Virus record (IMG/VR): IMGVR_UViG_3300015171_000003
From: a virus
Lineage: Duplodnaviria; Heunggongvirae; Uroviricota; Caudoviricetes
Length of the DNA: 64,000 nt
Direction: 5' to 3' (one strand)
Part shown: positions 1-64,000 of the stretch, one piece after another
Numbering within the stretch: position 1 is the first letter of the stretch
How the letters are laid out: every line of letters starts with the position of its first letter
Notes under the pieces: model-generated
The model's input: the letters and a program-made list of their open reading frames with translations, nothing else
The model's database searches: none
What the model was told of the DNA's origin: nothing
Made by a program: the position numbers and the translations under genes

Positions 1-316
1 TGATAATAGCTTGTGCTTTCCACCACGACCCACAATAAACAACATTTCCTTTTGGGAATTTGACTTTCCCATCAAGATTTACAATCGAAGATTCGAGAAC
101 TTCTACCACAAGCCAAAGTCGATTTTCATCCTTGGCACGCAAAGAAAAATCACCCTGTCCCCACAACCATCCATGCAAACCATTGCCACATTCAGACGTA
201 TTTTTCCAGTCAGGACAACTCACTTCCCCCTCTTTCGGCCAAATAAACCCGCCACGACTCGTCATGTCAGAATTACATGTCCTCAACACCAATACAATCT
301 TGTCTTCAGTTTTCAT
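1..316 (-). CDS. hypothetical protein, 5' part only; the CDS continues past the left window edge. Reading from ATG (cat at 314-316) gives MKTEDKIVLVLRTCNSDMTSRGGFIWPKEGEVSCPDWKNTSECGNGLHGWLWGQGDF...
   Basis: Open minus-strand frame with no stop to the window edge, missed by the ORF track because it is truncated. It is protein-like and W/G-rich with elevated GC. The overlapping plus ORFs 11..331 and 60..323 look low-complexity and spurious. Confidence 0.4.
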   Translation of the reverse strand, partial: MKTEDKIVLVLRTCNSDMTSRGGFIWPKEGEVSCPDWKNTSECGNGLHGWLWGQGDFSLRAKDENRLWLVVEVLESSIVNLDGKVKFPKGNVVYCGSWWKAQAII

Positions 317-522
317 ATTTTAATAAAATAACACGTTCTTATAATATAGTCAATTGTTTTCTTTAAGAATTTTAATTAATTTATTTATAACAAATTCTCT
401 ACCATTCATTTCATCTTTAATTTGATTACAAATTTCTATATTTCCTTTTAATAAATTATTAGCTTTTTCTCTATTCCTTTTAATAGACACAATTTCTTCA
501 TTAATTAATGCGTGAATATCTT

Positions 523-771
523 TCATGATGCCAACTTTAATCTTATATTTTTCAAAACAGCCTGATGTTTTTTTAGATTCTCTCTCTTTCTCTGATATTC
601 TGCTCTTTTTTCTATACGAGTTACTTCCAAATCATTAAGTATATTTCTACCTTTTTTAGTAAGTAACAATTTTTGAATTTCCACTGTTCTTTTATTAAAT
701 TTATATTTTTTACAAAGAACTTCAACGGGAAGCATCATTAATTCAATTGGATCAATTTTAAAAGTAATCAC
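523..771 (-). CDS. hypothetical protein
   Basis: 82-aa ORF, K/R-rich, with a 4-nt start/stop overlap with the upstream gene. Confidence 0.35.
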   Translation of the reverse strand: MITFKIDPIELMMLPVEVLCKKYKFNKRTVEIQKLLLTKKGRNILNDLEVTRIEKRAEYQRKRENLKKHQAVLKNIRLKLAS

Positions 772-1016
772 AAAATCTCCGTTAATTTAAAACATTCTTC
801 ACAATATCTTTCATTTAAGTGTGTTTTAATTCCCCAAGAAGAAACTGGTAATGCTGTAGTCATAGTTTTCTTACCACACAGAGATCTAATAAATTTTTTC
901 TTTTCACTAAAATGATAATAAAAAGTACCTCCGATCCCCTCTGTAATTACAATTTCAGGTTTAGAATTTTCTACAGTCTTTTTAAATAAATTAAACATAT
1001 ATAAATCATACCACAA
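768..1016 (-). CDS. hypothetical protein (the track start is TTG; the first ATG lies about 18 nt downstream)
   Basis: ORF in a colinear minus-strand array containing a GIGGTFYYHF motif. Confidence 0.35.
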   Translation of the reverse strand: MWYDLYMFNLFKKTVENSKPEIVITEGIGGTFYYHFSEKKKFIRSLCGKKTMTTALPVSSWGIKTHLNERYCEECFKLTEIL

Positions 1017-1028
1017 TATTATAACAAG

Positions 1029-1574
1029 TCAAACCAAATTTGAAGAGTTTATAATAACATTATCTAATTCATTTTTTCTAATTTGAATAGCTTTCCTCAA
1101 CAATTTTATTTCATTATCTGTCCACTCAAAAATCTTATCACCAGTAATAATTTCCAATAGGCGACCAATTAAAAACCAGTCATGTTCAAAATTTCCACCA
1201 GCTTTATCATCCAACAAAATATTAAAATAAAATTTTTCATGAAAAGTTGCATAAGAAGTTTTTGGACATTCTGGATTTTTATTAACATAATCAACTTTAA
1301 CTCCGTGGTTTTTGAATAGTAAATTACAAAACTTCTTATGATTCTTTAAGTAGGAAGATGTAAAGAGAATAAGTTTTTGATCTTTTCTAATATTAATCCA
1401 TTTCAATACATTAGCAACACCAGGGTATAAATCAATTGGTACTGAATCATTATAGTGACCTTTACATAATGTTTCATGTATATCTACTGCCCAATAAAGA
1501 TATGGCCAATTCTTTTCTTTTTGCCTTTTAATTGCATTTGTAATATTAAATAAATTCATCTTCATCCTTCTCAT
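1029..1574 (-). CDS. hypothetical protein
   Basis: 181-aa ORF; no confident motif (AVDIHETL is not a canonical HAD DxD). Confidence 0.45.
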   Translation of the reverse strand: MRRMKMNLFNITNAIKRQKEKNWPYLYWAVDIHETLCKGHYNDSVPIDLYPGVANVLKWINIRKDQKLILFTSSYLKNHKKFCNLLFKNHGVKVDYVNKNPECPKTSYATFHEKFYFNILLDDKAGGNFEHDWFLIGRLLEIITGDKIFEWTDNEIKLLRKAIQIRKNELDNVIINSSNLV

Positions 1575-1809
1575 ATTTTACCATTGCTTGAACAAAAAAA
1601 TGAGAATTTTGGCAATATATTGGGGGTCCATATGGAACAAAACCTTCATTAATTTTTTCATTGATCAATTTATCAAAAACATATTCTGCCGATTTTATGG
1701 TTTTATATTCTACTATTTTCATATTTTTGTTTTTTCTAATATTAGATTCTTTTTTTGTGGCGTTTGATAGATCAATATAATTATCCATATTATTTACAGG
1801 TATTTTCAT
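1546..1809 (-). CDS. hypothetical protein; its N-terminal leader is paralogous to the next gene
   Basis: N-terminus MKIPVNNMDNYIDLSNATKKE resembles MLILVNNMKDKINLSKSTKEE of 1819..2610. The DNA at the two starts is also similar (tgtaaataatatg). Confidence 0.35.
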   Translation of the reverse strand: MKIPVNNMDNYIDLSNATKKESNIRKNKNMKIVEYKTIKSAEYVFDKLINEKINEGFVPYGPPIYCQNSHFFVQAMVKYEKDEDEFI

Positions 1810-1818
1810 AATTTTATT

Positions 1819-2610
1819 TTACCAACCAGCATCATTTGGATCAACATAAATTTGAACCTGATTTCTAATTGTGTTTGCTGGTTCTCTATAAGTTAAACTT
1901 AATCTAAAAAACAATCTCCACCCAGCTTTTACAGATGGAGTTGCTCTATGAATAGCTAACTGATTAAATTGAATAATTTCTCTTTCTTTAATTATTCTAG
2001 TATGTTTGTTATCATCTTGCATTACTTCATTATGTAGACTACCCCAAACATTGGTTGGATCAATATCATATGTTTCGCAACTAGTTATAAATTCTGTACC
2101 ACTTACTGTACATTCAGGATCTTTAGTATCACTGACAACAGTTAAATAATGAACAACATCATCTCTACACAAATTGAAATTTGGTTGTTTATACTTTTCT
2201 TCTCTAGGAACATCATCGCAATGCCAACCAGGAATAGAAGGATACTGCTTTGGCATCGTCATGGTGACTCTTGTATCAATCACCCAATGTAATCCATCAG
2301 GTTCTACACTCCAATCTATTCCACATGATTTTAATTCATTTAGAATTCTATGAGTTATTTGACAATTATTGTTTAATGCAAATCTTGGTTGTGAAGTAAA
2401 TAACATAACCTCATTTCTAATTTCTTCAAAAGTATAAATTTTATCTAAATCAAACCTTTTTAATGTTTTAATTTTTGGTAAAAACTCTACACGTTTTGTA
2501 GCATTTGTGAGATTTTCCACAACCATTTCTCCAAAAAATTTTTTTCTTTCTTCTTTAGTAGATTTGGATAGATTAATTTTATCTTTCATATTATTTACAA
2601 GTATTAACAA
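1819..2610 (-). CDS. possible 2OG-Fe(II) oxygenase (PhyH-like) protein
   Basis: HxD motif in GWHCDD, with a downstream His (AIHRATP) and Arg (GWRLFFR) spaced as in the 2OG oxygenase facial triad / 2OG-binding Arg. This is weak and not searched. Confidence 0.35.
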   Translation of the reverse strand: MLILVNNMKDKINLSKSTKEERKKFFGEMVVENLTNATKRVEFLPKIKTLKRFDLDKIYTFEEIRNEVMLFTSQPRFALNNNCQITHRILNELKSCGIDWSVEPDGLHWVIDTRVTMTMPKQYPSIPGWHCDDVPREEKYKQPNFNLCRDDVVHYLTVVSDTKDPECTVSGTEFITSCETYDIDPTNVWGSLHNEVMQDDNKHTRIIKEREIIQFNQLAIHRATPSVKAGWRLFFRLSLTYREPANTIRNQVQIYVDPNDAGW

Positions 2611-3025
2611 TTATGATGCCAATTGTTGTTATAATAGTTCCAATAATAAATTGAAAATTAATTGTGGAATTTCCCATTAAAAATAACCCAATGACAACAA
2701 AAATAATATAGGTACTTTCACACACATATAATCTTGGGATATATTGAGGATATCTTGTTATCAAATAGAACCACAATGCACTTAATGTAGCAACAAATAT
2801 AACATACATTGTTGCACTATTAAAATTTAATTGAGAAAGTTGGTTCTTAATATCCCAATTTTTTGTTATCACCATCGATGATAAATAACACACTCCATAT
2901 GACATCATATTTAATAATTGCATACTAGAAAAACAAATCGAACTTTCTCTATTAACTTTAACATATGTCAGAGCAGAAAGAGCCGTTAAAATAGGCAACC
3001 CACAAAATAGAAAAAGAATTTTCAT
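2591..3025 (-). CDS. multi-pass membrane protein
   Basis: 144-aa ORF with 4 hydrophobic segments. Confidence 0.45.
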   Translation of the reverse strand: MKILFLFCGLPILTALSALTYVKVNRESSICFSSMQLLNMMSYGVCYLSSMVITKNWDIKNQLSQLNFNSATMYVIFVATLSALWFYLITRYPQYIPRLYVCESTYIIFVVIGLFLMGNSTINFQFIIGTIITTIGIIIVNTCK

Positions 3026-3185
3026 TTTAGTTTATCTTTATTTACAAATTCCCCACAAACCGAACAATATGCTGCAATAGAAGATGGTGTGCCAACTGAA
3101 ATCAATGTGACAGATATTTCTTCACAATCAGGACATTTGTATAATTTCTTTTTATTTCCCAAAATAAATTGTTCAACCATAAAAT

Positions 3186-3518
3186 TCATAATTTTTGTTG
3201 GTGAGAAGGACCTATATTAGTATTTCTTTGTTTTTTCAAAATTTCTTCTGCTTTATATAAAATATCATTATAATCTTTTCCTTCTGGAGCAGGATCTAAC
3301 ACTATATACAAATAATACTTATAATTTGGTGTGGGACCATTTGTAATAGAATATGATCTATCAGAGTTTCTTTTAAATGAAAAGCCACCATTAATTACAT
3401 CATAATTTCCATTTCCAGAATCAACTACTAAAAAAAGATTTCCATTAAATAAAACTCCATCAAAATTTCCGCCTTGTATAATTTTCCCCAATTTTCCCCA
3501 ATTTTTTTCAATACTCAT
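3186..3518 (-). CDS. hypothetical protein
   Basis: 110-aa ORF, G/N-rich. Confidence 0.4.
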   Translation of the reverse strand: MSIEKNWGKLGKIIQGGNFDGVLFNGNLFLVVDSGNGNYDVINGGFSFKRNSDRSYSITNGPTPNYKYYLYIVLDPAPEGKDYNDILYKAEEILKKQRNTNIGPSHQQKL

Positions 3519-3883
3519 AATTTTTCGTTTTGTAAAAAATCAACTTCCGTTTTTTCAAACAATGCAAATGAACTAGACAATGATTGATATTTAAACACAC
3601 AATTCACTTCCCAATATTCAGATTCTTTAATAGGAATATCCATAACAGGACCGTCTTTTTTAGTTCTTTCTTTTTTATTATGAATCACATGATTTATATT
3701 TAGTTTACTTATACTTTTGTTATTGTTATTTAATGCTTCACATAAAAGACCCAAATCTTCCTTGTCTTGACAAGATCCAATACATTCGATAATAATTTGA
3801 GAAGACCCCTTTCTATCAATAGTTTTCTCTCTCATTAACCAATAAGGCGATGCCACTTGATCCGAAACTCTATATTTAAACAT
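3515..3883 (-). CDS. hypothetical protein
   Basis: 122-aa ORF; 4-nt overlap with the downstream gene. Confidence 0.4.
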   Translation of the reverse strand: MFKYRVSDQVASPYWLMREKTIDRKGSSQIIIECIGSCQDKEDLGLLCEALNNNNKSISKLNINHVIHNKKERTKKDGPVMDIPIKESEYWEVNCVFKYQSLSSSFALFEKTEVDFLQNEKL

Positions 3884-3926
3884 ATTATTATATTATCACA
3901 TTTATAATAATATGTCAATTTTTATT

Positions 3927-4265
3927 TTATTTTGTGTATATTTTTAGATTTTTAATATTATAAATTTTATTTTTATTGATATTAATATAACAGGAATCAC
4001 AAGTATAAACATCTTTTTCTGTTATATATTTGACTCCACCATAAAGATAAAATATACCAACAGAACATTCTTCGGCAAAAGCAGAATTAATTTTTTTTGT
4101 ATTATCTAATCTAAAATATACCCCTTTCATTATTTCAGAAGATGCATTTGTTTCAATAGATGGAATATTATATTTGTTCTGACATCTACTTGTTATATAC
4201 ATGCTAAAAATGATAATAATTAATATAATAGAAATTAAAAATAGCTTCATATTTTTATTTGACAA
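3927..4265 (-). CDS. secreted/membrane-anchored hypothetical protein
   Basis: N-terminal hydrophobic signal-like segment LFLISIILIIIIFSMYITS followed by a Cys-containing domain. Confidence 0.4.
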   Translation of the reverse strand: MSNKNMKLFLISIILIIIIFSMYITSRCQNKYNIPSIETNASSEIMKGVYFRLDNTKKINSAFAEECSVGIFYLYGGVKYITEKDVYTCDSCYININKNKIYNIKNLKIYTK

Positions 4266-4297
4266 AATAGTTTATTAGTTTAATATTTATCTTTACC

Positions 4298-4621
4298 ATG
4301 GAAACATTAAATTGGAATGATTTTGACGAAAAAATAGCAAAAATGCAAAATAATGGAATTTCTTTGCAAAATATTTCTCAAAAGTGTTTCTTGGTTTTTA
4401 ATAATTTAGTAATCAGTTTAAAATCAATTAATGACATAAAAATAGGAGATAAATTCCCCATAATAACAACAAAAGAAGGCGGTCTAATATTGTCTGTGTA
4501 TATAAATAAAATACGAACAATATTTGAAATAAATTCTAGTGGGAATATTACATTAATAATTTCGGATGTAGATACTATTAACTCATCGAAAATAGTGTCC
4601 GTTCTTGGAAAATGTTTTTAA
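4298..4621 (+). CDS. hypothetical protein
   Basis: 107-aa plus-strand ORF, isolated between minus-strand blocks. Confidence 0.4.
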   Translation: METLNWNDFDEKIAKMQNNGISLQNISQKCFLVFNNLVISLKSINDIKIGDKFPIITTKEGGLILSVYINKIRTIFEINSSGNITLIISDVDTINSSKIVSVLGKCF

Positions 4622-4798
4622 TTTTTCTTCCATCATCATCATTCTAAAATTAGAAACCGGATTTTCCACTGCATTCATTCTTTGTAAACTATTTTCTAAT
4701 TTTTCAATTTTCACCTTGAGATTATTTGAGGATTCCACTAAATCTAAATTTTTATAATATTTCATAATTTGCTTTCCATTTATGCCTCTCTTCACCAA
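4583..4798 (-). CDS. hypothetical protein
   Basis: 71-aa ORF with coiled-coil-like sequence. Confidence 0.3.
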   Translation of the reverse strand: MVKRGINGKQIMKYYKNLDLVESSNNLKVKIEKLENSLQRMNAVENPVSNFRMMMMEEKLKTFSKNGHYFR

Positions 4799-4841
4799 TA
4801 CATTTAGATGCGTCGAATATTTCTTAATTTGTCATATTATT

Positions 4842-5024
4842 TTAGTCTATCTGCACCCTCTTACAGGTTGGTACTCTGTTCCTATTCTCTTTTTTTAACG
4901 TTTGATAACTTTTTAACCCTCTCCACCCCTTAATGTTGGTAAGGTAAATAACTGCTTGATACAGATTCATACAACTATCTTTTCCGGTAAGAGCTTTCTT
5001 GGCCTGCTGTAGAAGTGATCTCAT
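4842..5024 (-). CDS. hypothetical small protein inside a GC-rich island
   Basis: 60-aa ORF in the same frame as 5031..5261, separated from it only by TGA and two codons; GC about 40% against about 25% around it. Confidence 0.25.
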   Translation of the reverse strand: MRSLLQQAKKALTGKDSCMNLYQAVIYLTNIKGWRGLKSYQTLKKENRNRVPTCKRVQID

Positions 5025-5030
5025 CTGGGA

Positions 5031-5261
5031 TCATTTCAATAATTCTAGGTTCAAGCGGGATTTGATATGATCCCGATATTTTTCATCGTCAGCTAGACCA
5101 AATGGGTCAGGAATTTTAATCAACTCATCCAGCGTGACTTCGCGATAGTCCTTTCCTTGGCATTTTTTGTCGTCTTCATACCTAATCTCTGGCCAAATTG
5201 GATTGAAAAATCCCTTTCCTTTACATACTTCGCACCAAATTTTGATGGTCATTTTGTTCAT
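5031..5261 (-). CDS. hypothetical protein (GC-rich island)
   Basis: 76-aa ORF containing CEVCKGKG; local GC is far above the window average. Confidence 0.35.
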   Translation of the reverse strand: MNKMTIKIWCEVCKGKGFFNPIWPEIRYEDDKKCQGKDYREVTLDELIKIPDPFGLADDEKYRDHIKSRLNLELLK

Positions 5262-5264
5262 AAA

Positions 5265-5405
5265 TTATTTCTTTGGTAATGTTAAAGGTTCTACAATAGA
5301 AACAGCATCAAATTTCTTCTGATAAATAACTCCACAATAAAAAATTCCCAATGCAGAACCAAATATAATAAGTGTAAGTAAAAATGCAATAATAATGTTT
5401 TTCAT
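5265..5405 (-). CDS. small hydrophobic membrane peptide (about 46 aa; coordinates within 2 nt)
   Basis: Hand-translated MKNIIIAFLLTLIIFGSALGIFYCGVIYQKKFDAVSIVEPLTLPKK; it is below the 60-aa cut-off of the ORF track. Confidence 0.25.
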   Translation of the reverse strand: MKNIIIAFLLTLIIFGSALGIFYCGVIYQKKFDAVSIVEPLTLPKK

Positions 5406-5494
5406 AAATCTTTTTGAAATTGATTGTTATTACTAAAGAACTCTTTTTCAAAAATAGAGTACAAAATATTAGGAACTACTGAGTTTCGTTTATT

Positions 5495-5821
5495 CTAAAT
5501 ATCAATATATTCTTTCATTTGTTTTGCATCTCCAGATCCAGAATAAAATAAAACCTCCTGTAATCCACCATAATCAATTTCATCATATTCTTCACAAAAA
5601 TCGGCTCGGAGACTAACACAATCTAAACAAGTTTTAATTTCAAATGCCCTAGCATTCATTATACCAGAAACAATTTCATATTTTTCACCACATTCAATTG
5701 TTCCATAACATTCGCAACACATATGCTCCTTAATAGCTTTCCTAACTTTCTTTTTGTAAAAAGCAGAATTTTCAATTGTTCTTGGTGTCCTAGATTTTTT
5801 AACATTGCCGAAATAATTCAT
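5495..5821 (-). CDS. Cys-rich putative zinc-binding protein
   Basis: CCECYGTIECGEKYEI...CLDCVSL contains several CxxC-like pairs. Confidence 0.45.
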   Translation of the reverse strand: MNYFGNVKKSRTPRTIENSAFYKKKVRKAIKEHMCCECYGTIECGEKYEIVSGIMNARAFEIKTCLDCVSLRADFCEEYDEIDYGGLQEVLFYSGSGDAKQMKEYIDI

Positions 5822-5847
5822 ATATTTATTATAATATTTTTTAAAAA

Positions 5848-6225
5848 TTAATCAATACTTTTCTTAAATTTAATATTTTTTAATTCAGACAATTTTACTT
5901 TTTTTAGTGTTGAAAAAACATTCAATATTATACTTTTTTCAGAATGATTGCAAAATTTTATTCTAAGTTCATTTGTAAGAACAATCCAATAACAATCAAA
6001 TAAATAATTTATTAAAGATCCTATTAATTCTTGATGTTCCTTCGTGTTTTTTTCTGTAAATTTTACTCTTTTATTTTCTATCAAAATATTACATGCCGAT
6101 GATGATTTCTGATAACACGTCACAATATATTTATATAAATTTTTAGTTAAAAGTCCATTATCATATGAATTCATTAAAAGTTTTGCTGCTGGATTTTTTA
6201 TAAAATTATCATATGTGTCGTTCAT
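5848..6225 (-). CDS. hypothetical protein, distant paralog of 53262..53603
   Basis: C-terminus NVFSTLKKVKLSELKNIKF resembles NLFATLKKSKLEELKIS; the two proteins are of similar length. Confidence 0.45.
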   Translation of the reverse strand: MNDTYDNFIKNPAAKLLMNSYDNGLLTKNLYKYIVTCYQKSSSACNILIENKRVKFTEKNTKEHQELIGSLINYLFDCYWIVLTNELRIKFCNHSEKSIILNVFSTLKKVKLSELKNIKFKKSID

Positions 6226-6235
6226 AAGAAGCTAA

Positions 6236-6430
6236 TCAATTAAAGATTTTTTTATTAATAGGCATATCATTATAAACATGATCAAATAGCCAATCAATTT
6301 TATTTTCATCTCCATTAATTTTTAATTCTTCACATAGAATATTAAAATAATAATCATTTAACTTTTGAGAAGTTTCTACTTCAAATTTCAACTTCTCGAT
6401 TTTATCTTTTTGTATTTTTGTTAGTTTCAT
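6236..6430 (-). CDS. hypothetical protein
   Basis: 64-aa ORF. Confidence 0.35.
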   Translation of the reverse strand: MKLTKIQKDKIEKLKFEVETSQKLNDYYFNILCEELKINGDENKIDWLFDHVYNDMPINKKIFN

Positions 6431-6533
6431 AGATTTTTAACCAGTCCTTTCAAATAAAAGTAAGTTGAGATAATAACCACCGTAGCAATGATCGTGTTCA
6501 TATTTTTTGTTTTTGTTTTATTGTTTGTTTATC

Positions 6534-6917
6534 TTAAGCATAGGCTAATTCCATTGGCATATATGGGTTTAATTTCTTTTCAATTTCCCAGGCTTCTGAT
6601 ATTCCGTTGTTTTCATTAAAATCGATTATAAATACATGACTAATATATTCATCTTTAATAATCATTTCAATATCTATATTTTTATTAATAAATTCACTTA
6701 ACATATCCTGATCAGTTTCAATTACCATCCACCTATCAATATATGGTTGTTCATTCCAATCAATATTCAAAAATAATACAGGATTTCCATTTTTGTGCAT
6801 ACGTAGAGATAAAAGTGGGCCATCATACCAAAATAAATGTTCCTTTAATGGATAATTTTCAATGGAGAAATCATAAATTTTTTTATATGGCTCCATATTT
6901 ACCAAATCTCTTTTCAT
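6534..6917 (-). CDS. hypothetical protein
   Basis: 127-aa ORF. Confidence 0.45.
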   Translation of the reverse strand: MKRDLVNMEPYKKIYDFSIENYPLKEHLFWYDGPLLSLRMHKNGNPVLFLNIDWNEQPYIDRWMVIETDQDMLSEFINKNIDIEMIIKDEYISHVFIIDFNENNGISEAWEIEKKLNPYMPMELAYA

Positions 6918-6938
6918 AATAATATATTATAATAAATC

Positions 6939-7976
6939 CTAGAGAAAGTCAATATAAAATTTCAAAAATAATTTTTTAATAGTGGCAGAATCATTAATAT
7001 CAACCGCCTCATTAAAATCAGAAAATGATTTTTTAAATGCCATTATTACTTTTCCTAATTCTTGTCCAGCTTCTAGTCCAGTCCATTCTTGTACAAGTTT
7101 ACCATTAAATTTTTTACTATTTTCTTTTTTCTTAAAGTAATCAATTTTAATAACTTCAATATCATTAATTAAATTGGGGAAATTAGCAGTAATATAAGAA
7201 AAATAATCCATCTTTATTTTTGAAAAAGTAAACTTCCTATATTTTTCCTTATCTGATTCCAATAAATCAACAAACTTTTGATAATTCTCCCGCTTTTTAT
7301 TTCTAGTTCTATTAATATGATTTAAATTTTCATAAGAAAAAATATCTGGGTCAAAAAATTCACCATCTAATACAAATTGAAATGCTTCTTCTATTGTATT
7401 AAATCCTTCTAAAACCTTATCATAATTAGTTCCTAAAAATTCCCATGCTGTTCTTGGATCTCTTGTTAAAAGTACCTGTTCCAATTGGTTTCCTTGATGA
7501 TTATAATCGCCTGTAAATAAATCTTCTCGTAATGTATAAAATAATCCGGCATGACCAAGCGAGCAGCCAAATTTATGTGCAAATCTACCTACTAAATTTC
7601 CAATAATATCATTGAATGAATAATATGTCTTTGCAAAATCAAAACATTCAGAATTAATTAAAATTAAATCTACTTGAAAACATTCTATTTCAAAAGAATA
7701 CACCATTCCATTCTTATGCACAAATGATGTTTTAAAATTATCATTAATGAATTTTGTATAATCAATGGGCATTGCTTCTACCATGTAATCAACATCACCA
7801 AATGTTTCTTTAGATCTTACATAAGGAACTTCACAATGTTTAATATTTGAAAACTTGTTATCAAATACATTCTTGATTTGATTAACTAATTCCAAATAAT
7901 CGGATTTATTAAGTCGCTTACTTTCAAAACCATACTGTTTAATTAATTTTCCGCCCATAAACAAATAATAACACAA
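6939..7976 (-). CDS. hypothetical protein, possible nucleotidyltransferase-fold enzyme
   Basis: 345-aa ORF; SKETFGDVDYMVEA resembles the Pol-beta-type [GS]x(n)DxD signature. This is weak. Confidence 0.4.
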   Translation of the reverse strand: MCYYLFMGGKLIKQYGFESKRLNKSDYLELVNQIKNVFDNKFSNIKHCEVPYVRSKETFGDVDYMVEAMPIDYTKFINDNFKTSFVHKNGMVYSFEIECFQVDLILINSECFDFAKTYYSFNDIIGNLVGRFAHKFGCSLGHAGLFYTLREDLFTGDYNHQGNQLEQVLLTRDPRTAWEFLGTNYDKVLEGFNTIEEAFQFVLDGEFFDPDIFSYENLNHINRTRNKKRENYQKFVDLLESDKEKYRKFTFSKIKMDYFSYITANFPNLINDIEVIKIDYFKKKENSKKFNGKLVQEWTGLEAGQELGKVIMAFKKSFSDFNEAVDINDSATIKKLFLKFYIDFL

Positions 7977-8051
7977 ATTTAAAAAATGTAAAGAGTTATT
8001 TTAAATATTTTTTTGTTTTGACTTTTATAAAAAATGTGATAATCTAATAAT

Positions 8052-8246
8052 ATGAATTGGATAAAATTAAATTATGATGAGAAGGGAGACATTGACTATA
8101 ATCACAATATATTCCCTGAATATGAAGAAAGAGTTTTGGTATTTCATAAAGGAGTTATAACCATATCTACTTATTTTGGATATGGAAAGTTTTCGGCTGG
8201 TAATAAACCTAGTCATTGGTGTGAAATTACACTTCCCAAAGAATAA
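8052..8246 (+). CDS. hypothetical protein
   Basis: First gene of the plus-strand block after a 75-nt divergent intergenic region. Confidence 0.35.
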   Translation: MNWIKLNYDEKGDIDYNHNIFPEYEERVLVFHKGVITISTYFGYGKFSAGNKPSHWCEITLPKE

Positions 8247-8283
8247 AATTGACTTATTATAATAATCTGATATTATTTTATAT

Positions 8284-8691
8284 ATGAAAAATGTGATTTT
8301 AACTTATAAAGTGAAATTCGATAATGAAGTTCCTGATGATGATGCAATTAATTCCACATTGGAAATTTTTAGGCAAGATAGACATTTTCCAGATGATGAT
8401 GATATTCAAATTATTCCTTTAGAACCCCCATTCGCCTTAGACAAGTGGGATGTTCAAGTTATTCAATATCTAAAGAAGACCCCAATTCCGGTAATTGATG
8501 AATTAATTAAAATTTGGGCTAAGAGAAATTCGATTGATTTGAAAGACGTTAAAATTGAATTTATTCTGTCTAGACTTTTGGAAATTTGTTCGAAATTAAA
8601 TTTGATTACTTTTGAAAAATTGTGGGAAGAAACTTCACCGGCAAATTATTGGAAGAATCTTTTTACAAAAGATGGATTCCCAAATCATTAA
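8284..8691 (+). CDS. hypothetical protein
   Basis: 135-aa ORF. Confidence 0.45.
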   Translation: MKNVILTYKVKFDNEVPDDDAINSTLEIFRQDRHFPDDDDIQIIPLEPPFALDKWDVQVIQYLKKTPIPVIDELIKIWAKRNSIDLKDVKIEFILSRLLEICSKLNLITFEKLWEETSPANYWKNLFTKDGFPNH

Positions 8692-8765
8692 AAAAATTGG
8701 TTGGGAGTTATTTGTTCCGTTCTTATACATACAGAAATTAAAAAACTTACGGGATATCCAACAAA

Positions 8766-9083
8766 ATGAACCACATGAATTACATTCCAGAACGCTGGAG
8801 AAAACAAGTACAAAGTATGGTAGATCACAAAATTGATTCTTGGAAATTAACTCCATTTACAGTTGATGATTTTATTGGTGCTGGATCTGTTATAATTAAA
8901 TATAAAGATGGTAGTGAATCTTCATTTAAAAGTTCTTTTCTCACATATAACAAATTCCTTAAAGAATATGCTATTTTTACAGAACATTGTGGATATCACT
9001 ATGTTAGTGAAAACATAGCAACTTTTATGATTTCGGATAATGAATCTATTCTATTGACAATTAATCTACCATACTTTGGATAA
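8766..9083 (+). CDS. hypothetical protein
   Basis: 105-aa ORF. Confidence 0.4.
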   Translation: MNHMNYIPERWRKQVQSMVDHKIDSWKLTPFTVDDFIGAGSVIIKYKDGSESSFKSSFLTYNKFLKEYAIFTEHCGYHYVSENIATFMISDNESILLTINLPYFG

Positions 9084-9330
9084 CAATATAGTATATTATA
9101 ATAATATGAATAAAATTTTATATTTTTTATTTCCCGGATATTTTAATCATCAAATTGAACTGATTTCAAAATTAAATCCAGAAATGTTTTCTAGTGAAGA
9201 TTTGGAAGGAATGTTATTCATGGGAAAATATATGTCAAAATTGATTTGCGAAATTAATGTCAGACAAAATAACTTTGAAAAAATTGATAATCCTAAGTCA
9301 AAAATTCAATATTATAGATTGACACTTTAG
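9076..9330 (+). CDS. hypothetical protein
   Basis: 84-aa ORF with an 8-nt overlap with the previous gene. Confidence 0.35.
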   Translation: MDNNIVYYNNMNKILYFLFPGYFNHQIELISKLNPEMFSSEDLEGMLFMGKYMSKLICEINVRQNNFEKIDNPKSKIQYYRLTL

Positions 9331-9355
9331 AAAATATATAATACAATATAATATT

Positions 9356-9547
9356 ATGTTATTAAAATGGTTTATCAAAATTGTTAGTTTTTCTGCATTT
9401 GTAGCGATTGTAGATTGTCTCTTAGTTCCTTTCTTAATGAGTCAATCCTCAACAATTGCAGTTATTATTGCTTGGATTGTTATTATCTTAACAGGATGTT
9501 TATTCTGTTTTTTTGTTGACTCCGTAATTAAAAATTGGAATAAATAA
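9356..9547 (+). CDS. small 2-TM membrane protein, possible NfeD-like partner of the SPFH protein
   Basis: 63 aa with two hydrophobic helices, ending 3 nt before the SPFH gene. Confidence 0.4.
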   Translation: MLLKWFIKIVSFSAFVAIVDCLLVPFLMSQSSTIAVIIAWIVIILTGCLFCFFVDSVIKNWNK

Positions 9548-9550
9548 TTT

Positions 9551-10444
9551 ATGAATAAAAATAGAAAAAATATTAATAAGATTCCACGGCTTATTATTAT
9601 AATTGGAATGTGTATTGTAACAATGTTCTCCTTTACTGGTTGTTCTAAAAGAATTTCTGCTGGTTATGAAGGTGTAAGATTCAACCTATATGGTGATAAT
9701 AAAGGAATTTCGGATATTCCAGTTGGTCCTGGTCAATATTGGTTAGGGTTCAATGAAGAAATTTATGAGTTTCCAGTATTCATTAAGCAATATCCTTTTA
9801 CAAAAAATGGCACTGAAGGATCTCCTAATAATGAGGAAATTGTTTTTCAAACCAAGGATGGTATGACTATCTCTTGTGACGTAGCTATTATGGCTCAAGT
9901 CATTCCAGGTAAGTCTCCATTAGTTTATAAAACCTTTCAGAAAGAGTTTGATGATATTTTGCACACAATTATGTATCAACAGATTAGAGATGCATTTAAT
10001 AGTCACGCTTCACAAATGACAGTGGATTCTGTATATGGAGAAGGAAAAAATGATTTACTTAAAAGTGTATTTGATGATGTTAAGACAAGTTCGGAAAAAT
10101 GGGGAATTGAAGTAGATAAGATTTCATATCTTTCTGAAATTAGAGTTCCGCAAGTAATTCAAGACTCGATCAATGCAAAGATTGCTGCAACTCAACTTGC
10201 TCAACAGAGAGAAAATGAAATTGCAACTGCAACTGCTGCTGCACAAAAGAAGATTGAAGAAGCAAAGGGGTCTGCAAAGTCCCTTGAAATTGAAGGAACT
10301 GCTCTAAGAGCTAATCCAGAAGTTCTTGCCCTTCGTCAACTCGAAATCAGAAGGCAAGCAATTGAAAAGTGGGATGGTAAATTGCCAGAAACTTTGATGG
10401 GTGGTAAAGATCCAATTGATGTTATTGTTCAAGCTCCAAAATAA
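9551..10444 (+). CDS. SPFH/band-7 (stomatin/prohibitin-like) domain lipoprotein
   Basis: N-terminal signal with lipobox-like FTGC; the SPFH core is recognisable (EGVRFNLYGD...QTKDGMTISCDVAIMAQV) and is followed by an Ala/Gln-rich coiled coil. Confidence 0.65.
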   Translation: MNKNRKNINKIPRLIIIIGMCIVTMFSFTGCSKRISAGYEGVRFNLYGDNKGISDIPVGPGQYWLGFNEEIYEFPVFIKQYPFTKNGTEGSPNNEEIVFQTKDGMTISCDVAIMAQVIPGKSPLVYKTFQKEFDDILHTIMYQQIRDAFNSHASQMTVDSVYGEGKNDLLKSVFDDVKTSSEKWGIEVDKISYLSEIRVPQVIQDSINAKIAATQLAQQRENEIATATAAAQKKIEEAKGSAKSLEIEGTALRANPEVLALRQLEIRRQAIEKWDGKLPETLMGGKDPIDVIVQAPK

Positions 10445-10629
10445 GATAGAGTGACGAATAACAGGGTGAGGAGCCTCATTCGTCTTTGGAAAATTATCTT
10501 TTATGGTAAAGATACTATCTGAATATCTATAATAGCTAAGCAACTATTAAAACTGCTTATTTTTATTATGAATGACAATGATTTAATCCCTAAATGGGAC
10601 ATTACATATAGCATACAACTTATTAAAAA

Positions 10630-10827
10630 TTGGAACAAATAATTATGATAAACAATTGGTTAAAATCTATTTTTAAGAAACAAGAAGATTTGAGGCTTCC
10701 AAAACCATTGGAATATTATGAAAACTCTCCGTTGAAATATGTTAATAGTAAAGGAGAAGAAACATATAATAGTTTCCAAAAATGTATTGATAGAAATAAA
10801 GAATATGATCCACAAATTTTATTTTAA
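10630..10827 (+). CDS. hypothetical protein (may be joined to the next ORF by a frameshift, or separate)
   Basis: 65-aa ORF that looks more protein-like than the overlapping 5' part of 10739..11086. Confidence 0.3.
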   Translation: MEQIIMINNWLKSIFKKQEDLRLPKPLEYYENSPLKYVNSKGEETYNSFQKCIDRNKEYDPQILF

Positions 10828-11086
10828 GTTTAGCAACAATACTCAAATCAGATATGATATTGATACAGATGCTATCAATCCATGGATAGAATCTAATATA
10901 GAGACTGATAATAAATTATTTAGTATTGGGGGAATATTAGAAGATGATAAATTATTAATAGAATGGAGTTGTTTTATTGTGAATTCTTTACATCCAGAAA
11001 TGTTTAAGATATGTTCTCCCGAACAAATAATTGAGATGTTTAATTCTCTAACAAAACAAAATACTTATGGCTTTACAGAAGATTGA
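10739..11086 (+). CDS. hypothetical protein (likely true start at ATG about 10805)
   Basis: 115-aa ORF; its 5' third overlaps the previous ORF in another frame. Confidence 0.3.
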   Translation: MLIVKEKKHIIVSKNVLIEIKNMIHKFYFKFSNNTQIRYDIDTDAINPWIESNIETDNKLFSIGGILEDDKLLIEWSCFIVNSLHPEMFKICSPEQIIEMFNSLTKQNTYGFTED

Positions 11087-11531
11087 AAATATATTAAATA
11101 AATCCAAATGTATAACTTTTGATTTTGATGAAACATTATCCTATTATGAATATTCTTATAGTGTTTATGACGCGGGATCTTTAATTGCATTTAATACTAC
11201 TGTTGATTTTTTTAAAAAACACCAGTCAGATAAAGAAATTCATATTGTCACATTTAGATCATTACATACCAAAGAACAAGTTATTGATTTTTGCAAGGCG
11301 CATGGATTAAAACCAAAATCAATTGTCTGTACAAATAATTCAAGTAAAATTCCTCACATAAAAAAGCTAAACAGTGATATACATTTTGAGGATTCTATGC
11401 ATGTATTATTGGACATTAAAAATAATAATTTAAAAACTATTCCTATATTTGTAGACATTAAAAATAATGTATTACAAATAATTAATAAAGAATATAATCA
11501 CAGTAACAATAAAAAAAGAATTAAAATATGA
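11067..11531 (+). CDS. HAD-superfamily phosphatase-like protein
   Basis: Motif I ITFDFDETL (DxDxT). Confidence 0.45.
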   Translation: MALQKIENILNKSKCITFDFDETLSYYEYSYSVYDAGSLIAFNTTVDFFKKHQSDKEIHIVTFRSLHTKEQVIDFCKAHGLKPKSIVCTNNSSKIPHIKKLNSDIHFEDSMHVLLDIKNNNLKTIPIFVDIKNNVLQIINKEYNHSNNKKRIKI

Positions 11532-12235
11532 TAATTGCTGGCCTTGATCTAGAAACTAGTGGACTAGACCCACACTCCGATGTAATTACAGAATTAGGAT
11601 TAGTCCTATGGGACACTGATAAAAATTTTCCTGTCAGAATCATATCTAGTTATGTATTTGATGATAAAATTACTCCAGATATATCACCAGAAGTAACAGA
11701 ATTAACAGGCATAGATCGTCCTATTTTAATGGAATGGGGAACTTCTTTTGAGAAAATGATGGATGCTGCTATTTCAACTTTCTCTTGTTCGGATGCAATT
11801 CTAACCCATAATGGAATTAATTTTGACATGCTATTTATGCATCAAGAGGCAAAAAGACAATCAAAAAGTATTCCTGATAAAATAGTTATAGATTCTTTGT
11901 ACGACATTCCTTTTCCTGCTAAATTTGGTACTAGAAAGCTTGATTTTCTTGCAGGATGTCATGGATTTCTTAATCCATTTCCACATAGAGCTTTATTTGA
12001 TGTTCTTTCAATGTTAAAAATAGCCTCAAATTATTCTTGGCAATCAATGATGGAGTCGGCAAAATATCCAGTTATTAAAATTAAAGCAAATGTTACATTT
12101 AATAATAATACTTTAGCAAAGAAAATGGGATACTATTGGGAACCAGCACCGACTAAAATGTGGCTTAAAGAAATACGTGCTAATTTGTTTGAACAAGAGA
12201 AAAAAGAAGCTCCATTTGAAGTTAGTAAATTATAA
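11528..12235 (+). CDS. DEDDh 3'-5' exonuclease (DnaQ/epsilon-like)
   Basis: Exo I GLDLETSGL, Exo II LTHNGINFDMLF and Exo III HRALFDVLSM motifs. Confidence 0.7.
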   Translation: MIIAGLDLETSGLDPHSDVITELGLVLWDTDKNFPVRIISSYVFDDKITPDISPEVTELTGIDRPILMEWGTSFEKMMDAAISTFSCSDAILTHNGINFDMLFMHQEAKRQSKSIPDKIVIDSLYDIPFPAKFGTRKLDFLAGCHGFLNPFPHRALFDVLSMLKIASNYSWQSMMESAKYPVIKIKANVTFNNNTLAKKMGYYWEPAPTKMWLKEIRANLFEQEKKEAPFEVSKL

Positions 12236-12239
12236 AACT

Positions 12240-12707
12240 TCACGAATCATCTTCCATTGGGAATGTTTCTGGATCTAAGATGTTTAATATATTATATAAT
12301 ATCTCTATAGAATCTTCTTTATTTATTTGTTTGTTAGATAAATTCAAAAGAATCTCTTGTTGTATATGAATTTTTAATAAATCTTGTTTGTCTAGCCCCA
12401 ATTCATTAAATAAATTTTCTATTTTTGAATCATTTGGTTTATTCTCAGAAGACTTTACTTTTTCCTTAGAATTAGATTCTGCACTGAGTTTTTGATTGTA
12501 CAATGTTCCTGGAATAGTCTCCGAAAGAATTTCTTTGGAAATAATTTGTGTGGCTTTATCTGAAATTTGCTTATCATCTGTTAATTTCTCAGTGTTCTTA
12601 ATATCTTCCTTTAATCGATTAATATCTTCATTACTTATAAATTTATTAATAGAAAATGTTAATAATATTTCGTGTTTCTGTAATAAGTGTTTGTGTTCAA
12701 CCTCCAT
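12240..12707 (-). CDS. acidic low-complexity protein
   Basis: 155 aa, rich in E/D/K/S; the stop abuts the convergent exonuclease gene. Confidence 0.4.
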   Translation of the reverse strand: MEVEHKHLLQKHEILLTFSINKFISNEDINRLKEDIKNTEKLTDDKQISDKATQIISKEILSETIPGTLYNQKLSAESNSKEKVKSSENKPNDSKIENLFNELGLDKQDLLKIHIQQEILLNLSNKQINKEDSIEILYNILNILDPETFPMEDDS

Positions 12708-12736
12708 ATAAAATATATATGGTGCCTAAAATAAAA

Positions 12737-12768
12737 AAAGCCTATAAGAGTAAAATCTTATAGGCTTT
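12737..12768 (-). terminator. intrinsic-terminator-like hairpin (13-bp perfect stem, 6-nt loop) flanked by an A-run and a T-run
   Basis: aaagcctataaga-gtaaaa-tcttataggcttt. On the minus strand it is followed by TTTTTTT and sits 22 nt downstream of the stop of 12791..13435. Confidence 0.5.
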
Positions 12769-12790
12769 TGGTTATCTTTATTAATTTATG

Positions 12791-13435
12791 TTACATGGGA
12801 GAATATTGAACATATCTCTTCCCGTCTTCCTTCACAAAATTCTTCTTATAATCTTGAAAATAGAAAAGACCTTGTTCAAACAACTCCTCAACAATTGTTC
12901 TAACACAATCATGTCCAATATTTGTGGAACCACCATCTATAGTATAGACTCCAGAATTAACAAGTTCTCTCGCTTCTGCTGTGACATCATATGCAGAAAA
13001 AGATAGTTCATCCTTATTAATGTTGAACACAATTTTGGTCACAAGTGTTTGTAGAGAAACATCTGTTGCATCAGGAGAATAAGCACCATCATCCTCATCC
13101 TGAACATCTTCAACAAAGTCAGAAGAACACCCACAATCTCCTCCACAACAAGAAGTATCTTCTACATCCTCTATTACTGGATCAGAATCAACACAATTTG
13201 GTGTAGAAATATTTGAATACACAATATAAGTTCCATATGGACCACTTGCAGACAGCTTTGATCCAGCACTGAACCAATTTTCATCAAATAGTTCGTGAAT
13301 TGTATTTCTTACCTTGTTAAAGGTGAATTCAAAATCCACATTGTTTGTTTTCAACTTTGTATAAACGTCCTTGGCAGAAACATTCTGCCCTTCTAGGTTA
13401 TACAATTCGTTCTGTACCATTTGTCTGATTGTCAT
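12791..13435 (-). CDS. acidic Cys-cluster protein
   Basis: 214 aa containing DTSCCGGDCGCSSDFVEDVQDEDDG; GC is above average. Confidence 0.45.
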   Translation of the reverse strand: MTIRQMVQNELYNLEGQNVSAKDVYTKLKTNNVDFEFTFNKVRNTIHELFDENWFSAGSKLSASGPYGTYIVYSNISTPNCVDSDPVIEDVEDTSCCGGDCGCSSDFVEDVQDEDDGAYSPDATDVSLQTLVTKIVFNINKDELSFSAYDVTAEARELVNSGVYTIDGGSTNIGHDCVRTIVEELFEQGLFYFQDYKKNFVKEDGKRYVQYSPM

Positions 13436-13493
13436 ATTTTTATTTTTTGGTTAATTTTTAACTATTTAATATTATCAAAAACAAACAAATTTG

Positions 13494-13910
13494 TCAAATA
13501 GATTCATTTAATTTCTTTTCCAAGTCTTTGATTTTATTTTGATATTTCATTTTATTTTTGTTGAGATTGTCTATTTTTTTTCTGTATATATCTAAATTCA
13601 TATCAAATTTTCTTTTTTTGTTTAAAATAATTTCATTTATTTTATCAATTTTTGCCAGTGTAGGTTTCAAATCAACATTTTCTATTGTTTTAATCCAATT
13701 TCTTACTAATTCCTCTCTTATATTTTTTTCAAGAGGATGAATATAAGGCAAGTCTTCTCTTTTAACACCTGATATGTGTACTTGTTTTTTTACCTCAACA
13801 ATATTTTCTTCTAAAAAAACTTCATCCAATGTTATATTAACTTTGGATAAGTCTATATTATTTAAGTCGGTTTCGGTAATCTGTTGCGTGTGCGTTTCTT
13901 CTGTTGCCAT
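13494..13910 (-). CDS. coiled-coil hypothetical protein
   Basis: 138 aa, K/E/N-rich heptad-like. Confidence 0.4.
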   Translation of the reverse strand: MATEETHTQQITETDLNNIDLSKVNITLDEVFLEENIVEVKKQVHISGVKREDLPYIHPLEKNIREELVRNWIKTIENVDLKPTLAKIDKINEIILNKKRKFDMNLDIYRKKIDNLNKNKMKYQNKIKDLEKKLNESI

Positions 13911-14383
13911 ATATTTCCTTTACCTACATTGTGTGTACAATTATAACAAAGTAATCTAAGATTTTCTATTGAGAAATTTTTTCTATTAGAATCTAAAAAA
14001 TCTAATATTAATGGTACAACACCATCAGTAGCTCTGCCTTCACAAAAACCACAATTTTCACATTTTCTTTCTCTTAAACCGGCTCTAATTAATTTTTCTT
14101 TTAAATGTGCTGGTTGAATATCTAATATTTCGTTTCTTAAAATTTTATCTAATGGTTTTTTAGATTTCCATGGATTCTTCCATCTAGGAACGCCATTTGC
14201 ACATACACTAGTAAATTCAGCAGCAACTCTATGAATACCATATATTTTTGCCCATTTGACATATGTTGGGTATGCTAGTCCCAAAATAGTTGCAGCTTCC
14301 ATTGCACTCTTAGAAATAGATTGTGCTGCTTCAATTTCACTTTGTAAAAATTTCCTATGTTTATTGTGTCCTCTTTTTGCCAT
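13862..14383 (-). CDS. HNH endonuclease with N-terminal HTH-like domain
   Basis: CENCGFCEG...NLRLLCYNCTH fits the HNH Cys/His pattern; the architecture resembles a free-standing homing endonuclease. Confidence 0.55.
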   Translation of the reverse strand: MAKRGHNKHRKFLQSEIEAAQSISKSAMEAATILGLAYPTYVKWAKIYGIHRVAAEFTSVCANGVPRWKNPWKSKKPLDKILRNEILDIQPAHLKEKLIRAGLRERKCENCGFCEGRATDGVVPLILDFLDSNRKNFSIENLRLLCYNCTHNVGKGNIWQQKKRTRNRLPKPT

Positions 14384-14387
14384 AAAT

Positions 14388-14687
14388 TTATGATATTAAA
14401 ATATCTTGTATATTATCTTCTTCTTCCTCTTCATCTTCGCCAATTATTACTTCATTATCTATTTCACAATATTCTAAACTATCATAATTGAATATATAAT
14501 TTCCAAATTTTGAGGTCCAGATAAATAAATAATCCTCATCCTCTTCTATTACACACATTTTTAAATTAAAAATAGAACCTTCTTTAAATTCCCCATAAAA
14601 TTCTCGTTTAAAATCCTCTTTTTTTAGTTTTTTAAGAACTTTTTTTAAATAGGCTGTTAATTGTTTAGCAGATCTTTTATCAGACAT
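14388..14687 (-). CDS. small acidic protein
   Basis: 99 aa with the C-terminal tail IIGEDEEEEEDNIQD. Confidence 0.4.
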   Translation of the reverse strand: MSDKRSAKQLTAYLKKVLKKLKKEDFKREFYGEFKEGSIFNLKMCVIEEDEDYLFIWTSKFGNYIFNYDSLEYCEIDNEVIIGEDEEEEEDNIQDILIS

Positions 14688-14688
14688 T

Positions 14689-15078
14689 TTATACTCCCAT
14701 CAATATTTTTTCATTCCTCAGATCATTCTTATATTCCTGCAAGGCAAATTTTCTTAATATTTCAGCTTGTTTATATAAACCACAATTACATAATATTTTG
14801 TAAGAATTTACAACATATTCTTTATTTTCAGTTTTTACTGTTATAACTACCGCGCCATCTTTTTTCTCTTTTTTAATACAAATATCAACAGCCAGTGTTG
14901 CAGCTTCTATAATACAATCTTCGATTGATTCAAATAGTGTGCTATTTACTTCTACTTCTTTATTCCAATTACAACAGGTAACTAAACATTTCATACAAAA
15001 TACATAGTTTATAAATATTATTTTAAATTTTGATTTCTTTATTATATTCAATATCTGATAAAGTTTTTTGCCAACCAT
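14689..15078 (-). CDS. hypothetical protein
   Basis: 129-aa ORF. Confidence 0.4.
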   Translation of the reverse strand: MVGKKLYQILNIIKKSKFKIIFINYVFCMKCLVTCCNWNKEVEVNSTLFESIEDCIIEAATLAVDICIKKEKKDGAVVITVKTENKEYVVNSYKILCNCGLYKQAEILRKFALQEYKNDLRNEKILMGV

Positions 15079-15505
15079 TAATATTTCTTAATTTTCCCAA
15101 ATTCCCCGTGCGCTCACAAAAAAAAGTAGATTTGTGTTCAAAATTATTAATTATTGTCCAATAACTTTTCTTATGAAATTCCGATATTAAATTATCATCG
15201 CCTTGCCAAGTTAGTTTTCCAAATTTTTCTTTATAAATAAAAGATTTTACCCAAGCATCTTCTTGTTTATTTTTATGTAATTCATTAATAAATTCTGTAA
15301 TAACCTCGGAAAACTCAATAGCAATATTTTTCCATCCTTTATTAAATTCAAAACCACATCTCAAATTGCATGGATTATCTGGTAATTTATATCCTTCATA
15401 TGCTGCAATAACACAGGGACTTAAATCTAAATAAATGTGAGGAAACTTATGAATTATTTCCAATTCCCAATCCTCCAAATCATTTAAACTAAATTGTGTT
15501 TTCAT
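15023..15505 (-). CDS. hypothetical protein
   Basis: 160-aa ORF immediately upstream of the SNF2 gene. Confidence 0.4.
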   Translation of the reverse strand: MKTQFSLNDLEDWELEIIHKFPHIYLDLSPCVIAAYEGYKLPDNPCNLRCGFEFNKGWKNIAIEFSEVITEFINELHKNKQEDAWVKSFIYKEKFGKLTWQGDDNLISEFHKKSYWTIINNFEHKSTFFCERTGNLGKLRNINGWQKTLSDIEYNKEIKI

Positions 15506-15546
15506 ATATTAATATTACGTTATTTGTTTAATAAATACAAATTAAA

Positions 15547-17187
15547 TTAAATAACTCTACCAATGGTCAAATCTCCATCATTAATCATATCAAGATTATT
15601 TAATTTTGACTTAACCTTTTTACAAACTTCCTCTTCTTCAGTGTTTGCTATATATACAACTTTTTGAATAGCTTTTGATTTTGCTTCATCTCTATGTATT
15701 CTCCCCAAAGCCTGTCTTAATAGCACAGCACTGTGGTTAGGCGAGATTAATGAGACTCTTGGGTATCTTCCATTCAAATCATGTAAACTTACTCCCACGC
15801 CGCCTGCTTGGATATTTAATATAATAACTCTTTCCTTATCCAATTGAAACTTTTCTATGTTATCTTCTCGTTCATTATTTTTATTATTACCCCAAACTAT
15901 ACAATTTGTATTTAATCTTTTTGATAATGCTTTTATTGTTTCCGAAAAATTAACAATAAGAACTACACTCTGATCATTTTCTAAACACTCTTCAACCATT
16001 TCAATTAATAAAGGAACTTTCAATAATTCTGCTTCTTGCCTAGCTCTTAATTTAATAACCATTTCTGCAGCAGTGTCTCTCTTCTTTTTTGCCTTTAATA
16101 AAAGCAATTCTTTTTGCATTGTCTTATAAATTTCATTCATTTTCTTTACTGATTCATCATCAATATCAAATGCATCAACTATAGTTTCACAATCTGGGAA
16201 TCCTTTAATATCTTCTTTCTTTATTCTAACACCTTTATCTAAAAATAAATCTTTATGTAATTTCTTTAATATAGTTTTATCATTATTAAATTCCATTCCA
16301 TATATTCCTTTGAAACACCCGTGTTCATATAACCATTTGTAATAATCGGTCAAATTATGCAATCCCAATATATAACCCGCCGCTCTTAATTCTAATGGAG
16401 ATATTGCCGCTGTTCCTGAACATAATAATATTTTATATCCTTGCTTCTTTGCTTGAATTGCTATTTCGGCATTTATAGTATCTCTGCCTTTTATTCGTTG
16501 ACTCTCGTCAAAAATAATTAAAGTGTCCTTAGAACATTTCCAAGTAAATACTTTTTTCTTTTTTCCTTTTGGTGCTTGTAAAATCCCAATATTTTTATAT
16601 TTTCCACCCTTAACACTTTCATAATTTAAAACAAAAGATAAATTCTTCTTCATTCCAAATTCATTTGAAATTACCTTTGTCCATGGGGTAATAACACTCT
16701 TTGGACATACGACACCTATCTTAAAACCAAGTTCTTTAGCAACTGCTACGGAACAAAAAGTTTTACCAGATCCCATCTCCGATCCATTTATTGCCGCGCC
16801 ATGTTTTATAATAGAAGAACATATTGCCTCTGTCATTGGAATTTGAAATTCCCTAAGAATATTTTTAATTTTATCGTCCTTTAATGAATATGGGGGAAGA
16901 TCACTTTTAGTAAAATCTATTTTTGAATAATCTATAGGAGATTCTGTTTTATCAACAGACCCTTTAAATTCTTTTGGATGACTAACAATTTGTTCAAAAA
17001 CCCATTTGCCTTCTTTATTTTTTTTGACGGAAAATCCTTGTAATCTTAAAACTATTTTTTTAGATTGATAAAATGTCCAAAAAGATTTTACAATATCTTT
17101 ATCATCAGGTAATACCCAATATCTGCTCCATTTAAATCCAGCAGAAGTAGAGTATTTTTTTGGTTCTGACCAAATTATATTTAGCAT
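15547..17187 (-). CDS. SNF2-family DNA-dependent ATPase/helicase
   Basis: Walker A GSGKT, motif II IIFDESQRIK, motifs V-VI ILNIQAGGVGVSLH...QALGRIHR. Confidence 0.8.
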   Translation of the reverse strand: MLNIIWSEPKKYSTSAGFKWSRYWVLPDDKDIVKSFWTFYQSKKIVLRLQGFSVKKNKEGKWVFEQIVSHPKEFKGSVDKTESPIDYSKIDFTKSDLPPYSLKDDKIKNILREFQIPMTEAICSSIIKHGAAINGSEMGSGKTFCSVAVAKELGFKIGVVCPKSVITPWTKVISNEFGMKKNLSFVLNYESVKGGKYKNIGILQAPKGKKKKVFTWKCSKDTLIIFDESQRIKGRDTINAEIAIQAKKQGYKILLCSGTAAISPLELRAAGYILGLHNLTDYYKWLYEHGCFKGIYGMEFNNDKTILKKLHKDLFLDKGVRIKKEDIKGFPDCETIVDAFDIDDESVKKMNEIYKTMQKELLLLKAKKKRDTAAEMVIKLRARQEAELLKVPLLIEMVEECLENDQSVVLIVNFSETIKALSKRLNTNCIVWGNNKNNEREDNIEKFQLDKERVIILNIQAGGVGVSLHDLNGRYPRVSLISPNHSAVLLRQALGRIHRDEAKSKAIQKVVYIANTEEEEVCKKVKSKLNNLDMINDGDLTIGRVI

Positions 17188-17292
17188 TAATAATTTCTAT
17201 TTATCTTTATTAAAATATTGGTAATAAAAGGATAAAACGACCAATATAAAGCATTTTTTAAATATGAATAACAATTAATAATTTTATTATTT

Positions 17293-17619
17293 TTAATCTC
17301 CATAACTTTCTTTATTTTTTGAAAATCTATCGGCATCAAATATATTAGTTCTAATTGGTGTACTATCTGCTCGAATGACACCGATATTAAAATATTCACT
17401 TAGACTCTCAACAAAAACTCTTCCTGCACTATCATCAGCACCATATCCGATATTCTCCATATCAAACATATATTCTTTACGAGACTTTCCAAATTTTCGT
17501 TGACAAGTTCCTTCTAAATGAGTTACTAATGCTGGAATAGTTGGAAAAACATAAGTAGCACTTTGACTTTTGTTTTGTTTGTTTTTAACAGTAGGATCTA
17601 CAAGGTAATAGTTTGACAT
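17293..17619 (-). CDS. hypothetical protein
   Basis: 108-aa ORF; the overlapping 17187..17399 ORF is likely spurious. Confidence 0.4.
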   Translation of the reverse strand: MSNYYLVDPTVKNKQNKSQSATYVFPTIPALVTHLEGTCQRKFGKSRKEYMFDMENIGYGADDSAGRVFVESLSEYFNIGVIRADSTPIRTNIFDADRFSKNKESYGD

Positions 17620-17652
17620 ATTTAATATATAATGGACATTTGTTATAAAAAA

Positions 17653-18189
17653 TCATCTATATTGATTTTTCAATAATCTCCAACGAGTATTATCTATTTC
17701 AATCTTACCACTATCAATACCCTCGATTTTTTCAAAAAGTTCTTCTAAGTTATTATAAATATTTTCATGATTTATTGTGCCAAAAATCCAATAAGGAGTG
17801 CATTTCTTCCCACCTTCAACTACTAAAAATATTTGTTTCTTTGCGCGATTTGCTGTGAAAAATTCCTCGTAACTTCCACATGTATGAACTTTGGGATTTA
17901 AATAAAAAATAATAAAGTCACTTCTATCTACCAGATTTAAATCAAAAGATCTAAATTCCCTACATAAGATACTCAATTCATCATATCTCTCTTCTAAACG
18001 CATATTAGTTAGCTTAACATGAAACTCTGGAGATTCATCAAATGAAAAAAGAAAAGGCTTATTATATGGATCGAAACATGTTATACCAATCTTAGAAAAT
18101 CTATCTTTAACTAAATTTCTCCAAGATTCTCCATTTTGATATTCCATTGATCCAATAAGGTAACATGTTGTCCTATTTAATAAATTCAT
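17653..18189 (-). CDS. nucleoside 2-deoxyribosyltransferase-like protein
   Basis: CYLIGSMEY...W N-terminal motif and DRSDFIIFYL...TCGSYEEFFTANRAKKQIFLVV fit the NDT/Rcl family pattern. Confidence 0.5.
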   Translation of the reverse strand: MNLLNRTTCYLIGSMEYQNGESWRNLVKDRFSKIGITCFDPYNKPFLFSFDESPEFHVKLTNMRLEERYDELSILCREFRSFDLNLVDRSDFIIFYLNPKVHTCGSYEEFFTANRAKKQIFLVVEGGKKCTPYWIFGTINHENIYNNLEELFEKIEGIDSGKIEIDNTRWRLLKNQYR

Positions 18190-18190
18190 A

Positions 18191-18985
18191 TTATCTTTTA
18201 GGAATTAAATTTTGTAATCTTGTTGGATCTTTAGTAAATACCCAAGCAGGTTCTAATTGAAATGTTGGACGATTAACTTTTACAATTTCATTCTTATGAT
18301 TAATTGTTTCAATCTCTCTATCCTTTTTAGAAATAATTCTTCCAAATTTACATTTTGGGTCATAATTTTCCCAATCAATTATTTTTGCTTCTATCATTGG
18401 AATAATTTCTTCACAAGATTTATCCATTAATTCTTTGTGGGAATATAAAGATCTAGCTACCATTTGAACTGCATTTCTCATACAATCTCGATTCCTCCAA
18501 ACAACATTATTATAAACTTCAATCCAATCGGGAATTGAAAAAACTCTTGCGTCAAAATGTGCATATTCAAGAATTGTAATGTTGTGGTTATAAGCTTGAT
18601 TAACTCTATACTCATTAAATATAGCAGTAGCCATACTAGCACCTACACTAACAATTTTTTGAATATTACCACCAAACCATATTTGTGTTTCTTCTGATTG
18701 AATATCAGTAAACACAATAGTAATTTCATCTGATTGAACATATGATAATACAACACCTTGAATTTGTTTACAAAGTGTGATTGCTGTATGATCCATAGCT
18801 TCATTAAAATATTTGTCGAATGGTTTATCAAGTAATCTTGTATAAGAATGAAATGCTTTACCATCTATTCTTAAAATAAAATAATTATTCTTTGTAAGAT
18901 ATTGTCTATAAACATTCTCGTAACTTTTCATGCGATTTCCCAAAAGGTCTTCTTTCATTTGTTCTCCCAACACACATCTCTCCAT
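18191..18985 (-). CDS. Thg1-like protein (tRNA-His guanylyltransferase family)
   Basis: N-terminus KSYENVYRQY...YFILRIDGKAFHSYTRLLDKPFD matches the Thg1 KFEYVKxFE...RIDGRxFHKFT...KPND signature; the length (264 aa) also fits. Confidence 0.5.
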   Translation of the reverse strand: MERCVLGEQMKEDLLGNRMKSYENVYRQYLTKNNYFILRIDGKAFHSYTRLLDKPFDKYFNEAMDHTAITLCKQIQGVVLSYVQSDEITIVFTDIQSEETQIWFGGNIQKIVSVGASMATAIFNEYRVNQAYNHNITILEYAHFDARVFSIPDWIEVYNNVVWRNRDCMRNAVQMVARSLYSHKELMDKSCEEIIPMIEAKIIDWENYDPKCKFGRIISKKDREIETINHKNEIVKVNRPTFQLEPAWVFTKDPTRLQNLIPKR

Positions 18986-19155
18986 TCACCATAAAAACCA
19001 GTATATTCTTTTCTTATCATTACAAATTCCAACCATCTCCATTCTAATCTAGAATCACAAAAATTATTTGATATTGCTAATGTTTTTGGAAAATATAAAT
19101 ATTTCTTTACTATTTTAGTGTCACCTATTTTAGGCTTGATTATTTCTTTTCTCAC
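18955..19155 (-). CDS. hypothetical small protein
   Basis: 66-aa ORF. Confidence 0.25.
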   Translation of the reverse strand: MRKEIIKPKIGDTKIVKKYLYFPKTLAISNNFCDSRLEWRWLEFVMIRKEYTGFYGEWRDVCWENK

Positions 19156-19415
19156 ACAAATTCATATTCCTTTGATCCATCTGAAAATAAAATAATTTTA
19201 ACATCTTTAAAATCGAAGCGAAACGTTTTTTCTGAAGCTACTGAATATGGACTATCTTTATGATATTTTATACTGGGCGAGACTTTTTTATCTCCATAAT
19301 AATATTTATCTAATTCATAATTTGCTATTACTTCATGTCCGCGTTTATCTATAGAAAAATCACAACTTTTTATAAATTCCCCAATTTTTACTTTATCCAT
19401 CATATATTTTATCAA
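19152..19415 (-). CDS. hypothetical protein
   Basis: 87-aa ORF. Confidence 0.35.
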   Translation of the reverse strand: MIKYMMDKVKIGEFIKSCDFSIDKRGHEVIANYELDKYYYGDKKVSPSIKYHKDSPYSVASEKTFRFDFKDVKIILFSDGSKEYEFV

Positions 19416-19480
19416 TTACTTCATAATCAATAATACGAGATTTGTTTAAATTTTCAAGTTATTTTATTAATCTTGTCAAA

Positions 19481-19501
19481 TCTAATCTAATCTAATCTAA
19501 T
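19481..19501. repeat. pentanucleotide microsatellite (ATCTA)x4 at the 3' end of 19492..19914
   Basis: aatctaatctaatctaatcta read directly from the sequence. Confidence 0.6.
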
Positions 19502-19914
19502 TCAGTAGTCGATGGTTTTTTATTGAAATCTGGGTAACAACACATACAGATCACATTATCAGAATCAGGTCTAAAATTTTTTGGAATGTTTTTTGTATTT
19601 TTATAAAAAGTAACATTAACTTTTGTTGATACTATTGATAAAAAAAGATAATCATGGTGAAGAGCATCATATAAAGTATTTACATGTCCTGCTGGGCGAC
19701 AACTATTTTTACTCAAAATTGTGAATACACGAAAGTAAGTTTTTCCTTCTTCACTACACCACGTTTTCTTATCGCAAACACATGAAATTAAAACCCATTT
19801 ATATTTTGGTTTCTTTTGTTTCAAATATTTCTCAACACCATTTTTAGCAAATACTTCTGCCTTTTTATATTTTTCAATAATTTCTGGACTTCTATTATCA
19901 ATTGTGTTGTACAT
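19492..19914 (-). CDS. hypothetical Cys-rich protein
   Basis: 140-aa ORF. Confidence 0.4.
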   Translation of the reverse strand: MYNTIDNRSPEIIEKYKKAEVFAKNGVEKYLKQKKPKYKWVLISCVCDKKTWCSEEGKTYFRVFTILSKNSCRPAGHVNTLYDALHHDYLFLSIVSTKVNVTFYKNTKNIPKNFRPDSDNVICMCCYPDFNKKPSTTELD

Positions 19915-19917
19915 TTT

Positions 19918-21162
19918 TTAATAACACTCAATCAAGTACTTAAGATTAATTTGATTTTCTTTATAAACAATCATTTCATCATTAAGAATACCAGAAATAT
20001 TTGGTTTAGCCCAACAAGAATGATATTTTCCACATTTTGGTAATGACTCACCATATTTTGGAATATATACATTACCCATTTCAATATCGGCCACAAATAA
20101 AAAGACATTATTAACTTTTGATTTTGACCAATATCCACAAGAATAATTTAATGATTTTGTAGAATCACTAGAAAAATACGCACCGTTTCCAAATAATTTT
20201 CCTGTAATATTTGCGGTAGATGGAGGAGAAATTTTTAATCCACTATTAAGAATCGAAAGAATATTAGCAACATTAGAACCATGCCATAATTCCATAATAT
20301 TTGATGGATTAATATTACATTCAGAAAAAGACTTCTTCATCTTATTAAGTTGAATTGTATAAATCTTTTTAATTTTCAAATGTTTAGAAGAATGATGTTC
20401 ATGCTTTTTAGTCTTTTCAAACTTAGTATTAATACGATTATATTCAGGAGAACTATTATCAAGAATATCCAAGGCGATATCCAAAAGAGAATCCTCCTGT
20501 TTTTTAGTAGAATCTGGTAATGGAGTTTTTGTAATAGTATTCCACGAAATTTCCAAGGAATCTAAAATATCCGACTGTTTCTTAATAAAATTCTTATCGC
20601 TGAACACACTTATATCAAATTTCTTCATCCCAAATGACTGTGGGACCAATCGGAGATATTGATTAACATCTTTTACCACAATCTTATTAAATAGATTGTC
20701 TAGGAGGCTCCTGGCTTCAGTAATAGAGTCTAACGTAATTATTCCCAATGGAGTTGTGAATAAATTGCTATTCTTATCATAAGAAATGTTTGTGGTAGAA
20801 ACAATATTATGAATATTTGTTTCAATTAGCAATTCAACAAGCTTATCAAGTTCTGAATTTTGAGAAGAAACCTTTTGCTTTACAATTTCTTTTAGATCCT
20901 TCTTTTGAATAGATACTGAAGAAATATTATCCTTAATTACTTTAAGTTCATGATACCCCTTTTTAATCTTTTCCTTAATCTTTTTTTCAAGAAAACGTTC
21001 GCCTCCGCGAGATGAATCATAAGTTTCGGTTTGTCCAGAATATCCTACACGACCATATTCAACATCAATCTTACCATCATCATGTAAAATAGCATTCCAA
21101 TACTTGTTGTGATTCGAATCAACATCCGAATTGATCAACTTAATTTCTCGCAAAATACTCAT
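19918..21162 (-). CDS. PARP-like protein: WGR domain plus poly/mono(ADP-ribose) polymerase catalytic domain
   Basis: N-terminus EYGRVGYSGQTE (WGR-like). C-terminus LWHGSNVANILSILNSGL...GKLFGNGAYFSSDSTKS...DEMIVYKENQINLKYLIE matches the PARP H-G-S / G-x-FGxGxYF / NEYIVY pattern. Confidence 0.6.
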   Translation of the reverse strand: MSILREIKLINSDVDSNHNKYWNAILHDDGKIDVEYGRVGYSGQTETYDSSRGGERFLEKKIKEKIKKGYHELKVIKDNISSVSIQKKDLKEIVKQKVSSQNSELDKLVELLIETNIHNIVSTTNISYDKNSNLFTTPLGIITLDSITEARSLLDNLFNKIVVKDVNQYLRLVPQSFGMKKFDISVFSDKNFIKKQSDILDSLEISWNTITKTPLPDSTKKQEDSLLDIALDILDNSSPEYNRINTKFEKTKKHEHHSSKHLKIKKIYTIQLNKMKKSFSECNINPSNIMELWHGSNVANILSILNSGLKISPPSTANITGKLFGNGAYFSSDSTKSLNYSCGYWSKSKVNNVFLFVADIEMGNVYIPKYGESLPKCGKYHSCWAKPNISGILNDEMIVYKENQINLKYLIECY

Positions 21163-21200
21163 ATATTATAAACTATCACATTTTATAATAAATGCAAGAA

Positions 21201-21482
21201 CTATTTTTTAAAAAGTAATTTAATCAAACAAAAAATTAAAAAAGCAATGGCACAAACAATTATTCCAATAATAACTGCTAAAATAAAAAATGATATTATT
21301 AAGAATATTATCAAACAAACTATAGCTGAAACTGCAATTGGTAAATATAACATTAATGTTGCCCAAAACCATGACATTGAAGTATATCCTAACAATTTTG
21401 CAATTAAAACTCCTATTGCAATCGCCCAATATAAAAATGGGACCATAGAACGATCTTTAATTACAATTGTTTCTTTTTCCAT
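21201..21482 (-). CDS. small multi-TM membrane protein
   Basis: 93 aa, almost entirely hydrophobic. Confidence 0.4.
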   Translation of the reverse strand: MEKETIVIKDRSMVPFLYWAIAIGVLIAKLLGYTSMSWFWATLMLYLPIAVSAIVCLIIFLIISFFILAVIIGIIVCAIAFLIFCLIKLLFKK

Positions 21483-21485
21483 AAA

Positions 21486-21785
21486 TTATTTTCTTTTTTC
21501 TGGTTCTCCACAGTAAATACAAAACTCATGCATGTCATCTGATTTTTCATATTCACAATATTTTTTTGGAGAATTTTTACACCAATAACCTTTCCCATCG
21601 CCACAAATAAAACAAATACACGAACAATTGTATTTATAAACTTTTAAACAAAAACAACTATGCTTAGCATTATATAAATTTTTCTCTCCTTGTGTAATTT
21701 GTGTTTTTAAATTTAAAATTAATGTTTGTAAATGATGTTCATTTTCTTCCAATTCAGGAAGTTCTTGGTTTTTTAAGATGTTCAT
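21486..21785 (-). CDS. Cys-rich small protein
   Basis: 99 aa with many Cys pairs (CSCICFICGDGKGYWC). Confidence 0.4.
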   Translation of the reverse strand: MNILKNQELPELEENEHHLQTLILNLKTQITQGEKNLYNAKHSCFCLKVYKYNCSCICFICGDGKGYWCKNSPKKYCEYEKSDDMHEFCIYCGEPEKRK

Positions 21786-21824
21786 AAAACAATATTATAA
21801 TAATTTAAAGATAATTGCAACTTA

Positions 21825-22211
21825 TTATAATTTAAAGAATGAATATATTTGACCCAAAACAGTATTAAAATTTTGACAGTGAACACCTTTAATAACAATT
21901 GTTGGTGCATAAACAGGTTCTTTATCTAAAAATAATCCATCTACCTTTTCAACATCGGGGAATACAAAATCATCAGCAAAATCTAATAAACCTTGCTTTT
22001 TATACTTTTTATAATAAAAATCTCTTTTATCCTTATTACAGAAATATAATATTTCATAATTTAATCTAGATTTTACTATGAGTGTCAACAATCTTAGAGA
22101 CAAAGGTTCTGTTGGCTTATTAACCAATGATGCTTTAATTAAAATCGTGTGTGGGATTGATCCCATATATATTAAATATGGGAATATAAACATTAAATCC
22201 TTATTTACCAA
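21825..22211 (-). CDS. hypothetical protein
   Basis: 128-aa ORF. Confidence 0.4.
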   Translation of the reverse strand: MVNKDLMFIFPYLIYMGSIPHTILIKASLVNKPTEPLSLRLLTLIVKSRLNYEILYFCNKDKRDFYYKKYKKQGLLDFADDFVFPDVEKVDGLFLDKEPVYAPTIVIKGVHCQNFNTVLGQIYSFFKL

Positions 22212-22250
22212 AAGATAAATAAGGATTTAATGTTAGATATTTATAACAAT

Positions 22251-22499
22251 TTATACTGATCCAGAAACCGAAACTAATCCACTAACAGTAGTTGACCCAC
22301 TCACAACTGAACCACTATGTTCATGTTTATTAGAACCAGAATGATGTAAAAAAGCTCCTACTTCACTAACAAGATTCTTAACTTCATTCACCAATAAACC
22401 CGCTTCTTTTTCCACTGCTACAACACTTTTAGAAACAATTGTTTCCACTTCATTTACTACATTTGACATATTTTTCTCCTGATTTATTTTTGACTTCAA
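22251..22499 (-). CDS. small Ser/Gly/Val-rich protein
   Basis: 82 aa with a low-complexity C-terminus SGSTTVSGLVSVSGSV. Confidence 0.35.
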   Translation of the reverse strand: MKSKINQEKNMSNVVNEVETIVSKSVVAVEKEAGLLVNEVKNLVSEVGAFLHHSGSNKHEHSGSVVSGSTTVSGLVSVSGSV

Positions 22500-22583
22500 T
22501 TTATATATACAATTGAAAATTTATAAAATACTAATTATATTACTTATCTATATTTTTTGCTTTGCTATTATCTACCGGTTGAG

Positions 22584-22606
22584 GACAAGAGAGCCCATAG
22601 GTCTTT
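22584..22606 (+). repeat. IS left-end subterminal hairpin (8-bp stem, 7-nt loop)
   Basis: Seen directly; the loop tctttag is identical to the right-end hairpin loop. Confidence 0.75.
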
Positions 22607-22678
22607 AGCCTATGGGATGAATTGTCCACTTTTAAAGTAATCATATTATTATAATTTTCAAATAAATCAAGAAAATTT

Positions 22679-23095
22679 TTATCCACCTTGATTTTTTATG
22701 TAGTTTTCTATCATTTTATCACATGCATCTCCAACAGAACAAACAAAGTAACCATCACTCCAAAATGTATTTTCTTTCCAGAAATGTTTCTTCAATAAAA
22801 TTTTATTAGTTTTCCATATTTGATAAGTACTTTGTTGTTTTAATTTCCTGATTATTTGGGTAATAGAAATCTTAGGATCATAACTAATTAATAAATGTAT
22901 ATGATTCGTTTCACTTTTAACTATTTCTATCAAAAAATCTCCTTTTATTAAATAAAAAGAATTAATTATTGTTTCATCTATTGTTTTGTACCTCAATAAC
23001 GGTTTTCTATATTTTATTGTCAAAATTATATGAGCTTTCATCAAAAATCTCCTTCTGTTTTTAGTAAAATACTTATTTTTATCACTTATTTTCAT
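22679..23095 (-). CDS. tnpA: IS200/IS605 Y1 (HuH) transposase TnpA
   Basis: HuH motif HIHLLIS, catalytic Tyr context STYQIW, and a length of 138 aa typical of IS200 TnpA. Confidence 0.8.
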   Translation of the reverse strand: MKISDKNKYFTKNRRRFLMKAHIILTIKYRKPLLRYKTIDETIINSFYLIKGDFLIEIVKSETNHIHLLISYDPKISITQIIRKLKQQSTYQIWKTNKILLKKHFWKENTFWSDGYFVCSVGDACDKMIENYIKNQGG

Positions 23096-23169
23096 ACTTT
23101 TTAAATTATTTTAACATTTTATATAGATTTCTCAATTAATTATACTAAATAACTATTATAGTAGATTAT

Positions 23170-24465
23170 ATGAAGTTAGAAAATCAAAGAATTTTAACAA
23201 AGAAAACCACGGCACTCCGAAGGAGTTCCATGGATGTTAAATGCTTTGAAACTAAAATTATAGAAAATAAATTGAAGAATAACCAATATAATAAATTAAA
23301 AGAAATCTATAAACAAGCAAAATATCTAGCTAATGATATTATTGGTTCTGATGATATCTTCGCTTACGATACTAAAATTAAACAAGTTAAAGTTCAATGG
23401 ACAGATAAAGATGGTGTTGAACAATCAGAGTTTAGAACCATTGAAGATCTAAATGCTCAAGTTAAACAATCTATTTTAACTGGTATCATTACTGATATAT
23501 GTAACTTAGCTAAAGCTAAGAAAAAAGGATTGAAAATAGGCAAATTGAAGTTTAAAAAAGAAATTGTTTTATTGAATTTTAAACAATATAAAGGTAATTG
23601 GTATATTAAATCTGGTAATAACCAACTACACCTAGCTGGTTTAGGTAAAATTAAAGTCTCAGGATTAGATCAACTCCCGAAGAATGTTACGGAATTTGGC
23701 CCTGCTAAATTAATCAGAAAACCCTCCGGTTACTACGTTCAAATAACATGTTACTCTAATAAACCAGAATTACCACAAATTAAAGAAGAAATTAATTCAA
23801 CAAATATAATTGGAATAGATATGGGTATTAAAGACCATATTGTTCTATCTAATGGGGAAAAATATAATTTTAATTATGATATTAAAAAGATTCAAAAGAG
23901 TCATCAAGAATTAAGTAGAAAAGTAAAAGGAAGTAAAAATAGATATAAACAATTATGGAGATTAAAGAAAAAATATGAAGAATTAATGAATAAGAAAGTT
24001 AATGATACTAACCAGTTTGTTAGTGATTTAACAAAGAGATTTAAATTAATATGTGTTCAAGATGAAAACATTAGAGGATGGAAAAGTGGTCTGTTTGGAA
24101 AACAGGTTCATGGATCAATATTAGGTAGGATAAAAAGCAAGCTTAATAAGCTTAGTACTACTTTAATTGTACCAATGAATAAACCAACTACTAAATTATG
24201 TCCTAAATGTGAGAAATTAAACATATTAAGTTTAAGTGATAGAACATATGAATGTAGTTGTGGATTTAAAGAGGATAGAGATATTAAATCAGCAAGAACA
24301 ATAGTTTGTATGGCTTTAAACAATTATGTACCTACGGAACGTAGGGAATTTACGCCTGTGGAGATTTTAACCTCTGGTTTAACTGATAAGTATGAACTAC
24401 TTTTTAGTGAAGCTAAGTTAGAATTGTTGAAACAGGAAGCCCATGAGTCTTTAGCTCATGGGTAG
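23170..24465 (+). CDS. tnpB: TnpB (OrfB_IS605) RuvC-like RNA-guided-nuclease family protein, apparently intact
   Basis: RuvC-I IIGIDMGIKD, RuvC-II LICVQDENIRGW, RuvC-III DRDIKSARTI, and zinc finger CPKCEKLN...YECSCG; the C-terminal codons are encoded by the right-end hairpin. Confidence 0.85.
   Translation: MKLENQRILTKKTTALRRSSMDVKCFETKIIENKLKNNQYNKLKEIYKQAKYLANDIIGSDDIFAYDTKIKQVKVQWTDKDGVEQSEFRTIEDLNAQVKQSILTGIITDICNLAKAKKKGLKIGKLKFKKEIVLLNFKQYKGNWYIKSGNNQLHLAGLGKIKVSGLDQLPKNVTEFGPAKLIRKPSGYYVQITCYSNKPELPQIKEEINSTNIIGIDMGIKDHIVLSNGEKYNFNYDIKKIQKSHQELSRKVKGSKNRYKQLWRLKKKYEELMNKKVNDTNQFVSDLTKRFKLICVQDENIRGWKSGLFGKQVHGSILGRIKSKLNKLSTTLIVPMNKPTTKLCPKCEKLNILSLSDRTYECSCGFKEDRDIKSARTIVCMALNNYVPTERREFTPVEILTSGLTDKYELLFSEAKLELLKQEAHESLAHG
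24440..24462 (+). repeat. IS right-end subterminal hairpin (8-bp stem, 7-nt loop) overlapping the tnpB stop
   Basis: Seen directly; it mirrors the left-end hairpin. Confidence 0.75.
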
Positions 24466-24605
24466 TTCACTATTAATTCAATGTGCGTGTAATTTTTCTT
24501 CATTGTACAATCTTACAACAAAAAATAAAAACTAACAACTTATTTTAATATTAAAAAGAAAATCTTTGGTTAATATAAAATCAACCAAAGATCATGTTTA
24601 ATAAT

Positions 24606-24755
24606 TTATAAAGGTCTTTGGCCAGAAATAACTCTGACCAAAATCATCACTATTGCGATGACAAGAAGTAGGTGGACAAATCCTCCGATTAGAGTTCCTG
24701 TGATAAGTCCTAGTAACCACAAGATAAGTAGAATAATAGCAATTGTATATAACAT
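24606..24755 (-). CDS. small hydrophobic membrane peptide (49 aa)
   Basis: Hand-translated MLYTIAIILLILWLLGLITGTLIGGFVHLLLVIAIVMILVRVISGQRPL; it is below the ORF-track cut-off. Confidence 0.3.
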   Translation of the reverse strand: MLYTIAIILLILWLLGLITGTLIGGFVHLLLVIAIVMILVRVISGQRPL

Positions 24756-24814
24756 AATTTTTAGTTAGTTGCGTTGTTTTTAAATTTATTAAAACAACAA
24801 TTTATTTTTAAATA

Positions 24815-24849
24815 TTTTGTTCATCAATTATTATAGTTGATGAACAAAA
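24815..24849. terminator. 13-bp perfect inverted repeat (9-nt loop) between the IS right end and the convergent minus-strand genes
   Basis: ttttgttcatcaa-ttattatag-ttgatgaacaaaa; it is positioned as a bidirectional terminator. Confidence 0.4.
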
Positions 24850-24870
24850 ATTAATTCGAAACATAGAATA

Positions 24871-25056
24871 TTATTCTACATATTCTCGCACAATTGATTT
24901 TGATTTTCTTCCACGGTAATAAATTCCATCATCTTGATCATTCTCATTAATTCCATAGATATAATCTCGAATTCTTTTATTTTTATTACTGATTTTATCT
25001 GTATATTTAGGCCATTGTATATTAGTCATATGTTTTGTTTTTCTTTGTGAGGTCAA
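24871..25056 (-). CDS. hypothetical protein
   Basis: 61-aa ORF. Confidence 0.35.
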   Translation of the reverse strand: MTSQRKTKHMTNIQWPKYTDKISNKNKRIRDYIYGINENDQDDGIYYRGRKSKSIVREYVE

Positions 25057-25147
25057 GGTTATTCCAAGTTCACAACAATAATCATATGATATATGAAAGA
25101 ATATATCAATGGGGTGTATACCCTATCTTAATAAAATTGATATTGCA

Positions 25148-25432
25148 TTAGTCGTTATCAGGAACATAATGTCCCTGAATATTTTCTATTGCATATCTAT
25201 TTGGAACAAAAATTGTATTATCTGGTTGGGTAATTAAACAACCATCTTTATAACCTATAACTTCTTCATCTGGAAAAGTTACAACAAAAGGCTTATCATT
25301 GACAAACACTCTACCATGTTTAACAGAAACTTTATCATTTTTAGTTAGTTTGGTTGATGCAAAAGTTTCACCTTCTGCTTTTGTGAATTCAGAAAGAACT
25401 TGTTCTAAAATTCTTTTTAAACTGATTTTCAC
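25148..25432 (-). CDS. hypothetical protein
   Basis: 94-aa ORF. Confidence 0.4.
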   Translation of the reverse strand: MKISLKRILEQVLSEFTKAEGETFASTKLTKNDKVSVKHGRVFVNDKPFVVTFPDEEVIGYKDGCLITQPDNTIFVPNRYAIENIQGHYVPDND

Positions 25433-25434
25433 TA

Positions 25435-25941
25435 TTATTTAATAACATTTCTTTGTTTGATACACTGTCCTAATGTATAAAACCCTCCATGCTTTTTGAT
25501 ATGAGATACTTTATAAAACAATGCTCTATCTTTTCTAACAATAATAATATCATCTCCATTTATAATAACTGGAAATTTACATTCGTCATCAGTAAAAGAA
25601 TCTTGGCGCAATCTATTTACAAAATCTTCTTCAGTCTTAAATTCTTGAAAAGTTCTTTTCCATATAGGAGTGCTGTCTTCATTAACTTCTCTTAATAATT
25701 CAGATACTACATCTTTTAATTTAATTTTGGGAGACTCGGCTATATTTTGGTTATTAGAAACATAATATGTATATGTATCGCTTCCCATATTTTCCATAGA
25801 AGCACATTTTTCTGCTTCATCTCTTGTTGAAAATGAATTTATTATTCTTTTATAATCACCTTTATATTCAATAACTTTATATTTCTTGTCTAATGTGACT
25901 GCCTCAGAAATTTTATCTGGATTTATTTGTTTGTTATTCAT
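25435..25941 (-). CDS. hypothetical protein
   Basis: 168-aa ORF. Confidence 0.45.
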   Translation of the reverse strand: MNNKQINPDKISEAVTLDKKYKVIEYKGDYKRIINSFSTRDEAEKCASMENMGSDTYTYYVSNNQNIAESPKIKLKDVVSELLREVNEDSTPIWKRTFQEFKTEEDFVNRLRQDSFTDDECKFPVIINGDDIIIVRKDRALFYKVSHIKKHGGFYTLGQCIKQRNVIK

Positions 25942-26144
25942 GATCTATTAAATCCTTTAAGATAACCTTCAATAAAAATTTGTATTAGGCAATTTCTAGT
26001 TACGTTATAATTAATATCATTTTTTGGAAAGTACATGTTAAAATAATCATTTGCTTCTTTTTCTAATTCATTGCAATCAACTTTTTGAATTCCTTCCATA
26101 ACTTTAATATCAGTATTCACTTTCACCAATAACCTCATTAACAA
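25938..26144 (-). CDS. hypothetical protein
   Basis: 68-aa ORF. Confidence 0.3.
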   Translation of the reverse strand: MLMRLLVKVNTDIKVMEGIQKVDCNELEKEANDYFNMYFPKNDINYNVTRNCLIQIFIEGYLKGFNRS

Positions 26145-26643
26145 TATCCTTCATTGATATTTTGCCCTCGTGTGTTTCTTTGGGATTTAATTGAGCATCT
26201 ATTTCAACTAATGATTTTGCAAGCATCATTGTTACTTTTGAAGAAATAATACTTACAATACCTTTATAATCTTTATCTTTAAGTAATTTTATAGCATGTG
26301 TTAAATTAACTAAAAGCTCCCTTTCAATAGAAGAAAATCTTAAAACACCATATCCATTAATATATACTTCTGGATTCTTAGGATCTGAAGTTACTTTATT
26401 GATAACTGCTGTCGTATGATCTTCATTAGATTCATGTAATTCATCAATCATATCCTTCATTGATATTTTACCTTCATCTTTTTTATCCTTTTTTTGAGAA
26501 GGAGGAACTGAATCTAATCCTTTTTTATCTAAGACTATAACATGTGTATTTTTAGGAGCATCTGCATACACCTTTCCTTGTTTTTTCGCGTCGTGAGATT
26601 TGTTGTATGGATCGTAGATTACTTTATAATATTTTTTGCTCAT
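26110..26643 (-). CDS. hypothetical protein with an internal duplicated motif
   Basis: (D/H)EGKISMKD(M/I)(I/V)(D/N)E(L/V) occurs twice within the protein. Confidence 0.4.
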   Translation of the reverse strand: MSKKYYKVIYDPYNKSHDAKKQGKVYADAPKNTHVIVLDKKGLDSVPPSQKKDKKDEGKISMKDMIDELHESNEDHTTAVINKVTSDPKNPEVYINGYGVLRFSSIERELLVNLTHAIKLLKDKDYKGIVSIISSKVTMMLAKSLVEIDAQLNPKETHEGKISMKDIVNEVIGESEY

Positions 26644-26658
26644 GGGAATAAATATACA

Positions 26659-27045
26659 TTAACCATTTAATAATTGTTTTTTTGAAACAAAATTTTGTTT
26701 AGCTTCTTCTCTAATCCCCATTTTCTTTTTAATCATCTCTAAAGTGGCTTTTGGCGACATCCTACCAATTGGAGGACATATTAAATTATACTTCATACAA
26801 AATTCTTGTAATTCAATATAATCATTAGCATCATAATTTATAACTTCTGGCAATTTATCCTCTAAAGGATTTACCCCAGAGTGTTTCCTTTTAACCATCA
26901 TTGCATGAATAGGATCATTTTCAATTGGTTGAATCTGTCCTGTTAGTTGATTCATTAAACTTGATGCCCCTGCTCCATGTTTTAATGAATTAGTATTCAT
27001 AATATTCATTGAGGGATATTCATTATAATCGGTAGAATTCTGCAT
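26659..27045 (-). CDS. hypothetical protein
   Basis: 128-aa ORF. Confidence 0.4.
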   Translation of the reverse strand: MQNSTDYNEYPSMNIMNTNSLKHGAGASSLMNQLTGQIQPIENDPIHAMMVKRKHSGVNPLEDKLPEVINYDANDYIELQEFCMKYNLICPPIGRMSPKATLEMIKKKMGIREEAKQNFVSKKQLLNG

Positions 27046-27087
27046 GTTAATTGAAGTTTTGTGGGTTAATAGGTAGAATTGTGCGTG

Positions 27088-27774
27088 TTAAGTAATTTTT
27101 AAGAAAGTATCCAAATCATTTACTCTGTTTAGCCATCCATCCAAATACCTTACATCAGTACTATTATTATTTGCTAGTCTTTTATAAAAAGATCTTCTTA
27201 AATTATTATATTCCTTTGGAGAACTTGCTGATAAAAACTGTTTTGCCCTTGTTGGTCCGGCATTAATCTGACAATCTAAATAACAATACACCAATGGATC
27301 AGATAATGTTGAACATAATGATAATTTATAATTGTTATTCCAATAAATAGACATTGCTTGTTCTGCCGTTAAATTTTTAATATAATCAATTGCTTGATCC
27401 ATTGTAAATCCATATGTAGCTTTTAAAAAATCATAATTTCCACTAATATCAATTCCTCGCATAGTCCAACTACCATTATCATTTGGGTCATGTTCTACAA
27501 CTACATATTTTTCATCTCCCCAATGTCCTTTAGCATAGGAATTCTCATGTGGAAATACAAAGTTTGTTATAAAATTTTCAAATGAATCAGGCCAAGGATT
27601 TTTGGGAACTATTGGAACAATTGGTAAAGTAACTGTTTTTGGAGTTGTATTGGTACTCGGCGCAACATTTTGTATTGGTTGAATGGATGATACAGGAGCC
27701 TGTTGTATTTGTTGTACAACAGGTAATTGTTTCGGTGTTTCTTTTTTACTAAACCAAGAAAATATTTTCCACAT
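27088..27774 (-). CDS. GH108-family muramidase-like endolysin with a Pro/Gln-rich N-terminal region
   Basis: FPHENSYAKGHWGDEKYVVVEHDPNDNGSWTMRGI...LTAEQAMSIYWNNNYK...DCQINAGPTRAKQFL matches the GH108 pattern HEGGYxxDPxDxGGxTxxGIT...LTxxxAxxIYxxxYW...NxGxxxAxKxLQ. Confidence 0.55.
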   Translation of the reverse strand: MWKIFSWFSKKETPKQLPVVQQIQQAPVSSIQPIQNVAPSTNTTPKTVTLPIVPIVPKNPWPDSFENFITNFVFPHENSYAKGHWGDEKYVVVEHDPNDNGSWTMRGIDISGNYDFLKATYGFTMDQAIDYIKNLTAEQAMSIYWNNNYKLSLCSTLSDPLVYCYLDCQINAGPTRAKQFLSASSPKEYNNLRRSFYKRLANNNSTDVRYLDGWLNRVNDLDTFLKIT

Positions 27775-27776
27775 AA

Positions 27777-28175
27777 CTATTCAATATTTCCATTATCTAT
27801 GTGTTTTGGTCTAACTTGTACTGGTGCATATACACCAGTTAAATTAATATTTTCTGTAATATCCTCTTTTTTCTCTTGTACATAAGAATCTGAATGGGTA
27901 TTTGTAGTTTCTACATTATTTGCAGATTTCCATTCAACAAAACTTTGTCCAGTTATCATAGCACCTCCAACAGAACCTATTAATACAAACATTAAATTTG
28001 CAACAGTAACTATATAACTTGCTGAAACTGGAAATATACATACGAGACCAACAGATGATCCATATACAATTAAGCCAACAACCATTGTTAATATAGCAAT
28101 AGTTGCTTTTTTGGATTGTCCAATTGTTTTGTGTGAATTGTAAGCCATATTTTTATAATGATCCAGAAGCAACAA
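27777..28175 (-). CDS. holin-like 2-TM membrane protein
   Basis: 132 aa with two hydrophobic helices and a charged C-terminus; it sits between the endolysin-like and spanin-like genes and overlaps the spanin-like gene. Confidence 0.45.
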   Translation of the reverse strand: MLLLDHYKNMAYNSHKTIGQSKKATIAILTMVVGLIVYGSSVGLVCIFPVSASYIVTVANLMFVLIGSVGGAMITGQSFVEWKSANNVETTNTHSDSYVQEKKEDITENINLTGVYAPVQVRPKHIDNGNIE

Positions 28176-29004
28176 TAGATCCAGTTACAGGAGATGAACT
28201 AATAGAAGAAGTGGCAGAAGTTTTATTTTGAATACTGCCAATAATTTCTTTCTCAACAAATCCAGCGGCAGCAAAAGCTCCTGGTATAATAAATTTTATA
28301 CCACTCAAAACCACACCACCGACAGTTTTAAATCCACTTAAAATAGTGTTGAATATTGGAGAAATATTTAACCCACTTAATACTCTTATAGCAAAGAATA
28401 TAACAGTTCCTCCTACAGCAAACCAAATCGCAGACATAAATAATCTCTTAAATCCGTCAATGATTTCATAAATTCCAAACCATTTGTGTAAATTATCAAG
28501 TTCCTTTTCGGCAGTATCCGCTTTAGCTAATAGCACAGTTGTTTTATCTGTAAATTCTTTTTGTTGTTTATTTAAATCAACAACCATTTGATCTATTTGT
28601 TTTTGATTATTAGATATTTGCATATCCTTTTTTGATAGTAAAGCATCACCTATTTTTTGCTGAGCAACTAATTCAGATGTCAAATTATCAACTATGTCAG
28701 TGATTTCTAAAACTTGATTTTTGTCTGGCAATCCCACTATGGCTTGAATTCTATCATTAAGTTTCTTAATAGTTAAATCAATTTGAGATGGTTGTTTTCC
28801 TTTAAGTAAGGCCAAATTTTCCCCATAACAAAATTCAGAAACATTACTTTTAATATTATTGAATTGTTTTTGCAAAACTGTTAATTGGCTTGTAGTAATT
28901 TGTAATTTATCTTTTACATATTTTAGTTCCAAGTCATCGTCACATCCCGTTAGTGATAAACACAAAACTCCTACTAATATCCAAATAAACTTAAATTTTT
29001 TCAT
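28153..29004 (-). CDS. unimolecular-spanin-like outer-membrane lipoprotein (lipobox + coiled coil + C-terminal TM)
   Basis: Signal plus lipobox LSLTGC followed by DDD; a long coiled-coil middle; a C-terminal hydrophobic segment FMSAIWFAVGGTVIFFAI... Confidence 0.5.
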   Translation of the reverse strand: MKKFKFIWILVGVLCLSLTGCDDDLELKYVKDKLQITTSQLTVLQKQFNNIKSNVSEFCYGENLALLKGKQPSQIDLTIKKLNDRIQAIVGLPDKNQVLEITDIVDNLTSELVAQQKIGDALLSKKDMQISNNQKQIDQMVVDLNKQQKEFTDKTTVLLAKADTAEKELDNLHKWFGIYEIIDGFKRLFMSAIWFAVGGTVIFFAIRVLSGLNISPIFNTILSGFKTVGGVVLSGIKFIIPGAFAAAGFVEKEIIGSIQNKTSATSSISSSPVTGSIVASGSL

Positions 29005-29037
29005 AATAATGCCTTTATAGCATACATAGTAAGAAAT

Positions 29038-30288
29038 TTATAAAGAACTTAATTCTTGTTCTAATAAATGCAATATTTTTTCTGAAACTGTAGAATACCA
29101 AGCATCAGAGACAATATCTGTATTTGAATCGCCATTATGAAAAGCACCAATAGCATCACAATTAACCAAAGCTTTTAACAATTTAATAATTGATTCATTT
29201 ACTTTGACTTCATTTTTGATTTGAAGACCTTCATTAAGGTATATACGATATTTTTTAAGATCATTAGTTACAATTCTTTTAATTTCTGCTAAGTCAACTG
29301 TTGGGTTCATATTTTTATTATCAGTTAAATATCTATCTAATCCAGAATAATAGTGTGGATCTTGTTTAATTTTATTAATTGCTCTCGATTTGGCTTTTGT
29401 TTTTTCGGGAATTTCCATTCTTTCCATCTCATACTTAATACCCTGCAAAAGTTCGTCTTTATCTATTCCTGGAACATCAGTATCTTTATCATCAACCGTG
29501 TTATAATCGTATGAGATTACGTTTACAGGAGGAAAACTAGTTCTAGTATATGATACCTGTGGATCTGGTGTAGATGCTTGTCCTAGTGGTGCTGTAGCTC
29601 CACCAGCAGCACTTCCATATCCACCACCACCTAAGTTATATGCTAAATACTCTTTAATTGTCTCTTCTGGAACAGGATTTTTTGGATTTTGGGGAGTTAT
29701 TGGTTGTTCTGGCTCTGGAATTTTTGATTCTGGTTTTTCTTCTGGAGTTTCTTCTTTGTCGGGAACATCACTAACCTTCTTAAAATTAATCCATTGTTTT
29801 TTTGTTCCGGCTTCCCCAAATACACCTTTCTTAAATAAAAACTTTTTACCAAAAAATGTTCTATCTCCAATAAAATTGTCACCCATCCCCTTTTTGACAT
29901 AGGCTAATGTTAAATGTGGTTTATAGTCATTATACTTATTTTGATATGGTACTTTACTTCTTATTTCTTCATTCAATTTAGATAAAGCAGGACTATCAAT
30001 ATCTATTTTAATAACATCAAAATCATTATTATTATCAAATAAAGTAATTTCTTTTAGAACTATTTCTACTGGAAGAGTTTCTGAATAAATTTTCTTAACA
30101 GCATCTAAATATTTATTACTTTTAATTCCATAAAGAATTGTTATGTGAGATTCATATTCTTTTGGATCATCAATAACATCAGGGAAATCTGTGGCTAAAA
30201 TGTTATCAGGAATATTGTCATCAATATACTTCTTGAAAATGAAGTTGTTCTTAAAATAAATGGCGGAAATACAATCGTACATATCCAT
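29038..30288 (-). CDS. 2H phosphoesterase (LigT/CPDase-like) N-terminal domain fused to a large C-terminal region of unknown function
   Basis: Two HxT/Sx motifs (HITILYG and HLTLAYV) about 80 aa apart, followed by a Gly-rich linker and an unknown C-terminal region of about 200 aa. Confidence 0.55.
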   Translation of the reverse strand: MDMYDCISAIYFKNNFIFKKYIDDNIPDNILATDFPDVIDDPKEYESHITILYGIKSNKYLDAVKKIYSETLPVEIVLKEITLFDNNNDFDVIKIDIDSPALSKLNEEIRSKVPYQNKYNDYKPHLTLAYVKKGMGDNFIGDRTFFGKKFLFKKGVFGEAGTKKQWINFKKVSDVPDKEETPEEKPESKIPEPEQPITPQNPKNPVPEETIKEYLAYNLGGGGYGSAAGGATAPLGQASTPDPQVSYTRTSFPPVNVISYDYNTVDDKDTDVPGIDKDELLQGIKYEMERMEIPEKTKAKSRAINKIKQDPHYYSGLDRYLTDNKNMNPTVDLAEIKRIVTNDLKKYRIYLNEGLQIKNEVKVNESIIKLLKALVNCDAIGAFHNGDSNTDIVSDAWYSTVSEKILHLLEQELSSL

Positions 30289-30327
30289 ATAAATATATGA
30301 AACTATGCGATTCGATCAAAATGTAAC

Positions 30328-31191
30328 TCAAATTAATTTAGATAAAAGTTCTATATTTTTTGAAAATCTATCTGTTCTAGGCATTTTTGATTTTATATAT
30401 TCATCTTTTGCAACAGAAAAATTATTGTTTTTTATAGCAGATATGAAATTCTTGAATTTTAAAAACCCATTTGTTCCCAAATTATATATCAAATCAAAAC
30501 AAACTAATTGAACTTGGCTTGGCAATGAATCATAATTTGGTATTATTTTTTCTAATTCATTATGGAATTCTTTTTCATATTGTTTAAATACTTCGTACAT
30601 TCCTTTATCTGTTATTCCCTTATTCCCCAATTTAATTTGTTCAAAATCTTCTAACGAAATACCTGCCGCCAGAAAACATTTTTTTGCAAGTGGTTGTTCT
30701 AAATTAAAACCAATTCCTATTGTCCAATGACCTTTAGTATCTCTATATCTAAAATTTTTAGATCCTTCATTTTCTTTCTCATAAGAAATTAAATCATTTT
30801 GATAATTTATATTTTGTGTATTTGCTGGAGGAAAATCTAACAACTCTTGTAAAGATATTTTTTTATCAAATCCATTGGTTCCTCCATGATTATCCATAGA
30901 ATTTCTTGCTGCAACACACGCTTTAAATGATTTAGATTTATCAAACCATGCTTCACAAAAATCCTGTATAGTATCAAAATTACTAATGAGTTCATTTTTT
31001 CTATAAAAACCAATAGATCCACCACTAAATTCTATAAGTTTACAATTCTTTAGAATATTTTTTTCATTTTCATTTTTACTATTATCTATATCATCATCTA
31101 TAACTTCTTTTGGAAAAGGAATAATATGTGATACAGATTCGTTCAATTTTTTTCTATTTCGTATGTCTCGCAAAATATTAATTAATTTCAT
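30328..31191 (-). CDS. T4-type (GH24) lysozyme domain protein with an N-terminal extension
   Basis: FRYRDTKGHWTIGIGFNL matches T4 lysozyme KIYKDTEGYYTIGIGHLL, with an upstream Glu in YEKENEG. Confidence 0.6.
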   Translation of the reverse strand: MKLINILRDIRNRKKLNESVSHIIPFPKEVIDDDIDNSKNENEKNILKNCKLIEFSGGSIGFYRKNELISNFDTIQDFCEAWFDKSKSFKACVAARNSMDNHGGTNGFDKKISLQELLDFPPANTQNINYQNDLISYEKENEGSKNFRYRDTKGHWTIGIGFNLEQPLAKKCFLAAGISLEDFEQIKLGNKGITDKGMYEVFKQYEKEFHNELEKIIPNYDSLPSQVQLVCFDLIYNLGTNGFLKFKNFISAIKNNNFSVAKDEYIKSKMPRTDRFSKNIELLSKLI

Positions 31192-31225
31192 AATTTATAA
31201 GTATTAAATATGTACAAAAAAGGAA

Positions 31226-31657
31226 TCAATCAGGCAAGTGAATCAATTCTATATCCCATTCTTTCGCTAATTCCTTAACATATTCATTATCATAAACAGA
31301 AGTTGTACTTTCTTCTAAATAAACTATTTTTTGGATTCCAAAGTTTACTAATTGTTTGAAACAATCTAAACATGGAAATAATGTTGTAGCAGCTATGTAA
31401 CAATCTCCAGGAATACAATACGGCGCAGCAAATTTAATAGCATTAGATTCTGCGTGTATAACTTTGGGTCTTCTAGTTGATCGGCAACTATAGTCCAATT
31501 GTTTTTTTGAAGGTGCTCCATTAAATCCAGTTGATGCAATTGAATTATTTTTTCTTAAAATACAGGCACCAACTTTCATCCAAGGATCAATACTTTTTAT
31601 AGATGCTGTTTTTGCTATTTCTAATGCATATTCTTCCCAACTAATTTTATTTTCCAT
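31226..31657 (-). CDS. dCMP deaminase (CMP/dCMP deaminase zinc-binding family)
   Basis: HAESNAI and PCLDC zinc-binding motifs; 143 aa. Confidence 0.75.
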   Translation of the reverse strand: MENKISWEEYALEIAKTASIKSIDPWMKVGACILRKNNSIASTGFNGAPSKKQLDYSCRSTRRPKVIHAESNAIKFAAPYCIPGDCYIAATTLFPCLDCFKQLVNFGIQKIVYLEESTTSVYDNEYVKELAKEWDIELIHLPD

Positions 31658-31661
31658 AACA

Positions 31662-32306
31662 CTATTTTATATTAAAAATGGTTTTATAATATTCATATCT
31701 ATTATCATAAATATTTTTTTTCTTAATTTCTCTACAATTAATACAACACCCATTAATTTTTTCCTGTCGATTCCTCACCCACCCACAAGAATATTGCATT
31801 TCTTTTTTACAAATTGGACAATTTCTTAACCATATTAATTTACCATCAATAGTTTTTACTGTTAATTCTTTATAAAGAAAATTATTTTTTATTAATGTAT
31901 TTCTTATTTTATTTTTAACTTCTTGTGATAATTTTATATTTCTTTTTGGTGATATTTTTCCTAATAATGAATTTCTAATTTTTTCTCTACAAACCAAAGA
32001 TACAACATGTCCTTTTTTAGAACAACTTCTACATACAGAATTTTCTTTTATTGCTCTTCTTAATTTACATTTACTAGTATATATTTTTTCCGCTCCACAT
32101 TTGGGACATTTTCTAGACAGACTTTTCTTTTTAGATTTATTTATTAATTGACAACAACATACACACTTACTATTTTTTCTTATAGCAATATTAAGATTTT
32201 TTTCTGATTTATAATTTTGTTCTTTATTACATTCGGGACAATTTTTTGTCCACTTTTTTATATCTATTTTTGTTTTTTGTTCTAACAACTTCTTTGTTTC
32301 GTTCAT
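31662..32306 (-). CDS. Cys-rich multi-zinc-ribbon protein
   Basis: Multiple CxxC pairs (CPECN, CVCCC, CPKCG, CRSC, CPICK, CINC). Confidence 0.45.
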   Translation of the reverse strand: MNETKKLLEQKTKIDIKKWTKNCPECNKEQNYKSEKNLNIAIRKNSKCVCCCQLINKSKKKSLSRKCPKCGAEKIYTSKCKLRRAIKENSVCRSCSKKGHVVSLVCREKIRNSLLGKISPKRNIKLSQEVKNKIRNTLIKNNFLYKELTVKTIDGKLIWLRNCPICKKEMQYSCGWVRNRQEKINGCCINCREIKKKNIYDNRYEYYKTIFNIK

Positions 32307-32324
32307 GATAAAAAATGTGATAAA

Positions 32325-32528
32325 TTATTTATATATTTTAGTAAATTTTTTTGAAGGCGACATATAATCATTTACTAATCCATTAATAAAATCAGATGTT
32401 TCTTCATTTGTACAATAATGTAAATATTGAGGAATTAATCTATCAATTTGTATTTTTAAATATTTAGATTTTTCTTTGTTTGATGAAGAATCAAATATAT
32501 CAATATTTTCCTGTGCGTCAGATGTCAT
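32325..32528 (-). CDS. hypothetical protein
   Basis: 67-aa ORF. Confidence 0.3.
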   Translation of the reverse strand: MTSDAQENIDIFDSSSNKEKSKYLKIQIDRLIPQYLHYCTNEETSDFINGLVNDYMSPSKKFTKIYK

Positions 32529-32534
32529 AACATT

Positions 32535-32999
32535 TTACTTTTCATAGTACTTCAATTTCTTCGCAAGATCAATTAATTCTTCAAGTGAATCAACTTGTTT
32601 GATATTATAGTTTTCACAAACAATATCAACATTTCCTTTTTTCCAATATCCCTTTGGACAACAAACAATAATATTGAAATCATGACAATGAATTCCCAAT
32701 TCGAGTAAAGAAATTGGTGCCTTTGATTCTGGTGAGAAATAAAGTAGAATCCAATGACACTTATTCATTGCATTTAATTCCCAATTTACTTGTTCATTAA
32801 AATAAGAATCTTTTATATCTTCAACACAATCTTTCCAATCTAATCTTCTTGGATTTAATATAATACAATCTTCATCTTTAAGACCATTTGCTACTTTAGT
32901 TTGCCACTAAACAGCTTTTCCTTGATCTATTGATCCAGCAAGAAATAAAGAAATTTTATCTAATTTTGGAAGTTTATTAGGAGCGTATACAATTTTCAT
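32535..32999 (-). pseudogene. nucleoside 2-deoxyribosyltransferase-like gene interrupted by one in-frame TAG (codon 31, at 32907-32909). It is either a pseudogene or a read-through/recoded gene.
   Basis: Hand translation from ATG 32999 gives MKIVYAPNKLPKLDKISLFLAGSIDQGKAV*WQTKVANGLKDEDCIILNPRRLDW...NAMNKCHW, which runs in frame into track ORF 32535..32768. LFLAGS and SLLELG are NDT-family motifs. Confidence 0.45.
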
Positions 33000-33007
33000 A
33001 GTGAATA

Positions 33008-33295
33008 TTATATTTTAAATATTGCATTAAATTTCTTTATAACTTCATTAACCATATCAATCTGTTCTTTATTAAAATGTTGAGTATATACTTTTTGACA
33101 AAGTTCATTTGATTTGGAATAATGCAAATAAAATTTATATCCTTTTGTTGTATGTTCTATTTTAGCTCCATCTCTAATAGCAGAAATAACATCTTCAGGA
33201 TGAATTCCATCTCTAGATTCCCATGTATCCAAACCTTCTTTTCTATCTTGTGGTCCAAATTCCGACATTCTTCGTTCGCATGTTTGTTTATTCAT
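33008..33295 (-). CDS. hypothetical protein
   Basis: 95-aa ORF. Confidence 0.4.
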   Translation of the reverse strand: MNKQTCERRMSEFGPQDRKEGLDTWESRDGIHPEDVISAIRDGAKIEHTTKGYKFYLHYSKSNELCQKVYTQHFNKEQIDMVNEVIKKFNAIFKI

Positions 33296-33621
33296 AAATT
33301 TAATTCTAATTGATTAACATCTACAGATTCTTTATTATCTTTATCAACACATTCTTTAATAAAGTTTGAAATATTAATAGCATTTTCTTCTGAAATAATC
33401 ATATAATCATTCCACACTTCTTTATTCCAAAGAATTTGCCAGCACCATCTTAATCTTTCTTTTAATGAGCATTGAATACTATGTGGATCTCGTTTAAAAA
33501 TTGATACATCATATGTTCTATAAATGTCCTTTGAGATTTTTAATATTCCACAATCACAATCACAAGAAATATATAATTCTTCCTTCTTCTTTAATAACTG
33601 ATAAAATTGATTCATTGTCAT
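33292..33621 (-). CDS. hypothetical protein
   Basis: 109-aa ORF. Confidence 0.4.
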   Translation of the reverse strand: MTMNQFYQLLKKKEELYISCDCDCGILKISKDIYRTYDVSIFKRDPHSIQCSLKERLRWCWQILWNKEVWNDYMIISEENAINISNFIKECVDKDNKESVDVNQLELNL

Positions 33622-33762
33622 ATTATTTTTCCGTTTTAGCAGAAGAATATTTTAAATCCTTCTTTAATGTTTCCTTTGTTTGCAAAATCCAAATTGTTTC
33701 TACTTGTCCCACCCAAGTTTTTGCTTTTATAGGAGATAATCCATAATATGTGTTATTTTTCA

Positions 33763-33951
33763 TTATGATTTATTTTTAACTGTTTTTTTACTTTCTTCCA
33801 ACATTTCCCATGTTATATATGGAATTTTGCCATCTCTAAGAACATCTATTAAAGATTCTAAACAATTCAACATTCCTTGTTCGTAAGAATCCTTACATAA
33901 TTTTTTTAATTTTTCACCAAAAGTATCTTTTAATTCATCGGGAATTTCCAT
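33763..33951 (-). CDS. hypothetical protein
   Basis: 62-aa ORF. Confidence 0.35.
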   Translation of the reverse strand: MEIPDELKDTFGEKLKKLCKDSYEQGMLNCLESLIDVLRDGKIPYITWEMLEESKKTVKNKS

Positions 33952-33957
33952 ATTAAA

Positions 33958-34347
33958 TTATTTATTCAAAATTTTTGTAAAATCTGGTTTTCTATATCCA
34001 ATGCCCTTTAAAACTTTTCCAAATTCATTATAAATTGGATTTCCATCCTCATCTAACTTTGAAAGATTAGAAGCATGTACTTCTTCAAGACCCGCCTGTT
34101 TATGTTTATGAAGTCCTAATGATAAATATGCACCATCTAGAACATATTGAATATCAGTTAATGCATCAAGTGCTTCTACAACATCTCCTGTTTCTAATGC
34201 TTCTTTTAATTCATTTAGTTCTTCTTGAATCAAATCAATTCTCAATTTATTGATAGCAGGATTAGATAAATCCGGCTCATCTTTGATTGGCTGTCTATAA
34301 ATTGTGTGGAACTCCTGTACCATTTCTAATGATGTTTTTTTATTCAT
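33958..34347 (-). CDS. MazG-like nucleotide pyrophosphohydrolase
   Basis: EELNELKEALETGDVVEALDALTDIQYVLDGAY matches the all-alpha NTP-PPase EExxE...EAxDxxxDxxY pattern. Confidence 0.6.
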   Translation of the reverse strand: MNKKTSLEMVQEFHTIYRQPIKDEPDLSNPAINKLRIDLIQEELNELKEALETGDVVEALDALTDIQYVLDGAYLSLGLHKHKQAGLEEVHASNLSKLDEDGNPIYNEFGKVLKGIGYRKPDFTKILNK

Positions 34348-34348
34348 T

Positions 34349-34549
34349 TTATTTTCTTATTTTTTTTATTTTTTCTAAATCAATTTGTGTTTGAATTTCG
34401 AATGCTTTATCCATCTTATATTCTCTTCCATCTAAATCAACAAATTTATGGTCACTATCATTATACCCCCATCCAGAAGAAATTAAATATCTATAAATAT
34501 TCATTGATGTATCAATTGTTGGTAGTTCTTCTTTAGTCATGCAAACCAA
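34349..34549 (-). CDS. hypothetical protein
   Basis: 66-aa ORF. Confidence 0.3.
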   Translation of the reverse strand: MVCMTKEELPTIDTSMNIYRYLISSGWGYNDSDHKFVDLDGREYKMDKAFEIQTQIDLEKIKKIRK

Positions 34550-34916
34550 CTTTCTTTTGATTTCTTATATTTTCTAAATTAATTTGTGGGCGAATTACTT
34601 TCAAAGTTTTTGTATAATCTTCGAGAAATTTAACATAGTCTTGCTGTGACCTAGCATTCATGAGTTGTTGACATAACTTCAGTAGATGCTGCTCATGATG
34701 TGCGGCTTTCTTAGGAATGGTATCAGTCCGATCTTCAGAAAATAAATATCCCTTTTCTTCCAATGCTAATGACAAATCTTCAGCAACTTTAATTGCATCA
34801 CCATAAGCAACAGTCAAAAGTCCATCGGTACAAACTTTTATAATAATCTGACTGGAGATATTTTGTATAAATTCTGTTTTATTCATGAACAAATATAATA
34901 TCAAATATAATCCCAA
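34533..34916 (-). CDS. hypothetical protein
   Basis: 127-aa ORF with higher GC than its neighbours. Confidence 0.35.
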   Translation of the reverse strand: MGLYLILYLFMNKTEFIQNISSQIIIKVCTDGLLTVAYGDAIKVAEDLSLALEEKGYLFSEDRTDTIPKKAAHHEQHLLKLCQQLMNARSQQDYVKFLEDYTKTLKVIRPQINLENIRNQKKVGLHD

Positions 34917-34924
34917 TGGTAAAT

Positions 34925-35458
34925 TTATTTTAACTTAATTCTCAAAACAAAATCATTTGATGAATATGTCACATTATTATTTTCTCCATAAACTTCTTTT
35001 GAAGTTCCCAAATATTCAAATCCACACTTGACATAAAAATCTTTGGCGTTATCTGTGAAAACATAGAGATATTCATAATCAAACAATCCTTTTAAAATAT
35101 AAATTGTTTCTTGTAATATTTCTTTACCAATTCCCATTTTTTGATATTTTTCAATAATACCAAACCAACTAAGCCACAATGTATAATTGTCGCCTATTTT
35201 CCATAAATACCAACCAGTGATACCAATAGGAATTAATGGCTTTGTATTATACTCATAAACAATTCTTTGCTCCCAAGATACAGCATATTTTGGATCTATT
35301 GAATAACAAGGACATGTGTCTTTTTTAGTACTCATAGGAATTAATCCTATATATTTTGCACAAGATAACACAAATTGCCCTTGATCTCCAAAATCAATTC
35401 CTCTAATAATAGGATCATATTGATTAAACTCTGTGGGTTGTATTAAAAGATATTCCAT
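34925..35458 (-). CDS. GNAT-family N-acetyltransferase
   Basis: Motif A QKMGIGKEIL. Confidence 0.6.
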   Translation of the reverse strand: MEYLLIQPTEFNQYDPIIRGIDFGDQGQFVLSCAKYIGLIPMSTKKDTCPCYSIDPKYAVSWEQRIVYEYNTKPLIPIGITGWYLWKIGDNYTLWLSWFGIIEKYQKMGIGKEILQETIYILKGLFDYEYLYVFTDNAKDFYVKCGFEYLGTSKEVYGENNNVTYSSNDFVLRIKLK

Positions 35459-35462
35459 ATTT

Positions 35463-35966
35463 TTAGTTTTTATTTAAATCGTATTCCATAATAATATTGT
35501 TTTCTCCATTATATTTTGCAACATCAATTTGATTCCACCCATGTTTTTTGTGATATGAAAAAGCATCTGTTGTGTCTAAATAAACTTTTTCAAATCCCAA
35601 AGATTTTACATAATCCAATCTTACTTTAGTTAATTTTTCTCCAAGTTTATTTCCTCTATATTTTGGTTCTACCCAAAGAAGAAAAAACCATGGAGAATAA
35701 TTAGGAACTTTATTCCAAGTTAAAGAAAACATTCCTGTTCCAATAGGATCTTTTTCTGTTTCTGTTCTAAGACAGAAAATTCTTTCACTAGTTTTTGTTG
35801 GAATAAAATTTTCAATTTCTTTATCAGCATCTTCTTTAGAATAATCCCACCTTATTTGTATAAGATTGGATAAATATGGAATATCTTTTTCTGTTGCTTT
35901 TGTTATAATAAAATCCATATTAATCCAATAAAGCTTTTCCAATAATAGGAGCAACACTATAAACAC
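35463..35966 (-). CDS. GNAT-family N-acetyltransferase
   Basis: Motif A YRGNKLGEKL; tandem with the previous GNAT. Confidence 0.6.
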   Translation of the reverse strand: MFIVLLLLLEKLYWINMDFIITKATEKDIPYLSNLIQIRWDYSKEDADKEIENFIPTKTSERIFCLRTETEKDPIGTGMFSLTWNKVPNYSPWFFLLWVEPKYRGNKLGEKLTKVRLDYVKSLGFEKVYLDTTDAFSYHKKHGWNQIDVAKYNGENNIIMEYDLNKN

Positions 35967-36873
35967 TCATAAATGAATGTCTACAATCAGAATATATCAT
36001 CTGAGCATATGTATTAGGATGTGTATTAGTCATTGCAATTTTATTGATTACATCATCTTTGTGTCCTGCTAACTTTTCATACCAACCTTTAGTGAGAACA
36101 CCATGACTCATTACAGCATAAATTTTATTAGCACCTTCTCTTTTATAAATTTCAGCAGCTTTAATCAAAGAAGATCCAGACCGCAACATGTCGTCATAAA
36201 TCACTACAATCTTATCCTTAACATCAGCATTAACTCCTGTGATGTCAGTACTAGATCCTGAATTACGTCGCTTATAACAGAAAGCAGACTCTATCTTATA
36301 ATCTTCTGAATAGGATCTAGATAAGTATTCAACATTCTTTGCTCTACCCACATCAGTTGTTGCAATAACATATTCTTTAGTTCCGGCAATTTCATTGCAC
36401 ATTTGTTGAATTAATGATGTTGTATTGATTTGTGAAGTGTATACACCTCCTTCAAAGAATTCTGTAATAACTGGGGTATGTAAATCCAAGAAATAAAATT
36501 TATTACCATAAGCTGCTCTTGGAATATTAGAAAGCATTGTTGCTCTAATTTTAGCAGCAATAATTTCACCATTCTTAGTTGCGCGTTCCATTGTGGCATA
36601 TCCATAATAAGGAATAACAATATTTAATCTCTTTGCTCCCATTGTAACTAATGTAGAACAAATACTAATCAATTCAACAATATCATCATTTGTTTGGGTC
36701 CCAGCTATTACACAACAAACTTCTCCATCTACTTGTTCTAAAATTCTAAGATAAATTTCTTGGTCTGGAAATTGTTCTCTTTCAATTTTCCCACATTTAA
36801 ATGAATTGGGATATTCCTTTAGAATCTCATCTTTGAGATAATCATATTTTTCAGTTGAAAATAATAATTTCAT
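35920..36873 (-). CDS. prs: ribose-phosphate pyrophosphokinase (PRPP synthetase) family protein; a PRPP synthetase and an ADP-ribose pyrophosphokinase (Adps-type) homolog cannot be told apart by eye
   Basis: C-terminal PRPP-binding region VIYDDMLRSGSSL...KIYAVMSHGV; 317 aa. Confidence 0.7.
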   Translation of the reverse strand: MKLLFSTEKYDYLKDEILKEYPNSFKCGKIEREQFPDQEIYLRILEQVDGEVCCVIAGTQTNDDIVELISICSTLVTMGAKRLNIVIPYYGYATMERATKNGEIIAAKIRATMLSNIPRAAYGNKFYFLDLHTPVITEFFEGGVYTSQINTTSLIQQMCNEIAGTKEYVIATTDVGRAKNVEYLSRSYSEDYKIESAFCYKRRNSGSSTDITGVNADVKDKIVVIYDDMLRSGSSLIKAAEIYKREGANKIYAVMSHGVLTKGWYEKLAGHKDDVINKIAMTNTHPNTYAQMIYSDCRHSFMSVYSVAPIIGKALLD

Positions 36874-36901
36874 AATTTTTTTCTATCTCTTCGTGCATCA
36901 A

Positions 36902-37108
36902 TCATAATTCATTTTCATTGATTGTTTTTTGCATAAAATATTTTTCAATAATATCTAAAATACAAGAGTCTTCATATACATGAATTGTTATTCCATTAAA
37001 TAAAAGATCAGATGTTTTATACTCAGAATCTTTTGCAATTTGTTTTACTCGAATAAATGCATTAAAAATATCTTCGCCTGTATTAGAATCATATAGTTCA
37101 TCACTCAT
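36902..37108 (-). CDS. hypothetical protein
   Basis: 68-aa ORF. Confidence 0.3.
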   Translation of the reverse strand: MSDELYDSNTGEDIFNAFIRVKQIAKDSEYKTSDLLFNGITIHVYEDSCILDIIEKYFMQKTINENEL

Positions 37109-37716
37109 AAATTTATATTATATTCTTTGATTTCACAATTTTGCGGAGTTTTCATTTTATCAAATTCAGATGGTGTTAATTTATTAATGTACATATCAAT
37201 TACATTCATTAAAAATCCATGAGTAACTAGTAAAATTGGACCGGAAATTTTTGTAGATAAATCGAAATTTCTCAAGTAATTAAAAAATGTTGTGACTCTT
37301 TGATAACAGTCCACTCCATTCTCACCATTTTTATACTTGAAATAGAATTTACTTCCATATTCTTTCAATTCATTAACATATTGTGGGAAATCAATTGAGT
37401 TATAAAAATAATAACAAGTATGTTCAATTAACAATGGATTAACTTCGAAATAATTAATATTAATATCAGCTTTTTTTAAATATAGTTCTAACAAATCAAA
37501 TGTCTGTACAGTTCTTAAATATGGTGAACAAAAAACATTTATATGGCTTATATCTTCACCAAAATTCTCAATTATTTTTGGAGCTTGTGTATGAAAATAT
37601 TCAATTCCTTCTACAGATAAAGGAACATTTTCATCTTTCATTGTGTCATAAACATGTTTATTATGTCCATTTGCAATACTTCTTGCGTGCCTTAATGTAA
37701 AAATAGGGACAATCAT
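37105..37716 (-). CDS. histidine phosphatase superfamily (PGAM-like) protein
   Basis: RHG-type motif LRHARSIANG near the N-terminus and a distal LVTHGFLM. Confidence 0.55.
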   Translation of the reverse strand: MIVPIFTLRHARSIANGHNKHVYDTMKDENVPLSVEGIEYFHTQAPKIIENFGEDISHINVFCSPYLRTVQTFDLLELYLKKADININYFEVNPLLIEHTCYYFYNSIDFPQYVNELKEYGSKFYFKYKNGENGVDCYQRVTTFFNYLRNFDLSTKISGPILLVTHGFLMNVIDMYINKLTPSEFDKMKTPQNCEIKEYNINL

Positions 37717-37982
37717 AAAACTGATTTCAAATATGGAGAATCCTTATATTCATCCAAACTCATTCCAAGTAACCATGGATGTACAACATTTAAAAAAGCT
37801 GGGTTACTAACAATCATTCTTGAAAATTCAAATCCACTAGGAATATAACTTCTACCAAAAAATTTATGTTCAAATAAATAATAAAATACATCTACATCCG
37901 TATCATAATCAGTCCAATATATCTTTCCTTGAATAACAGCAACCAATTTTCCTCTAAACAATTTCCTAAAAATATTTTTCAT
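37713..37982 (-). CDS. hypothetical protein
   Basis: 89-aa ORF. Confidence 0.3.
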   Translation of the reverse strand: MKNIFRKLFRGKLVAVIQGKIYWTDYDTDVDVFYYLFEHKFFGRSYIPSGFEFSRMIVSNPAFLNVVHPWLLGMSLDEYKDSPYLKSVL

Positions 37983-38707
37983 ATTAACCTTTTTAATGAA
38001 ATATTACAATAATCTTCATTTTTGTCAATCCCAATATAGTTTCTTCCCAAATTTTTTGCAGCTAAACATGTAGTGCCACTACCCATACAATTATCTAATA
38101 TCAATGCATTTTCATTAGAATATGATTTAATTAAATATTCCATTAATTCAATTGGTTTTTGGGATGGATGCAATCGTTTATCAGAATTATTATTAATATT
38201 ATTAATTTTTAATATAGAAGTAGGAAATCTTTCAGTAGACCCGCCTTCATTATACACAGAATTCACTTCGCCATATGTATTACTTTTATCAGTTCTTTTA
38301 CATGGATGTACTGGAGTATGTCCAGAAGTTTTTTGAGGATTAAATACTCCAAATTTTTTATAAAATACTAATATAGATTCGTGTTTTCTTAATGGTTGTT
38401 TGTTAGCATTTAAAAATCCCGTGGAATAATTCTTTTCCCATATTAAATCATATCTGAAATTCTTAATATTAGAAATAATTAATTTTGTTCTGAATGGTTC
38501 AATCGCAGTCAATATAACATTTCCTTTTAATTTAATTATTCTGTTGTAACTTTCCCACAATAAATCTAATGGAATCATAACATCCCATTCTTGTCTGGCA
38601 GTTGTTCCATATGGTAAATCACATAAAATTAAATCAATTGATTCATCTGGTATTTGTTTCATTAATTCTAAACAATCTCCGTGATATAATTTGTTAATTT
38701 CTAACAT
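37979..38707 (-). CDS. beta-class N6-adenine/N4-cytosine DNA methyltransferase (orphan)
   Basis: Motif IV DLPY near the N-terminus and motif I DNCMGSGTT near the C-terminus; no adjacent restriction endonuclease. Confidence 0.8.
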   Translation of the reverse strand: MLEINKLYHGDCLELMKQIPDESIDLILCDLPYGTTARQEWDVMIPLDLLWESYNRIIKLKGNVILTAIEPFRTKLIISNIKNFRYDLIWEKNYSTGFLNANKQPLRKHESILVFYKKFGVFNPQKTSGHTPVHPCKRTDKSNTYGEVNSVYNEGGSTERFPTSILKINNINNNSDKRLHPSQKPIELMEYLIKSYSNENALILDNCMGSGTTCLAAKNLGRNYIGIDKNEDYCNISLKRLI

Positions 38708-38708
38708 A

Positions 38709-39137
38709 TCAATGAACTGTATTCATTCTACGAATTACTTTATCAGCAATTTCTTTTGTTAATCCTTCTCTAATTTCAGTTTTAACTACAATATCTTCCA
38801 TCCAATCATCACTTATATCATCAATAGCAACATATCTGTCTGGTGCATACATCTTGATCCATGCATAGATCTCTACACCACGATCAACCCCCATCCACTT
38901 TCCATTATATTCTTTTCTCAAATCGGGTATACATCCAAATATAGTTCCTGTGAATCCATTAATCTTCAAAAGTTCTCTAAGTGCATCTACCCCATGACTA
39001 ATTCTCCAACTAGAAGAAACAACAACCATAGAATTTGTTTCATGTACAATTCTATTAAGCTGTTCTATACATTCTGGAAGCCAATATCCTTTAGGTGTAT
39101 TTAAAACCCCGTCAAAATCTAAAAATATAATATTCAT
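38709..39137 (-). CDS. HAD-like phosphatase (PNK-phosphatase / 5'-nucleotidase-like)
   Basis: Motif I IFLDFDGVLNT. Confidence 0.5.
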   Translation of the reverse strand: MNIIFLDFDGVLNTPKGYWLPECIEQLNRIVHETNSMVVVSSSWRISHGVDALRELLKINGFTGTIFGCIPDLRKEYNGKWMGVDRGVEIYAWIKMYAPDRYVAIDDISDDWMEDIVVKTEIREGLTKEIADKVIRRMNTVH

Positions 39138-39149
39138 ATGATATTTTAT

Positions 39150-39569
39150 CTATTCACAATCTTTAAATTTTTCTCTTAATTCCAAGTATTTTTGATATTC
39201 ATCACTTTTCTTTTTTTCTTTAATTTTCTCATCCATTTCTTCTGCTAAAGCATCTTCTTTCTTTTTAAGATCCAGTTTATTTTTAACAATATCGTTAACA
39301 TTTCTCCATAAATTTGACAAATCAAAAAGATGACAATCATTAACATAGTCTCCAATATTACTGAAAATTATTTCTCCATAACAAAGAATTGTAAATTGCA
39401 AATCTTGTGTAGATTTATTTTTTAAAATTTCATTTTCAAATTCAAATTGAGAAATTTTTTCAACAAGAGAATTAAATTCATCTGTTTGAAATATTTCTCC
39501 AAATGAGATGCTTATATTACTTCCATCATAATAGCCATCGGGTCTATATACAAAAACAGTGTATTTCAT
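39150..39569 (-). CDS. hypothetical protein, tandem paralog of 39584..39910
   Basis: Both start MKYT(V/L)F(V/Y)YR and share the GEIFQ(T/S) motif. Confidence 0.4.
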   Translation of the reverse strand: MKYTVFVYRPDGYYDGSNISISFGEIFQTDEFNSLVEKISQFEFENEILKNKSTQDLQFTILCYGEIIFSNIGDYVNDCHLFDLSNLWRNVNDIVKNKLDLKKKEDALAEEMDEKIKEKKKSDEYQKYLELREKFKDCE

Positions 39570-39583
39570 AAAATAATGATATA

Positions 39584-39910
39584 TTAATTGTTATAATAAT
39601 TTTTATAATTTTTAAATACCTCATAATTAATTCTATCATATAAATTTTTTAAAGTCAAAAAATATTCATCAGAAAGATCTTCTTTAATATAATCACCATC
39701 AATCTCAGTACAAACTATTTGGGCATCAAACATTATTGTAATATCAGATACCGCAATTTCTGGTCCACTATTCATATTTTCACATTTAATCTCAATAATC
39801 TTATTTGTAAATTCTTCAAAATTTAAACTCTGAAAAATTTCTCCTTCGGAATTACTGGATTTATCTTCACAAGAACAATTCTTTCTATAATAAAATAATG
39901 TGTATTTCAT
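39584..39910 (-). CDS. hypothetical protein, tandem paralog of 39150..39569
   Basis: See 39150..39569. Confidence 0.4.
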   Translation of the reverse strand: MKYTLFYYRKNCSCEDKSSNSEGEIFQSLNFEEFTNKIIEIKCENMNSGPEIAVSDITIMFDAQIVCTEIDGDYIKEDLSDEYFLTLKNLYDRINYEVFKNYKNYYNN

Positions 39911-39918
39911 ATTTTTAA

Positions 39919-40887
39919 TTATTTTACAATAATTTTTGACATATTTTTAAACAACATATTAAGCAAAACATGGTGTTCCTTAACAATTAATTCTTCACCC
40001 GCACCATTGCGACAAAGATCATCAAAATCAAACCATTTAACTTCGGAGATGTCATCTGATGCTTGAGGTCTACCAAATAACAATTTACAATAGAAAAATG
40101 CAGTTTTAATACAATCTTCTCCATCTTTAGGGTATCTCCAGTCCAAAATTTTAGTACTTCCAATATAAACAGGATCACTAATTTCACATAATCCAGTTTC
40201 CTCCATCACTTCTCTTTTAGCATCATCTTCCAAAGAATTACTTCTAGGGTCACTAAAACCTCCAATAAATCTATGTTTATCTTCCTTTGGTTTCTTACCA
40301 AGAAGAATCTTAGTAAAGTCTTCATTAAAGATTGCTACATCTACAGTTTGATAAGCAGTAGGATATCTACTCTGAGTAGAATAAATCACGCCTGCCCTGA
40401 ATTCTGGCGAAGCAATGGTCTTTGCAGATATAGTCTTGCGCATCTCAGTTCCAGAAACAAAAACATCGCTTTCTAATTCAATTGTTTTATTTTTTCCATT
40501 ATAATATTGAATAAAACTATCTCTACTTCCATATAAAGTTATTGTTTGGCCGGGATTTAAATGTTTTGAAATTTGATCATCTAAATTTTTACTCCAATCA
40601 GAATCATCTTTGACATCATTAATATAATGAATCTCCAAATCATCTTTGGGAAATTCTTCGATTAACATTTGTTTGCGAGCATTAAAATCTAATGGATTCT
40701 TTTTTGTGTTTCTTACTTCACTCAATCCCAAAAAAATAATAACTCTTTTGTGATTATTAATTACAGTTTGAATTAATTTTCTATGAGCGTCATGTAATTT
40801 ATGCACTTGCATTCTACAAACCAATCCACCAACAACAGTATTTTCTTTTACTTCTTCCTTAACCTTCAATACATTTTTAGTAGTCAT
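39919..40887 (-). CDS. nadM: bifunctional NMN adenylyltransferase / Nudix hydrolase (NadM-Nudix, NatV-like)
   Basis: N-terminal nucleotidyltransferase motif RMQVHKLH (compare NadM RFQPFHKGH) and C-terminal Nudix box GGFSDPRSNSLEDDAKREVMEETGL. Confidence 0.65.
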   Translation of the reverse strand: MTTKNVLKVKEEVKENTVVGGLVCRMQVHKLHDAHRKLIQTVINNHKRVIIFLGLSEVRNTKKNPLDFNARKQMLIEEFPKDDLEIHYINDVKDDSDWSKNLDDQISKHLNPGQTITLYGSRDSFIQYYNGKNKTIELESDVFVSGTEMRKTISAKTIASPEFRAGVIYSTQSRYPTAYQTVDVAIFNEDFTKILLGKKPKEDKHRFIGGFSDPRSNSLEDDAKREVMEETGLCEISDPVYIGSTKILDWRYPKDGEDCIKTAFFYCKLLFGRPQASDDISEVKWFDFDDLCRNGAGEELIVKEHHVLLNMLFKNMSKIIVK

Positions 40888-40888
40888 A

Positions 40889-42289
40889 TTATTTTAATTC
40901 TGCGTTTTTACGAATATCTTCAAATTTTTGATCAATCAATAATTCGCCATTTTCATAAACAGTTACTAATTGATCTTCAAGTTCTGGATATTGATCTTCA
41001 TTAACAGTAGTATATACTCCATCAATAATAACCAACTTCAAACGACCTTTTTTACTTATCTTTCCCTGATCTGTAATTGGATCTTTATAAACATCTCTAC
41101 CTTCGCCACCAACCTTTGCCCAACAGCATTTTGTCGCAAATTTTAATGTATCTCTATTTAAATCCTGCAAAAGTTTTCCACCACAGCCAAACAAAATATT
41201 GTCTGTACTATATCCACTATTAGTAATATTATCTAAAATATCTCCAATCGATTTGTAATTAACAGAGTCTCCATAAATAACACCAACCTTTGGATTTAAT
41301 GTTTTATAACCCTTTTCATTTACAGTCGTTCCGAAATATTTTTCAAGATTTTGAATTACTTCAAGACTCATTTTCACAGGATCTCCACTATCTGGGCGAA
41401 CAACCAATTTTGCAAATCCCGTCTTTTGTCCACGAGCAAGAATTTTATCTTTGAGAGTAGTTCCAAACATTTTGATTGCTTCGTAAATGTTATAAGAATC
41501 ACTTACCAAAGAAATAATTCCTTCTGGACATTCATCAATAAATGTTTCATACGCTTTACACTCATTTTCCCTACCATAAATAGTAGTTGTGCTATGTTCC
41601 GTAGCAAATACAGAATGTCCGCACACCCCACTATTATAGTATCCCATAGCAAGTTTAATCCCCGCAAAATTATCTGTTCCCAAGAAATTTATTAAATGTG
41701 CTGCTCCTCCAAGACCAGCACTTTCGGGAGAACTAACACCTCTAAATCCAAAATCATTTAAATGAAATGGACTAAGTTTACATCCAGTTTTATCAGCATA
41801 AGTCTTAATTCTCTCTTTAATTTTTCTACTAAGAGTTGCTACTGTTGTCGGATACCAAACTTCAAGCAATAGTGTTTCAAGAAAATTTGTTAGCCAAGGA
41901 ACTTTTTCATCAGTATTTTCAATAGTAAACAAAACATTTTTAGTAGGAACAACCGAACCTTCTATTACGGATTTTATTCGAATAGGCAGAGCACCTTCAT
42001 ATTTGTTAAGGATATATTCCCAACCTTCTCTGTTAAAAAAATCTTTTGTTCCAAATACTTGTTGACAAAACTCATCAGCTTCATCAATAAATTTTTGATT
42101 TACAATTTTTCCACTCAAATAATTCTTTAAAAAATATTGTAGTCCAAAGAATACAGTATAATCAAAAACTCCTCCCCTAGATTCTAAATAAGAATATACA
42201 ATTTGTGTGTTTTTGGGGTACTGCCTGAAATGGCACATTTTATAAGCATCACTATTTAAAATAGCATTATCAAATACATTCTTCATCAT
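40889..42289 (-). CDS. nadV: nicotinamide phosphoribosyltransferase (NAMPT/NadV)
   Basis: ILNSDAYKMCHFRQYPKNTQIVYSYLESRGG matches the NAMPT N-terminal signature (LLATDSYKVTHYKQYP...VYSYFE); 466 aa. Confidence 0.85.
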   Translation of the reverse strand: MMKNVFDNAILNSDAYKMCHFRQYPKNTQIVYSYLESRGGVFDYTVFFGLQYFLKNYLSGKIVNQKFIDEADEFCQQVFGTKDFFNREGWEYILNKYEGALPIRIKSVIEGSVVPTKNVLFTIENTDEKVPWLTNFLETLLLEVWYPTTVATLSRKIKERIKTYADKTGCKLSPFHLNDFGFRGVSSPESAGLGGAAHLINFLGTDNFAGIKLAMGYYNSGVCGHSVFATEHSTTTIYGRENECKAYETFIDECPEGIISLVSDSYNIYEAIKMFGTTLKDKILARGQKTGFAKLVVRPDSGDPVKMSLEVIQNLEKYFGTTVNEKGYKTLNPKVGVIYGDSVNYKSIGDILDNITNSGYSTDNILFGCGGKLLQDLNRDTLKFATKCCWAKVGGEGRDVYKDPITDQGKISKKGRLKLVIIDGVYTTVNEDQYPELEDQLVTVYENGELLIDQKFEDIRKNAELK

Positions 42290-42387
42290 TATATCTTTCT
42301 TTTATGTTAATTTCCAATTTCTCATCTAAATCGAGATTTCAGAAAATAAGCAATTTTAGTTGCTTACAAATATATATTACTCAATTT

Positions 42388-43029
42388 TTAAGAAAACGTC
42401 AACTTTTTTTCATTTTTATATTTTTCAATGGAATTATAATCTAATTTCAAAATTCTTCTTTTCTTAAAATTTCTATACCCCGAAGGAATAATTGTCACAA
42501 CAGTATTATTTTCTACAAGTGCCAAATGATTATTTTTTATTGGTAAATTACAAGTTTTTAAAGTCTGTATCAATTTCAAATTCCCATTTGTAAAAATTTC
42601 TGATCTGATTTTGGAATCATCCATTCCCAATTCTTTCTTACAATATTCCAAATAACTAAAATCACGATCTTGTTTAGTTTTCCCATCAAACTTTTTTGAA
42701 ATACCACAAACTCTTTGCAAATATCTAATTTTAGCATGTAATGAAATAGTCGGAATTTTACTCAATTTATTAGTTATCTCTCTTTTTTTATCTCGCAATT
42801 CATCTAATTTCAAATTAAAATCATTTTTAATTTTCTGAAATTCTTTATATTCTTCCACATCTTCAGACTTTAATTCAATCAATAATTTATCTATTTCAAT
42901 AACATTATTCCACAAAATCGACATTTTATTATCAACTAAATCCAATTCAGATTTCAAATCTAAAACTGGATCTAACATTTTAATATTTTCCATACAAAAG
43001 AAATATAACAAATATTTATAAAAAGTCAA
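42388..43029 (-). CDS. hypothetical protein (the track start is TTG directly after the upstream stop; the likely ATG lies about 36 nt downstream)
   Basis: 213-aa ORF. Confidence 0.4.
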   Translation of the reverse strand: MTFYKYLLYFFCMENIKMLDPVLDLKSELDLVDNKMSILWNNVIEIDKLLIELKSEDVEEYKEFQKIKNDFNLKLDELRDKKREITNKLSKIPTISLHAKIRYLQRVCGISKKFDGKTKQDRDFSYLEYCKKELGMDDSKIRSEIFTNGNLKLIQTLKTCNLPIKNNHLALVENNTVVTIIPSGYRNFKKRRILKLDYNSIEKYKNEKKLTFS

Positions 43030-43308
43030 TTACTTATTTTTACTTTTTGATTTATTTATTCTCAAGCATTTGTTTTTAGAAGTGAATATATTTTTGATAT
43101 TACTTTTCTCATAAATTAGTTCCAAAATATTTCCACTAGTAGCACTAAAAGGCAATTCCGTATCAATTGATATTTTATATTGACTTTCTAAATTCCATCT
43201 TTCATAAAAACATACTATTGATGGATTCATCTGCACAACATTATATTCATCACACAATTTATGTAATTTCTCAAAAAATTCCGTTTCTTTTTTAATAGAC
43301 TTTTTCAT
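43030..43308 (-). CDS. hypothetical protein
   Basis: 92-aa ORF. Confidence 0.35.
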   Translation of the reverse strand: MKKSIKKETEFFEKLHKLCDEYNVVQMNPSIVCFYERWNLESQYKISIDTELPFSATSGNILELIYEKSNIKNIFTSKNKCLRINKSKSKNK

Positions 43309-43312
43309 ATTT

Positions 43313-44026
43313 TTATTTTGGTAATATCAAATAATTTATATCAAGAATGGTTTTCTCAAATTTATAATCAATAGACTCTACAAATTCTTCATAATCCGAA
43401 AAGGATGTTTTAAAGAAATCTTGAAATTGTTCTTCATATTCAAATATAATTGGCATTTTATTTCTCAGAATAGTTTTCTTCGCACCTTTCATTGCTAATA
43501 AATCACATCCCTGAATATCGATTTTCATGAAACCAATTTTCTTTTGAATATCAAGACTGTCTATAGTGATTGTTTTTACTACCACATCTCCATTAGAAGG
43601 ATCTTTTGTTGGTTTTAATCCAAATGCACCATATGATCCATACGAACGATCCATATGATGACTAGGAAAAATTACTTCTGATTTTGTGTCATCATATACA
43701 GCACCATAAAATGGAATAATATTTTGTATATCATTAGCATTAATATTTTTAACTAAAATACTAAAAATAAATTCTTGTGCCTCAAAACTATAAACCATTC
43801 CTGTTTTGCCGCACATTTTTGAAAACAAAATACTCATCTGTCCTAAATTTGCTCCTATATCTAAAACAACATCACCTTCTTTTATATATTCTTTTGCAAC
43901 ATCCACTATTTCTTTTTCAAAAATAATTCCATTTTTAATGTTATCTTTTATAACATCTCTATGTAAAAAAGTAGGAATATAATAACTTCCATGTGCAGTT
44001 TGTACAAAATCAAGATCACTCATCAA
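43313..44026 (-). CDS. FkbM-family SAM-dependent methyltransferase
   Basis: VVLDIGANLGQMSILFSK. Confidence 0.6.
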   Translation of the reverse strand: MMSDLDFVQTAHGSYYIPTFLHRDVIKDNIKNGIIFEKEIVDVAKEYIKEGDVVLDIGANLGQMSILFSKMCGKTGMVYSFEAQEFIFSILVKNINANDIQNIIPFYGAVYDDTKSEVIFPSHHMDRSYGSYGAFGLKPTKDPSNGDVVVKTITIDSLDIQKKIGFMKIDIQGCDLLAMKGAKKTILRNKMPIIFEYEEQFQDFFKTSFSDYEEFVESIDYKFEKTILDINYLILPK

Positions 44027-44478
44027 ATTTTACTAAGAAGTTTCAATTGAGAACGATAAATTAAAGATTTAGCTTCTTCATTAGAAACCCAACGAAATTT
44101 ATCATTTTCGGGATATTTTGTTCCATCAATAAGAGATTTGCAATGTAATTTCTTTGTTCTTAGCATACCAAACTCGTCACTTAGATAATACACATAAACA
44201 ATTTTCTTTTCACCCATACTATGATAATGCAAAACATCTATGGGAGAATTACTTATATTAAATCCTAGTTTTTTAAGATCCAATCCAGTTTCTTCATGAA
44301 CCTCGCGATATGCAGCATCTTTTGATGATTCATTACCATCAATTTTTCCTTTTGGAATACCCCATCTGGTATGTTCATAATTAATTTCCTTACCAGAATC
44401 AAGTCCCTCCACATCAGTTGAATGACATAGTAATATCTTCCCATCACTTATAATTAATACACCAGCAGATTCGATCAT
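44023..44478 (-). CDS. Nudix hydrolase
   Basis: Nudix box GKIDGNESSKDAAYREVHEETGL. Confidence 0.75.
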   Translation of the reverse strand: MIESAGVLIISDGKILLCHSTDVEGLDSGKEINYEHTRWGIPKGKIDGNESSKDAAYREVHEETGLDLKKLGFNISNSPIDVLHYHSMGEKKIVYVYYLSDEFGMLRTKKLHCKSLIDGTKYPENDKFRWVSNEEAKSLIYRSQLKLLSKI

Positions 44479-44517
44479 TTTAATATTTTATATTAAATAA
44501 ATAAAAAAGTCAATAAT

Positions 44518-44985
44518 TTATTTATTAATTTCGGAAAGCTCTCCATATAATTCTATATCCATTTGCCTATATTTAATATCCCACAATTCATCAAATATAT
44601 CAAAATCTCTCCTGCAACACGATCCATTTTTTACAACATTTGCCCAAGTTGGATTTATCTTTTCATCAAAACATTGTTGATAAAGTTTGCGCAACCTATT
44701 ATATTTTTCATAAAAAAATAAAAAAACTATTCTGTTATCATCTTCTGTTTCAAAATTTAAATGTGGAAGAAGTTTATTTATAGCAATATTTCCCAAATTA
44801 AAATATCCTTGTGTTGCCTTTTCATTAATAGATAATCCTGTTTTTGGATCGACCCCAAAATAATTTTTTAGATTTTTGAATGCAAAAGAATAAACTAATT
44901 CTTCTATTGTAATTGATAAATCGTGAATTTCAAGTTCACAAATAAAATCTTCAAATGGTTTGTCTGAATATGAGTCGTCTAACAT
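44518..44985 (-). CDS. hypothetical protein
   Basis: 155-aa ORF. Confidence 0.4.
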   Translation of the reverse strand: MLDDSYSDKPFEDFICELEIHDLSITIEELVYSFAFKNLKNYFGVDPKTGLSINEKATQGYFNLGNIAINKLLPHLNFETEDDNRIVFLFFYEKYNRLRKLYQQCFDEKINPTWANVVKNGSCCRRDFDIFDELWDIKYRQMDIELYGELSEINK

Positions 44986-44991
44986 ATGATT

Positions 44992-45297
44992 TTATTCATA
45001 ATTATTTTCTATATATAACAAAAGTTCTGGAATATGATTGTCAATAATTATGTTTAGTGCAATATCTTTCATATCTCTATGTCGTATTAACATGAATTCA
45101 AAAAACCTTTTCATTTGAAATACACAATTAATTAAATTTTGTTTTAATGAAACACCATTATAAAAAACTATAATTTCAAATTTTTTATTAACAATTTCTT
45201 CTTTTATTGTAAAAAGAGCCTCCAAATTTCTTTTTCTTATATATAAATAATATTCTCTATAATCATTTATCTCTGTTGTAGTCATATATTTTTCCAA
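44992..45297 (-). CDS. hypothetical protein
   Basis: 101-aa ORF. Confidence 0.35.
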   Translation of the reverse strand: MEKYMTTTEINDYREYYLYIRKRNLEALFTIKEEIVNKKFEIIVFYNGVSLKQNLINCVFQMKRFFEFMLIRHRDMKDIALNIIIDNHIPELLLYIENNYE

Positions 45298-45560
45298 TCC
45301 TCACCATTTTCATTTTTAATAACCCAATCATTTCCTAAATGAATTCCATCAGAAGATTTAAATTTTACTGTTTCTGAAAAAATGTCACCGCCTATTGATA
45401 TAACATTTCCATTAGGATCGCATGTTCCCCAAGACCCAATAACTTTGTGATCCCCATATCTTTCTAAAACAGTTTCTCCACCAGTAAATATTGGTTTGGG
45501 GGTTCTATTAAATAAATTATAGAAATATGTCTTTACTTTATTAAATATATTTTTCATCAC
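45282..45560 (-). CDS. hypothetical protein
   Basis: 92-aa ORF. Confidence 0.35.
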   Translation of the reverse strand: MMKNIFNKVKTYFYNLFNRTPKPIFTGGETVLERYGDHKVIGSWGTCDPNGNVISIGGDIFSETVKFKSSDGIHLGNDWVIKNENGEDWKNI

Positions 45561-46087
45561 AAATTTTTATATAAAATTTTATCATTTAAATGAAAAGATA
45601 TTTTATCTGAAGAAATTCCTTTGTCAATTAATTCTTGTGTCGTTCCAAGTAATATAAACCCATTTTTAATATAAAAATTTTCAGAAGTATCTGTAAACAA
45701 ATATAAATTTTTTGCGTTATTATTAATTTCTTTTAATTTTTTAATAGCTAGAGATAATATCATACTACCAAATCCTTTTTTCTGATATTGTTTTTTTACT
45801 CCAAACCAAGAAAGCCAATCAACTAACTCATTTTCTTTTAAAATGTGATTGTATAACCCGAATGTTCCAATTAATGTTTCTCTAAACCTATTTCCAACAA
45901 TTAATGTTTTATCATAGACCAAATATTGTTTCCGATAATCTCCAAATTTTAATTTCTTTTCTAAAATTCCACAATATTTTGCCATTGACAAAATAAAACG
46001 ATCATGATCCTTTCCAAAATTAATATTTTTTATTAAAGAAACATAATCTTCAAAATCTTTAGATTCTTTTATTATAAAATTATTCAC
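45557..46087 (-). CDS. GNAT-family N-acetyltransferase
   Basis: Motif A QKKGFGSMIL. Confidence 0.55.
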   Translation of the reverse strand: MNNFIIKESKDFEDYVSLIKNINFGKDHDRFILSMAKYCGILEKKLKFGDYRKQYLVYDKTLIVGNRFRETLIGTFGLYNHILKENELVDWLSWFGVKKQYQKKGFGSMILSLAIKKLKEINNNAKNLYLFTDTSENFYIKNGFILLGTTQELIDKGISSDKISFHLNDKILYKNL

Positions 46088-46880
46088 AACAATTTTTCAA
46101 ATTTAAATACAACTCATTCATTTTAATATCATCTTTCACAATGCCGCTCATTTGTCCATCATTTATTTCTATCAGTATCCAATCACCTGCTTGTGTTTTT
46201 GCAATATCAATTACAAAGAAATCAACATGGTCAGAAATAATATCAGCAATCTTTTTTGCAAATGACATTCCTTCATCATCTAATAATCCAACTTTTTCAC
46301 TATTTGACCAATAGAAAAAATTAGTAAGCATTGTCTTTTTATAAAAGAAAAATCTGTGTTCATTAGAGAATGGAAGTCCACTTATAGAAATTTCCAAATT
46401 TTCTAATGGAACAAAATCTCTAACAATAATTCCTTGACTAGAAATCATAGGATCATCCATCAATTCATGATAAACATCAACAACTCTTTTATATCCTTTT
46501 GCAAACATTTTAGTGTTCCACTTATGTTTAGAGGAATTTGTCCTTCCTTTGACCACAAAAGATTTATCTTCATCCTTTGGAACTTCAACTAAATTAAAAT
46601 AAGTTTTTGGAGTAAAATCCTTTACATGTTCATAATAATCAAAATTGGCAATGTAAGTATGTTAACTAAATGTATTAATCAATTGACATCCATGTTTTAT
46701 CAAGTCAATCTCTAATTCTTTGTAAAATGGCCGAACGGAATATCTCCCAATAACTAATTGCTTTTTACAATCTATTCTACTATTGACTACTTCAAAATAT
46801 TTCTTGGCAACAAAATATTCTTTATCTGCTTCATAGATATTATCTACAAGATTTCTGTATAGTATAATTGGAGATTTCAT
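46080..46880 (-). pseudogene. ATP-grasp enzyme gene interrupted by one in-frame TAA (at 46662-46664). It is either a pseudogene or a read-through gene.
   Basis: Track ORFs 46662..46880 and 46080..46556 are in the same frame, and the 35 codons between them have no other stop. The inter-ORF codons encode the ATP-grasp P-K-T / FVVKGRTNSS lysine region; the C-terminal part is WILIEINDGQMSG; the downstream track start is GTG. Confidence 0.5.
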
Positions 46881-48094
46881 TCAAATATTTCATTTTTACA
46901 AACTACTAATTCATTTGATCTATTCAACCATTTATTAATCTTCAAGGTAAAACAACCAAATTCAAATTCACCAAGATGATCATCAACAGTAGAACCAGCT
47001 TCAATAACATTCTTTGTCATATTAACAATCTCATTAAAATATTCTTTGAACTTACTTCTAAACTGATTCATGTCAATCGTCAATTCAATATCATGTGGTT
47101 GAATATCTTTTATTGATTTTACTCTCGTTGTTAAATCCCATTTAGTATGTGGTTGTTCCATTTTAATATATTCACTTAATAATTCATCATTATCTAAATA
47201 AATTGTACTACAAAATTGTTCTGTGTTGTATACAATATTTAAATCTTCTTGTTTACATCCTACTAAATTAAATGATATATCAAATACGTGAGGAATTATG
47301 GGGCGAGACTCATTGTCTATCATGACCCAATTATGCCAACGCCTAAGATAATTTCTAGTCGATTGTGTTTGTTTATATTTAAATTCATCTGTGTCATTAC
47401 CTATGCCAGTTTTTGCCCATCCACGATGCGCCCGACATGTCCAATGAAAAACTGTGGCACTCCAAATTTGCTGGATATTATAACCAGCTAAAATAAATCT
47501 TTGAAACAAGTCGCTATCTTCTGTAGGATATCCGTAAGGCCAGTGACCTCCTATCTTAATCATATCTTCAACAAATATCATCCATGGAGCAAATATTCCT
47601 GTTGTGATTTTATTTTTGTTTTCTTCAATTAATTTTTTTGAATAATCTATAAAAGCAGTTTCATTAAAATCTATAGCAGTCATACCAAAATTTTTAATAA
47701 TTTTTGCTGAATCTTTGGGATGTATAGGCGGCTCAATACGAGTCCCACTACAAACTCTACCACGAATCATGTGTTTAGAAAGTTGATTTATATAATCAAA
47801 TCCAGAACACATATCAGAATGAAAAATAGTACCTATTTCATTTTTTGCCATTTTAAATCCAATATCATATAACTTGGGATGTCCAATATGTGGTTCATTA
47901 AATCTCTTATATATCAAATTAGGATCATCTTTTATACTTTCAAAAAAAGATTGTGTGTCATCATCAGAATTATCATCCAAAACAATTATTTCGTGATCTT
48001 TAGAATTATATTTTCTTAAAGAATTATATGCTATTTTTACAAAAGAATCCGTATTCCATGTAGGCATTATTATACTAACTTTAATATCACTCAT
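46877..48094 (-). CDS. family-2 glycosyltransferase (GT-A fold) with a large C-terminal domain
   Basis: VSIIMPTWNT...EIIVLDDNSDDDT. Confidence 0.6.
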   Translation of the reverse strand: MSDIKVSIIMPTWNTDSFVKIAYNSLRKYNSKDHEIIVLDDNSDDDTQSFFESIKDDPNLIYKRFNEPHIGHPKLYDIGFKMAKNEIGTIFHSDMCSGFDYINQLSKHMIRGRVCSGTRIEPPIHPKDSAKIIKNFGMTAIDFNETAFIDYSKKLIEENKNKITTGIFAPWMIFVEDMIKIGGHWPYGYPTEDSDLFQRFILAGYNIQQIWSATVFHWTCRAHRGWAKTGIGNDTDEFKYKQTQSTRNYLRRWHNWVMIDNESRPIIPHVFDISFNLVGCKQEDLNIVYNTEQFCSTIYLDNDELLSEYIKMEQPHTKWDLTTRVKSIKDIQPHDIELTIDMNQFRSKFKEYFNEIVNMTKNVIEAGSTVDDHLGEFEFGCFTLKINKWLNRSNELVVCKNEIFE

Positions 48095-48107
48095 TACTTA
48101 TTTTTCT

Positions 48108-48407
48108 TCATTCATAATATGTTACTACTTTTGTTTTTTGAAATACTTCAGTCCAATCATTATGCCATTCTGTTCCGTCCCAAGAATTGTAATATCCCGT
48201 TGTTTGTACATAAATAAAATTATTTTGTTGGTCGATTATTTTAAAAACTGCATACATATTATCCACACCACCTTCTTCTCCAATATATCCATCCACAAAT
48301 TCAATTTGATAATCTCCCAATTTTATACTTTTTGCTTTCGTACCCCAGACAAAATCACTAATTGATCCAACTTTTTTAAGCAATCCAATAATTTCTTGTT
48401 TATTCAT
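48108..48407 (-). CDS. hypothetical protein, tandem paralog of 48410..48742
   Basis: Shared Y..(S/T)(S/G)YY(N/S)SWD..(E/D)W..(D/E) core. Confidence 0.4.
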   Translation of the reverse strand: MNKQEIIGLLKKVGSISDFVWGTKAKSIKLGDYQIEFVDGYIGEEGGVDNMYAVFKIIDQQNNFIYVQTTGYYNSWDGTEWHNDWTEVFQKTKVVTYYE

Positions 48408-48409
48408 AA

Positions 48410-48742
48410 TTACTTTCTATATTCTACGATTACTTTTTCATGTGGGTAAACTCGATACCAACCTTCTTCATTCCAATCAGAATCGTCCCATGAACTATAA
48501 GATCCATCAATCTTATAATATTCTAATTTATCATCATATTTAACTTCAATAACTTTAGACATATGTTCTCCACCACCTTCACACCCACCGTCTTCTTCTA
48601 CAAGAGTAATATTCAATCCTTCATATTCAATAGATTTATCTAAATCTAACTTATAAATTAATTCCCAATATGAGTTGTAGTCATCCCCGTATCTACTAGG
48701 AATAGTTTTATCATTTAAAATTTCTAGCACTTTGTTTGACAT
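48410..48742 (-). CDS. hypothetical protein, tandem paralog of 48108..48407
   Basis: See 48108..48407. Confidence 0.4.
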   Translation of the reverse strand: MSNKVLEILNDKTIPSRYGDDYNSYWELIYKLDLDKSIEYEGLNITLVEEDGGCEGGGEHMSKVIEVKYDDKLEYYKIDGSYSSWDDSDWNEEGWYRVYPHEKVIVEYRK

Positions 48743-49500
48743 AATTTTTCTTTCAAGTTTAATTTTTTAACATTGGTTATTTCTTTTATATTTTCAACAA
48801 TGAATCTCGGAAACCACCCAAAACTCATAGAAGTAACTAAATGTTTTAATGCTTTATGAAATGCAGCCTTTTCATTTGCTACAAAATCATTTGGAATTAA
48901 ATATCTTTCCAAGGCAACAACAAAAATTTCTTCTCTACACAATTTAATCTTATCCTCAAATGACAAATCTGTAAACATTTTATAACTACAATTTGCTTTA
49001 TTTAAATCTGGTTTAATTCTTTCATATAATGGGCGATCATAATGTGCCACTAAAATATGTAATTCATCATGTTCATATTCTCTTTTAACATTATCCTTAA
49101 AAAATTCATCATTATTTTTATTAAGATTAACTTTCTTCTTTCCATGAACCAATTTCCATTCATTCACTAACATTTTATAAAGAACTTCATCTGCCTGACA
49201 ACCTTTGTTCTTTAAAAAAATAATGTCGTAAATGGTCTTATCCCACTTAACATCCCAAAAACTATGGCTCAACTTAATCGTGTATAAAAAATTTGGATCA
49301 ACAAATTTAAAATCTATATTATTATCAAGAATATATTGAAAAGAATTTAACCAATATTTTTCAACTTTTCCTTTTAAATAATTAAATCCAAAATATTCTA
49401 AAATATTTTTTTCAAGAGGAGATTGAATAATGTCAAAATCTTTTGGCTCTCTACTATCAGGAAACCAATGATGCAATGCTGTAGAACCAATTATTAACAT
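48724..49500 (-). CDS. LicD-like nucleotidyltransferase-fold phosphotransferase (candidate)
   Basis: IIGSTALHHWFPDSREPKDFDII resembles the LicD GTLLGAVRHxGFIPWDDDIDI motif; the gene sits inside the glycan island. Confidence 0.4.
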   Translation of the reverse strand: MLIIGSTALHHWFPDSREPKDFDIIQSPLEKNILEYFGFNYLKGKVEKYWLNSFQYILDNNIDFKFVDPNFLYTIKLSHSFWDVKWDKTIYDIIFLKNKGCQADEVLYKMLVNEWKLVHGKKKVNLNKNNDEFFKDNVKREYEHDELHILVAHYDRPLYERIKPDLNKANCSYKMFTDLSFEDKIKLCREEIFVVALERYLIPNDFVANEKAAFHKALKHLVTSMSFGWFPRFIVENIKEITNVKKLNLKEKLCQTKC

Positions 49501-49502
49501 AT

Positions 49503-49832
49503 TTATCCATTATAGCCATCCGAATCAAAATTTCCTTTAATTTCAGAGGGGTTTTCAAAATCTTCATTCCAATATTCTTTATCTTTTTTAAGTAATTCCA
49601 AATAATTTCTTTCAGATTGAATAATATATGCCAAATCAATTCTGTGTAACATTCCATTTATTGGATCTATAACATATCCTATACATTCCATGGGTTGTCT
49701 ATTAAAATCTGGTTCTTCCCAACCAGACAAAACCAAATATTTTCTAATTGATTTATAAGTTTCTTCTAATGCAGCACTAATTTCTTTATTTCTCATATCC
49801 ATGATGGTTTTCTTGTGGGATCTTTTGTCCAT
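49503..49832 (-). CDS. hypothetical protein
   Basis: 109-aa ORF. Confidence 0.35.
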   Translation of the reverse strand: MDKRSHKKTIMDMRNKEISAALEETYKSIRKYLVLSGWEEPDFNRQPMECIGYVIDPINGMLHRIDLAYIIQSERNYLELLKKDKEYWNEDFENPSEIKGNFDSDGYNG

Positions 49833-50290
49833 TTTGCAAATCCAAGTTTTTCACCAATATAATATTGTCTATAAGCTTTGACTGCATCACCTTCTACTTT
49901 ATATTCATCTGGCATACATTGTGCAAAATCTTTTAAATCAAGTGGCCTTGGATATCCTGTAATACTAATAAAATGCTTAGGAACATTTTTAGAACACCAG
50001 TCAAATGTAAATGAACATTTATGTATTTTATTATATCTGTGGGTATATTCTCTTAATAAAGATACTCCATGTCTCAATAACCATAAATAATTCCCCAAAC
50101 ATTCTCTTGTCCAAATAGAACATGGATGATTTTTATGTGTCAATTTATATGGAATATCTTTTGATTCAGATAAAACATGATTTGCTCCACAAAGTAACTG
50201 AAATGTTTCGAGAATCATTTTAACTACATGCTTATCACACAACATTTGTGCTGCCATTCGCGGATCTTCATCTAAAACAAATATATTCAT
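49793..50290 (-). CDS. hypothetical protein; weak resemblance to the pyrimidine-dimer DNA glycosylase (T4 endoV) N-terminus
   Basis: MNIFVLDEDPRMAAQMLCDKHVVKM versus endoV [24 protein letters not shown]; this is unconfirmed. Confidence 0.35.
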   Translation of the reverse strand: MNIFVLDEDPRMAAQMLCDKHVVKMILETFQLLCGANHVLSESKDIPYKLTHKNHPCSIWTRECLGNYLWLLRHGVSLLREYTHRYNKIHKCSFTFDWCSKNVPKHFISITGYPRPLDLKDFAQCMPDEYKVEGDAVKAYRQYYIGEKLGFAKWTKDPTRKPSWI

Positions 50291-50291
50291 A

Positions 50292-50789
50292 TTAATGACT
50301 AAACATTATAGCTATTGTCATTAAAATAATAGCCAATTGTCCAAGAAACCATTGCCAAATAACAGGAAAATCACTATAATGAGTCTCTATTTTTGAAGAA
50401 TATCTAAATTGTGCAATTGAAAATGAAATCCAAATAATAGATAATACACATAATAGAAAAAATCCAACAAATACTTGCACAAAATCCTTACCAATTACCT
50501 TATAAGCAACAATAAACATTGTCCATTTTCCCAATCTTGTGTCAGCAAAATCAGAAGCATTCTTTGTTAATGCAGTCAATGATGAATTAACAGCTTCACC
50601 AACTTCCTTGCCAACTCCAACCCACTCTCCAACTTTTGTAATAGCCTGTTTGTCTTTAATTTTAGCAAGAACATCTGGCGGAAGATCTGAAGCATTTACA
50701 GTAATAGTTTCTGTATTAGTAGTTTGTTGAGAAAATACTGGAGATACACACAAAAACAATCCAACGATAGTTAACAATAGTTTATTCAT
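50292..50789 (-). CDS. secreted/membrane protein with signal peptide and C-terminal TM helices
   Basis: N-terminal signal LLLTIVGLFLCVSPVFSQ and two C-terminal hydrophobic segments. Confidence 0.45.
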   Translation of the reverse strand: MNKLLLTIVGLFLCVSPVFSQQTTNTETITVNASDLPPDVLAKIKDKQAITKVGEWVGVGKEVGEAVNSSLTALTKNASDFADTRLGKWTMFIVAYKVIGKDFVQVFVGFFLLCVLSIIWISFSIAQFRYSSKIETHYSDFPVIWQWFLGQLAIILMTIAIMFSH

Positions 50790-50816
50790 AGTTTAATAAA
50801 TTTATTTTATAAAAAG

Positions 50817-51047
50817 TCAAATGTCAATATTTAATCTATCATAATGTGTTTGACACAATTCTTTTGCATCACTTAAAAGATCTCTCTCATAATGAAATTT
50901 AACAAACTCATCATTATAAATCAAAAAATTTAGCCCAGTTGCCTCCACTACATATCCTTCCTTACAATGATATTTTCCAGTTGGTTGATATGGTATTGGA
51001 TTTGGTGCATAAGCAGTGTATTCCCATTCTAATAGATTATTTTTCAT
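50817..51047 (-). CDS. hypothetical protein
   Basis: 76-aa ORF. Confidence 0.3.
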   Translation of the reverse strand: MKNNLLEWEYTAYAPNPIPYQPTGKYHCKEGYVVEATGLNFLIYNDEFVKFHYERDLLSDAKELCQTHYDRLNIDI

Positions 51048-51134
51048 AAGTTATAATTTTACATTATAAAAAATCTATTGTCAAGATTTATTTTAATCGA
51101 TCTTCTACTAATTTTATTGTTTTTTCCCAAAATT

Positions 51135-52028
51135 TTAATATTTTCCTTTAATATGTTTAAAATATCTTTCTCTCATTTGTGGAGATACTTTAGTGAATCC
51201 AACTTCATCAAATAATGGAGGTTCCCCCCATTTATCAATAAATGCTTTGTAATTAATAGATTCCCATTTTTTTCTATCCGAAAACTTTGATATGTCATCA
51301 TTCAACCACGTGCTTGACCTTGAACCAAAATGATATACCAAAGCCTTGCTGGTTACACAAAATTTAAAATCTTCCAAAACCATTCTGGTATGAAGACAAT
51401 AATCTTCCATAAAAGCTTGTCGAAAGCTCTTTGAATCATTGCCGCCAATATAATCCCAATCTTTTTTCCTCATAACATATTGACAACCTTCGATTTTACG
51501 AAACTGAATGTTATTATCTAAAATAAATTGATTGGCAAATTGTTCGAAATATACAGAATCAAACTCATTCCAATACAATCCAAATCCCCCGTCCTCTTTT
51601 TTAAGAGGAGACATGGTTGTTCCTAATCGAGAACTTTGTTGATAAATATTCGGTTCTAATCGCCAACTAGATACCACGCTTTTTTCACCCATAGATTTAC
51701 AAAGATCCAATAATACCTTATCATAATCTTTTGCAATATACATGTCTGTATGAATCAATGAAAAAAATTCCGTTTCAACTCTTGAGATGGCTTCGTTTCC
51801 TCCTCCACCAATACCTTTGGGTTCTTCATTAAATTCAATAATTGATTTAATGTCGGGCTGTGTTGCTAACCACTCATTAGTTCCTTCACCAGGATGATTA
51901 TTTTCAGAATATACAATGATTGGAGCATCTTTATAATATCCATTCTTTCTAATTGATTCTACTGCTAACTTTAAATAATTGCTTGTATTGAATGCATTAA
52001 TACACCAAGTTAATTCTGGTTTACTCAT
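51135..52028 (-). CDS. glycosyltransferase-like protein (GT-A-like)
   Basis: N-terminal TWCINAFNTSNYLKLAVESI...PIIVYSEN resembles a GT2 start; a possible DxD lies in HTDMY. Confidence 0.45.
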   Translation of the reverse strand: MSKPELTWCINAFNTSNYLKLAVESIRKNGYYKDAPIIVYSENNHPGEGTNEWLATQPDIKSIIEFNEEPKGIGGGGNEAISRVETEFFSLIHTDMYIAKDYDKVLLDLCKSMGEKSVVSSWRLEPNIYQQSSRLGTTMSPLKKEDGGFGLYWNEFDSVYFEQFANQFILDNNIQFRKIEGCQYVMRKKDWDYIGGNDSKSFRQAFMEDYCLHTRMVLEDFKFCVTSKALVYHFGSRSSTWLNDDISKFSDRKKWESINYKAFIDKWGEPPLFDEVGFTKVSPQMRERYFKHIKGKY

Positions 52029-52165
52029 ATTTTATTTTTCTTTTTTACTTCAAATCTTCTAAAATTTTCTATTAATTATTAAATTTTTATTTATTTCAAT
52101 CTTTGTAGGATAATATCATAATATTTTTGTTCCAATTCTATTCCTATAAAGTTTCTCAAACATGA

Positions 52166-52348
52166 CTATCCTTTCTCCTCATATTTAACCATTGTAGCAA
52201 ATCCCATCATATCATGAGTAGAATTATTCAATTGTGTAATTTGGACTGGTCCTTGTAAAGTAAATCCTTCTTTAGAGTAATTTAAAACTTGTTTTTCTAT
52301 TTCAGTCAAATCTCCTTGAACTACTCTAATATCTTTAATTGGTTTCAT
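52166..52348 (-). CDS. hypothetical protein
   Basis: 60-aa ORF. Confidence 0.3.
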   Translation of the reverse strand: MKPIKDIRVVQGDLTEIEKQVLNYSKEGFTLQGPVQITQLNNSTHDMMGFATMVKYEEKG

Positions 52349-52349
52349 T

Positions 52350-52916
52350 TTATAATTCAGTTAAAATTTTTTCTCTAGCATTCCCCAACGCAATTCCCAA
52401 CCAATTAGTCCCCCATTTATCCTTTTCATTAAAAACATTTACATCATCTTCAAGATAACCAATACCCCAAATTCTATCATATGGAGAAGCTTCAATTAAA
52501 ATATATGGATCAGTTAAAATAATAAGTTCTTTAAATTTATCATTGCTAATAAATTTTTTGTAATTTGAATATGAAACAAAATTCACAACATTTTCTTCCC
52601 AAACAGATTGGTCAAAGTTTTTTACTTTTTTACCCAAAGCTTTTTGATCTTTTGGTGATGTTGATTGTAAAATTTTCTGAAAAGATTCTTCATCATTAAA
52701 AACACTTGCTTTATATAACATCATTGCTTGTTCAGCGCAATTTACTCTATATTCAGAATTATTAATTGTTACTGTATATAAACATGGATGCCATTGAGAA
52801 AATATCCCATTCCAAAAAAGAATAGATTTTTCTTCTGGATATAATGTGGCATCTAAAGATTTAATTTTGATTTTTCTCATGATTTTAATTTTACAATAAT
52901 TAATTATTTTGATCAA
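52350..52916 (-). CDS. NADAR (DUF1768/YbiA-like) domain protein
   Basis: ILFWNGIFSQWHP...NCAEQAMMLYKA...PKDQKALGKKV...LIEASPYDRIWGIGY matches the NADAR consensus FFWGG..SNF...E..fq..K.....P.......W......L.E..p.D..WG.G. Confidence 0.55.
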   Translation of the reverse strand: MIKIINYCKIKIMRKIKIKSLDATLYPEEKSILFWNGIFSQWHPCLYTVTINNSEYRVNCAEQAMMLYKASVFNDEESFQKILQSTSPKDQKALGKKVKNFDQSVWEENVVNFVSYSNYKKFISNDKFKELIILTDPYILIEASPYDRIWGIGYLEDDVNVFNEKDKWGTNWLGIALGNAREKILTEL

Positions 52917-53261
52917 CTTATTTCAATGGACGATTCCAACAAACATTCTAAAACACCGTTCTGATAAACTTACAAAAATCTAAATTCATACTTTTAAATA
53001 ATAAATTGTTGACTCTTTGTTATCTTCTTGTTTCTTCGGTATCACTTTTTTCCGAATTGCTCCAGACCAAGAGGTGATGTCTCCACAAGCGTTAATTCCC
53101 GTAGAACTTACGGTATTTTGTCTTAAAAATTCTTCTCCACGTGGGGAGTTTAACAGATTCACATATACGTCTATTATCAAATTTATATTTCTTACCAACA
53201 AACTTTTTTATAAGGTTTCCCATTTGGTCCACATTTATTCCACATTAAATCACTCACATTT

Positions 53262-53603
53262 TTAAGAAATTTTTAATTCTTCGAGTTTGCTTTTTTTCAA
53301 AGTTGCAAACAAATTTAAAATTTTTGACCCATGTATTTGATTACAAAGCCACAAATTTAAAATTATTAATACATCTCTATAATGACTATTTATTAAAATT
53401 CTAGAATGTTTCATATTCAATTTATTTTTATTCAATACATACATTTTTATTATATAATTAAAAATTTCAGAAGTTTCTCTATATTTTGTAGTAATATATC
53501 TAAATTGACGATCAGTTATTTCTCCATTATGATATAAATCTGTAATATATTCAGAAACTGGGCTTCTCAAAAAATTATAAACTTTTTTATTATTTTCATT
53601 CAT
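53262..53603 (-). CDS. hypothetical protein, distant paralog of 5848..6225
   Basis: See 5848..6225; its 5' end lies in a duplicated segment. Confidence 0.4.
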   Translation of the reverse strand: MNENNKKVYNFLRSPVSEYITDLYHNGEITDRQFRYITTKYRETSEIFNYIIKMYVLNKNKLNMKHSRILINSHYRDVLIILNLWLCNQIHGSKILNLFATLKKSKLEELKIS

Positions 53604-53712
53604 AAAAATTCACATCTCATTTATTCTCAATTTCTACTACTTTACATTTTAATCCTGTAGTTGGATGCTATGGTTCAACATGTAATAAAATATGAATTAA
53701 TCTACTATAAAT
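53600..53712. repeat. copy 1 of a direct repeat of about 110 nt (copy 2 at 54022..54130); it contains a decayed duplicate of the 3' end of gene 54032..54277
   Basis: The aligned DNA is about 80% identical; minus-strand translation of copy 1 gives ...HVEP*HPTTGLKCKVVEIENK versus the intact ...SIEPRYPKTGLKYKVVEIENNES. Confidence 0.6.
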
Positions 53713-53751
53713 ATTTTTCATATTGATCTATTCTATAATTCCCAGATCTAA

Positions 53752-54051
53752 TCAAACAACAGGTTTCAATGCTTCGTCCACTACTTTTACAATTGTTTTC
53801 TTTAAATCTACCAAATTCAATTTTTCAATATTATTTAAATTATGTTGATTTTTCAAAATAAAAAATAATTCATCAATAACTTTTTTCTTAGAAAGTCCAG
53901 CAGCAATTAAATCATGAATTAATTCTATTTTAAATTTTAATATTGGGGAAGTGTTTATTTCTACAATTGGCGATTTCCATGATTCTTTTTTATTAAATAC
54001 TATTTTATATTGCATATCTTTTTCAAAATTTTCATGACTCATTATTCTCAA
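53752..54051 (-). CDS. hypothetical protein (flanked by the direct repeats of about 110 nt)
   Basis: 99-aa ORF; the track start is TTG and an ATG lies 12 nt downstream. Confidence 0.35.
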   Translation of the reverse strand: MRIMSHENFEKDMQYKIVFNKKESWKSPIVEINTSPILKFKIELIHDLIAAGLSKKKVIDELFFILKNQHNLNNIEKLNLVDLKKTIVKVVDEALKPVV

Positions 54052-54277
54052 TCTCCACTACTTTATATTTTAATCCTGTTTTTGGATACCGTGGTTCAAT
54101 AGATAATTCTGTATGAATTAATCTAAGTTGCTCAGAAGTTTTTTGTAAAATTGCTGACAATCCTGCTTCAAATAATTTATACTCGTCTGGATATTTTGGA
54201 GGATGATTCTTAAAGTTCATCACATATGTGTCTAACTCAAAAATTAATTGTTCAATCTTTTCTTCGGGTGTTTTCAT
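54032..54277 (-). CDS. hypothetical protein
   Basis: 81-aa ORF; its 3' end is the source of the duplicated segment. Confidence 0.35.
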   Translation of the reverse strand: MKTPEEKIEQLIFELDTYVMNFKNHPPKYPDEYKLFEAGLSAILQKTSEQLRLIHTELSIEPRYPKTGLKYKVVEIENNES

Positions 54278-54621
54278 TTATCTGGACAACCAATAGTACA
54301 CATGGCTTGTTTTGATTTCTCTCTCAGCTTTTTTAACCAATCTAAATCACATCTTGATCTTATTGGTAGGTTTCCATATTGAACCCTATAAAGCCTTGGC
54401 TGGATGATTAAAAATGTCAAATCAGATAATGGTTCTAAAATATCAATGCCTTTTGAGTGCTTATTTATCTCCTCGTCAATATCCTCTATTGTCATGTAAC
54501 TTCCACAGACTCCACTCACTGAAAATAAAACAAAATTCAATTCATCTGGAGTAGGATCTTCGTATATAGTACCAAATAGTTCATGTATTCTTTCCCACCC
54601 ATTTTCAAGATATATACTCAT
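54274..54621 (-). CDS. hypothetical protein
   Basis: 115-aa ORF. Confidence 0.4.
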   Translation of the reverse strand: MSIYLENGWERIHELFGTIYEDPTPDELNFVLFSVSGVCGSYMTIEDIDEEINKHSKGIDILEPLSDLTFLIIQPRLYRVQYGNLPIRSRCDLDWLKKLREKSKQAMCTIGCPDK

Positions 54622-54649
54622 TTTTTTATTTTTATTTTAATTGTTTTAT

Positions 54650-55402
54650 TCATGAATATAACTCTGCTTCTTTTTTCAATTTTTTCCATTCTGTTAATAG
54701 TCCAAGTTCATTAAACATATTATGTTGTTCTTTTTCGGAGAATTGGCAATACTGTTGCATATTAATTCCCGAAACTCCCTTTTTAACTGTTAATGAATTT
54801 AAATGTAATGCGGAAATATAATCAACAACACCAATTCTCCAACGATTTTTTTTACATATATAAGAAAATAAAAAATCTATTCCCCATCCTCTAATATTAT
54901 TTACAACAATTTCACTGTAATTATATTGAAATTCTTTTAGTAATTTTCTAGATAATAAAGGCATCTGAAAATCAATATAAGGAACATTTCTAATTTCTTT
55001 TGTATTATTCCCCAACATCATTTTCCAATGGCATTGAGCATTCCAACCTTCCATATTAAAAAATGTTCCACTTAATAAATCATAACCTCCGATATCAGCT
55101 TCATAAACTAAAGATTTAACAAAATTATTTCCATTGATAACCAAATCATTGTTCATGAAAAGTAAATAATCTGCATTTGTCTCTAAAAACATATCTACAC
55201 AAGCACAAAATGCGCCTCCAAAAAAGAAATTTTGTTCTAAATAATGAGTTGTATATTTTGATTGAAGGTCTTCTTTGCTTCCATTATCAAGAACCCAGAT
55301 TTCATAATTATCTCTATCCGAATATGGTTGTAATGATTCCACAAGTTTATCTGTCTCTTGTGGTAAATTATGATTCAAAACTGAAACTACTATTCTACTC
55401 AT
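54650..55402 (-). CDS. family-2-like glycosyltransferase
   Basis: VVSVLNHNLPQ...YEIWVLDNGSKED. Confidence 0.5.
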   Translation of the reverse strand: MSRIVVSVLNHNLPQETDKLVESLQPYSDRDNYEIWVLDNGSKEDLQSKYTTHYLEQNFFFGGAFCACVDMFLETNADYLLFMNNDLVINGNNFVKSLVYEADIGGYDLLSGTFFNMEGWNAQCHWKMMLGNNTKEIRNVPYIDFQMPLLSRKLLKEFQYNYSEIVVNNIRGWGIDFLFSYICKKNRWRIGVVDYISALHLNSLTVKKGVSGINMQQYCQFSEKEQHNMFNELGLLTEWKKLKKEAELYS

Positions 55403-55585
55403 TTAACAATTAGAATGAATTGAATCTACTTGTTCTTTATTTAAAAAACAAAGAAATCCTTCTTTTAAACACAATAATTTCTTCAAAGATTCTGCTTCTT
55501 TTTTATTATCTGATGGATGAGATAATACAGTAATTTCTTTCTTATCCTTAAATAAATAATAGATATTATAATCTGTTTTTTTCAT
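55403..55585 (-). CDS. hypothetical protein
   Basis: 60-aa ORF. Confidence 0.3.
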   Translation of the reverse strand: MKKTDYNIYYLFKDKKEITVLSHPSDNKKEAESLKKLLCLKEGFLCFLNKEQVDSIHSNC

Positions 55586-55693
55586 ATTTTTTGTTTTTTG
55601 TTATTGGTTTATTTAATTTATCCCATGTTTTTATATAAAAATTTTTAACTTTAGAATTAACGATCAAATCTCTATTTAATTTTCTATTCTTAA

Positions 55694-56131
55694 TTAGATG
55701 GACAACATCAGCAAAATCTTGAACTCGTTCTGTTTTTTTTTTAAAAATGTTGCAAGTTTCATTGAAATTAAATCTTCAATATTTGCTATAATTGGGGTTG
55801 GTGAAACTTTTTTTGGAACTGGATAATTTAATAATGAAGGTCCTACAGATTTACCCCCCGGCAATAAATCAATAATATAATCTGGATTTTCTCTATCTAC
55901 TAATTGCATCGTCGTTCCTCTAACTTCTTTAAATCCATTCATTGATAATTTATCTCTAGCATATTCAATGTCTGGGACAACAACATTTAAATCAATTGTG
56001 GTTCTGGCATAGCCATTACGTTGCACAGCATATCCACCATAAAATATATGAGGAATTTTAAACATTGCCAAAATCTTTGTTAATTTATTTGCTATCTTAT
56101 CCAATGGTATTCCCATAGATTCTTGGATCAA
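55694..56131 (-). CDS. possible nucleotidyltransferase-fold protein (LicD/MNT-like)
   Basis: FYGGYAVQRNGYARTTIDLNVVV resembles GxxxGxxRxxxxxxxDhD; the track start is TTG and the ATG is at MGIPLDK. Confidence 0.3.
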   Translation of the reverse strand: MIQESMGIPLDKIANKLTKILAMFKIPHIFYGGYAVQRNGYARTTIDLNVVVPDIEYARDKLSMNGFKEVRGTTMQLVDRENPDYIIDLLPGGKSVGPSLLNYPVPKKVSPTPIIANIEDLISMKLATFLKKKQNEFKILLMLSI

Positions 56132-56174
56132 GCTCGCATTTTTTTGTATTTTTGTAAATTGATTCGATCCATAT

Positions 56175-56207
56175 TTTAATGCTTTTTTTCAAGTATACCA
56201 TTCCCAA
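56175..56207. repeat. 33-nt direct-repeat copy of the 3' end of the GMP-reductase-like gene (the other copy, at 56405..56437, is the real gene end)
   Basis: ttaatgctttttttcaagtataccattcccaat versus ttaatgtttcttttcaagaataccattcccaat (29/33 identical). Both copies encode IGNGILEKKH-stop on the minus strand, and together they bracket the small ORF 56208..56402. Confidence 0.6.
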
Positions 56208-56402
56208 TTAAATAGTTTTTTCTACTTCTAGTATCGGGATAGTTTCCCATTCACTCCAACTTTGTTCGTCACCTTCTATATTATCAATAATATATTTGAT
56301 TTGTAGTTCCACATCTGATATAAAAATATCTTTTCCAAAAAACCAAGATTTGCCAATATTATATTTTGTCTTGAGCCATCGGAGTTTTAATTTAGGTTTC
56401 AT
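56208..56402 (-). CDS. hypothetical small protein inserted between the 33-nt direct repeats
   Basis: 64-aa ORF. Confidence 0.3.
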   Translation of the reverse strand: MKPKLKLRWLKTKYNIGKSWFFGKDIFISDVELQIKYIIDNIEGDEQSWSEWETIPILEVEKTI

Positions 56403-56404
56403 AT

Positions 56405-57382
56405 TTAATGTTTCTTTTCAAGAATACCATTCCCAATAAAATCTGTCAAGCTTAAATAACCAGAATAACTAACACCACTAGATATTCCTCCAACTAAATC
56501 ATCAACTAATTCTTTTAATGGTCTAATCTTATTCTTGTCCACCTCTATCACAGTACCTTCGCTATGACGTTTAGCAGTACCGTAGTGCAATTTTTGTTGA
56601 TGATTCGAGGCACCACCCCAATACTTAAAATTTTTATCTATAATTGATTGAGATTCTTCTGCATGAGAAAAATATCCACCAAGCATAACTTTTGTTGCTC
56701 CCACGGAAAATGCTTTTGTTGCACAGCCCGAATCTTTTATTCCTCCATCAGCAATAATATTAATTGGATAATTATGATCTTTACAAAAATCAGAACATTC
56801 TATTAATTCTGTTATCTGGCCTCTTGTGTAACCAGTCATGTCTTTTGTTGTGCAGACGACCCCATTTCCAATGCCAACACGTACAGACAATCTATTTAAA
56901 CAAGGAATATCATTTTTATAATTAACAAATATATCGGGTGTATGAACATTACCAATTATTAAATTTACATCCATCAATAAACATCTAGCAAAATCAATTA
57001 CATTTTGTTGATATCCATTCGCCACATCAATAATAAAATTTTTAACTCCTATGGCACTTAATGAATGATATCTATCCCAATCATTTAATCCAATACAATA
57101 CCATAATTTATCACAATCAAACTTTTTAACTAAATTAACTTGCTCTTCAATAGTACAAAATCTATGTAAACAAACATGTATACCAGTTTCTATTGCTGCT
57201 CTTATGAATGATTCACCAACTATAGCTGCCATTGGAGAAACAATTATTCGTTCTCTAATATCAGTTATATCTTTTCTTGATTTCAACTCAGTGTGTTGAG
57301 CAATCAAATTTACATCATCATAATATATGGATGTGGATTTTAATATCGTCGCCATATTTTTACCACACAACTTCAAAATCAA
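56405..57382 (-). CDS. guaC: GMP reductase / IMP dehydrogenase family (GuaC-like) TIM-barrel enzyme
   Basis: Catalytic-Cys loop VGIGNGVVCTTK (compare GIGPGSVCTTR) and IADGGIKDSGCATKAFSVGATKVMLGGYFSHAEES (compare IADGG...GDVAKAFGAGADFVMLGGM). Confidence 0.65.
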   Translation of the reverse strand: MILKLCGKNMATILKSTSIYYDDVNLIAQHTELKSRKDITDIRERIIVSPMAAIVGESFIRAAIETGIHVCLHRFCTIEEQVNLVKKFDCDKLWYCIGLNDWDRYHSLSAIGVKNFIIDVANGYQQNVIDFARCLLMDVNLIIGNVHTPDIFVNYKNDIPCLNRLSVRVGIGNGVVCTTKDMTGYTRGQITELIECSDFCKDHNYPINIIADGGIKDSGCATKAFSVGATKVMLGGYFSHAEESQSIIDKNFKYWGGASNHQQKLHYGTAKRHSEGTVIEVDKNKIRPLKELVDDLVGGISSGVSYSGYLSLTDFIGNGILEKKH

Positions 57383-57629
57383 ATGAACCCATTACACCCT
57401 CTTTAATTTTATATATTAATACGCCTGTAATTGTTGTCTTTTTATCATATTCCAATTTTTCAACAATAAATCCACATTCTTTTACTTTGTTTTTTATAAT
57501 TTCAAATGCCTCTGGAATTGGCTCGAATCTAACACTTTCAATAATTGTTTTTAATTTTTTCTGTGCTTTAGTTTTTGTTGTATTTGATAATAAATCCACC
57601 AATTCTTTTTCTACAGTTTTTGTTTTCAT
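57360..57629 (-). CDS. hypothetical protein
   Basis: 89-aa ORF. Confidence 0.35.
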   Translation of the reverse strand: MKTKTVEKELVDLLSNTTKTKAQKKLKTIIESVRFEPIPEAFEIIKNKVKECGFIVEKLEYDKKTTITGVLIYKIKEGVMGSFDFEVVW

Positions 57630-57631
57630 AA

Positions 57632-58474
57632 TTAATATTCCTTTGGTAAGCCACTACTTGACTGCATTACTACCCCAAGATAATTGTCTGCAATTTGATT
57701 TAATGTTATTCCTTTTTGTTTATATTCAACGTACTGTTGTAAGTAATGGAATACTTTAAATAAAGGTTCTCTTGGATAGAGTGGATGTATTCCGCTAGCC
57801 AAAAAAGCTTCTCCATACCAAGTAAATTCACTAGCATGTTTATAAAATAAATTATATACACTAATATTAGCATCTTTACAGTATTCATTTAGAAGAAATT
57901 TCCACACTTTAGTTGAACAAATAATTGGTATTGGACCAAAATCATAAGATAAAGATTTATTATCAAATATATTTTTGATTGGTTGTCTTGACTCCTCAAA
58001 TGACTTTTTAGCATTAAATGAAAATAAATTTTTGTTAATAGAAAACCACGAAAACAAATCTTTCTGTTCGTGGCAAATTGTATATGGATGTTCTATTTTA
58101 TTACCATCCATTATAAAGAAATCTTTTAGATAAAAATCTCTAATAAAAATAGAATCTGAATCAATCATTATAAAATATTCTAAGTCTTTTAATACTAAAT
58201 GAGGAAAAGATTTAAATAATTGTTGATTAATCCAACCATTGCTATATCCACTTGGAATATTTAATTCATTTGAAATAGCTTCATCCGAAAGAAATTCATA
58301 AGTTTTTAACCCGACTTGACTCTGTAACTCATAAAATCTATCTAATTTATCAATAGCATAAAATGGAATATTGTCTTTATTATATTTTTGGATAGATTCG
58401 TATAAAACCTTAAATCTATCTTGGTCCTTATGATAAGTCTTGCAGATAATTGCTACATTCTTCATTAAGTACAA
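57632..58474 (-). CDS. glycosyltransferase-like protein
   Basis: N-terminal VAIICKTYHKDQDRF and IMIDSDSIF (DxD-like) suggest a GT-A fold. Confidence 0.4.
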   Translation of the reverse strand: MYLMKNVAIICKTYHKDQDRFKVLYESIQKYNKDNIPFYAIDKLDRFYELQSQVGLKTYEFLSDEAISNELNIPSGYSNGWINQQLFKSFPHLVLKDLEYFIMIDSDSIFIRDFYLKDFFIMDGNKIEHPYTICHEQKDLFSWFSINKNLFSFNAKKSFEESRQPIKNIFDNKSLSYDFGPIPIICSTKVWKFLLNEYCKDANISVYNLFYKHASEFTWYGEAFLASGIHPLYPREPLFKVFHYLQQYVEYKQKGITLNQIADNYLGVVMQSSSGLPKEY

Positions 58475-58515
58475 ATATTTTATTCTATAAAATTATTTAT
58501 GGCAATATATTTTAA

Positions 58516-59085
58516 TTAAGGAAGTATATCACTTGATGGCCAATCTTTAATTATTCCCAATTCTTTTCTAATAATATTTTTGTGTGGAGTATAACATTGT
58601 TCGTGTGGTGTAAAAACAATTTTTGAATTGGTTGGTATTTTAAAAAAAGGAATGACTTTTGTTCTAATAAAAGATTCAGGAACTTCGTTTCCATTAAGAA
58701 TATCAAAATCATTTTTATCTCCCTCAATTCTTCCTCTAGGAAAAGCAAGGAAACAATTTTTTAATTTATTTATAAGTTCCTCTTTTTCTTTTAACGACAT
58801 CCCAAATTTATAATAATTAACTACTGCTGGTAATACTGTTTTTTCCCAAAATTTTCCATGTAATCCCTGATCATCTAATAAATCGGAATTTCTATTTCCA
58901 TAAAATCCCCAAGTTCCTCCCAAAAAAGGAGCATAATATAATCCAGCAGAAGCATTTCCCAATTGTGTAGTATCTTCAGAAAGAATTCCTTCATTCTCTA
59001 ATTGTTTTCTATAAAGAATTGATTTCATTAATCCTGGATAAATTTTCTTCACTATTTCTCCCATTTTTATTTTTGTTTCTTCCAT
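58516..59085 (-). CDS. hypothetical protein
   Basis: 189-aa ORF. Confidence 0.4.
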   Translation of the reverse strand: MEETKIKMGEIVKKIYPGLMKSILYRKQLENEGILSEDTTQLGNASAGLYYAPFLGGTWGFYGNRNSDLLDDQGLHGKFWEKTVLPAVVNYYKFGMSLKEKEELINKLKNCFLAFPRGRIEGDKNDFDILNGNEVPESFIRTKVIPFFKIPTNSKIVFTPHEQCYTPHKNIIRKELGIIKDWPSSDILP

Positions 59086-59089
59086 AATA

Positions 59090-59887
59090 TTAAACTTGAT
59101 AACTTATATTTTTAGAAAATTCTCTCTCTCCCAAATAAAAATTTGATTCTATAGGAGATACTTCTAAAATTCTGGGAACATCTAATGAATTTGCTATTGC
59201 AAAAGGAGAAGATTGATTACCAATGAACTTCTTACATGAACTAATTAATGTAAAATTCTCAAATAATGTTAAATTTCCCCAGCGAATTACTTTATCTTTA
59301 TAAGGAAACATATCATATTCATCATCACTACCCATCAAAATAAAATTTTTTTCTTCTCTAAATAATTTATCCCAATTAAATAGTGGATCATATCTAACAG
59401 ATTTATTACTCCTATGAATTACTACATAATCTTTTAAAGTAATATTTTTATATTCAAAATTAATCCACGCATAATCATTTGGAACATCTAATTCAAATGT
59501 ATCACACATTATTTTAGTCCAGGTTGTTTTATACAAATTTGGATGTTGTCTAAAAACATTTAAATTTACTAAATCTTTAGATTCCCTCTGACCTTTGTAA
59601 ATATTAAAACTGTGTATATAATCTTGTTTAGTAATTATAGAACACAATTCTTCATATGTATTTTTCAACCCATTTCTGAAAATATCTCCACCAAATGAAT
59701 GATCATCTGTGATATAAAGTTCGGCTTTTGTTCCTAATTTCTTACAAATATGCTTTACAGCAAATAATGAATGAATAAAATCTCCTAAATATCCCCCAGA
59801 GATAAATGGAGTAATTGGGCTAAGATTGTTTTCCATAAACTTTTGTAGAACCTTGGCCATAAAGTTTGACTGGTTCTCTACTAACAA
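59090..59887 (-). CDS. GT9-like (heptosyltransferase-like) glycosyltransferase candidate
   Basis: ISGGYLGDFIHSLFAVKHICKKLG resembles the GT9 N-terminal GDvl...p motif. Confidence 0.35.
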   Translation of the reverse strand: MLVENQSNFMAKVLQKFMENNLSPITPFISGGYLGDFIHSLFAVKHICKKLGTKAELYITDDHSFGGDIFRNGLKNTYEELCSIITKQDYIHSFNIYKGQRESKDLVNLNVFRQHPNLYKTTWTKIMCDTFELDVPNDYAWINFEYKNITLKDYVVIHRSNKSVRYDPLFNWDKLFREEKNFILMGSDDEYDMFPYKDKVIRWGNLTLFENFTLISSCKKFIGNQSSPFAIANSLDVPRILEVSPIESNFYLGEREFSKNISYQV

Positions 59888-60074
59888 TCATTTTATTAAT
59901 AGTTTCATCAATCTCTTGAATTAAATCATTTCTAAGTTGATTAAGAGTATTTGTTTTTCTTGTTGCATTTGCTACTAACTTATCATCAGAAGAATCTCTT
60001 TTAAGATCTTCTAAATGCCAAATTTTTAAATTTGTTACTGTCAACTTATCTATTAAATTTCCTACTGTTTCCAT
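59820..60074 (-). CDS. hypothetical protein
   Basis: 84-aa ORF. Confidence 0.3.
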   Translation of the reverse strand: METVGNLIDKLTVTNLKIWHLEDLKRDSSDDKLVANATRKTNTLNQLRNDLIQEIDETINKMIVSREPVKLYGQGSTKVYGKQS

Positions 60075-60078
60075 ATTT

Positions 60079-60948
60079 TTATTTTACTATAATCCGCTCT
60101 GGTACACATAATTGATACATCGCCATGGCTTTTACTTCTAGGAATGTTTGTTCTTGTATTCTTATATAATTAGAATTATCTTTATATTGTGTGTCCAATT
60201 TAAAATCTATTCCAGTCTCTTTATAAGCTTCTTTATATTCTGGATGGAGTCTTAACCACCCATGATGATAAAATTGCAACGGAATCCTACCTGTAATCTT
60301 TCCTTGGCCGTGTATCCAATCATTATAACCATGCATTCCAGGTCCAAGACCACCAGCATCTAAAAATTTAAGTAATTCGGAAGATCTAACTGTATAATAC
60401 CATCCATCTGTTGGCATTTGATAAAATCCTTTAATATTAGATTCAGGAACATCGGTTGTGTGAATAAATCCATTCGAATATGGAAGCATTGGTTCAAAAT
60501 CTACTGATACGGCACCCACTTGTGAATTATGTTCTAATATATCGGTTAAATCATTCAACCAAAGAGTTTTATTTATTTTCAAACTCATATCAAAATCTGT
60601 CAGGGAAACATATTCATAATCAGAAATGAGTTTCTTTATACTATAATGTGAAAGAAGTCTCCAAATATTAGAAAAATAATTTTCATCACAATCATAAAAT
60701 CTCAATATTCTTTTATCTTTCAATAATTGAGAACAATATCTTAATATACTATCATATCTCGATGATTTATTTTCTAAAACAATAATATCCGAAATTTCTT
60801 GTTGATGCCACAAACTATGTAATGTTGGAATCAAAAACTCAACAAACTTCCATGTTCTGCCAACGACTAATACTTTTTTCTTACTCATATGGAATTTCTT
60901 TTGTATAAAAATCGTTGACTCCATAGCGCAATACTCTAAAATATCCAA
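60079..60948 (-). CDS. hypothetical protein, possible glycosyltransferase
   Basis: 289-aa ORF inside the glycan island; no firm motif. Confidence 0.35.
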   Translation of the reverse strand: MDILEYCAMESTIFIQKKFHMSKKKVLVVGRTWKFVEFLIPTLHSLWHQQEISDIIVLENKSSRYDSILRYCSQLLKDKRILRFYDCDENYFSNIWRLLSHYSIKKLISDYEYVSLTDFDMSLKINKTLWLNDLTDILEHNSQVGAVSVDFEPMLPYSNGFIHTTDVPESNIKGFYQMPTDGWYYTVRSSELLKFLDAGGLGPGMHGYNDWIHGQGKITGRIPLQFYHHGWLRLHPEYKEAYKETGIDFKLDTQYKDNSNYIRIQEQTFLEVKAMAMYQLCVPERIIVK

Positions 60949-61519
60949 TATTAACTAAATAATCTACGACTTCTGGTTCATCAAAATTATTTTCAATTAC
61001 TAGAAGCTTCGGGGAATATTTATTAATATCAAATCCTTTTAATACATCCAATTCAGTTCCTTCTGTGTCAATAGAAACAATATCTAATTCTACTTCGAAA
61101 TTATTTTCTTTAATAATCAAATCCAATGTCTTACATGGAACTTTGACTGTATGAAATTTTGGATTATATTGTTTGTGAGATTCAACTAATCTTTGGTCAA
61201 CATTTAAACCACTAATTGCTGTTTGATTCCCATCATGTAATGTACATACTTGAAATTCTAAATCTACCCCAGATATATTTGACACAGCATTCCAAACAGT
61301 ATTCTTTCTAACTAATTTACATTTTTCGTAATTTTCTGGATTAGCTTCAATACACAAACAATTCCAACCTAATTCTTCAAAATGTTTTGTGTTAGAACCC
61401 ATAATTCCGTCTGCAGCACCAACTTCAATACAATTTCCGATATAACCTTCTTCGAAAAACTTTTCTATAAATCTATCAGTTTCCCCTTGGCCATGTTCTG
61501 CACCATAATATCTACTCAT
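60881..61519 (-). CDS. FkbM-family SAM-dependent methyltransferase
   Basis: CIEVGAADGIMGSNTKHF...CLCIEANPENY. Confidence 0.6.
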   Translation of the reverse strand: MSRYYGAEHGQGETDRFIEKFFEEGYIGNCIEVGAADGIMGSNTKHFEELGWNCLCIEANPENYEKCKLVRKNTVWNAVSNISGVDLEFQVCTLHDGNQTAISGLNVDQRLVESHKQYNPKFHTVKVPCKTLDLIIKENNFEVELDIVSIDTEGTELDVLKGFDINKYSPKLLVIENNFDEPEVVDYLVNIGYFRVLRYGVNDFYTKEIPYE

Positions 61520-61558
61520 ATATAAAATTCTTTCTTCATAAGATCATCATAAACTATC

Positions 61559-62131
61559 TCATTTAAACACAATCATTCCTGTACCAGTCCAATGTCCAAT
61601 AGCAGTTAAATCATACTTTTCAATTTCAAGAGAATTAAAGAAGTAAGTTATATTTGCATTTAAATGTATATCATCAAACAAAACATATCCCTTATATCCA
61701 ATCTCAACCAAAAAATTATAAAGGTCATATTCATAACTTCCATCATGAACAGTATCTACATATAAAAATGGAGAACTTAAAATAAGATCCTTATTATTAA
61801 TTGGATCATCTTTAATAAAATTAACATTGTCCTTTTTTAATGTAATCTGTTCCACTATATCAAATGTATTAATTTTATTGTTAGCATTAAAAGATAAAGC
61901 TAATGCACTATCTCCATAGGCTGTCCCAATATCTGTTAAAATAGATCCTTCAAATTTAGTTGAAAAATAGGCAAGTAATCTATAAATTTCTCTTCCAGGT
62001 TCTCCAAAAAAGAAAGGTTGCATTTGTGGAGAGACTTTGTCAGTTAAACTAGAAATATCTAATTTGGCAACCTCATCAAAATTAAAATCTATATCATTAA
62101 TTATCATATTATTAAAAAGAAACTGATTCAA
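61559..62131 (-). CDS. class-I SAM-dependent methyltransferase-like protein
   Basis: Motif I-like TDIGTAYGDSALAL. Confidence 0.4.
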   Translation of the reverse strand: MNQFLFNNMIINDIDFNFDEVAKLDISSLTDKVSPQMQPFFFGEPGREIYRLLAYFSTKFEGSILTDIGTAYGDSALALSFNANNKINTFDIVEQITLKKDNVNFIKDDPINNKDLILSSPFLYVDTVHDGSYEYDLYNFLVEIGYKGYVLFDDIHLNANITYFFNSLEIEKYDLTAIGHWTGTGMIVFK

Positions 62132-62591
62132 ATTTTAATGAAATGCCGAAGTCTGAATTACCAACAAAATCTTTTTTGGCATATCCAGAAGATACATAAT
62201 TTATAATTTCACAATTTTTATAATTGTGTGTTTCGATGAGTTTTGAATTTTCATCACAAATATTAACTATAATATCTCTTTTACTGGAATGTATCTTTTT
62301 AAAATTTACCAATTTATCTAATACATTAAAATCTACTCTTTCTTCTACTGTTAGAATAAATGTATTAAGATTTGGTGTGTATTTTGTTATTAATTCTGAT
62401 GGAATATAATCATCTATAAATTTAACTTGAAAATTTCCATTATATCTTTTTTTAGATACCTCCGATTTTTCTTCTTTTTGAATATTCTCTGTTTTGTTAA
62501 ATAAATCTAATTTTTCTTCTTTTTGGACACTCTCTGGTTTGTTAACCGAACTCTCTATTTTATTAATCGCACTCACTGTTTTAGTACTCAT
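62112..62591 (-). CDS. hypothetical protein
   Basis: 159-aa ORF. Confidence 0.35.
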   Translation of the reverse strand: MSTKTVSAINKIESSVNKPESVQKEEKLDLFNKTENIQKEEKSEVSKKRYNGNFQVKFIDDYIPSELITKYTPNLNTFILTVEERVDFNVLDKLVNFKKIHSSKRDIIVNICDENSKLIETHNYKNCEIINYVSSGYAKKDFVGNSDFGISLKFESVSF

Positions 62592-63364
62592 TGTCTTATA
62601 TTTTCTTTATGTGTAAACATTTCATTATAAAATGTATTTTGTTTTACTTGTCTTTCAATTGTTTTTGGATGATATAATGCATAATCAAATTCTTTTGGTA
62701 ATAAAGAATATTCCTTATACCCCACAATATTTTCATGTAACTTTCTATCCCATTTAATTTTCGGAGAATTTCTATACAATCTTCCTTGATAATCTCCGGT
62801 CCCCCAATTTATTAATGGCAAATTATGTTGTATCCATTCCTTATTATCTTTGACAATAAAATCATGTTTCTTTAAAAATGTTAATTGTTCAAAATTTAAT
62901 TCGGAAATCTTACTATCTACTAAAAATGAAGATTTTGAAATTTCCCACCCCCATTTTAATATTTCCTTTTCAGAAAGTCCATATATAATATTTATTCGTG
63001 GAAAACAAAACAAATCGATTGATGGATTAGTGTCGATAATATCAATTATGTTATCTAACAAAAATTCAGAAGGGTACTCGTCTGCATCAATTTGCCATAT
63101 ATATTCCGATTTACATTGTTCATTTCCAAATTGTTTGTGACCACCAAAATCATTATCTAATTTGTGTTTAACTATCACATACTTTGAATTGTTATCATAC
63201 TTTTTTAACAAATCCAATGTATGAATATTAGTTGAATAATCATCTAACAACACTACTTGGATGTCATTTTTCTCAACAAAATCTTTGGTGGCTGTTAATA
63301 AATGATCTAATTCAACATCTTCGTTGTGAACAGTAATTAATAATGATAATTTCATTTTTAACAA
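62588..63364 (-). CDS. family-2 glycosyltransferase
   Basis: LSLLITVHNEDVELDHLL...VVLLDDYSTN and a DxD motif in QIDADEY. Confidence 0.6.
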   Translation of the reverse strand: MLKMKLSLLITVHNEDVELDHLLTATKDFVEKNDIQVVLLDDYSTNIHTLDLLKKYDNNSKYVIVKHKLDNDFGGHKQFGNEQCKSEYIWQIDADEYPSEFLLDNIIDIIDTNPSIDLFCFPRINIIYGLSEKEILKWGWEISKSSFLVDSKISELNFEQLTFLKKHDFIVKDNKEWIQHNLPLINWGTGDYQGRLYRNSPKIKWDRKLHENIVGYKEYSLLPKEFDYALYHPKTIERQVKQNTFYNEMFTHKENIRQ

Positions 63365-63654
63365 TAAACAGAATCAATAATTTCTTCTATTTCTTTTTTA
63401 GACTTCTTAAAAATAAGATCGGAATGAGTATAAACTTCAGTAACTCCTTCTTTTACAATTTCTACAATAAAATATATTTTCTCCCAAGTATTATGTGGAG
63501 CTTCGTGAATTTGTCTAAATAAATTTTCATGATGATCTTTTCTTAGTTTATATTCACCAGATTTCTTTTCATAATGTTTAACTAATTCATCCAACGTACC
63601 TTCATTAGCATTATGATGCTCAACTTTTATTGTCTTGTCTTCGTATACATTCAT
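63358..63654 (-). CDS. hypothetical protein
   Basis: 98-aa ORF. Confidence 0.35.
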   Translation of the reverse strand: MNVYEDKTIKVEHHNANEGTLDELVKHYEKKSGEYKLRKDHHENLFRQIHEAPHNTWEKIYFIVEIVKEGVTEVYTHSDLIFKKSKKEIEEIIDSVYC

Positions 63655-63655
63655 A

Positions 63656-64000
63656 TTATATTACCTTCTTTTTAAATTTAGGAAGAATTACTTCAACCTT
63701 TTTAGCAAATTGAGGAATATATCTATCCAATACATTATGAAATAATACATCCATTGCTTCAAATGAAAACTTGTTTTTATTTTCCGATCTAGCACGTTCA
63801 CCAATTTGTTTATACTTCTTGTAATTGTTAAAAACATCCTCCATTACCTTAGATGCCACAGAATAATTTACTGTTGCCCATTGAGAACCTTCTAAAAGCC
63901 ATTCATTAGAAGCTGATTTAGTAATCTTTTCTAATTTTACTGGAAGTAATACGGAATTATCCTTGTGTAAAAAATCTAGTTGCCCACTCCAACCAGTTGC
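63656..64000 (-). CDS. hypothetical protein, 3' part only; the frame stays open to the right window edge
   Basis: The track ORF 63656..63859 starts at GTG, and the same frame continues stop-free upstream to position 64000 (...EGSQWATVNYSVASKVMEDV...). Confidence 0.35.
   Translation of the reverse strand, partial: ATGWSGQLDFLHKDNSVLLPVKLEKITKSASNEWLLEGSQWATVNYSVASKVMEDVFNNYKKYKQIGERARSENKNKFSFEAMDVLFHNVLDRYIPQFAKKVEVILPKFKKKVI

Follow-up and report, generated by a model that had tools for sequence, protein, structure and literature searches.

A probably complete IS605-type insertion sequence with a TnpB homolog and a predicted omega RNA in a large AT-rich phage genome

The insertion sequences IS605 and IS608 (ISHp608) of Helicobacter pylori encode a Y1/HUH transposase (TnpA), carry subterminal hairpins and no terminal inverted repeats, and have their cleavage tetranucleotides ∼18–19 nt 5' of the left-end (LE) hairpin and 8–10 nt 3' of the right-end (RE) hairpin. 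The element described here is alike in all of these respects, with predicted cleavage sites at corresponding distances, and its TnpA matched the IS608 structures in a phmmer search (E = 8e-8). Its tnpA and tnpB genes are divergent, as they are in IS605 (ISfinder). IS608 reportedly pairs TTAC with AAAG and TCAA with GAAT, a scheme said to come from Barabas et al. in 2008, and the pairs TTAC/AAAG and TCAC/GAAG of the present family follow the same pattern. [quoted passage not shown]

Two other systems are close at the level of TnpB and its RNA. In ISDra2, whose TnpB (8h1j, 8exa) is the reference RNA-guided TnpB, the omega RNA shares sequence with the 3' end of tnpB and with the RE, and the guide comes from the flank, according to the mechanism established in the literature; the same layout is predicted here. 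The fold of the protein is also the same (Foldseek E = 5e-16 against 8h1j), whereas identity in the structural alignment is 18%, Gln stands in place of the canonical Glu, followed by a Glu at +2, and the RNA scaffolds are unlike. The best structural match was the IS607 TnpB of ISFba1 (8iaz; E = 2.4e-17, TM-scores 0.60/0.67), whose RAGATH-18-derived reRNA (Ren et al. 2024, PMC11061315) has the same module of P1, a GGAG...UGAA internal loop and P2. ISFba1 differs in having a serine recombinase as partner instead of a Y1 TnpA, a canonical EDLN motif, and a 64-nt 3' motif where only ∼32 nt (the hairpin and TAGTTCAC) separate the module from the predicted guide here. A phage-borne element of the same RE family, containing only tnpB, is present in the Parabacteroides phage PF672P2 (OP172820.1), where the TnpB gene lies on the strand opposite to that of the neighbouring phage genes. 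Over 36 nt, its RE core has 97% identity to the present one; in contrast, its TnpB is ∼28% identical, it has no tnpA, and it is annotated as a hypothetical protein only.

The window, that is, the whole 64-kb stretch of phage DNA analysed, was found to contain an element of 1,895 bp at 22576–24470, composed of tnpA on the minus strand, the divergent tnpB on the plus strand and matching hairpins near either end. The bounds of 22560 and 24485 given in the original prediction were corrected to these positions from the ends of related loci. The phage genome is large and AT-rich, and the element occupies a spacer between genes, with the next phage gene on the left (22251–22499, minus strand) and a phage gene on the right (24606–24755, minus strand). 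Downstream of the latter gene is a host terminator-like hairpin (24561–24593, minus strand; a 14-bp stem and a T run), and the element lies between this terminator and the left gene. Both subterminal hairpins are in direct orientation on the + strand; terminal inverted repeats are absent, since the ends align as direct and not as inverted repeats, and there is no target duplication, the flanks ...ATCTAC and TATTAA... having no common repeat. Membership in IS607 was rejected because the sole transposase ORF encodes a Y1_Tnp protein and no serine recombinase was found. This analysis established both proteins, both ends, the boundaries (from comparison with the family) and the covariation in RNA and DNA. 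The locus is very probably an autonomous and complete insertion sequence of the IS605 type within the IS200/IS605 family, with a TnpA transposase, a putative TnpB nuclease and a predicted omega RNA. TnpB-carrying IS200/IS605 elements are abundant and already known in phages, and the element itself is unsurprising; its value is that of a clean, fully delimited case with exact ends, a predicted CTAC target and TAM, a predicted guide and a scaffold backed by covariation.

The tnpA gene (22679–23095, minus strand) encodes a protein of 138 amino acid residues that was identified with Pfam and NCBIfam profiles and by alignment with IS608. It matched Pfam Y1_Tnp (PF01797) with E = 2.4e-28 and the NCBIfam equivalog transpos_IS200 with 100.7 bits (cutoff 55), in agreement with the predicted Y1/HuH transposase encoded divergently from TnpB. 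Both hallmarks of a Y1/HUH enzyme were found. The HUH motif is the H-I-H of NHIHLLIS, opposite DHIHIL of the IS608 TnpA (2a6m/2vhg), and the catalytic tyrosine is Y132 in IENYIKNQ, which aligned with Y127 of IS608; the motif STYQIW, to which this residue had been assigned before, was the wrong one.

The tnpB gene (23170–24465, plus strand) encodes a protein of 431 amino acid residues, which was assigned by profiles, family alignment and AlphaFold/Foldseek comparison. Both the RuvC domain and the zinc ribbon of a TnpB were recognized, with 35.1 bits for OrfB_IS605 (PF01385; cutoff 30.5) and 35.5 bits for Cas12f1-like_TNB (PF07282; cutoff 26.3). The profiles anticipated for the two proteins of the element, Y1_Tnp and OrfB_IS605, were thus those that they matched. 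With NCBIfam guided_TnpB the score was 92.8 bits against a curated cutoff of 100, a near miss that spans the full length (residues 33–378 correspond to profile positions 5–386 of 389). The AlphaFold model (pLDDT 82.3) had solved TnpB structures in ternary complexes (8iaz and 8h1j) as its best Foldseek matches, and the identification as a TnpB homolog was confirmed. The C-terminal zinc finger, proposed as CxxC...CxC, consists of C344, C347, C362 and C364, and all four cysteines are invariant in the family.

Three RuvC catalytic motifs had been named for this protein, and two of them stood. D217 of RuvC-I (GIDMG) and D371 of RuvC-III (DRDIKSA) are invariant in the family alignment of 21 sequences, whereas the third, QDEN, is not a canonical RuvC-II: Q297 takes the usual position of the glutamate and E299 follows at +2. 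In profile alignments to three solved TnpBs, Q297 was opposite the catalytic Glu. Of the 120 best homologues (35–56% identity), at least 107 retain an acidic residue at +2, as do 38/38 metagenome relatives; the Q-D-E arrangement is conserved across the clade of this TnpB. E299 is thereby a candidate for completing the active site in place of the lost Glu. The canonical RuvC-II Glu has likewise been lost in the RIIr branches (Altae-Tran et al. 2023, PMC10691335) and in TnpB2/Fanzor (Jiang et al. 2023, PMC10530073). It is replaced by Gly in RIIr-5 (PMC10691335), and by Pro or Gly in TnpB2/Fanzor, where a substitute Glu lies ∼45 residues away (PMC10530073); the present protein differs from these in having Gln, with a Glu two residues downstream. 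Some TnpB branches with a rearranged RuvC-II site are enriched in viruses (PMC10691335).

The loss of this glutamate could mean that the element is structurally complete but that its TnpB is catalytically dead or repurposed: the protein would do no more than bind DNA or regulate under RNA guidance, or would have no function, and TnpA alone would mobilize the element. TnpB clades that were inactivated and exapted do exist (PMC10691335). Such a fate is nevertheless unlikely here. The aspartates of RuvC-I and RuvC-III do not vary, the acid at +2 is nearly always kept among the homologues, and active proteins with a rearranged RuvC-II site are known from other groups (PMC10530073); a change that is conserved clade-wide, as in RIIr, TnpB2/Fanzor and the present group, implies retained activity. 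Moreover, the relatives are still found at the termini of mobile elements; their omega RNA is conserved while their flanks vary, as would be expected if the nucleases were active.

For the RNA partner of TnpB, covariation among relatives pointed to a scaffold of at least ∼143 nt (24328–24470, plus strand), which overlaps the last ∼45 codons of tnpB. From 5' to 3', this predicted omega RNA comprises stem A (24331–24336/24340–24345), a module of P1 (24355–24359/24432–24436), a k-turn-like internal loop (GGAG at 24360–24363 and GUUGAA at 24426–24431) and P2 (24364–24371/24417–24424), and then the RE hairpin and TAGTTCAC, all on the plus strand. In 21 relatives, 14 of the 19 pairs had changed on both sides; 91.7% of cells were paired, compared with 69.9% in shuffles, and none of 500 shuffles reached the observed score. 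An omega RNA is expected to be structured, to cover both the end of tnpB and the RE, and to have a guide of variable sequence after it; the putative RNA has this arrangement. The Rfam model RAGATH-18 (RF03064) aligned to 24355–24438 with 26.4 bits, below its gathering score of 44.9, and this was not counted as a match. Similarly sub-threshold scores were obtained at the homologous position in four relatives (26.3–31.4 bits), so that the likeness to the ISFba1 RNA rests at 26–31 bits here and in these four, all under the gathering score; a search of 66 kb from eight further relatives gave no RAGATH-18 match at E ≤ 1. The likeness is limited to the outer helices and the internal loop. Given how TnpB is known to work, and given that the conserved scaffold ends at 24470, the guide is predicted to begin at 24471, in the right flank outside the element. 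The predicted guide segment, tattaattcaatgtgcgtgt (24471–24490, plus strand), is unique in the window.

The ends were examined by hairpin scanning, folding and alignment, and were fixed by comparison with ∼100 related loci. The motif AGCCCATRRGTCTTTAGCYYATGGG was found at exactly two sites in the 64 kb (22592–22616 and 24438–24462) and in none of 100 shuffles. Each site forms a hairpin with a perfect 8-bp stem and the loop TCTTTAG, and a double change that preserves pairing (AG/CT versus GA/TC) distinguishes one stem from the other; both hairpins folded more stably than shuffled sequence (z = −3.6 and −2.4). The LE (22576–22629, plus strand), defined by these analyses and by a consensus common to the relatives, consists of a 14-nt spacer (22576–22589), the guide tetranucleotide G_L AGAG (22590–22593), the hairpin with stem CCCATAGG/CCTATGGG (22594–22616) and the conserved ATGAATTG (22617–22624). 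The RE core (24436–24470, plus strand), recognized from ∼70 matches in related loci, consists of the guide tetranucleotide G_R GAAG (24436–24439), the hairpin with stem CCCATGAG/CTCATGGG (24440–24462) and the terminal octamer TAGTTCAC (24463–24470), whose last four bases, TCAC, are the predicted right cleavage site. The motif scan bore out the predicted right hairpin and the common 7-nt loop; the left stem-loop, previously put at 22584–22606, was displaced from its actual position. The imperfect direct repeats of ∼50 nt proposed for the ends were recovered as stretches of ∼54 and 51 nt with 38 of 58 alignment columns identical (score 17.5, against −4.7 ± 3.2 for shuffles). As had also been noticed, the C-terminus of TnpB is encoded by the right-end hairpin: its last nine codons (EAHESLAHG) lie within it, and the TAG stop (24463–24465) forms the first three bases of the octamer.

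In the related loci, ∼70 matches from unrelated contexts showed GAAG, the hairpin and TAGTTCAC where the TnpB gene ends, and the flanks diverged immediately afterwards. Among 30 distinct RE hairpin sequences the stems covaried and the loop was conserved. The LE consensus of the relatives reads TTAC|(16–19 nt to the hairpin foot)AGAAAG–hairpin–GATGAATTG. At the corresponding place in the left flank, outside the element, is CTAC (22572–22575, plus strand), 14 nt 5' of AGAG and 18 nt 5' of the foot of the LE hairpin; by the covariation rule it is the predicted cleavage and target tetranucleotide (C_L) and the predicted TAM of TnpB. The C_L/G_L pair occurs in six covarying states, TTAC/AAAG, TTAG/AAAC, TTAT/AAAA, TTAA/AAAT, ATAC/ATAG and, in the present element, CTAC/AGAG. 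They follow the rule C(−4):G2, C(−3):G1, C(−1):G4, to which CTAC/AGAG conforms, and the right-side pair TCAC/GAAG is present at every RE. This covariation is consistent with the pairing scheme of IS608 and suggests guide-paired cleavage sites without target duplication, as in the IS200/IS605 family; insertion 3' of CTAC is predicted from the same rule. Among the loci examined, no other has CTAC as its target, which is read from this one element together with the covariation rule. Four independent insertions of one related element were all flanked by TTTAG.

A single copy of the element was found in the 64-kb window, no other copy of this left end was found in IMG/VR, and there were no identical copies in the collections searched. 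When IMG/VR was scanned with TnpB as the only query, a single distant locus came up, and the exact database protein, P0001, led to no contig. Near and distant searches of the phage collection retrieved no close DNA relative, only short matches to tnpA and the RE, and the relatives in the representative genome collection (at most 42% identity) were scattered over phyla and pointed to no particular host. Syntenic phages with an empty site were sought through the neighbouring PARP-like gene and none was obtained; this search gave only proteins of 31–42% identity with no flanking genes in common. With one copy and no empty site found, the recent activity first suggested for the element is a possibility and not a result. 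The absence of other copies, together with the fact that CTAC/AGAG was seen in no other locus examined, would suit a decaying or immobile relic in which CTAC, in place of the TTAC of the family, reflects drift and excision has been lost. We regard this as improbable. Two bases depart from the consensus, a C for T in the cleavage site and a G for A in the guide; they are exactly the two predicted to pair with each other and are compensatory rather than random; both ORFs are full length with their catalytic residues present, as the claim of unbroken ORFs held, and both hairpins have perfect stems. In the family as a whole, the same element was found in different flanks (loci L002, L004, L020 and L023). 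That the hairpins are phage sequences, for example transcription terminators, with tnpA and tnpB merely lying between them, was rejected as next to impossible: a simple scan did score both as terminator-like on the minus strand, but the hairpin and its flanking motifs accompany TnpB genes in ∼70 unrelated contexts with similarity ending 8 nt past the hairpin, which assigns them to the element and not to the host and upholds them as its termini, the cleavage/guide covariation is conserved, the hairpin encodes the C-terminus of TnpB, and AGCCCATRRGTCTTTAGCYYATGGG has no further site in the window.

For an intact and mobile element, we infer the following course of transposition, RNA processing, TAM recognition and cleavage by a nuclease with the unusual Q-D-E RuvC-II site. 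By homology, TnpA would bind both subterminal hairpins on the + (top) strand. The cleavage sites would be found by pairing with the tetranucleotide 5' of each hairpin foot (AGAG with CTAC on the left, GAAG with TCAC on the right), and TnpA would cut after CTAC (22575|22576) and after TCAC (24470|24471). The element would then move as single-stranded DNA, with TCAC joined to CGGTTGAGG at the RE–LE junction of the circle, and would insert 3' of a CTAC with no duplication of the target. At the empty donor site, ...TATCTAC would be joined directly to TATTAATTCAATG... The 3' part of the tnpB transcript (∼143 nt or more) and the RE would fold into the omega RNA, the extension from 24471 serving as guide, so that the guide of TnpB would be TATTAATTCAATGTGCGTGT. 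The TnpB–omega RNA complex would cut the empty donor joint, with its CTAC-type TAM followed by tattaattcaatgtg..., and recombination with another copy of the phage genome would then restore the element.

A wider reading may be offered tentatively, and we consider it possible but rather doubtful: that this TnpB belongs to a large clade, for the most part uncultivated and in part carried by phages, that is associated with Y1 transposases and in which the Q-D-E RuvC-II site, a RAGATH-18-like omega RNA and the reset from TTAC to CTAC are linked. The RuvC-II site, with Gln at the position of the Glu and an acid two residues later, may be a type unlike both the canonical one and TnpB2/Fanzor. The RNA may carry a RAGATH-18-like k-turn module, a motif reported only with IS607 TnpBs. 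In this copy, a compensatory change in the DNA guide may have switched the transposase target from TTAC to CTAC; the TAM specificity of TnpB would need to shift in parallel. If the clade is active and undescribed, it would lend itself naturally to testing how TAM recognition by TnpB tracks the target choice of TnpA. The Q-D-E motif, the RAGATH-18-like module outside IS607 and the reset site/guide pair bear on the matching of TnpA target and TnpB TAM, and also on the question whether phage-borne TnpB elements spread in a homing-like manner among co-infecting genomes.

In the divergent intergenic region between tnpA and tnpB (23096–23169), promoter-like sites were located by consensus matches only, and such matches were not enriched over shuffles in this AT-rich DNA. 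They are TTGAGA-16-TAAAAT with a TG for tnpA (23135–23108, minus strand) and a site for tnpB (23118–23146, plus strand). The start of tnpB at 23170 is backed by N-terminal conservation among the homologues. In the database, the copy P0001 of TnpB begins at M21.

Two divergent genes, tnpA (22679-23095, minus strand; 138 amino acid residues) and tnpB (23170-24465, plus strand; 431 residues), belong to what is best supported as an autonomous IS605-type element; its anatomy is shown by the sequence and by comparison with relatives, and all its activities are inferred from homology. Both ORFs were found as originally predicted, and both products were matched by Pfam profiles. The 138-aa protein is a Y1/HUH transposase (Y1_Tnp, E 2.4e-28; NCBIfam IS200 equivalog, 100.7 bits with a cutoff of 55 bits). 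The 431-aa protein matched OrfB_IS605 and the Cas12f1-like TNB zinc ribbon, each exceeding the Pfam cutoffs, and scored 92.8 bits against NCBIfam guided_TnpB, under the cutoff of 100. According to the alignment, NHIHLL and Y132 (IENYIKNQ) of TnpA line up with the HUH motif and Y127 of IS608 TnpA; STYQIW, which had been taken for a TnpA motif, aligned to a non-catalytic segment, and the catalytic tyrosine is Y132.

In TnpB, D217 (GIDMG), D371 (DRDIKSA) and the four cysteines of the predicted C-terminal zinc finger were invariant in the family alignment. Of three RuvC motifs proposed from the sequence, the two with these aspartates stood, whereas QDEN was non-canonical: in three independent profile alignments to solved TnpBs, the catalytic Glu of hhhhEDLN fell opposite Q297, E299 lying at +2, and the beta strand of the AlphaFold model ended at Q297 (DSSP). 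Q-(D/N)-E was present in all metagenome relatives carrying the window-type right end (38/38). Among the 120 best database homologues, 107 or more had Q-(D/N)-(E/D), and none had the canonical E at the RuvC-II position. Two remoter TnpB groups having the same right-end (RE) hairpin kept IE(D/T)L. Rearranged RuvC-II sites that are still active have been documented; in those described, Glu is replaced by Gly or Pro and a distant Glu is used (PMC10691335, PMC10530073), in contrast to the Gln with Glu at +2 of the window TnpB.

Across the 64 kb, the 25-nt motif AGCCCATRRGTCTTTAGCYYATGGG had exactly two copies (22592-22616 and 24438-24462), where chance would give none. Each copy comprises an 8-bp stem and the loop TCTTTAG, and the two stems are one compensated double substitution apart. 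The two ends are imperfect direct repeats of ∼50 nt, with an alignment far above that of shuffled sequence; the near-identical, same-loop hairpins within such repeats noticed earlier were thus real by motif scan and end alignment, with the left one having been placed ∼10 nt too far left. The TAG stop codon of tnpB forms bases 1-3 of the terminal octamer TAGTTCAC.

Relatives were collected by a hairpin-motif scan of IMG/VR (24 contigs) and a metagenome scan with the TnpB family alignment (79 loci). In ∼70 hits, the 3' end of a tnpB gene led into GAAG, a hairpin and TAGTTCAC, and locus-to-locus similarity ended exactly past this octamer. Judged from where similarity stops, the window element ends on the right at 24470. 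Among 30 distinct RE hairpin sequences, the stems covaried and the loop (T)CTTTAG was conserved; pairing was 77% or higher at most stem positions, and a single position showed as many as six pair types. Two TnpB groups with the canonical RuvC-II Glu, in the IMG/VR loci L002-L025, were ∼28–40% identical to the window TnpB, and their RE cores (hairpin plus TAGTTCAC) were almost identical to that of the window in nucleotide sequence; conservation is thus much stronger in the RE core than in the protein that ends there. In one related locus (L071, 2794-2813), the octamer was present twice, 12 nt apart (TAGTTCACagtaTAGTTCAC), and another (L083) carried two right ends of the window's RE family ∼2 kb apart, at 4222 and 6179.

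The left end common to the relatives consists of TTAC, 16–19 nt, a hairpin with the same loop, and GATGAATTG, the spacing being counted to the hairpin foot and the stretch ending in AGAAAG. In the window and its relatives, the boundary tetranucleotide (C_L, the predicted cleavage site) covaried with the tetranucleotide just 5' of the hairpin foot (G_L, the guide). G_L AAAG accompanied C_L TTAC in at least 17 distinct ends; AAAC accompanied TTAG in four insertions of one element with four different flanks, TTTAG standing before each; AAAA with TTAT and AAAT with TTAA were found at two loci each, ATAG with ATAC at one locus, and AGAG with CTAC in the window. The pairing was C(-4):G2, C(-3):G1 and C(-1):G4, and it also held for TCAC/GAAG at every right end. 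IS608 reportedly uses the pairs TTAC/AAAG and TCAA/GAAT, which obey the same pattern. Under this pattern, the window's two departures from the left-end consensus are mutually compensating and, since CTAC/AGAG obeys the family covariation rule, the left boundary is put at 22575|22576, predicting an element of 1,895 bp. A search of the relatives for an empty site confirming this boundary found none.

Over the ∼143 nt leading up to the right boundary, structure rather than sequence was conserved in 21 relatives. The predicted guide-RNA scaffold of TnpB (omega RNA) contains a hairpin (CCUACG-GAA-CGUAGG), a long-range helix P1 (CCUGU/ACAGG), a k-turn-like internal loop (GGAG / GUUGAA), a second helix P2 and, as its last part, the RE hairpin. 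In these relatives, both sides had changed at 14 of the 19 predicted pairs, and 91.7% of all cells were paired, versus 69.9% for shuffles and no more than 45% with the partners slid; the observed covariation score was reached by 0 of 500 shuffles. The helices fall inside the coding sequence of tnpB, in the codons for ...PTERREFTPVE...KQEAHESLAHG, where amino-acid changes keep the base pairs, as when P..R (CCT..AGG) becomes G..T (GGT..ACC) in relatives. Given these pair-preserving substitutions and the poor confidence of the AlphaFold model at residues 415-431, the C-terminal tail of TnpB appears to be shaped mainly by nucleic-acid structure. The dual-coded tail spans 24328-24465 (residues ∼387-431), and the conserved peptide motifs PTExR, KPVE and KQEA coincide with omega RNA helix strands, with substitutions preserving pairing. 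In a related locus (L013, ∼11510-11683), a miniature element of ∼165 nt without an ORF was found between two phage genes; its left-end-type hairpin (CCCACAGGTCTTTAGCTTGTGGG) is almost directly joined to the omega RNA scaffold and the right end ...TAGTTCAC, and it is a PATE/MITE-like derivative keeping the guide-RNA module.

RAGATH-18, the core of the IS607 TnpB reRNA, is reported to co-occur only with IS607 TnpBs (PMC11061315). The Rfam model scored 26.4 bits at 24355-24438, below the gathering score of 44.9, and by this Rfam threshold the window RNA is not a member. The model matched the homologous place in four relatives (26–31 bits) and nothing in a larger 66-kb search of relatives, and only the outer helices and k-turn-like loop were alike. 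Although the RNA fell below this score, the best structural match of the TnpB model was the ISFba1 IS607 TnpB complex (8iaz, E 2.4e-17), followed by ISDra2 TnpB.

In the proposed mechanism, TnpA would use both hairpins, together with the guide:cleavage-site pairs AGAG:CTAC and GAAG:TCAC, to excise and insert the plus strand. TnpB would be loaded with the omega RNA, its guide beginning at 24471, and would cut empty CTAC-flanked donor sites, so that copies of the phage genome would tend to keep the element or gain it by homing. Recent activity is plausible in view of the intact ORFs, perfect stems and compensated guide/cleavage pair; against it stand the single copy in the 64-kb window and the failure to find an empty site in relatives. 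The tnpA gene was present in a minority of relatives, in either orientation. The closest TnpB (56% identity) belongs to a tnpB-only element on another phage-like contig of ∼133 kb, and in a cultured Parabacteroides phage there is another tnpB-only relative, a distant one that shares the RE core. The element is of a kind already known, with some family-level features of modest interest.

The element is flanked on one side by a terminator-like hairpin, which follows the gene at 24606-24755, and on the other by the start of the 22251-22499 gene, so that no ORF is interrupted. G+C content was 24–34% per 1-kb window (mean ∼27%) over the whole 64-kb stretch, element included. Nearly all genes are on the minus strand, and many products matched phage protein families (NAMPT, PRPP synthetase, helicase, WGR-PARP protein, tRNA-His guanylyltransferase and DNA methyltransferase); no close relative was present in the GenBank phage collection. 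What looks like a phage module for the salvage or regeneration of NAD+ is a minus-strand cluster of NAD-related genes at 35920-42289, with ribose-phosphate pyrophosphokinase (35920-36873), a fusion of cytidylyltransferase-like and NUDIX parts (39919-40887) and nicotinamide phosphoribosyltransferase (40889-42289). The 414-aa WGR and PARP catalytic-domain protein (19918-21162, minus) is encoded ∼1.4 kb from the element; its homologues (31–42% identity), on IMG/VR contigs as long as 461 kb, had no neighbours in common with the window. The first ∼90 residues of a 416-aa product (29038-30288, minus) matched the 2'-5' RNA ligase / Acb1 (anti-CBASS) 2H-phosphoesterases, just over the Pfam cutoffs. 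A product strongly matching the phage tRNA-His guanylyltransferase family (Thg1-like, E 5.5e-76) is encoded at 18191-18985 (minus), yet the 64-kb window has no tRNA genes. GC skew was below zero in almost every 1-kb piece of the window, and ORFs of at least 150 aa were nearly all on the minus strand, except at 8–12 kb and for tnpB, with which the sign of the skew flips inside the element.

Follow-up and report, generated by a model that had tools for sequence, protein, structure and literature searches.

The window, as the whole analysed stretch of 64,000 nucleotides of phage DNA is called here, has a GC content of 27.6% and carries on its minus strand a nucleoside 2-deoxyribosyltransferase-like (NDT-like) gene of 465 bp that is interrupted by one in-frame TAG (Table 1). 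Translation from the ATG at 32999–32997 gives 30 sense codons (MKIVYAPNKLPKLDKISLFLAGSIDQGKAV) ahead of the TAG at 32909–32907, after which the same frame is open for a further 123 codons (WQTKV...KKLKYYEK), with neither stop nor frameshift, and ends with TAA at 32537–32535. In the mechanical ORF list this locus is represented by a 30-aa ORF (32907..32999) and a 77-aa ORF (32535..32768), the second of which starts from the ATG at 32768 (codon 78); no in-frame ATG, GTG or TTG precedes this codon in the post-stop part. The conceptual joined product comprises 154 aa, with X at the position of the stop, while the 30-codon N-terminal fragment is the sole product expected of the interrupted gene under standard decoding. 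The genome from which the window derives is probably large, much larger than 64 kb.

Table 1. Positions of the interrupted gene, its distant paralogue and the genes related to ADP-ribose, NAD and RNA repair in and next to the window
Feature	Position	Strand	Details or basis
Whole interrupted PF15891 (nucleoside 2-deoxyribosyltransferase-like) gene	32535..32999	-	30 codons, TAG, 123 codons, TAA
N-terminal fragment, 30 codons, with the beta1-loop motif FLAGSIDQGKAV	32910..32999	-	translation; homologue alignment
In-frame TAG, codon 31, immediately 5' of the invariant Trp-Gln	32907..32909	-	sequence
Post-stop part, 123 codons and TAA, with motifs WQ, NPRR, NWEL, SLLELG and GNVD	32535..32906	-	translation
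Distant PF15891-like paralogue, 178 aa, intact	17653..18189	-	sub-threshold PF15891 match
Thg1-like tRNA-His guanylyltransferase	18191-18985	-	
Protein with WGR and PARP catalytic domains	19918-21162	-	
2',5'-RNA ligase	29038-30288		
HAD domain of 'Swiss Army Knife' RNA repair proteins	38709-39137		
NADAR	52350-52880	-	
SIR2 gene just beyond the window	L074 1359-2018		

The joined product matches the Pfam family PF15891 (Nuc_deoxyri_tr2) with 92.6 bits (gathering score 30; E 2.4e-26), where residues 16–118 cover positions 2–105 of the 105-position profile, and it also matches phrog_30579 (E 3.2e-37) and the structure PDB 4MCJ (E 2.2e-19). A protein search with this product retrieved 2526 homologues. 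The motifs FLAGSI-x-GKA-x-x-WQ, NPRR, NWEL, SLLELG and GNVD are collinear with those of the homologues P0001–P0120 and of 4MCJ, and the tryptophan and glutamine directly after the stop are invariant in all 120 of the best 120 of the 2526 homologues. The 30 upstream codons, on whose likeness to a family N-terminus the initial annotation had made its reading depend, align to P0001 and other homologues, and to 4MCJ from residue 25 onward. As one full-length PF15891 match extends across both pieces, the stop lies inside a single domain and the two ORFs are not a chance juxtaposition, so the earlier view that an in-frame TAG splits a conserved NDT-like domain is upheld by the translation and by the profile match. 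The assignment to PF05014 made at the same time is replaced, since PF15891 is the sole Pfam family reported at E ≤ 0.01; a few homologues have an additional precomputed PF05014 match.

With the members of PF15891, including 4MCJ, the product shares the full profile and the family motifs, and its gene lies near NAMPT and PRPP synthetase genes, as do those of many members. It differs from them in that the TAG at codon 31 breaks the frame, so that no uninterrupted ORF spans the whole domain and the full protein would not be made under the standard code. The locus is thus a predicted PF15891 member by descent and, as written, a putative pseudogene. 4MCJ is the only solved representative of the family and was deposited as 'uncharacterized protein'; the biochemical function of the family is unproven. 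The second NDT-like gene, reported earlier as intact, is indeed an intact ORF of 178 aa, but 'NDT-like' is an imprecise name for it, as its PF15891 match (27.7 bits) falls under the gathering score of 30 and covers only positions 3–64 of the 105-position profile. It has essentially no similarity to the interrupted gene (BLASTP E 0.04), and is by this comparison too divergent to count as a functional back-up.

The best of the 2526 homologues (P0001; 156 aa, from the ENA metagenome assemblies GROS21) has 78% identity over 100% of the query, and its locus is syntenic with the window, with the genes in the same order: NAMPT, NUDIX, HAD, His_Phos, PRPP synthetase, MazG-like, NDT-like, dCMP deaminase, lysozyme-like and 2',5'-RNA ligase. 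In the window, a 214-aa Cys-rich protein with repeated CxxC (31662-32306, minus strand; ending in TAG) is encoded between the NDT-like and 67-aa genes on one side and the dCMP deaminase gene on the other. This protein has only a faint rubredoxin-like match, and as no counterpart was noticed at the same position of the closest relative, its gene may be a lineage-specific insertion.

In the DNA alignment to the closest relative (L008), GCA GTA GAT TGG stands against GCT GTT TAG TGG of the window, and the relative therefore encodes aspartate at codon 31. Further alleles were collected with degenerate DNA patterns that leave codon 31 free, a procedure that avoids gene calls, which hide stop-bearing alleles. 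The pattern scan of IMG/VR, pooled with loci fetched earlier, gave 29 matches (GAT 21, GAC 4, GAG 3 and TAG 1), where the lone TAG belongs to a Logan contig of this same genome (L013). None of 41 loci in JGI and other metagenome contigs has a stop at codon 31 (GAT 27, GAC 11, AAT 2 and AAC 1), and none of the best 120 of the 2526 protein homologues has one at the site, the most frequent residues being D (71), N (22), K (9), E (8), R (4) and P (3). Among the approximately 190 relatives examined (69 DNA loci and 120 proteins), the TAG at codon 31 thus appears as a singleton confined to this genome. Alignment of this codon with a conserved Gln, Trp or Tyr, a check proposed in the initial annotation, is not seen, as the site is variable and polar (D/N/K/E/R/P), and residue conservation was for this reason dropped as an uninformative test of TAG being read as Gln. 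Since the site is polar and tolerant, the ancestral residue cannot separate a stop from a codon read as an amino acid. Pyrrolysine at the TAG was set aside, the window containing no tRNA or pyl gene signal and the ancestral residue being most likely aspartate.

Nei-Gojobori estimates were made for window genes against the closest relative, and dN/dS of the interrupted gene is 0.13, while the ten neighbours range from 0.11 to 0.36 (NAMPT 0.11, PRPP synthetase 0.15, eight others 0.16-0.36). Its pN/pS falls from 0.35 upstream of the stop to 0.20 downstream, and with 78% amino-acid identity the gene is among the three best-conserved of the syntenic block. Apart from substitutions, it differs from L008 by two in-frame 3-nt indels only, at a dS of about 1.1. 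The low dN/dS and the exclusively in-frame indels point to strong purifying selection during nearly all of this divergence. By these estimates, the stop either is young relative to this divergence or does not function as a stop; the selection signature alone does not distinguish a young pseudogene from a stop that is suppressed or erroneous.

An artefact of sequencing or consensus calling, with a sense codon such as GAG or GAT as the true codon in place of TAG, is an unlikely explanation, in whose favour are the otherwise intact and constrained gene, the fact that one G-to-T change from GAG would be enough, and the single metagenomic source, the phage having been found in one run only (ERR4837132). 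A 52.7-kb Logan contig of this run, found through the dCMP deaminase encoded three genes downstream, is 100% identical to the window at 25226-37657 (12.4 kb), and a second Logan contig of the run covers the upper end of the window and reaches about 4 kb beyond it. Against an artefact, the window and the 52.7-kb contig agree base for base over the 12.4 kb with the TAG included, and the gene calls of the contig give the same 30-aa and 77-aa pieces, although the two assemblies may share the same reads. In addition, the TAG lies outside any homopolymer or low-complexity tract, and no second disruption of a conserved gene was noticed across the window. Additional sources of the same phage were not retrieved by megablast of 4 kb against GenBank phages (no near-identical genome), by the exact 25-base pattern around the stop in IMG/VR, or by the clade-specific degenerate pattern in JGI metagenomes and GTDB genomes. 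Exact-protein look-ups of five window proteins (the 95-aa, 77-aa, 30-aa and 181-aa ORFs and the PRPP synthetase) returned no record, and contigs were obtained in this way only for the dCMP deaminase and for a single gene close to the end of the window, both from ERR4837132. A helicase search for the closest cultured phage found only matches of 24-29% identity, and a PRPP synthetase search of IMG/VR found no match.

Decoding of the TAG as an amino acid by a suppressor tRNA(CUA), encoded by the phage outside the window or supplied by the host, would yield full-length enzyme, possibly not before expression of the suppressor, and would represent incipient or partial TAG recoding in a low-GC jumbo phage; this reading is judged improbable. 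In a simple non-overlapping ORF set, 122 genes cover 89.7% of the window and end in TAA (73), TGA (38) or TAG (11), so that TAG is the rarest terminator (9% of genes). Low GC and rare TAG have been proposed as the precursor state of TAG recoding (Borges et al., bioRxiv 10.1101/2021.08.26.457843), which agrees with suppression, as do the otherwise perfect frame with its low dN/dS, the many residues tolerated at the codon-31 site, and the occurrence of PF15891 members in TAG-recoded Lak phages. The same study applies a coding-density gain above 10% as the recoding criterion for contigs of 5-100 kb, and reports in-frame stops in 26-71% of genes of recoded clades. When TAG is taken as sense (code 15), a simple ORF-based caller raises the coding density of the window from 89.7% to 90.0%, a gain of 0.3 points, where the extra coverage consists mostly of short tails and the other merges are tails or fusions of separate genes. 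Enrichment of in-frame TAG in other genes, which the initial annotation had suggested looking for, is not apparent in the 64-kb window, where one homology-supported case stands in about 122 genes.

TAG also acts as a genuine terminator in the window, as seven of the 11 TAG-terminated genes have another stop no more than 10 codons on, and for three of the 11 the end at TAG is borne out by a homologue or a domain limit. Gene 27777..28148 (123 aa) can be aligned over its full length with a 120-aa orthologue, the DUF7275 domain of 48724..49500 stops six residues short of the TAG, and the HAD gene lying in frame past the TAG of 39150..39569 has its own ATG, likewise in the relative. The earlier impression that the window otherwise gives no reason to assume global reassignment is therefore confirmed by the 0.3-point gain, the verified TAG terminators and the single supported in-frame TAG. 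A second in-frame TAG, at 52166, was rejected as evidence of recoding, as its methylase match has an E-value of only 0.091 and the upstream 60 aa have no methylase similarity. Directly after this TAG, which ends ORF 52166-52348, a read-through tail of 24 codons (SCLRNFIGIELEQKYYDIILQRLK; 52091-52165, minus strand) is similar to the very C-terminal end of N6_N4 DNA methylases (PF01555 positions 204-220 of 221, E 0.091), and may at best be what remains of a methyltransferase gene that was deleted.

ARAGORN detected no tRNA in the 64-kb window, in the 4 kb past its upper end (L074) or in the loci of the relative, and the Rfam scan gave no RNA match at gathering thresholds. The lack of a tRNA in these 68 kb weighs against suppression, although the 64 kb and about 4 kb searched belong to a probably much larger genome. 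Suppression is further opposed by the absence of the stop from the nearest relative and from all other homologues examined. The code-15 phages (Lak, crAss-like and other clades, where TAG is translated as Gln) have in common with the window a low GC content, a probably large genome, TAG as the rarest terminator and an in-frame TAG, and the Lak phages among them carry homologues of the interrupted gene. The window differs from these phages in its one in-frame TAG in about 122 genes, the missing density gain, the verified use of TAG as terminator and the lack of a detected suppressor tRNA. The affected gene is moreover of the metabolic or early type (nucleotide metabolism), whereas recoding is concentrated in the late genes for structure and lysis (Borges et al., bioRxiv 10.1101/2021.08.26.457843). 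A narrower version, again of incipient TAG recoding, in which the phage would encode a tRNA(CUA) outside the window and the single amber codon would hold back the NAD/nucleotide-salvage enzyme until this suppressor is expressed, is more doubtful still; if true, it would be an early step on the route to code 15 proposed for low-GC phages, and a suppressor tRNA in the complete genome would turn the case into an instructive instance of how stop-codon recoding begins.

Programmed read-through of a leaky stop, yielding a short and a long product in fixed ratio as in Q-beta A1 or MuLV gag-pol, has in its favour that the same frame continues past the stop, but is very improbable, as the stop is not conserved in any relative examined (DNA loci and best 120 of 2526 proteins), lies within one globular domain and not between domains, would give a meaningless 30-residue product, is associated with no stable downstream structure (the 141 nt around and after the TAG fold no better than shuffles, MFE z = -0.54), and is followed by T, as are five of the 11 terminating TAGs, UAG-U being reportedly an efficient termination context in E. 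coli (Poole, Brown and Tate 1995).

A nonsense lesion is also found elsewhere in the family. The 77-aa fragment was used in a protein search of limited sensitivity, which returned only four distant fragments and missed P0001 itself, and one of these is an 88-aa fragment (P0121) on contigs L075 and L076 (Logan runs SRR28154525 and SRR28154517). At 2770-3267 (plus strand) of these contigs, which come from several sequencing runs, a PF15891 gene is split by a change of TGG to TAG at a conserved Trp (NPRRDDWDSSW to NPRRDD*DSSW, where the asterisk is the stop). The operon comprises an NrtR-like NUDIX regulator, PRPP synthetase, a 138-aa gene, PF15891, NAMPT, Macro, a 127-aa gene and ADP-ribosylglycohydrolase, and has as its neighbour a gene encoding a Por_Secre_tail domain; both contigs, which are unrelated to the window, look bacterial. 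This independent allele indicates that nonsense lesions arise in PF15891 without recoding. On an ENA marine metagenome contig (L057, from about 3511-3548 onward on the minus strand), a PF15891 homologue loses the family similarity about 20 residues past GKAVDWQT and then runs into stops; it represents a further decayed copy or else a chimera of the assembly.

The TAG at codon 31 is most likely a genuine, recent and lineage-specific nonsense allele, which would make the locus a young pseudogene of an accessory enzyme. Of the four explanations offered in the initial annotation, the recent nonsense mutation is the one favoured, as the stop is unique, past constraint was strong and no other lesion is present, while read-through and localised reassignment found no support. 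A polar or acidic sense codon would have changed to TAG; Asp (GAT/GAC) is the most likely ancestor, with Glu (GAG) as a possible intermediate. Translation would then end after 30 residues, past the FLAGSIDQGKAV loop, and leave the WQ, NPRR, NWEL, SLLELG and GNVD elements untranslated. No functional enzyme would be made, because the remaining 123 codons offer no in-frame start before codon 78. The result would be a very young pseudogene, or a loss-of-function variant dominating the sampled population, and the loss is probably tolerated because the function is an accessory one in nucleotide/NAD salvage and not a core phage function. We infer three points: the TAG is a true allele and no consensus error, it is unsuppressed, and the loss is tolerated.

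The locus has the two features expected of a pseudogene, a premature stop within a conserved domain and intact orthologues in relatives. It also agrees with amber mutants and young pseudogenes of accessory phage and bacterial genes, which have the same single premature stop in an otherwise intact conserved ORF, absent from orthologues, and from which nothing material distinguishes it. Several observations count against the nonsense allele: decay is limited to the single stop, which would fit a suppressed or erroneous stop equally well; GAT to TAG takes two substitutions, and the searches found no closer relative with an intermediate; the site is variable and polar, so that a residue inserted by a suppressor would probably be tolerated; the two agreeing assemblies may go back to shared reads; and the tRNA search covered 64 kb and about 4 kb of a probably much larger genome. 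For annotation, code 11 should be used for the window, with ORFs 32907..32999 and 32535..32768 merged as one disrupted PF15891 locus. For a metagenomic phage, one amber codon in an accessory gene calls for no more than a routine pseudogene flag; the practical value of the case is negative evidence, against a switch of translation table.

A PF15891 gene lies within a few kb of NAMPT in 12 of the 69 fetched loci (L001, L005, L006, L022-L024, L029, L048, L062, L071, L073 and L075). In the window (35920-42289 and 32535-32999, both minus strand), in the closest relative and in L075, PF15891 is close to PRPP synthetase and NUDIX/NrtR genes, and L075 additionally carries Macro and ADP-ribosylglycohydrolase genes. 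This gene neighbourhood suggests that the uncharacterised PF15891 family acts in NAD or nicotinamide-nucleotide salvage, a testable role to which its repeated occurrence near NAMPT and PRPP synthetase genes, in bacteria as well as in phages, also points. The window also contains a concentration of ADP-ribose, NAD and tRNA-repair-type genes that is unusual for a phage (Table 1).

A 431-aa TnpB-like gene (23170-24465, plus strand), which contains OrfB_IS605 and Cas12f1-like TNB domains, lies on the strand opposite to its neighbours. After it come about 400 nt that contain no called gene (24466-24870), and then a 61-aa mechanical ORF (24871-25056). No RNA was found in this gene-poor stretch by Rfam at gathering thresholds; it could hold the guide (omega/re) RNA of TnpB. 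The TnpB-like gene appears to be an element of the IS200/IS605 type inserted in the phage genome.

Follow-up and report, generated by a model that had tools for sequence, protein, structure and literature searches.

This study analyzed a 64,000-nucleotide stretch of viral DNA (IMG/VR record IMGVR_UViG_3300015171_000003), referred to as the window. ORF coordinates revealed that ten minus-strand genes (35920-42289) form one tightly packed block with an intergenic spacing of -4 to +28 nt; because the genes lie this close together, the block fits a single transcription unit, and promoter and terminator scans performed no better than chance. An earlier note on this DNA had named the main ORFs and domains of the block, all of which were present on the minus strand at the positions given below, but had described the Prs gene as lying about 3 kb away; it is actually the last gene of the same block. 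PHROG matches, small same-strand ORFs, and a GC content of approximately 27% are signs of a phage origin; among the window ORFs examined, none was a ribosomal or other typical housekeeping gene.

The first gene of the block (40889-42289) encodes a predicted nicotinamide phosphoribosyltransferase (NAMPT). Its product carries the Pfam domains NAMPT_N and NAPRTase, exceeded the cut-off of the NCBIfam model NF006629 (594.6 bits; cut-off, 405), matched phrog_448 (E = 8.8e-157), and retains the catalytic motifs DFGFRG, GTD, EHS, and RPDSGDP. According to published criteria (PMC12774641), Namat is distinguished from Nampt by an aromatic "selectivity clamp" motif (GSxFxYxxTRD) and an insertion in the beta1-beta2 loop. 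Sequence comparison based on these criteria found neither feature in the NAMPT protein, which has the Nampt-type 'GCGGKLLQDLNRDT' where Namat has the clamp motif. The protein scored 427 bits against the Xanthomonas Nampt 7yqo and approximately 247 bits against 9ke8/9w5w. These findings indicate that the gene product is a putative true Nampt (NadV) type enzyme and not a Namat type.

The gene that begins 1 nt past the NAMPT stop (39919-40887) is predicted to encode a NatV/NadM-like fusion of an NMN adenylyltransferase and a Nudix hydrolase (NMNAT-Nudix). The N-terminus of its product is a NadM-like nucleotidyltransferase (phrog_395; weak matches to NF003787 and NF010365), the NUDIX Pfam domain was matched with E = 1.9e-11, and the Francisella NadM-Nudix 2qjt aligned collinearly with both domains; the motifs RMQVHKLHDAH, SGTEMR, and REVMEETGL were present. 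Orthologues adjoin NAMPT in Cytophagales nrtR operons (37-50% identity) and in huge phages and Tunturi_5 (37-46%). Motif comparison revealed that the 'RSLRGR' stretch of classical NadM-Nudix proteins is absent from the Nudix domain, and the ADP-ribose specificity of this domain is therefore an assumption. On the basis of the family matches, the Nampt-type clamp region, and the NMNAT-Nudix motifs, the two genes appear to constitute a NARP2-type core, in agreement with the KVP40-type pair proposed previously. A stand-alone Nudix hydrolase gene upstream of the block (44023-44478, minus strand; PF00293, 51.5 bits) is possibly associated with it; copies were found upstream of NAMPT in two viral relatives, L001 (68% identity) and L013 (51%), directly adjoining NAMPT in the latter.

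The last gene of the block (35920-36873) encodes a Prs-like protein (PrsL) of 317 aa with the Pfam domains Pribosyltran_N and Pribosyl_synth and a TIGR01251 score of 180.5 bits (cut-off, 113). The profile scores of this protein were 354 bits for a bacterial Prs subfamily (Cytophagales, Chitinophagales, and Myxococcota), 152 for canonical Prs, and 74 for Adps, and Adps sequences scored only 27-58 bits against the bacterial subfamily profile. In a neighbor-joining (NJ) tree, the protein branched apart from Adps. It keeps the FxDxE, DLH, and KRR motifs, the DDM-R-SGSS phosphate loop, and the C-terminal segment 'SVAPIIGKALL', a segment that Adps has lost. By the criteria of PMC13586617, the T/S-G-G-S phosphate loop is kept, the Adps PP-loop pattern C/A-D-G-A-A-S/T is absent, and the equivalents of the adenine-stacking Arg87 and Phe92 are both Thr. 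The flexible loop of the subfamily reads YATMERA, in contrast to YARQDRK in canonical Prs, with loss of the adenine-stacking Arg, and Asp is replaced by Arg in the DDMxDTGGT loop of canonical Prs. Because these nucleotide-site positions differ from those of canonical Prs, any assignment of acceptor and donor specificity is tentative. A tblastn search of 50,697 phage records returned 31 weak matches for the Prs query and 1,579 records for a true Adps query. The possibility had been raised that the protein falls into a housekeeping bacterial clade with no phage association; it does belong to a bacterial clade, present in at least 582 species, but part of this clade is linked to NAD salvage, and in the NJ tree the copies from phages group together as a separate sub-branch. 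The results indicate that the protein is a member of the ribose-phosphate diphosphokinase family, within a bacterial subfamily, and not an Adps, and we infer that it serves as the dedicated PRPP synthase of the module.

Between NatV and the Prs-like gene lies a gene for a PGAM-like His_Phos_1 histidine phosphatase (37105-37716; PF00300, 45 bits; RHA motif 'LRHARS'). This protein is 58-59% identical to the copies in L001 and L013, both of which lie between NatV and the Prs-like gene, and this position is unchanged while the neighboring genes vary. Its invariant residues are R9, H10, R68, E98/H99, and H166. This very small family comprises three clusters and was detected solely in three or four contigs that are closely related, and a fold search from a poor structure model returned generic matches only. 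The 68-aa protein encoded directly upstream of the Prs-like gene (36902-37108) appears to be a weakly conserved partner, sharing 29% identity (E = 6e-6) with an 88-aa L013 protein in the same position. An 89-aa protein (37713-37982), the gene of which overlaps each neighbor by 4 nt, had no family match.

The HAD_SAK_2-type HAD phosphatase (38709-39137; PF18143, 88 bits; phrog_1818; motifs DFDGV, SSS, and DD) is 64% identical to a copy in L001, and the synteny comparison found no copy in L013. The N6/N4 DNA methyltransferase (37979-38707; PF01555, N6_N4_Mtase, 111 bits) was assigned to the beta class because of its motif order, DLPY...GSG; L001 and L013 lack it, and the corresponding slot there is filled by a 160-aa protein or is empty. 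Paralogs A (39150-39569; 139 aa) and B (39584-39910; 108 aa) share 32% identity (E = 2e-7). Paralog A was an orphan among 5.8 billion clusters, and its AF2 model was poor (pLDDT 68); paralog B had no family match in Pfam, PHROG, or NCBIfam, and neither L001 nor L013 yielded a copy of it. Together with both paralogs, the HAD phosphatase and the methyltransferase are thus best described as variable cargo inserted in the operon. Pfam matches, motifs, and the 32% identity confirmed the phosphatases, methyltransferase, and tandem paralogs listed in the earlier note; of its two co-located phosphatases, only His_Phos_1 shows conservation alongside the module, and the HAD phosphatase is a variable insert.

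Comparison with other genomes revealed that L001 (82% PrsL identity) and L013 (69%) are syntenic with the module. The window, L001, and the compact L013 share Nudix, NAMPT, NatV, His_Phos_1, a small ORF, PrsL, and MazG. Prs and His_Phos_1 therefore travel with the NAMPT-NatV pair, which bears out the suggestion of an extended or variant arrangement. The best reading of the Prs-like protein is the proposed PRPP supply. A separate viral lineage (L018 and L020; 39-40% PrsL identity) carries NadM-Nudix, PrsL, one or more small ORFs, Macro, and NAMPT. Its Macro domain, which occupies the slot of His_Phos_1, shows homology (E = 7e-12 and 5e-15) with the one that Vibrio phage 184E37.1 encodes between Adps and Namat, in an operon of the NARP1-AP type (10.64898/2026.01.28.702374). 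In bacteria, Marivirga and Cytophagales genomes contain nrtR, natV, nadV, a 149-aa ORF, and prsL, with natV and nadV products 37-51% identical to the window proteins. Linkage of the Prs-like gene to those for NAMPT and NMNAT-Nudix thus occurs in the viral contigs L001, L013, L018, and L020 as well as at six or seven bacterial loci. Approximately 73 of 80 bacterial PrsL loci do not adjoin nadV, and the subfamily is therefore not NAD-specific everywhere. In P0253, a PrsL-like sequence and an isochorismatase (nicotinamidase-family) domain are joined in a single protein, and an NAD kinase gene adjoins PrsL in L014. Tunturi_5 carries NatV and NAMPT with no Prs or phosphatase nearby, and in LR756504, Prs is approximately 50 kb away.

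We consider it likely that the block is a phage NAD+ salvage/reconstitution operon of the NARP2 (KVP40 NadV/NatV) type, to which a dedicated PRPP synthase and one or more accessory phosphatases have been added. Judging from the sequence, this large phage could probably rebuild NAD+ from both breakdown products by using the NAMPT/NMNAT route, its own PRPP synthase, and a conserved phosphatase. After cleavage of NAD+ into nicotinamide and ADP-ribose by a host NADase, the Nudix domain would convert ADP-ribose into AMP and ribose-5-phosphate, the phage Prs would form PRPP from ribose-5-phosphate and ATP, Nampt would join PRPP to nicotinamide to yield NMN, and the NMNAT domain would adenylylate NMN to NAD+. 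Should the kinase act on ADP-ribose instead, Nudix cleavage of ADPR-PP would likewise yield PRPP; PRPP is reached in either order, and the net result is therefore the same. The most likely role of His_Phos_1, proposed with low confidence, would be to trim a phosphorylated ribose, ADP-ribose, or NAD(P) derivative for entry into the cycle. For NrtR regulons, an earlier proposal held that a dedicated Prs is supplied with ribose-5-phosphate released by Nudix (PMC2330246), and NARP2 consumes PRPP and has been proposed to be costly (10.1101/2024.02.11.579819). If the proposal is true, the cycle is closed from both cleavage products, as in NARP1, with conventional enzymes, and the host PRPP pool, which plain NARP2 drains, is spared.

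The same enzymes might instead keep NAD+ and PRPP high for the phage's own NAD+ consumers and for nucleotide synthesis in a large-genome infection, an explanation to which we assign a minor share of the probability and which is not mutually exclusive with counter-defence. The counter-defence role is borrowed from the KVP40 pair, which has been demonstrated to overcome Thoeris and DSR2 (10.1101/2024.02.11.579819), and the phage's own PARP-like NAD+ consumer suggests self-supply: the window encodes a WGR-PARP protein whose H-Y-E triad is intact, a NADAR domain protein, the second Nudix, and MazG-like, IMPDH/GMP-reductase-like, and nucleoside deoxyribosyltransferase-like proteins. Moreover, in bacteria the homologous operon constitutes a regulon for housekeeping salvage (PMC2330246), and PRPP is a general nucleotide precursor. 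However, in several lineages the Prs-like gene is syntenic with NAMPT and NMNAT-Nudix and not with purine or pyrimidine genes, and the Adpp-like Macro of the L018/L020 version points to host-made ADPR-1''-phosphate.

That only NAMPT and NatV form a unit, with Prs, the phosphatases, the methyltransferase, and the paralogs being unrelated downstream genes in a gene-dense region, is very unlikely. The inconstant cargo across the window, L001, and L013, the Tunturi_5 and LR756504 arrangements, and the chance-level promoter and terminator scans speak for such a neighborhood, but the viral PrsL-NAMPT-NMNAT-Nudix linkage recurs at 82%, 69%, and approximately 39% PrsL identity and in six or seven bacterial genomes, and His_Phos_1 keeps its place while the surrounding genes change. 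More improbable still is the NARP1-type alternative mentioned in the earlier note, in which the Prs-like protein would act as an Adps (ADP-ribose pyrophosphokinase) and the NAMPT-like protein as a Namat, joining ADPR-PP to nicotinamide directly. The Pfam architectures of both proteins are the same as those of Adps and Namat (10.1101/2024.02.11.579819), the nucleotide site of the Prs-like subfamily is remodelled, and the NJ tree places Adps sister to the PrsL clade, probably through long-branch attraction. Against this alternative, the Adps profile scored lowest, the C-terminal segment is kept, the Adps PP loop is missing, and the Arg87/Phe92 equivalents are Thr; NAMPT lacks the clamp and SCL insertion and is much nearer to the Xanthomonas and human Nampt. 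A tightly coupled NMNAT is also present, whereas NARP1 needs none, and other genes separate the Prs-like gene from NAMPT, whereas a Namat lies in the immediate vicinity of 97% of Adps genes (10.1101/2024.02.11.579819).

The NARP2-type reading was compared with known systems. Similar to the window module, NARP3 (PnuC and NadR; PMC13464706) is a phage pathway restoring NAD+; however, its precursor is nicotinamide riboside, and the module has no transporter or NadR kinase domain. NARP1 (Adps and Namat) has the same predicted net outcome (ADP-ribose, nicotinamide, and ATP to NAD+), but both window proteins differ from its enzymes in clade and signature motifs, and the predicted route, for which NMNAT is required, passes through free ribose-5-phosphate, PRPP, and NMN. 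NARP1-AP (Adps-Adpp-Namat; Osterman et al. 2026, 10.64898/2026.01.28.702374) likewise has a phosphatase gene inside an NAD+ reconstitution operon, and a homologous Macro domain occupies the equivalent slot in L018/L020; the window has no Macro, the putative phosphatases embedded there belong to the His_Phos_1 and HAD types, and its pathway is NARP2-like. Bacterial NrtR-regulated NAD salvage operons (nrtR-prs-nadV and nadM-nadV; Rodionov et al. 2008, PMC2330246) combine the same three enzyme families, and the nearest bacterial relatives (Marivirga and Cytophagales MAGs) have the order nrtR-natV-nadV-x-prsL. The window differs in gene order, phage setting, and inserted phosphatases and orphan genes, and a scan of the block and of flanking ORFs gave no NrtR_WHD match. 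NARP2, represented by KVP40 NadV and NatV (Osterman et al. 2024, 10.1101/2024.02.11.579819, and Lee et al. 2017 as cited therein), similarly has a Nampt-type phosphoribosyltransferase adjoining a bifunctional NMNAT-Nudix in a large phage and the common chemistry of nicotinamide and PRPP to NMN to NAD+. As published, it is a two-gene pathway on host PRPP (10.1101/2024.02.11.579819), whereas the window block adds a Prs-family kinase, a His_Phos_1 phosphatase, and variable inserts, and its NatV belongs to a divergent subfamily common to Cytophagales and huge phages. The module would thus be an extension of a known counter-defence pathway and not a new kind of system.

The ORF list reproduced all gene coordinates previously given for the module and placed its ten genes on the minus strand. 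Starting from NAMPT (40889-42289; NAMPT_N and NAPRTase domains), the genes were the NMNAT-Nudix fusion NatV (39919-40887; NUDIX and weak NadM-type nucleotidyltransferase matches), small paralog B (39584-39910), small paralog A (39150-39569), a HAD protein (38709-39137; HAD_SAK_2), a DNA methyltransferase (37979-38707; N6_N4_Mtase), an 89-aa ORF (37713-37982), a histidine phosphatase (37105-37716; His_Phos_1), a 68-aa ORF (36902-37108), and the Prs-like gene (35920-36873; Pribosyltran_N and Pribosyl_synth). The spacings between successive genes, in the same direction, were 1, 8, 14, 12, 1, -4, -4, -4, and 28 nt. The earlier note had set the Prs gene about 3 kb away from the NAMPT pair; the ten genes instead form one tightly packed block. 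Pfam, PHROG, and NCBIfam scans confirmed the domain calls that the note had named, and the tandem small proteins proved to be genuine paralogs (32% identity). Promoter and terminator counts equaled the shuffled expectation, the scan being uninformative at the approximately 27% GC of this phage.

Nearly all genes of the window lie on one strand, with dense small same-strand ORFs. PHROG matches included an endolysin, a DNA-polymerase fragment, a Thg1-like enzyme, and families of unknown function. No tRNAs or structural genes were found within the window, and the ORFs scanned included no ribosomal genes or other genes typical of cellular housekeeping. Megablast of the 6.4-kb block against 50,697 phage records returned no match. 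The exact Prs-like protein of the window was recorded on an 82.8-kb metagenomic contig, and an 82%-identical relative was recorded on contigs of up to 217 kb. On this context, we treated the window as part of a large phage and the module as phage-encoded, as is the case for NARP2, the phage Nampt and Nmnat pathway to NAD+ (KVP40 NadV/NatV).

We examined whether NAMPT is a Nampt or a Namat, the NARP1 transferase that joins ADPR-PP and nicotinamide. Namats are marked by an adenine-binding selectivity clamp, the helix motif of which is GS-x-Phi-x-Phi-x-Phi-TRD with aromatic x positions, and by an extended beta1-beta2 loop (Lan et al., PMC12774641). The window protein was aligned with four Namats (SPbetaL1, ICP1, SSBI34, and phiR1-37). 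The clamp (SCH) region of these Namats reads GIGSFTYQYNTRDT or similar, whereas that of the window protein and its relatives reads GCGGKLLQDLNRDT, which is the Nampt pattern; the beta1-beta2 loop (SCL) insertion was absent from the window protein in this alignment. The catalytic motifs DFGFRG, GTD, ATEHS, and RPDSGDP were intact. The protein scored 594.6 bits against NF006629 (cut-off 405), 427 bits against the Xanthomonas Nampt (7yqo), and approximately 395 bits against mammalian Nampt, but only approximately 247 bits against a second PDB group (9ke8/9w5w). Because the Namat clamp and loop insertion are absent, the catalytic motifs are intact, and the scores are Nampt-like, the protein is predicted to be a Nampt (NadV) of the PRPP-preferring KVP40 kind; the Namat option raised in the earlier note was therefore dropped.

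The NatV gene begins 1 nt past the NAMPT stop. Its nucleotidyltransferase N-domain carries the motifs RMQVHKLHDAH and SGTEMR, and its Nudix box ends in REVMEETGL. The best solved relative was the Francisella NadM-Nudix (2qjt), with which both domains align in order. Relatives with 37-46% identity adjoin NAMPT in Tunturiibacter phage Tunturi_5 and in four genomes of 0.46-0.64 Mb labeled 'uncultured phage', and the NatV-NAMPT adjacency is kept in the related viral contigs L001 and L013, in Tunturi_5, in huge phages, and in Cytophagales. These findings bear out the reading of the pair as a two-enzyme NAD+ route, with a protein of Nampt type and an Nmnat encoded alongside, as in NARP2. Past the Nudix box, the window NatV subfamily reads DWRY, whereas classical NadM-Nudix proteins read FDHPxRSLRGR; because of this divergence, ADP-ribose is only assumed to be the substrate of the NatV Nudix domain. 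A stand-alone Nudix protein of 151 aa (44023-44478) occupies a position upstream of NAMPT that is kept in L001 and L013. It has no wHTH domain, and its similarity to the NrtR Nudix domain is short only.

The Prs-like protein was compared with Adps, the ADP-ribose pyrophosphokinase of NARP1, by using validated or operon-defined Adps from ICP1, SPbetaL1, SSBI34, and phiR1-37, and with E. coli Prs and the canonical Prs obtained in the homology search. It scored 180.5 bits against TIGR01251 (cut-off 113). In tblastn against phage records, it yielded 31 weak matches of <30% identity, mostly to ordinary Prs; an Adps query matched 1,579 records. The homology search returned first a coherent family, hereafter PrsL, of approximately 40 clusters at 38-100% identity and then ordinary Prs at approximately 30%. 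An exhaustive representative search recovered at least 103 clusters at E <= 1e-30, with scores falling off gradually. In a species-genome scan, at least 582 bacterial species carried the family, with Cytophagales, Chitinophagales, Sphingobacteriales, and Myxococcota predominating; the best identity to the window protein was 49%. Against three profiles built without any phage sequence, the window protein scored 354 bits for bacterial PrsL, 152 bits for canonical Prs, and 74 bits for Adps; Adps proteins reached only 27-58 bits on the PrsL profile. A neighbor-joining tree placed Adps as the sister of the PrsL clade. This placement was rejected as long-branch attraction because the profile scores make Adps and PrsL the most distant pair.

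Adps are characterized by a PP-loop rewired for ATP, loss of the C-terminal alpha11-alpha12, and a length of about 270-300 aa (Liu et al., PMC13586617). The window protein has 317 aa and retains the C-terminal SVAPIIGKALL that is lost in Adps. It lacks the Adps loop C/A-D-G-A-A-S/T and has Thr at both Adps adenine-stacking positions (Arg87 and Phe92). The catalytic and ribose-5-phosphate residues of PRPP synthases are all present and are invariant or nearly so across the subfamily; the FxDxE flag, DLH, the KRR catalytic loop, and the phosphate loop DD...(T/S)-G-(G/S)-S, which reads DDMLRSGSS, are kept. Phage-record matches, homology search, bacterial distribution, profile scores, and residues thus agree, and on these five lines of sequence comparison the protein is not an Adps, contrary to the alternative that the earlier note had left for checking. 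Nor is it a fully canonical Prs: its flexible loop reads YATMERA against the canonical YARQDRK, the PrsL loop is DDM-x-R-(T/S)-G-G-S against DDM-x-D-T-G-G-T, and both changes run invariantly through the whole subfamily. The most economical reading is that the protein would act as a PRPP synthase.

To investigate the genomic setting of PrsL, we analyzed the neighborhoods of the relatives P0003, P0004, P0006, P0007, P0010, P0011, and P0033. In L001 (82% PrsL identity), Nudix is followed farther on by NAMPT, NatV, three small ORFs, HAD, a 160-aa ORF, His_Phos_1, a 97-aa ORF, PrsL, and a MazG-like gene, without the methyltransferase. The compact L013 (69%) carries Nudix, NAMPT, NatV, His_Phos_1, an 88-aa ORF, PrsL, an 84-aa ORF, and a MazG-like gene, without HAD, the methyltransferase, and the paralogs. 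Two IMG/VR contigs, L018 (7626-12404) and L020 (8675-13786), have PrsL proteins of only about 39-40% identity that form their own branch in the tree; their order is a NadM-Nudix gene of the classical type, adjoining PrsL, one or two small ORFs, an Adpp-like Macro domain, and NAMPT. This arrangement, a candidate 'NARP2 with associated phosphatase', was not found described in the searchable literature.

Six or seven of 80 bacterial loci contain NrtR (Nudix and NrtR_WHD), a NatV-like protein (37-50% identical to that of the window), NAMPT (49-51%), a 149-aa ORF, and PrsL. The loci with prs clustered with nadV and NMNAT-Nudix were L048, L052, L060, L069, L080, L090, and L095, and carriers of nrtR-natV-nadV-prsL include Marivirga lumbricoides, M. 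tractuosa, Cytophagales MAGs, and one Cyclobacteriaceae MAG. This is the gene arrangement of the NrtR regulon described by Rodionov et al. (PMC2330246), who proposed that Nudix cleavage of ADP-ribose provides ribose-5-phosphate for Prs. The neighborhoods of increasingly distant relatives thus tie the Prs-like gene functionally to NAD genes. The subfamily is not exclusively devoted to NAD salvage because most bacterial members have other chromosomal locations, such as beside dnaA. P0253 (578 aa), which the representative search recovered, joins a PrsL-like diphosphokinase to a C-terminal isochorismatase (nicotinamidase-family) domain; this natural fusion may be a Rosetta-stone link from this Prs group to pyridine salvage. 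An unrelated contig of phage-like character, L014, has a NAD kinase gene (3040-3774) directly upstream of a gene of the PrsL clade that shares 48% identity with that of the window; an R2K-clade ATP-grasp protein lies a few kb from the PrsL-clade gene (6978-7829), and another is found in the window (46080-46556, minus strand).

Small proteins of about 140-149 aa adjoin PrsL in L048 (7549-7998), L018 (9655-10086), and L020 (10992-11411). Those of L018 and L020 are 58% identical, and none of the three matched the small ORFs of the window. On its downstream side, the Prs-like gene is directly followed by two GNAT acetyltransferase genes (34925-35458 and 35463-35966, minus strand); a third is located farther off (45557-46087, minus strand). 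A PrsL gene is also followed by GNAT in the bacterial locus L005; the pairing may be a coincidence because L001 and L013 have the MazG-like gene at that position.

The earlier note had taken the two co-located phosphatases as a possible sign of an extended or variant arrangement; only one of them proved to be conserved with the module. In the window, L001, and L013 alike, His_Phos_1 stays between NatV and PrsL as its surroundings change, and its catalytic Arg, His, Arg, Glu/His, and His are invariant; HAD_SAK_2, a family linked to RNA-end repair (PMC9503650), is present in L001 and absent from L013. We regard HAD as variable cargo, along with the methyltransferase, the 89-aa ORF, and the two orphan paralogs, none of which the relatives share. 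The homologue search with paralog A found only itself, and its AlphaFold model (two sequences; pLDDT 68) was too poor for a fold search. The His_Phos_1 family is tiny, with only two relatives in the homologue search; its best named profile match, CobC, was sub-threshold. Its AlphaFold model (three sequences) had a pLDDT of only 61, and Foldseek of this model against the PDB returned only generic dPGM, FBPase-2, CobC, and Sts folds (TM 0.43-0.52).

In L018 and L020, the Macro domain sits in the slot equivalent to that of His_Phos_1. It aligned over its full length with the 'Appr-1-p processing' Macro domain of Vibrio phage 184E37.1 (26-30% identity; E = 7e-12 and 5e-15), which lies between Adps and Namat in the NARP1-AP architecture. 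This phage was taken as the reference because phiR1-37 g069, also located between Adps and Namat, does not encode a Macro domain. NARP1 operons can also carry RyDEP, a further inserted accessory gene that feeds them. In NARP1-AP, the phosphatase Adpp turns aRES-made ADPR-1''-P into ADP-ribose (10.64898/2026.01.28.702374). By positional analogy alone, His_Phos_1 might ready phosphorylated ribose, ADP-ribose, or NAD(P) species for the cycle, a role that we propose only tentatively.

From the protein families, the integrity of their motifs, and the conserved linkage, we infer an NAD+ pathway that would operate as follows. Host NADases would cleave NAD+ into nicotinamide and ADP-ribose. The Nudix domain of NatV, perhaps together with the stand-alone Nudix protein, would convert ADP-ribose into AMP and ribose-5-phosphate, which PrsL would convert into PRPP; Nampt would use PRPP to form NMN, and the NMNAT domain would convert NMN into NAD+. 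NARP2 uses up PRPP and overproduces NAD+, a cost suggested as the reason for its rarity (Osterman et al., 10.1101/2024.02.11.579819). A phage-brought PRPP synthase fed by an ADP-ribose-cleaving Nudix domain would lift this cost and make NARP2 functionally equal to NARP1, with both cleavage products recycled. Should PrsL act on ADP-ribose, the Nudix and PrsL proteins would still deliver PRPP, given the precedent of NudC, which converts ADPR-PP into PRPP (Osterman et al., 10.1101/2024.02.11.579819).

A broader reading joins these elements into a self-sufficient 'NARP2-plus' that reuses both NADase products, in which the embedded phosphatase (His_Phos_1 in the window, the Adpp-like Macro domain in L018 and L020) would admit phosphorylated ADP-ribose species, such as aRES-made ADPR-1''-phosphate or 2'-phospho-ADPR from NADP+, and the paralogs would be further anti-defense cargo. 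We consider this joint reading possible but doubtful; if true, it would represent a non-homologous counterpart of NARP1-AP on a NARP2 chassis. That the module serves NAD+ self-supply of the phage, a role inseparable here from counter-defense, seems unlikely to us, yet two genes of the same window speak for it. A 414-aa protein with WGR and PARP catalytic domains (19918-21162, minus strand) aligns collinearly with human PARP1/PARP2 (E about 1e-21), and its H-Y-E triad is intact, which suggests that the phage itself encodes an apparently active NAD+ consumer, about 20 kb away from the salvage module. The second encodes a NADAR domain protein (52350-52916, minus strand; PF08719, 141 bits); the literature places NADAR near NadM/NadV in phages making their own NAD+ (PMC9503650).

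Several other genes of the window were identified. A 416-aa protein (29038-30288, minus strand) has a 2H phosphoesterase or Acb1-like N-terminal region, and its homologues in L001 and L013 are likewise a few kb away from the NAD module. The Thg1-like tRNA-His guanylyltransferase (18191-18985, minus strand; phrog_4717, 256 bits) adjoins a nucleoside 2-deoxyribosyltransferase-like protein (17653-18189, minus strand); because L001 and L013 also carry a CCA-adding enzyme, these genes look like an RNA repair or modification set. A TnpB/OrfB_IS605 (Cas12f-like TNB) gene (23170-24465, plus strand), on the strand opposite to nearly all else, probably represents an IS200/IS605-type element inserted into the phage genome. 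An IMPDH/GMP-reductase family protein (56405-57382, minus strand; 122 bits) represents another nucleotide-metabolism gene.

Compared with known systems, the core of the window differs from NARP1 throughout: the Prs-like protein falls outside the Adps clade, the NAMPT lacks the Namat clamp, and eight genes lie between the two, whereas adps and namat are adjacent in NARP1. The Macro domain of NARP1-AP was absent from the ten block proteins in the Pfam, PHROG, and NCBIfam scans and occurred only in the relatives L018 and L020. The Prs-like protein shares the catalytic and ribose-5-phosphate residues of class I PRPP synthases but not their YARQDRK loop and DDMxDTGGT motif. A dedicated prs paralog with nadV and NMNAT-Nudix is common to the window and the bacterial NrtR-regulon operon; no NrtR_WHD domain was found in the block or the flanking ORFs scanned. 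The enzyme trio is thus already known from bacteria. No PrsL member was found by tblastn in deposited phage genomes (phage records), and the searchable literature contained no report of phages in which NARP2 is coupled with both a PRPP synthetase and an ADP-ribose pyrophosphatase. The finding connects the 'second prs' of bacterial NrtR regulons, which had long lacked an explanation, with the phage pathway and indicates a Cytophagales-type origin; the block probably shares ancestry with Cytophagales salvage operons. The embedded phosphatases suggest that the modified-ADP-ribose arms race, so far described for NARP1 only, also shaped NARP2-type modules. With NARP2, the core shares every feature that could be compared, namely a predicted PRPP-type Nampt, a co-encoded Nmnat, and a phage setting. 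NARP2 as published comprises two genes and draws on host PRPP, whereas the best description of the block is an extended NARP2 to which a dedicated, non-Adps Prs and a lineage-conserved phosphatase have been added.
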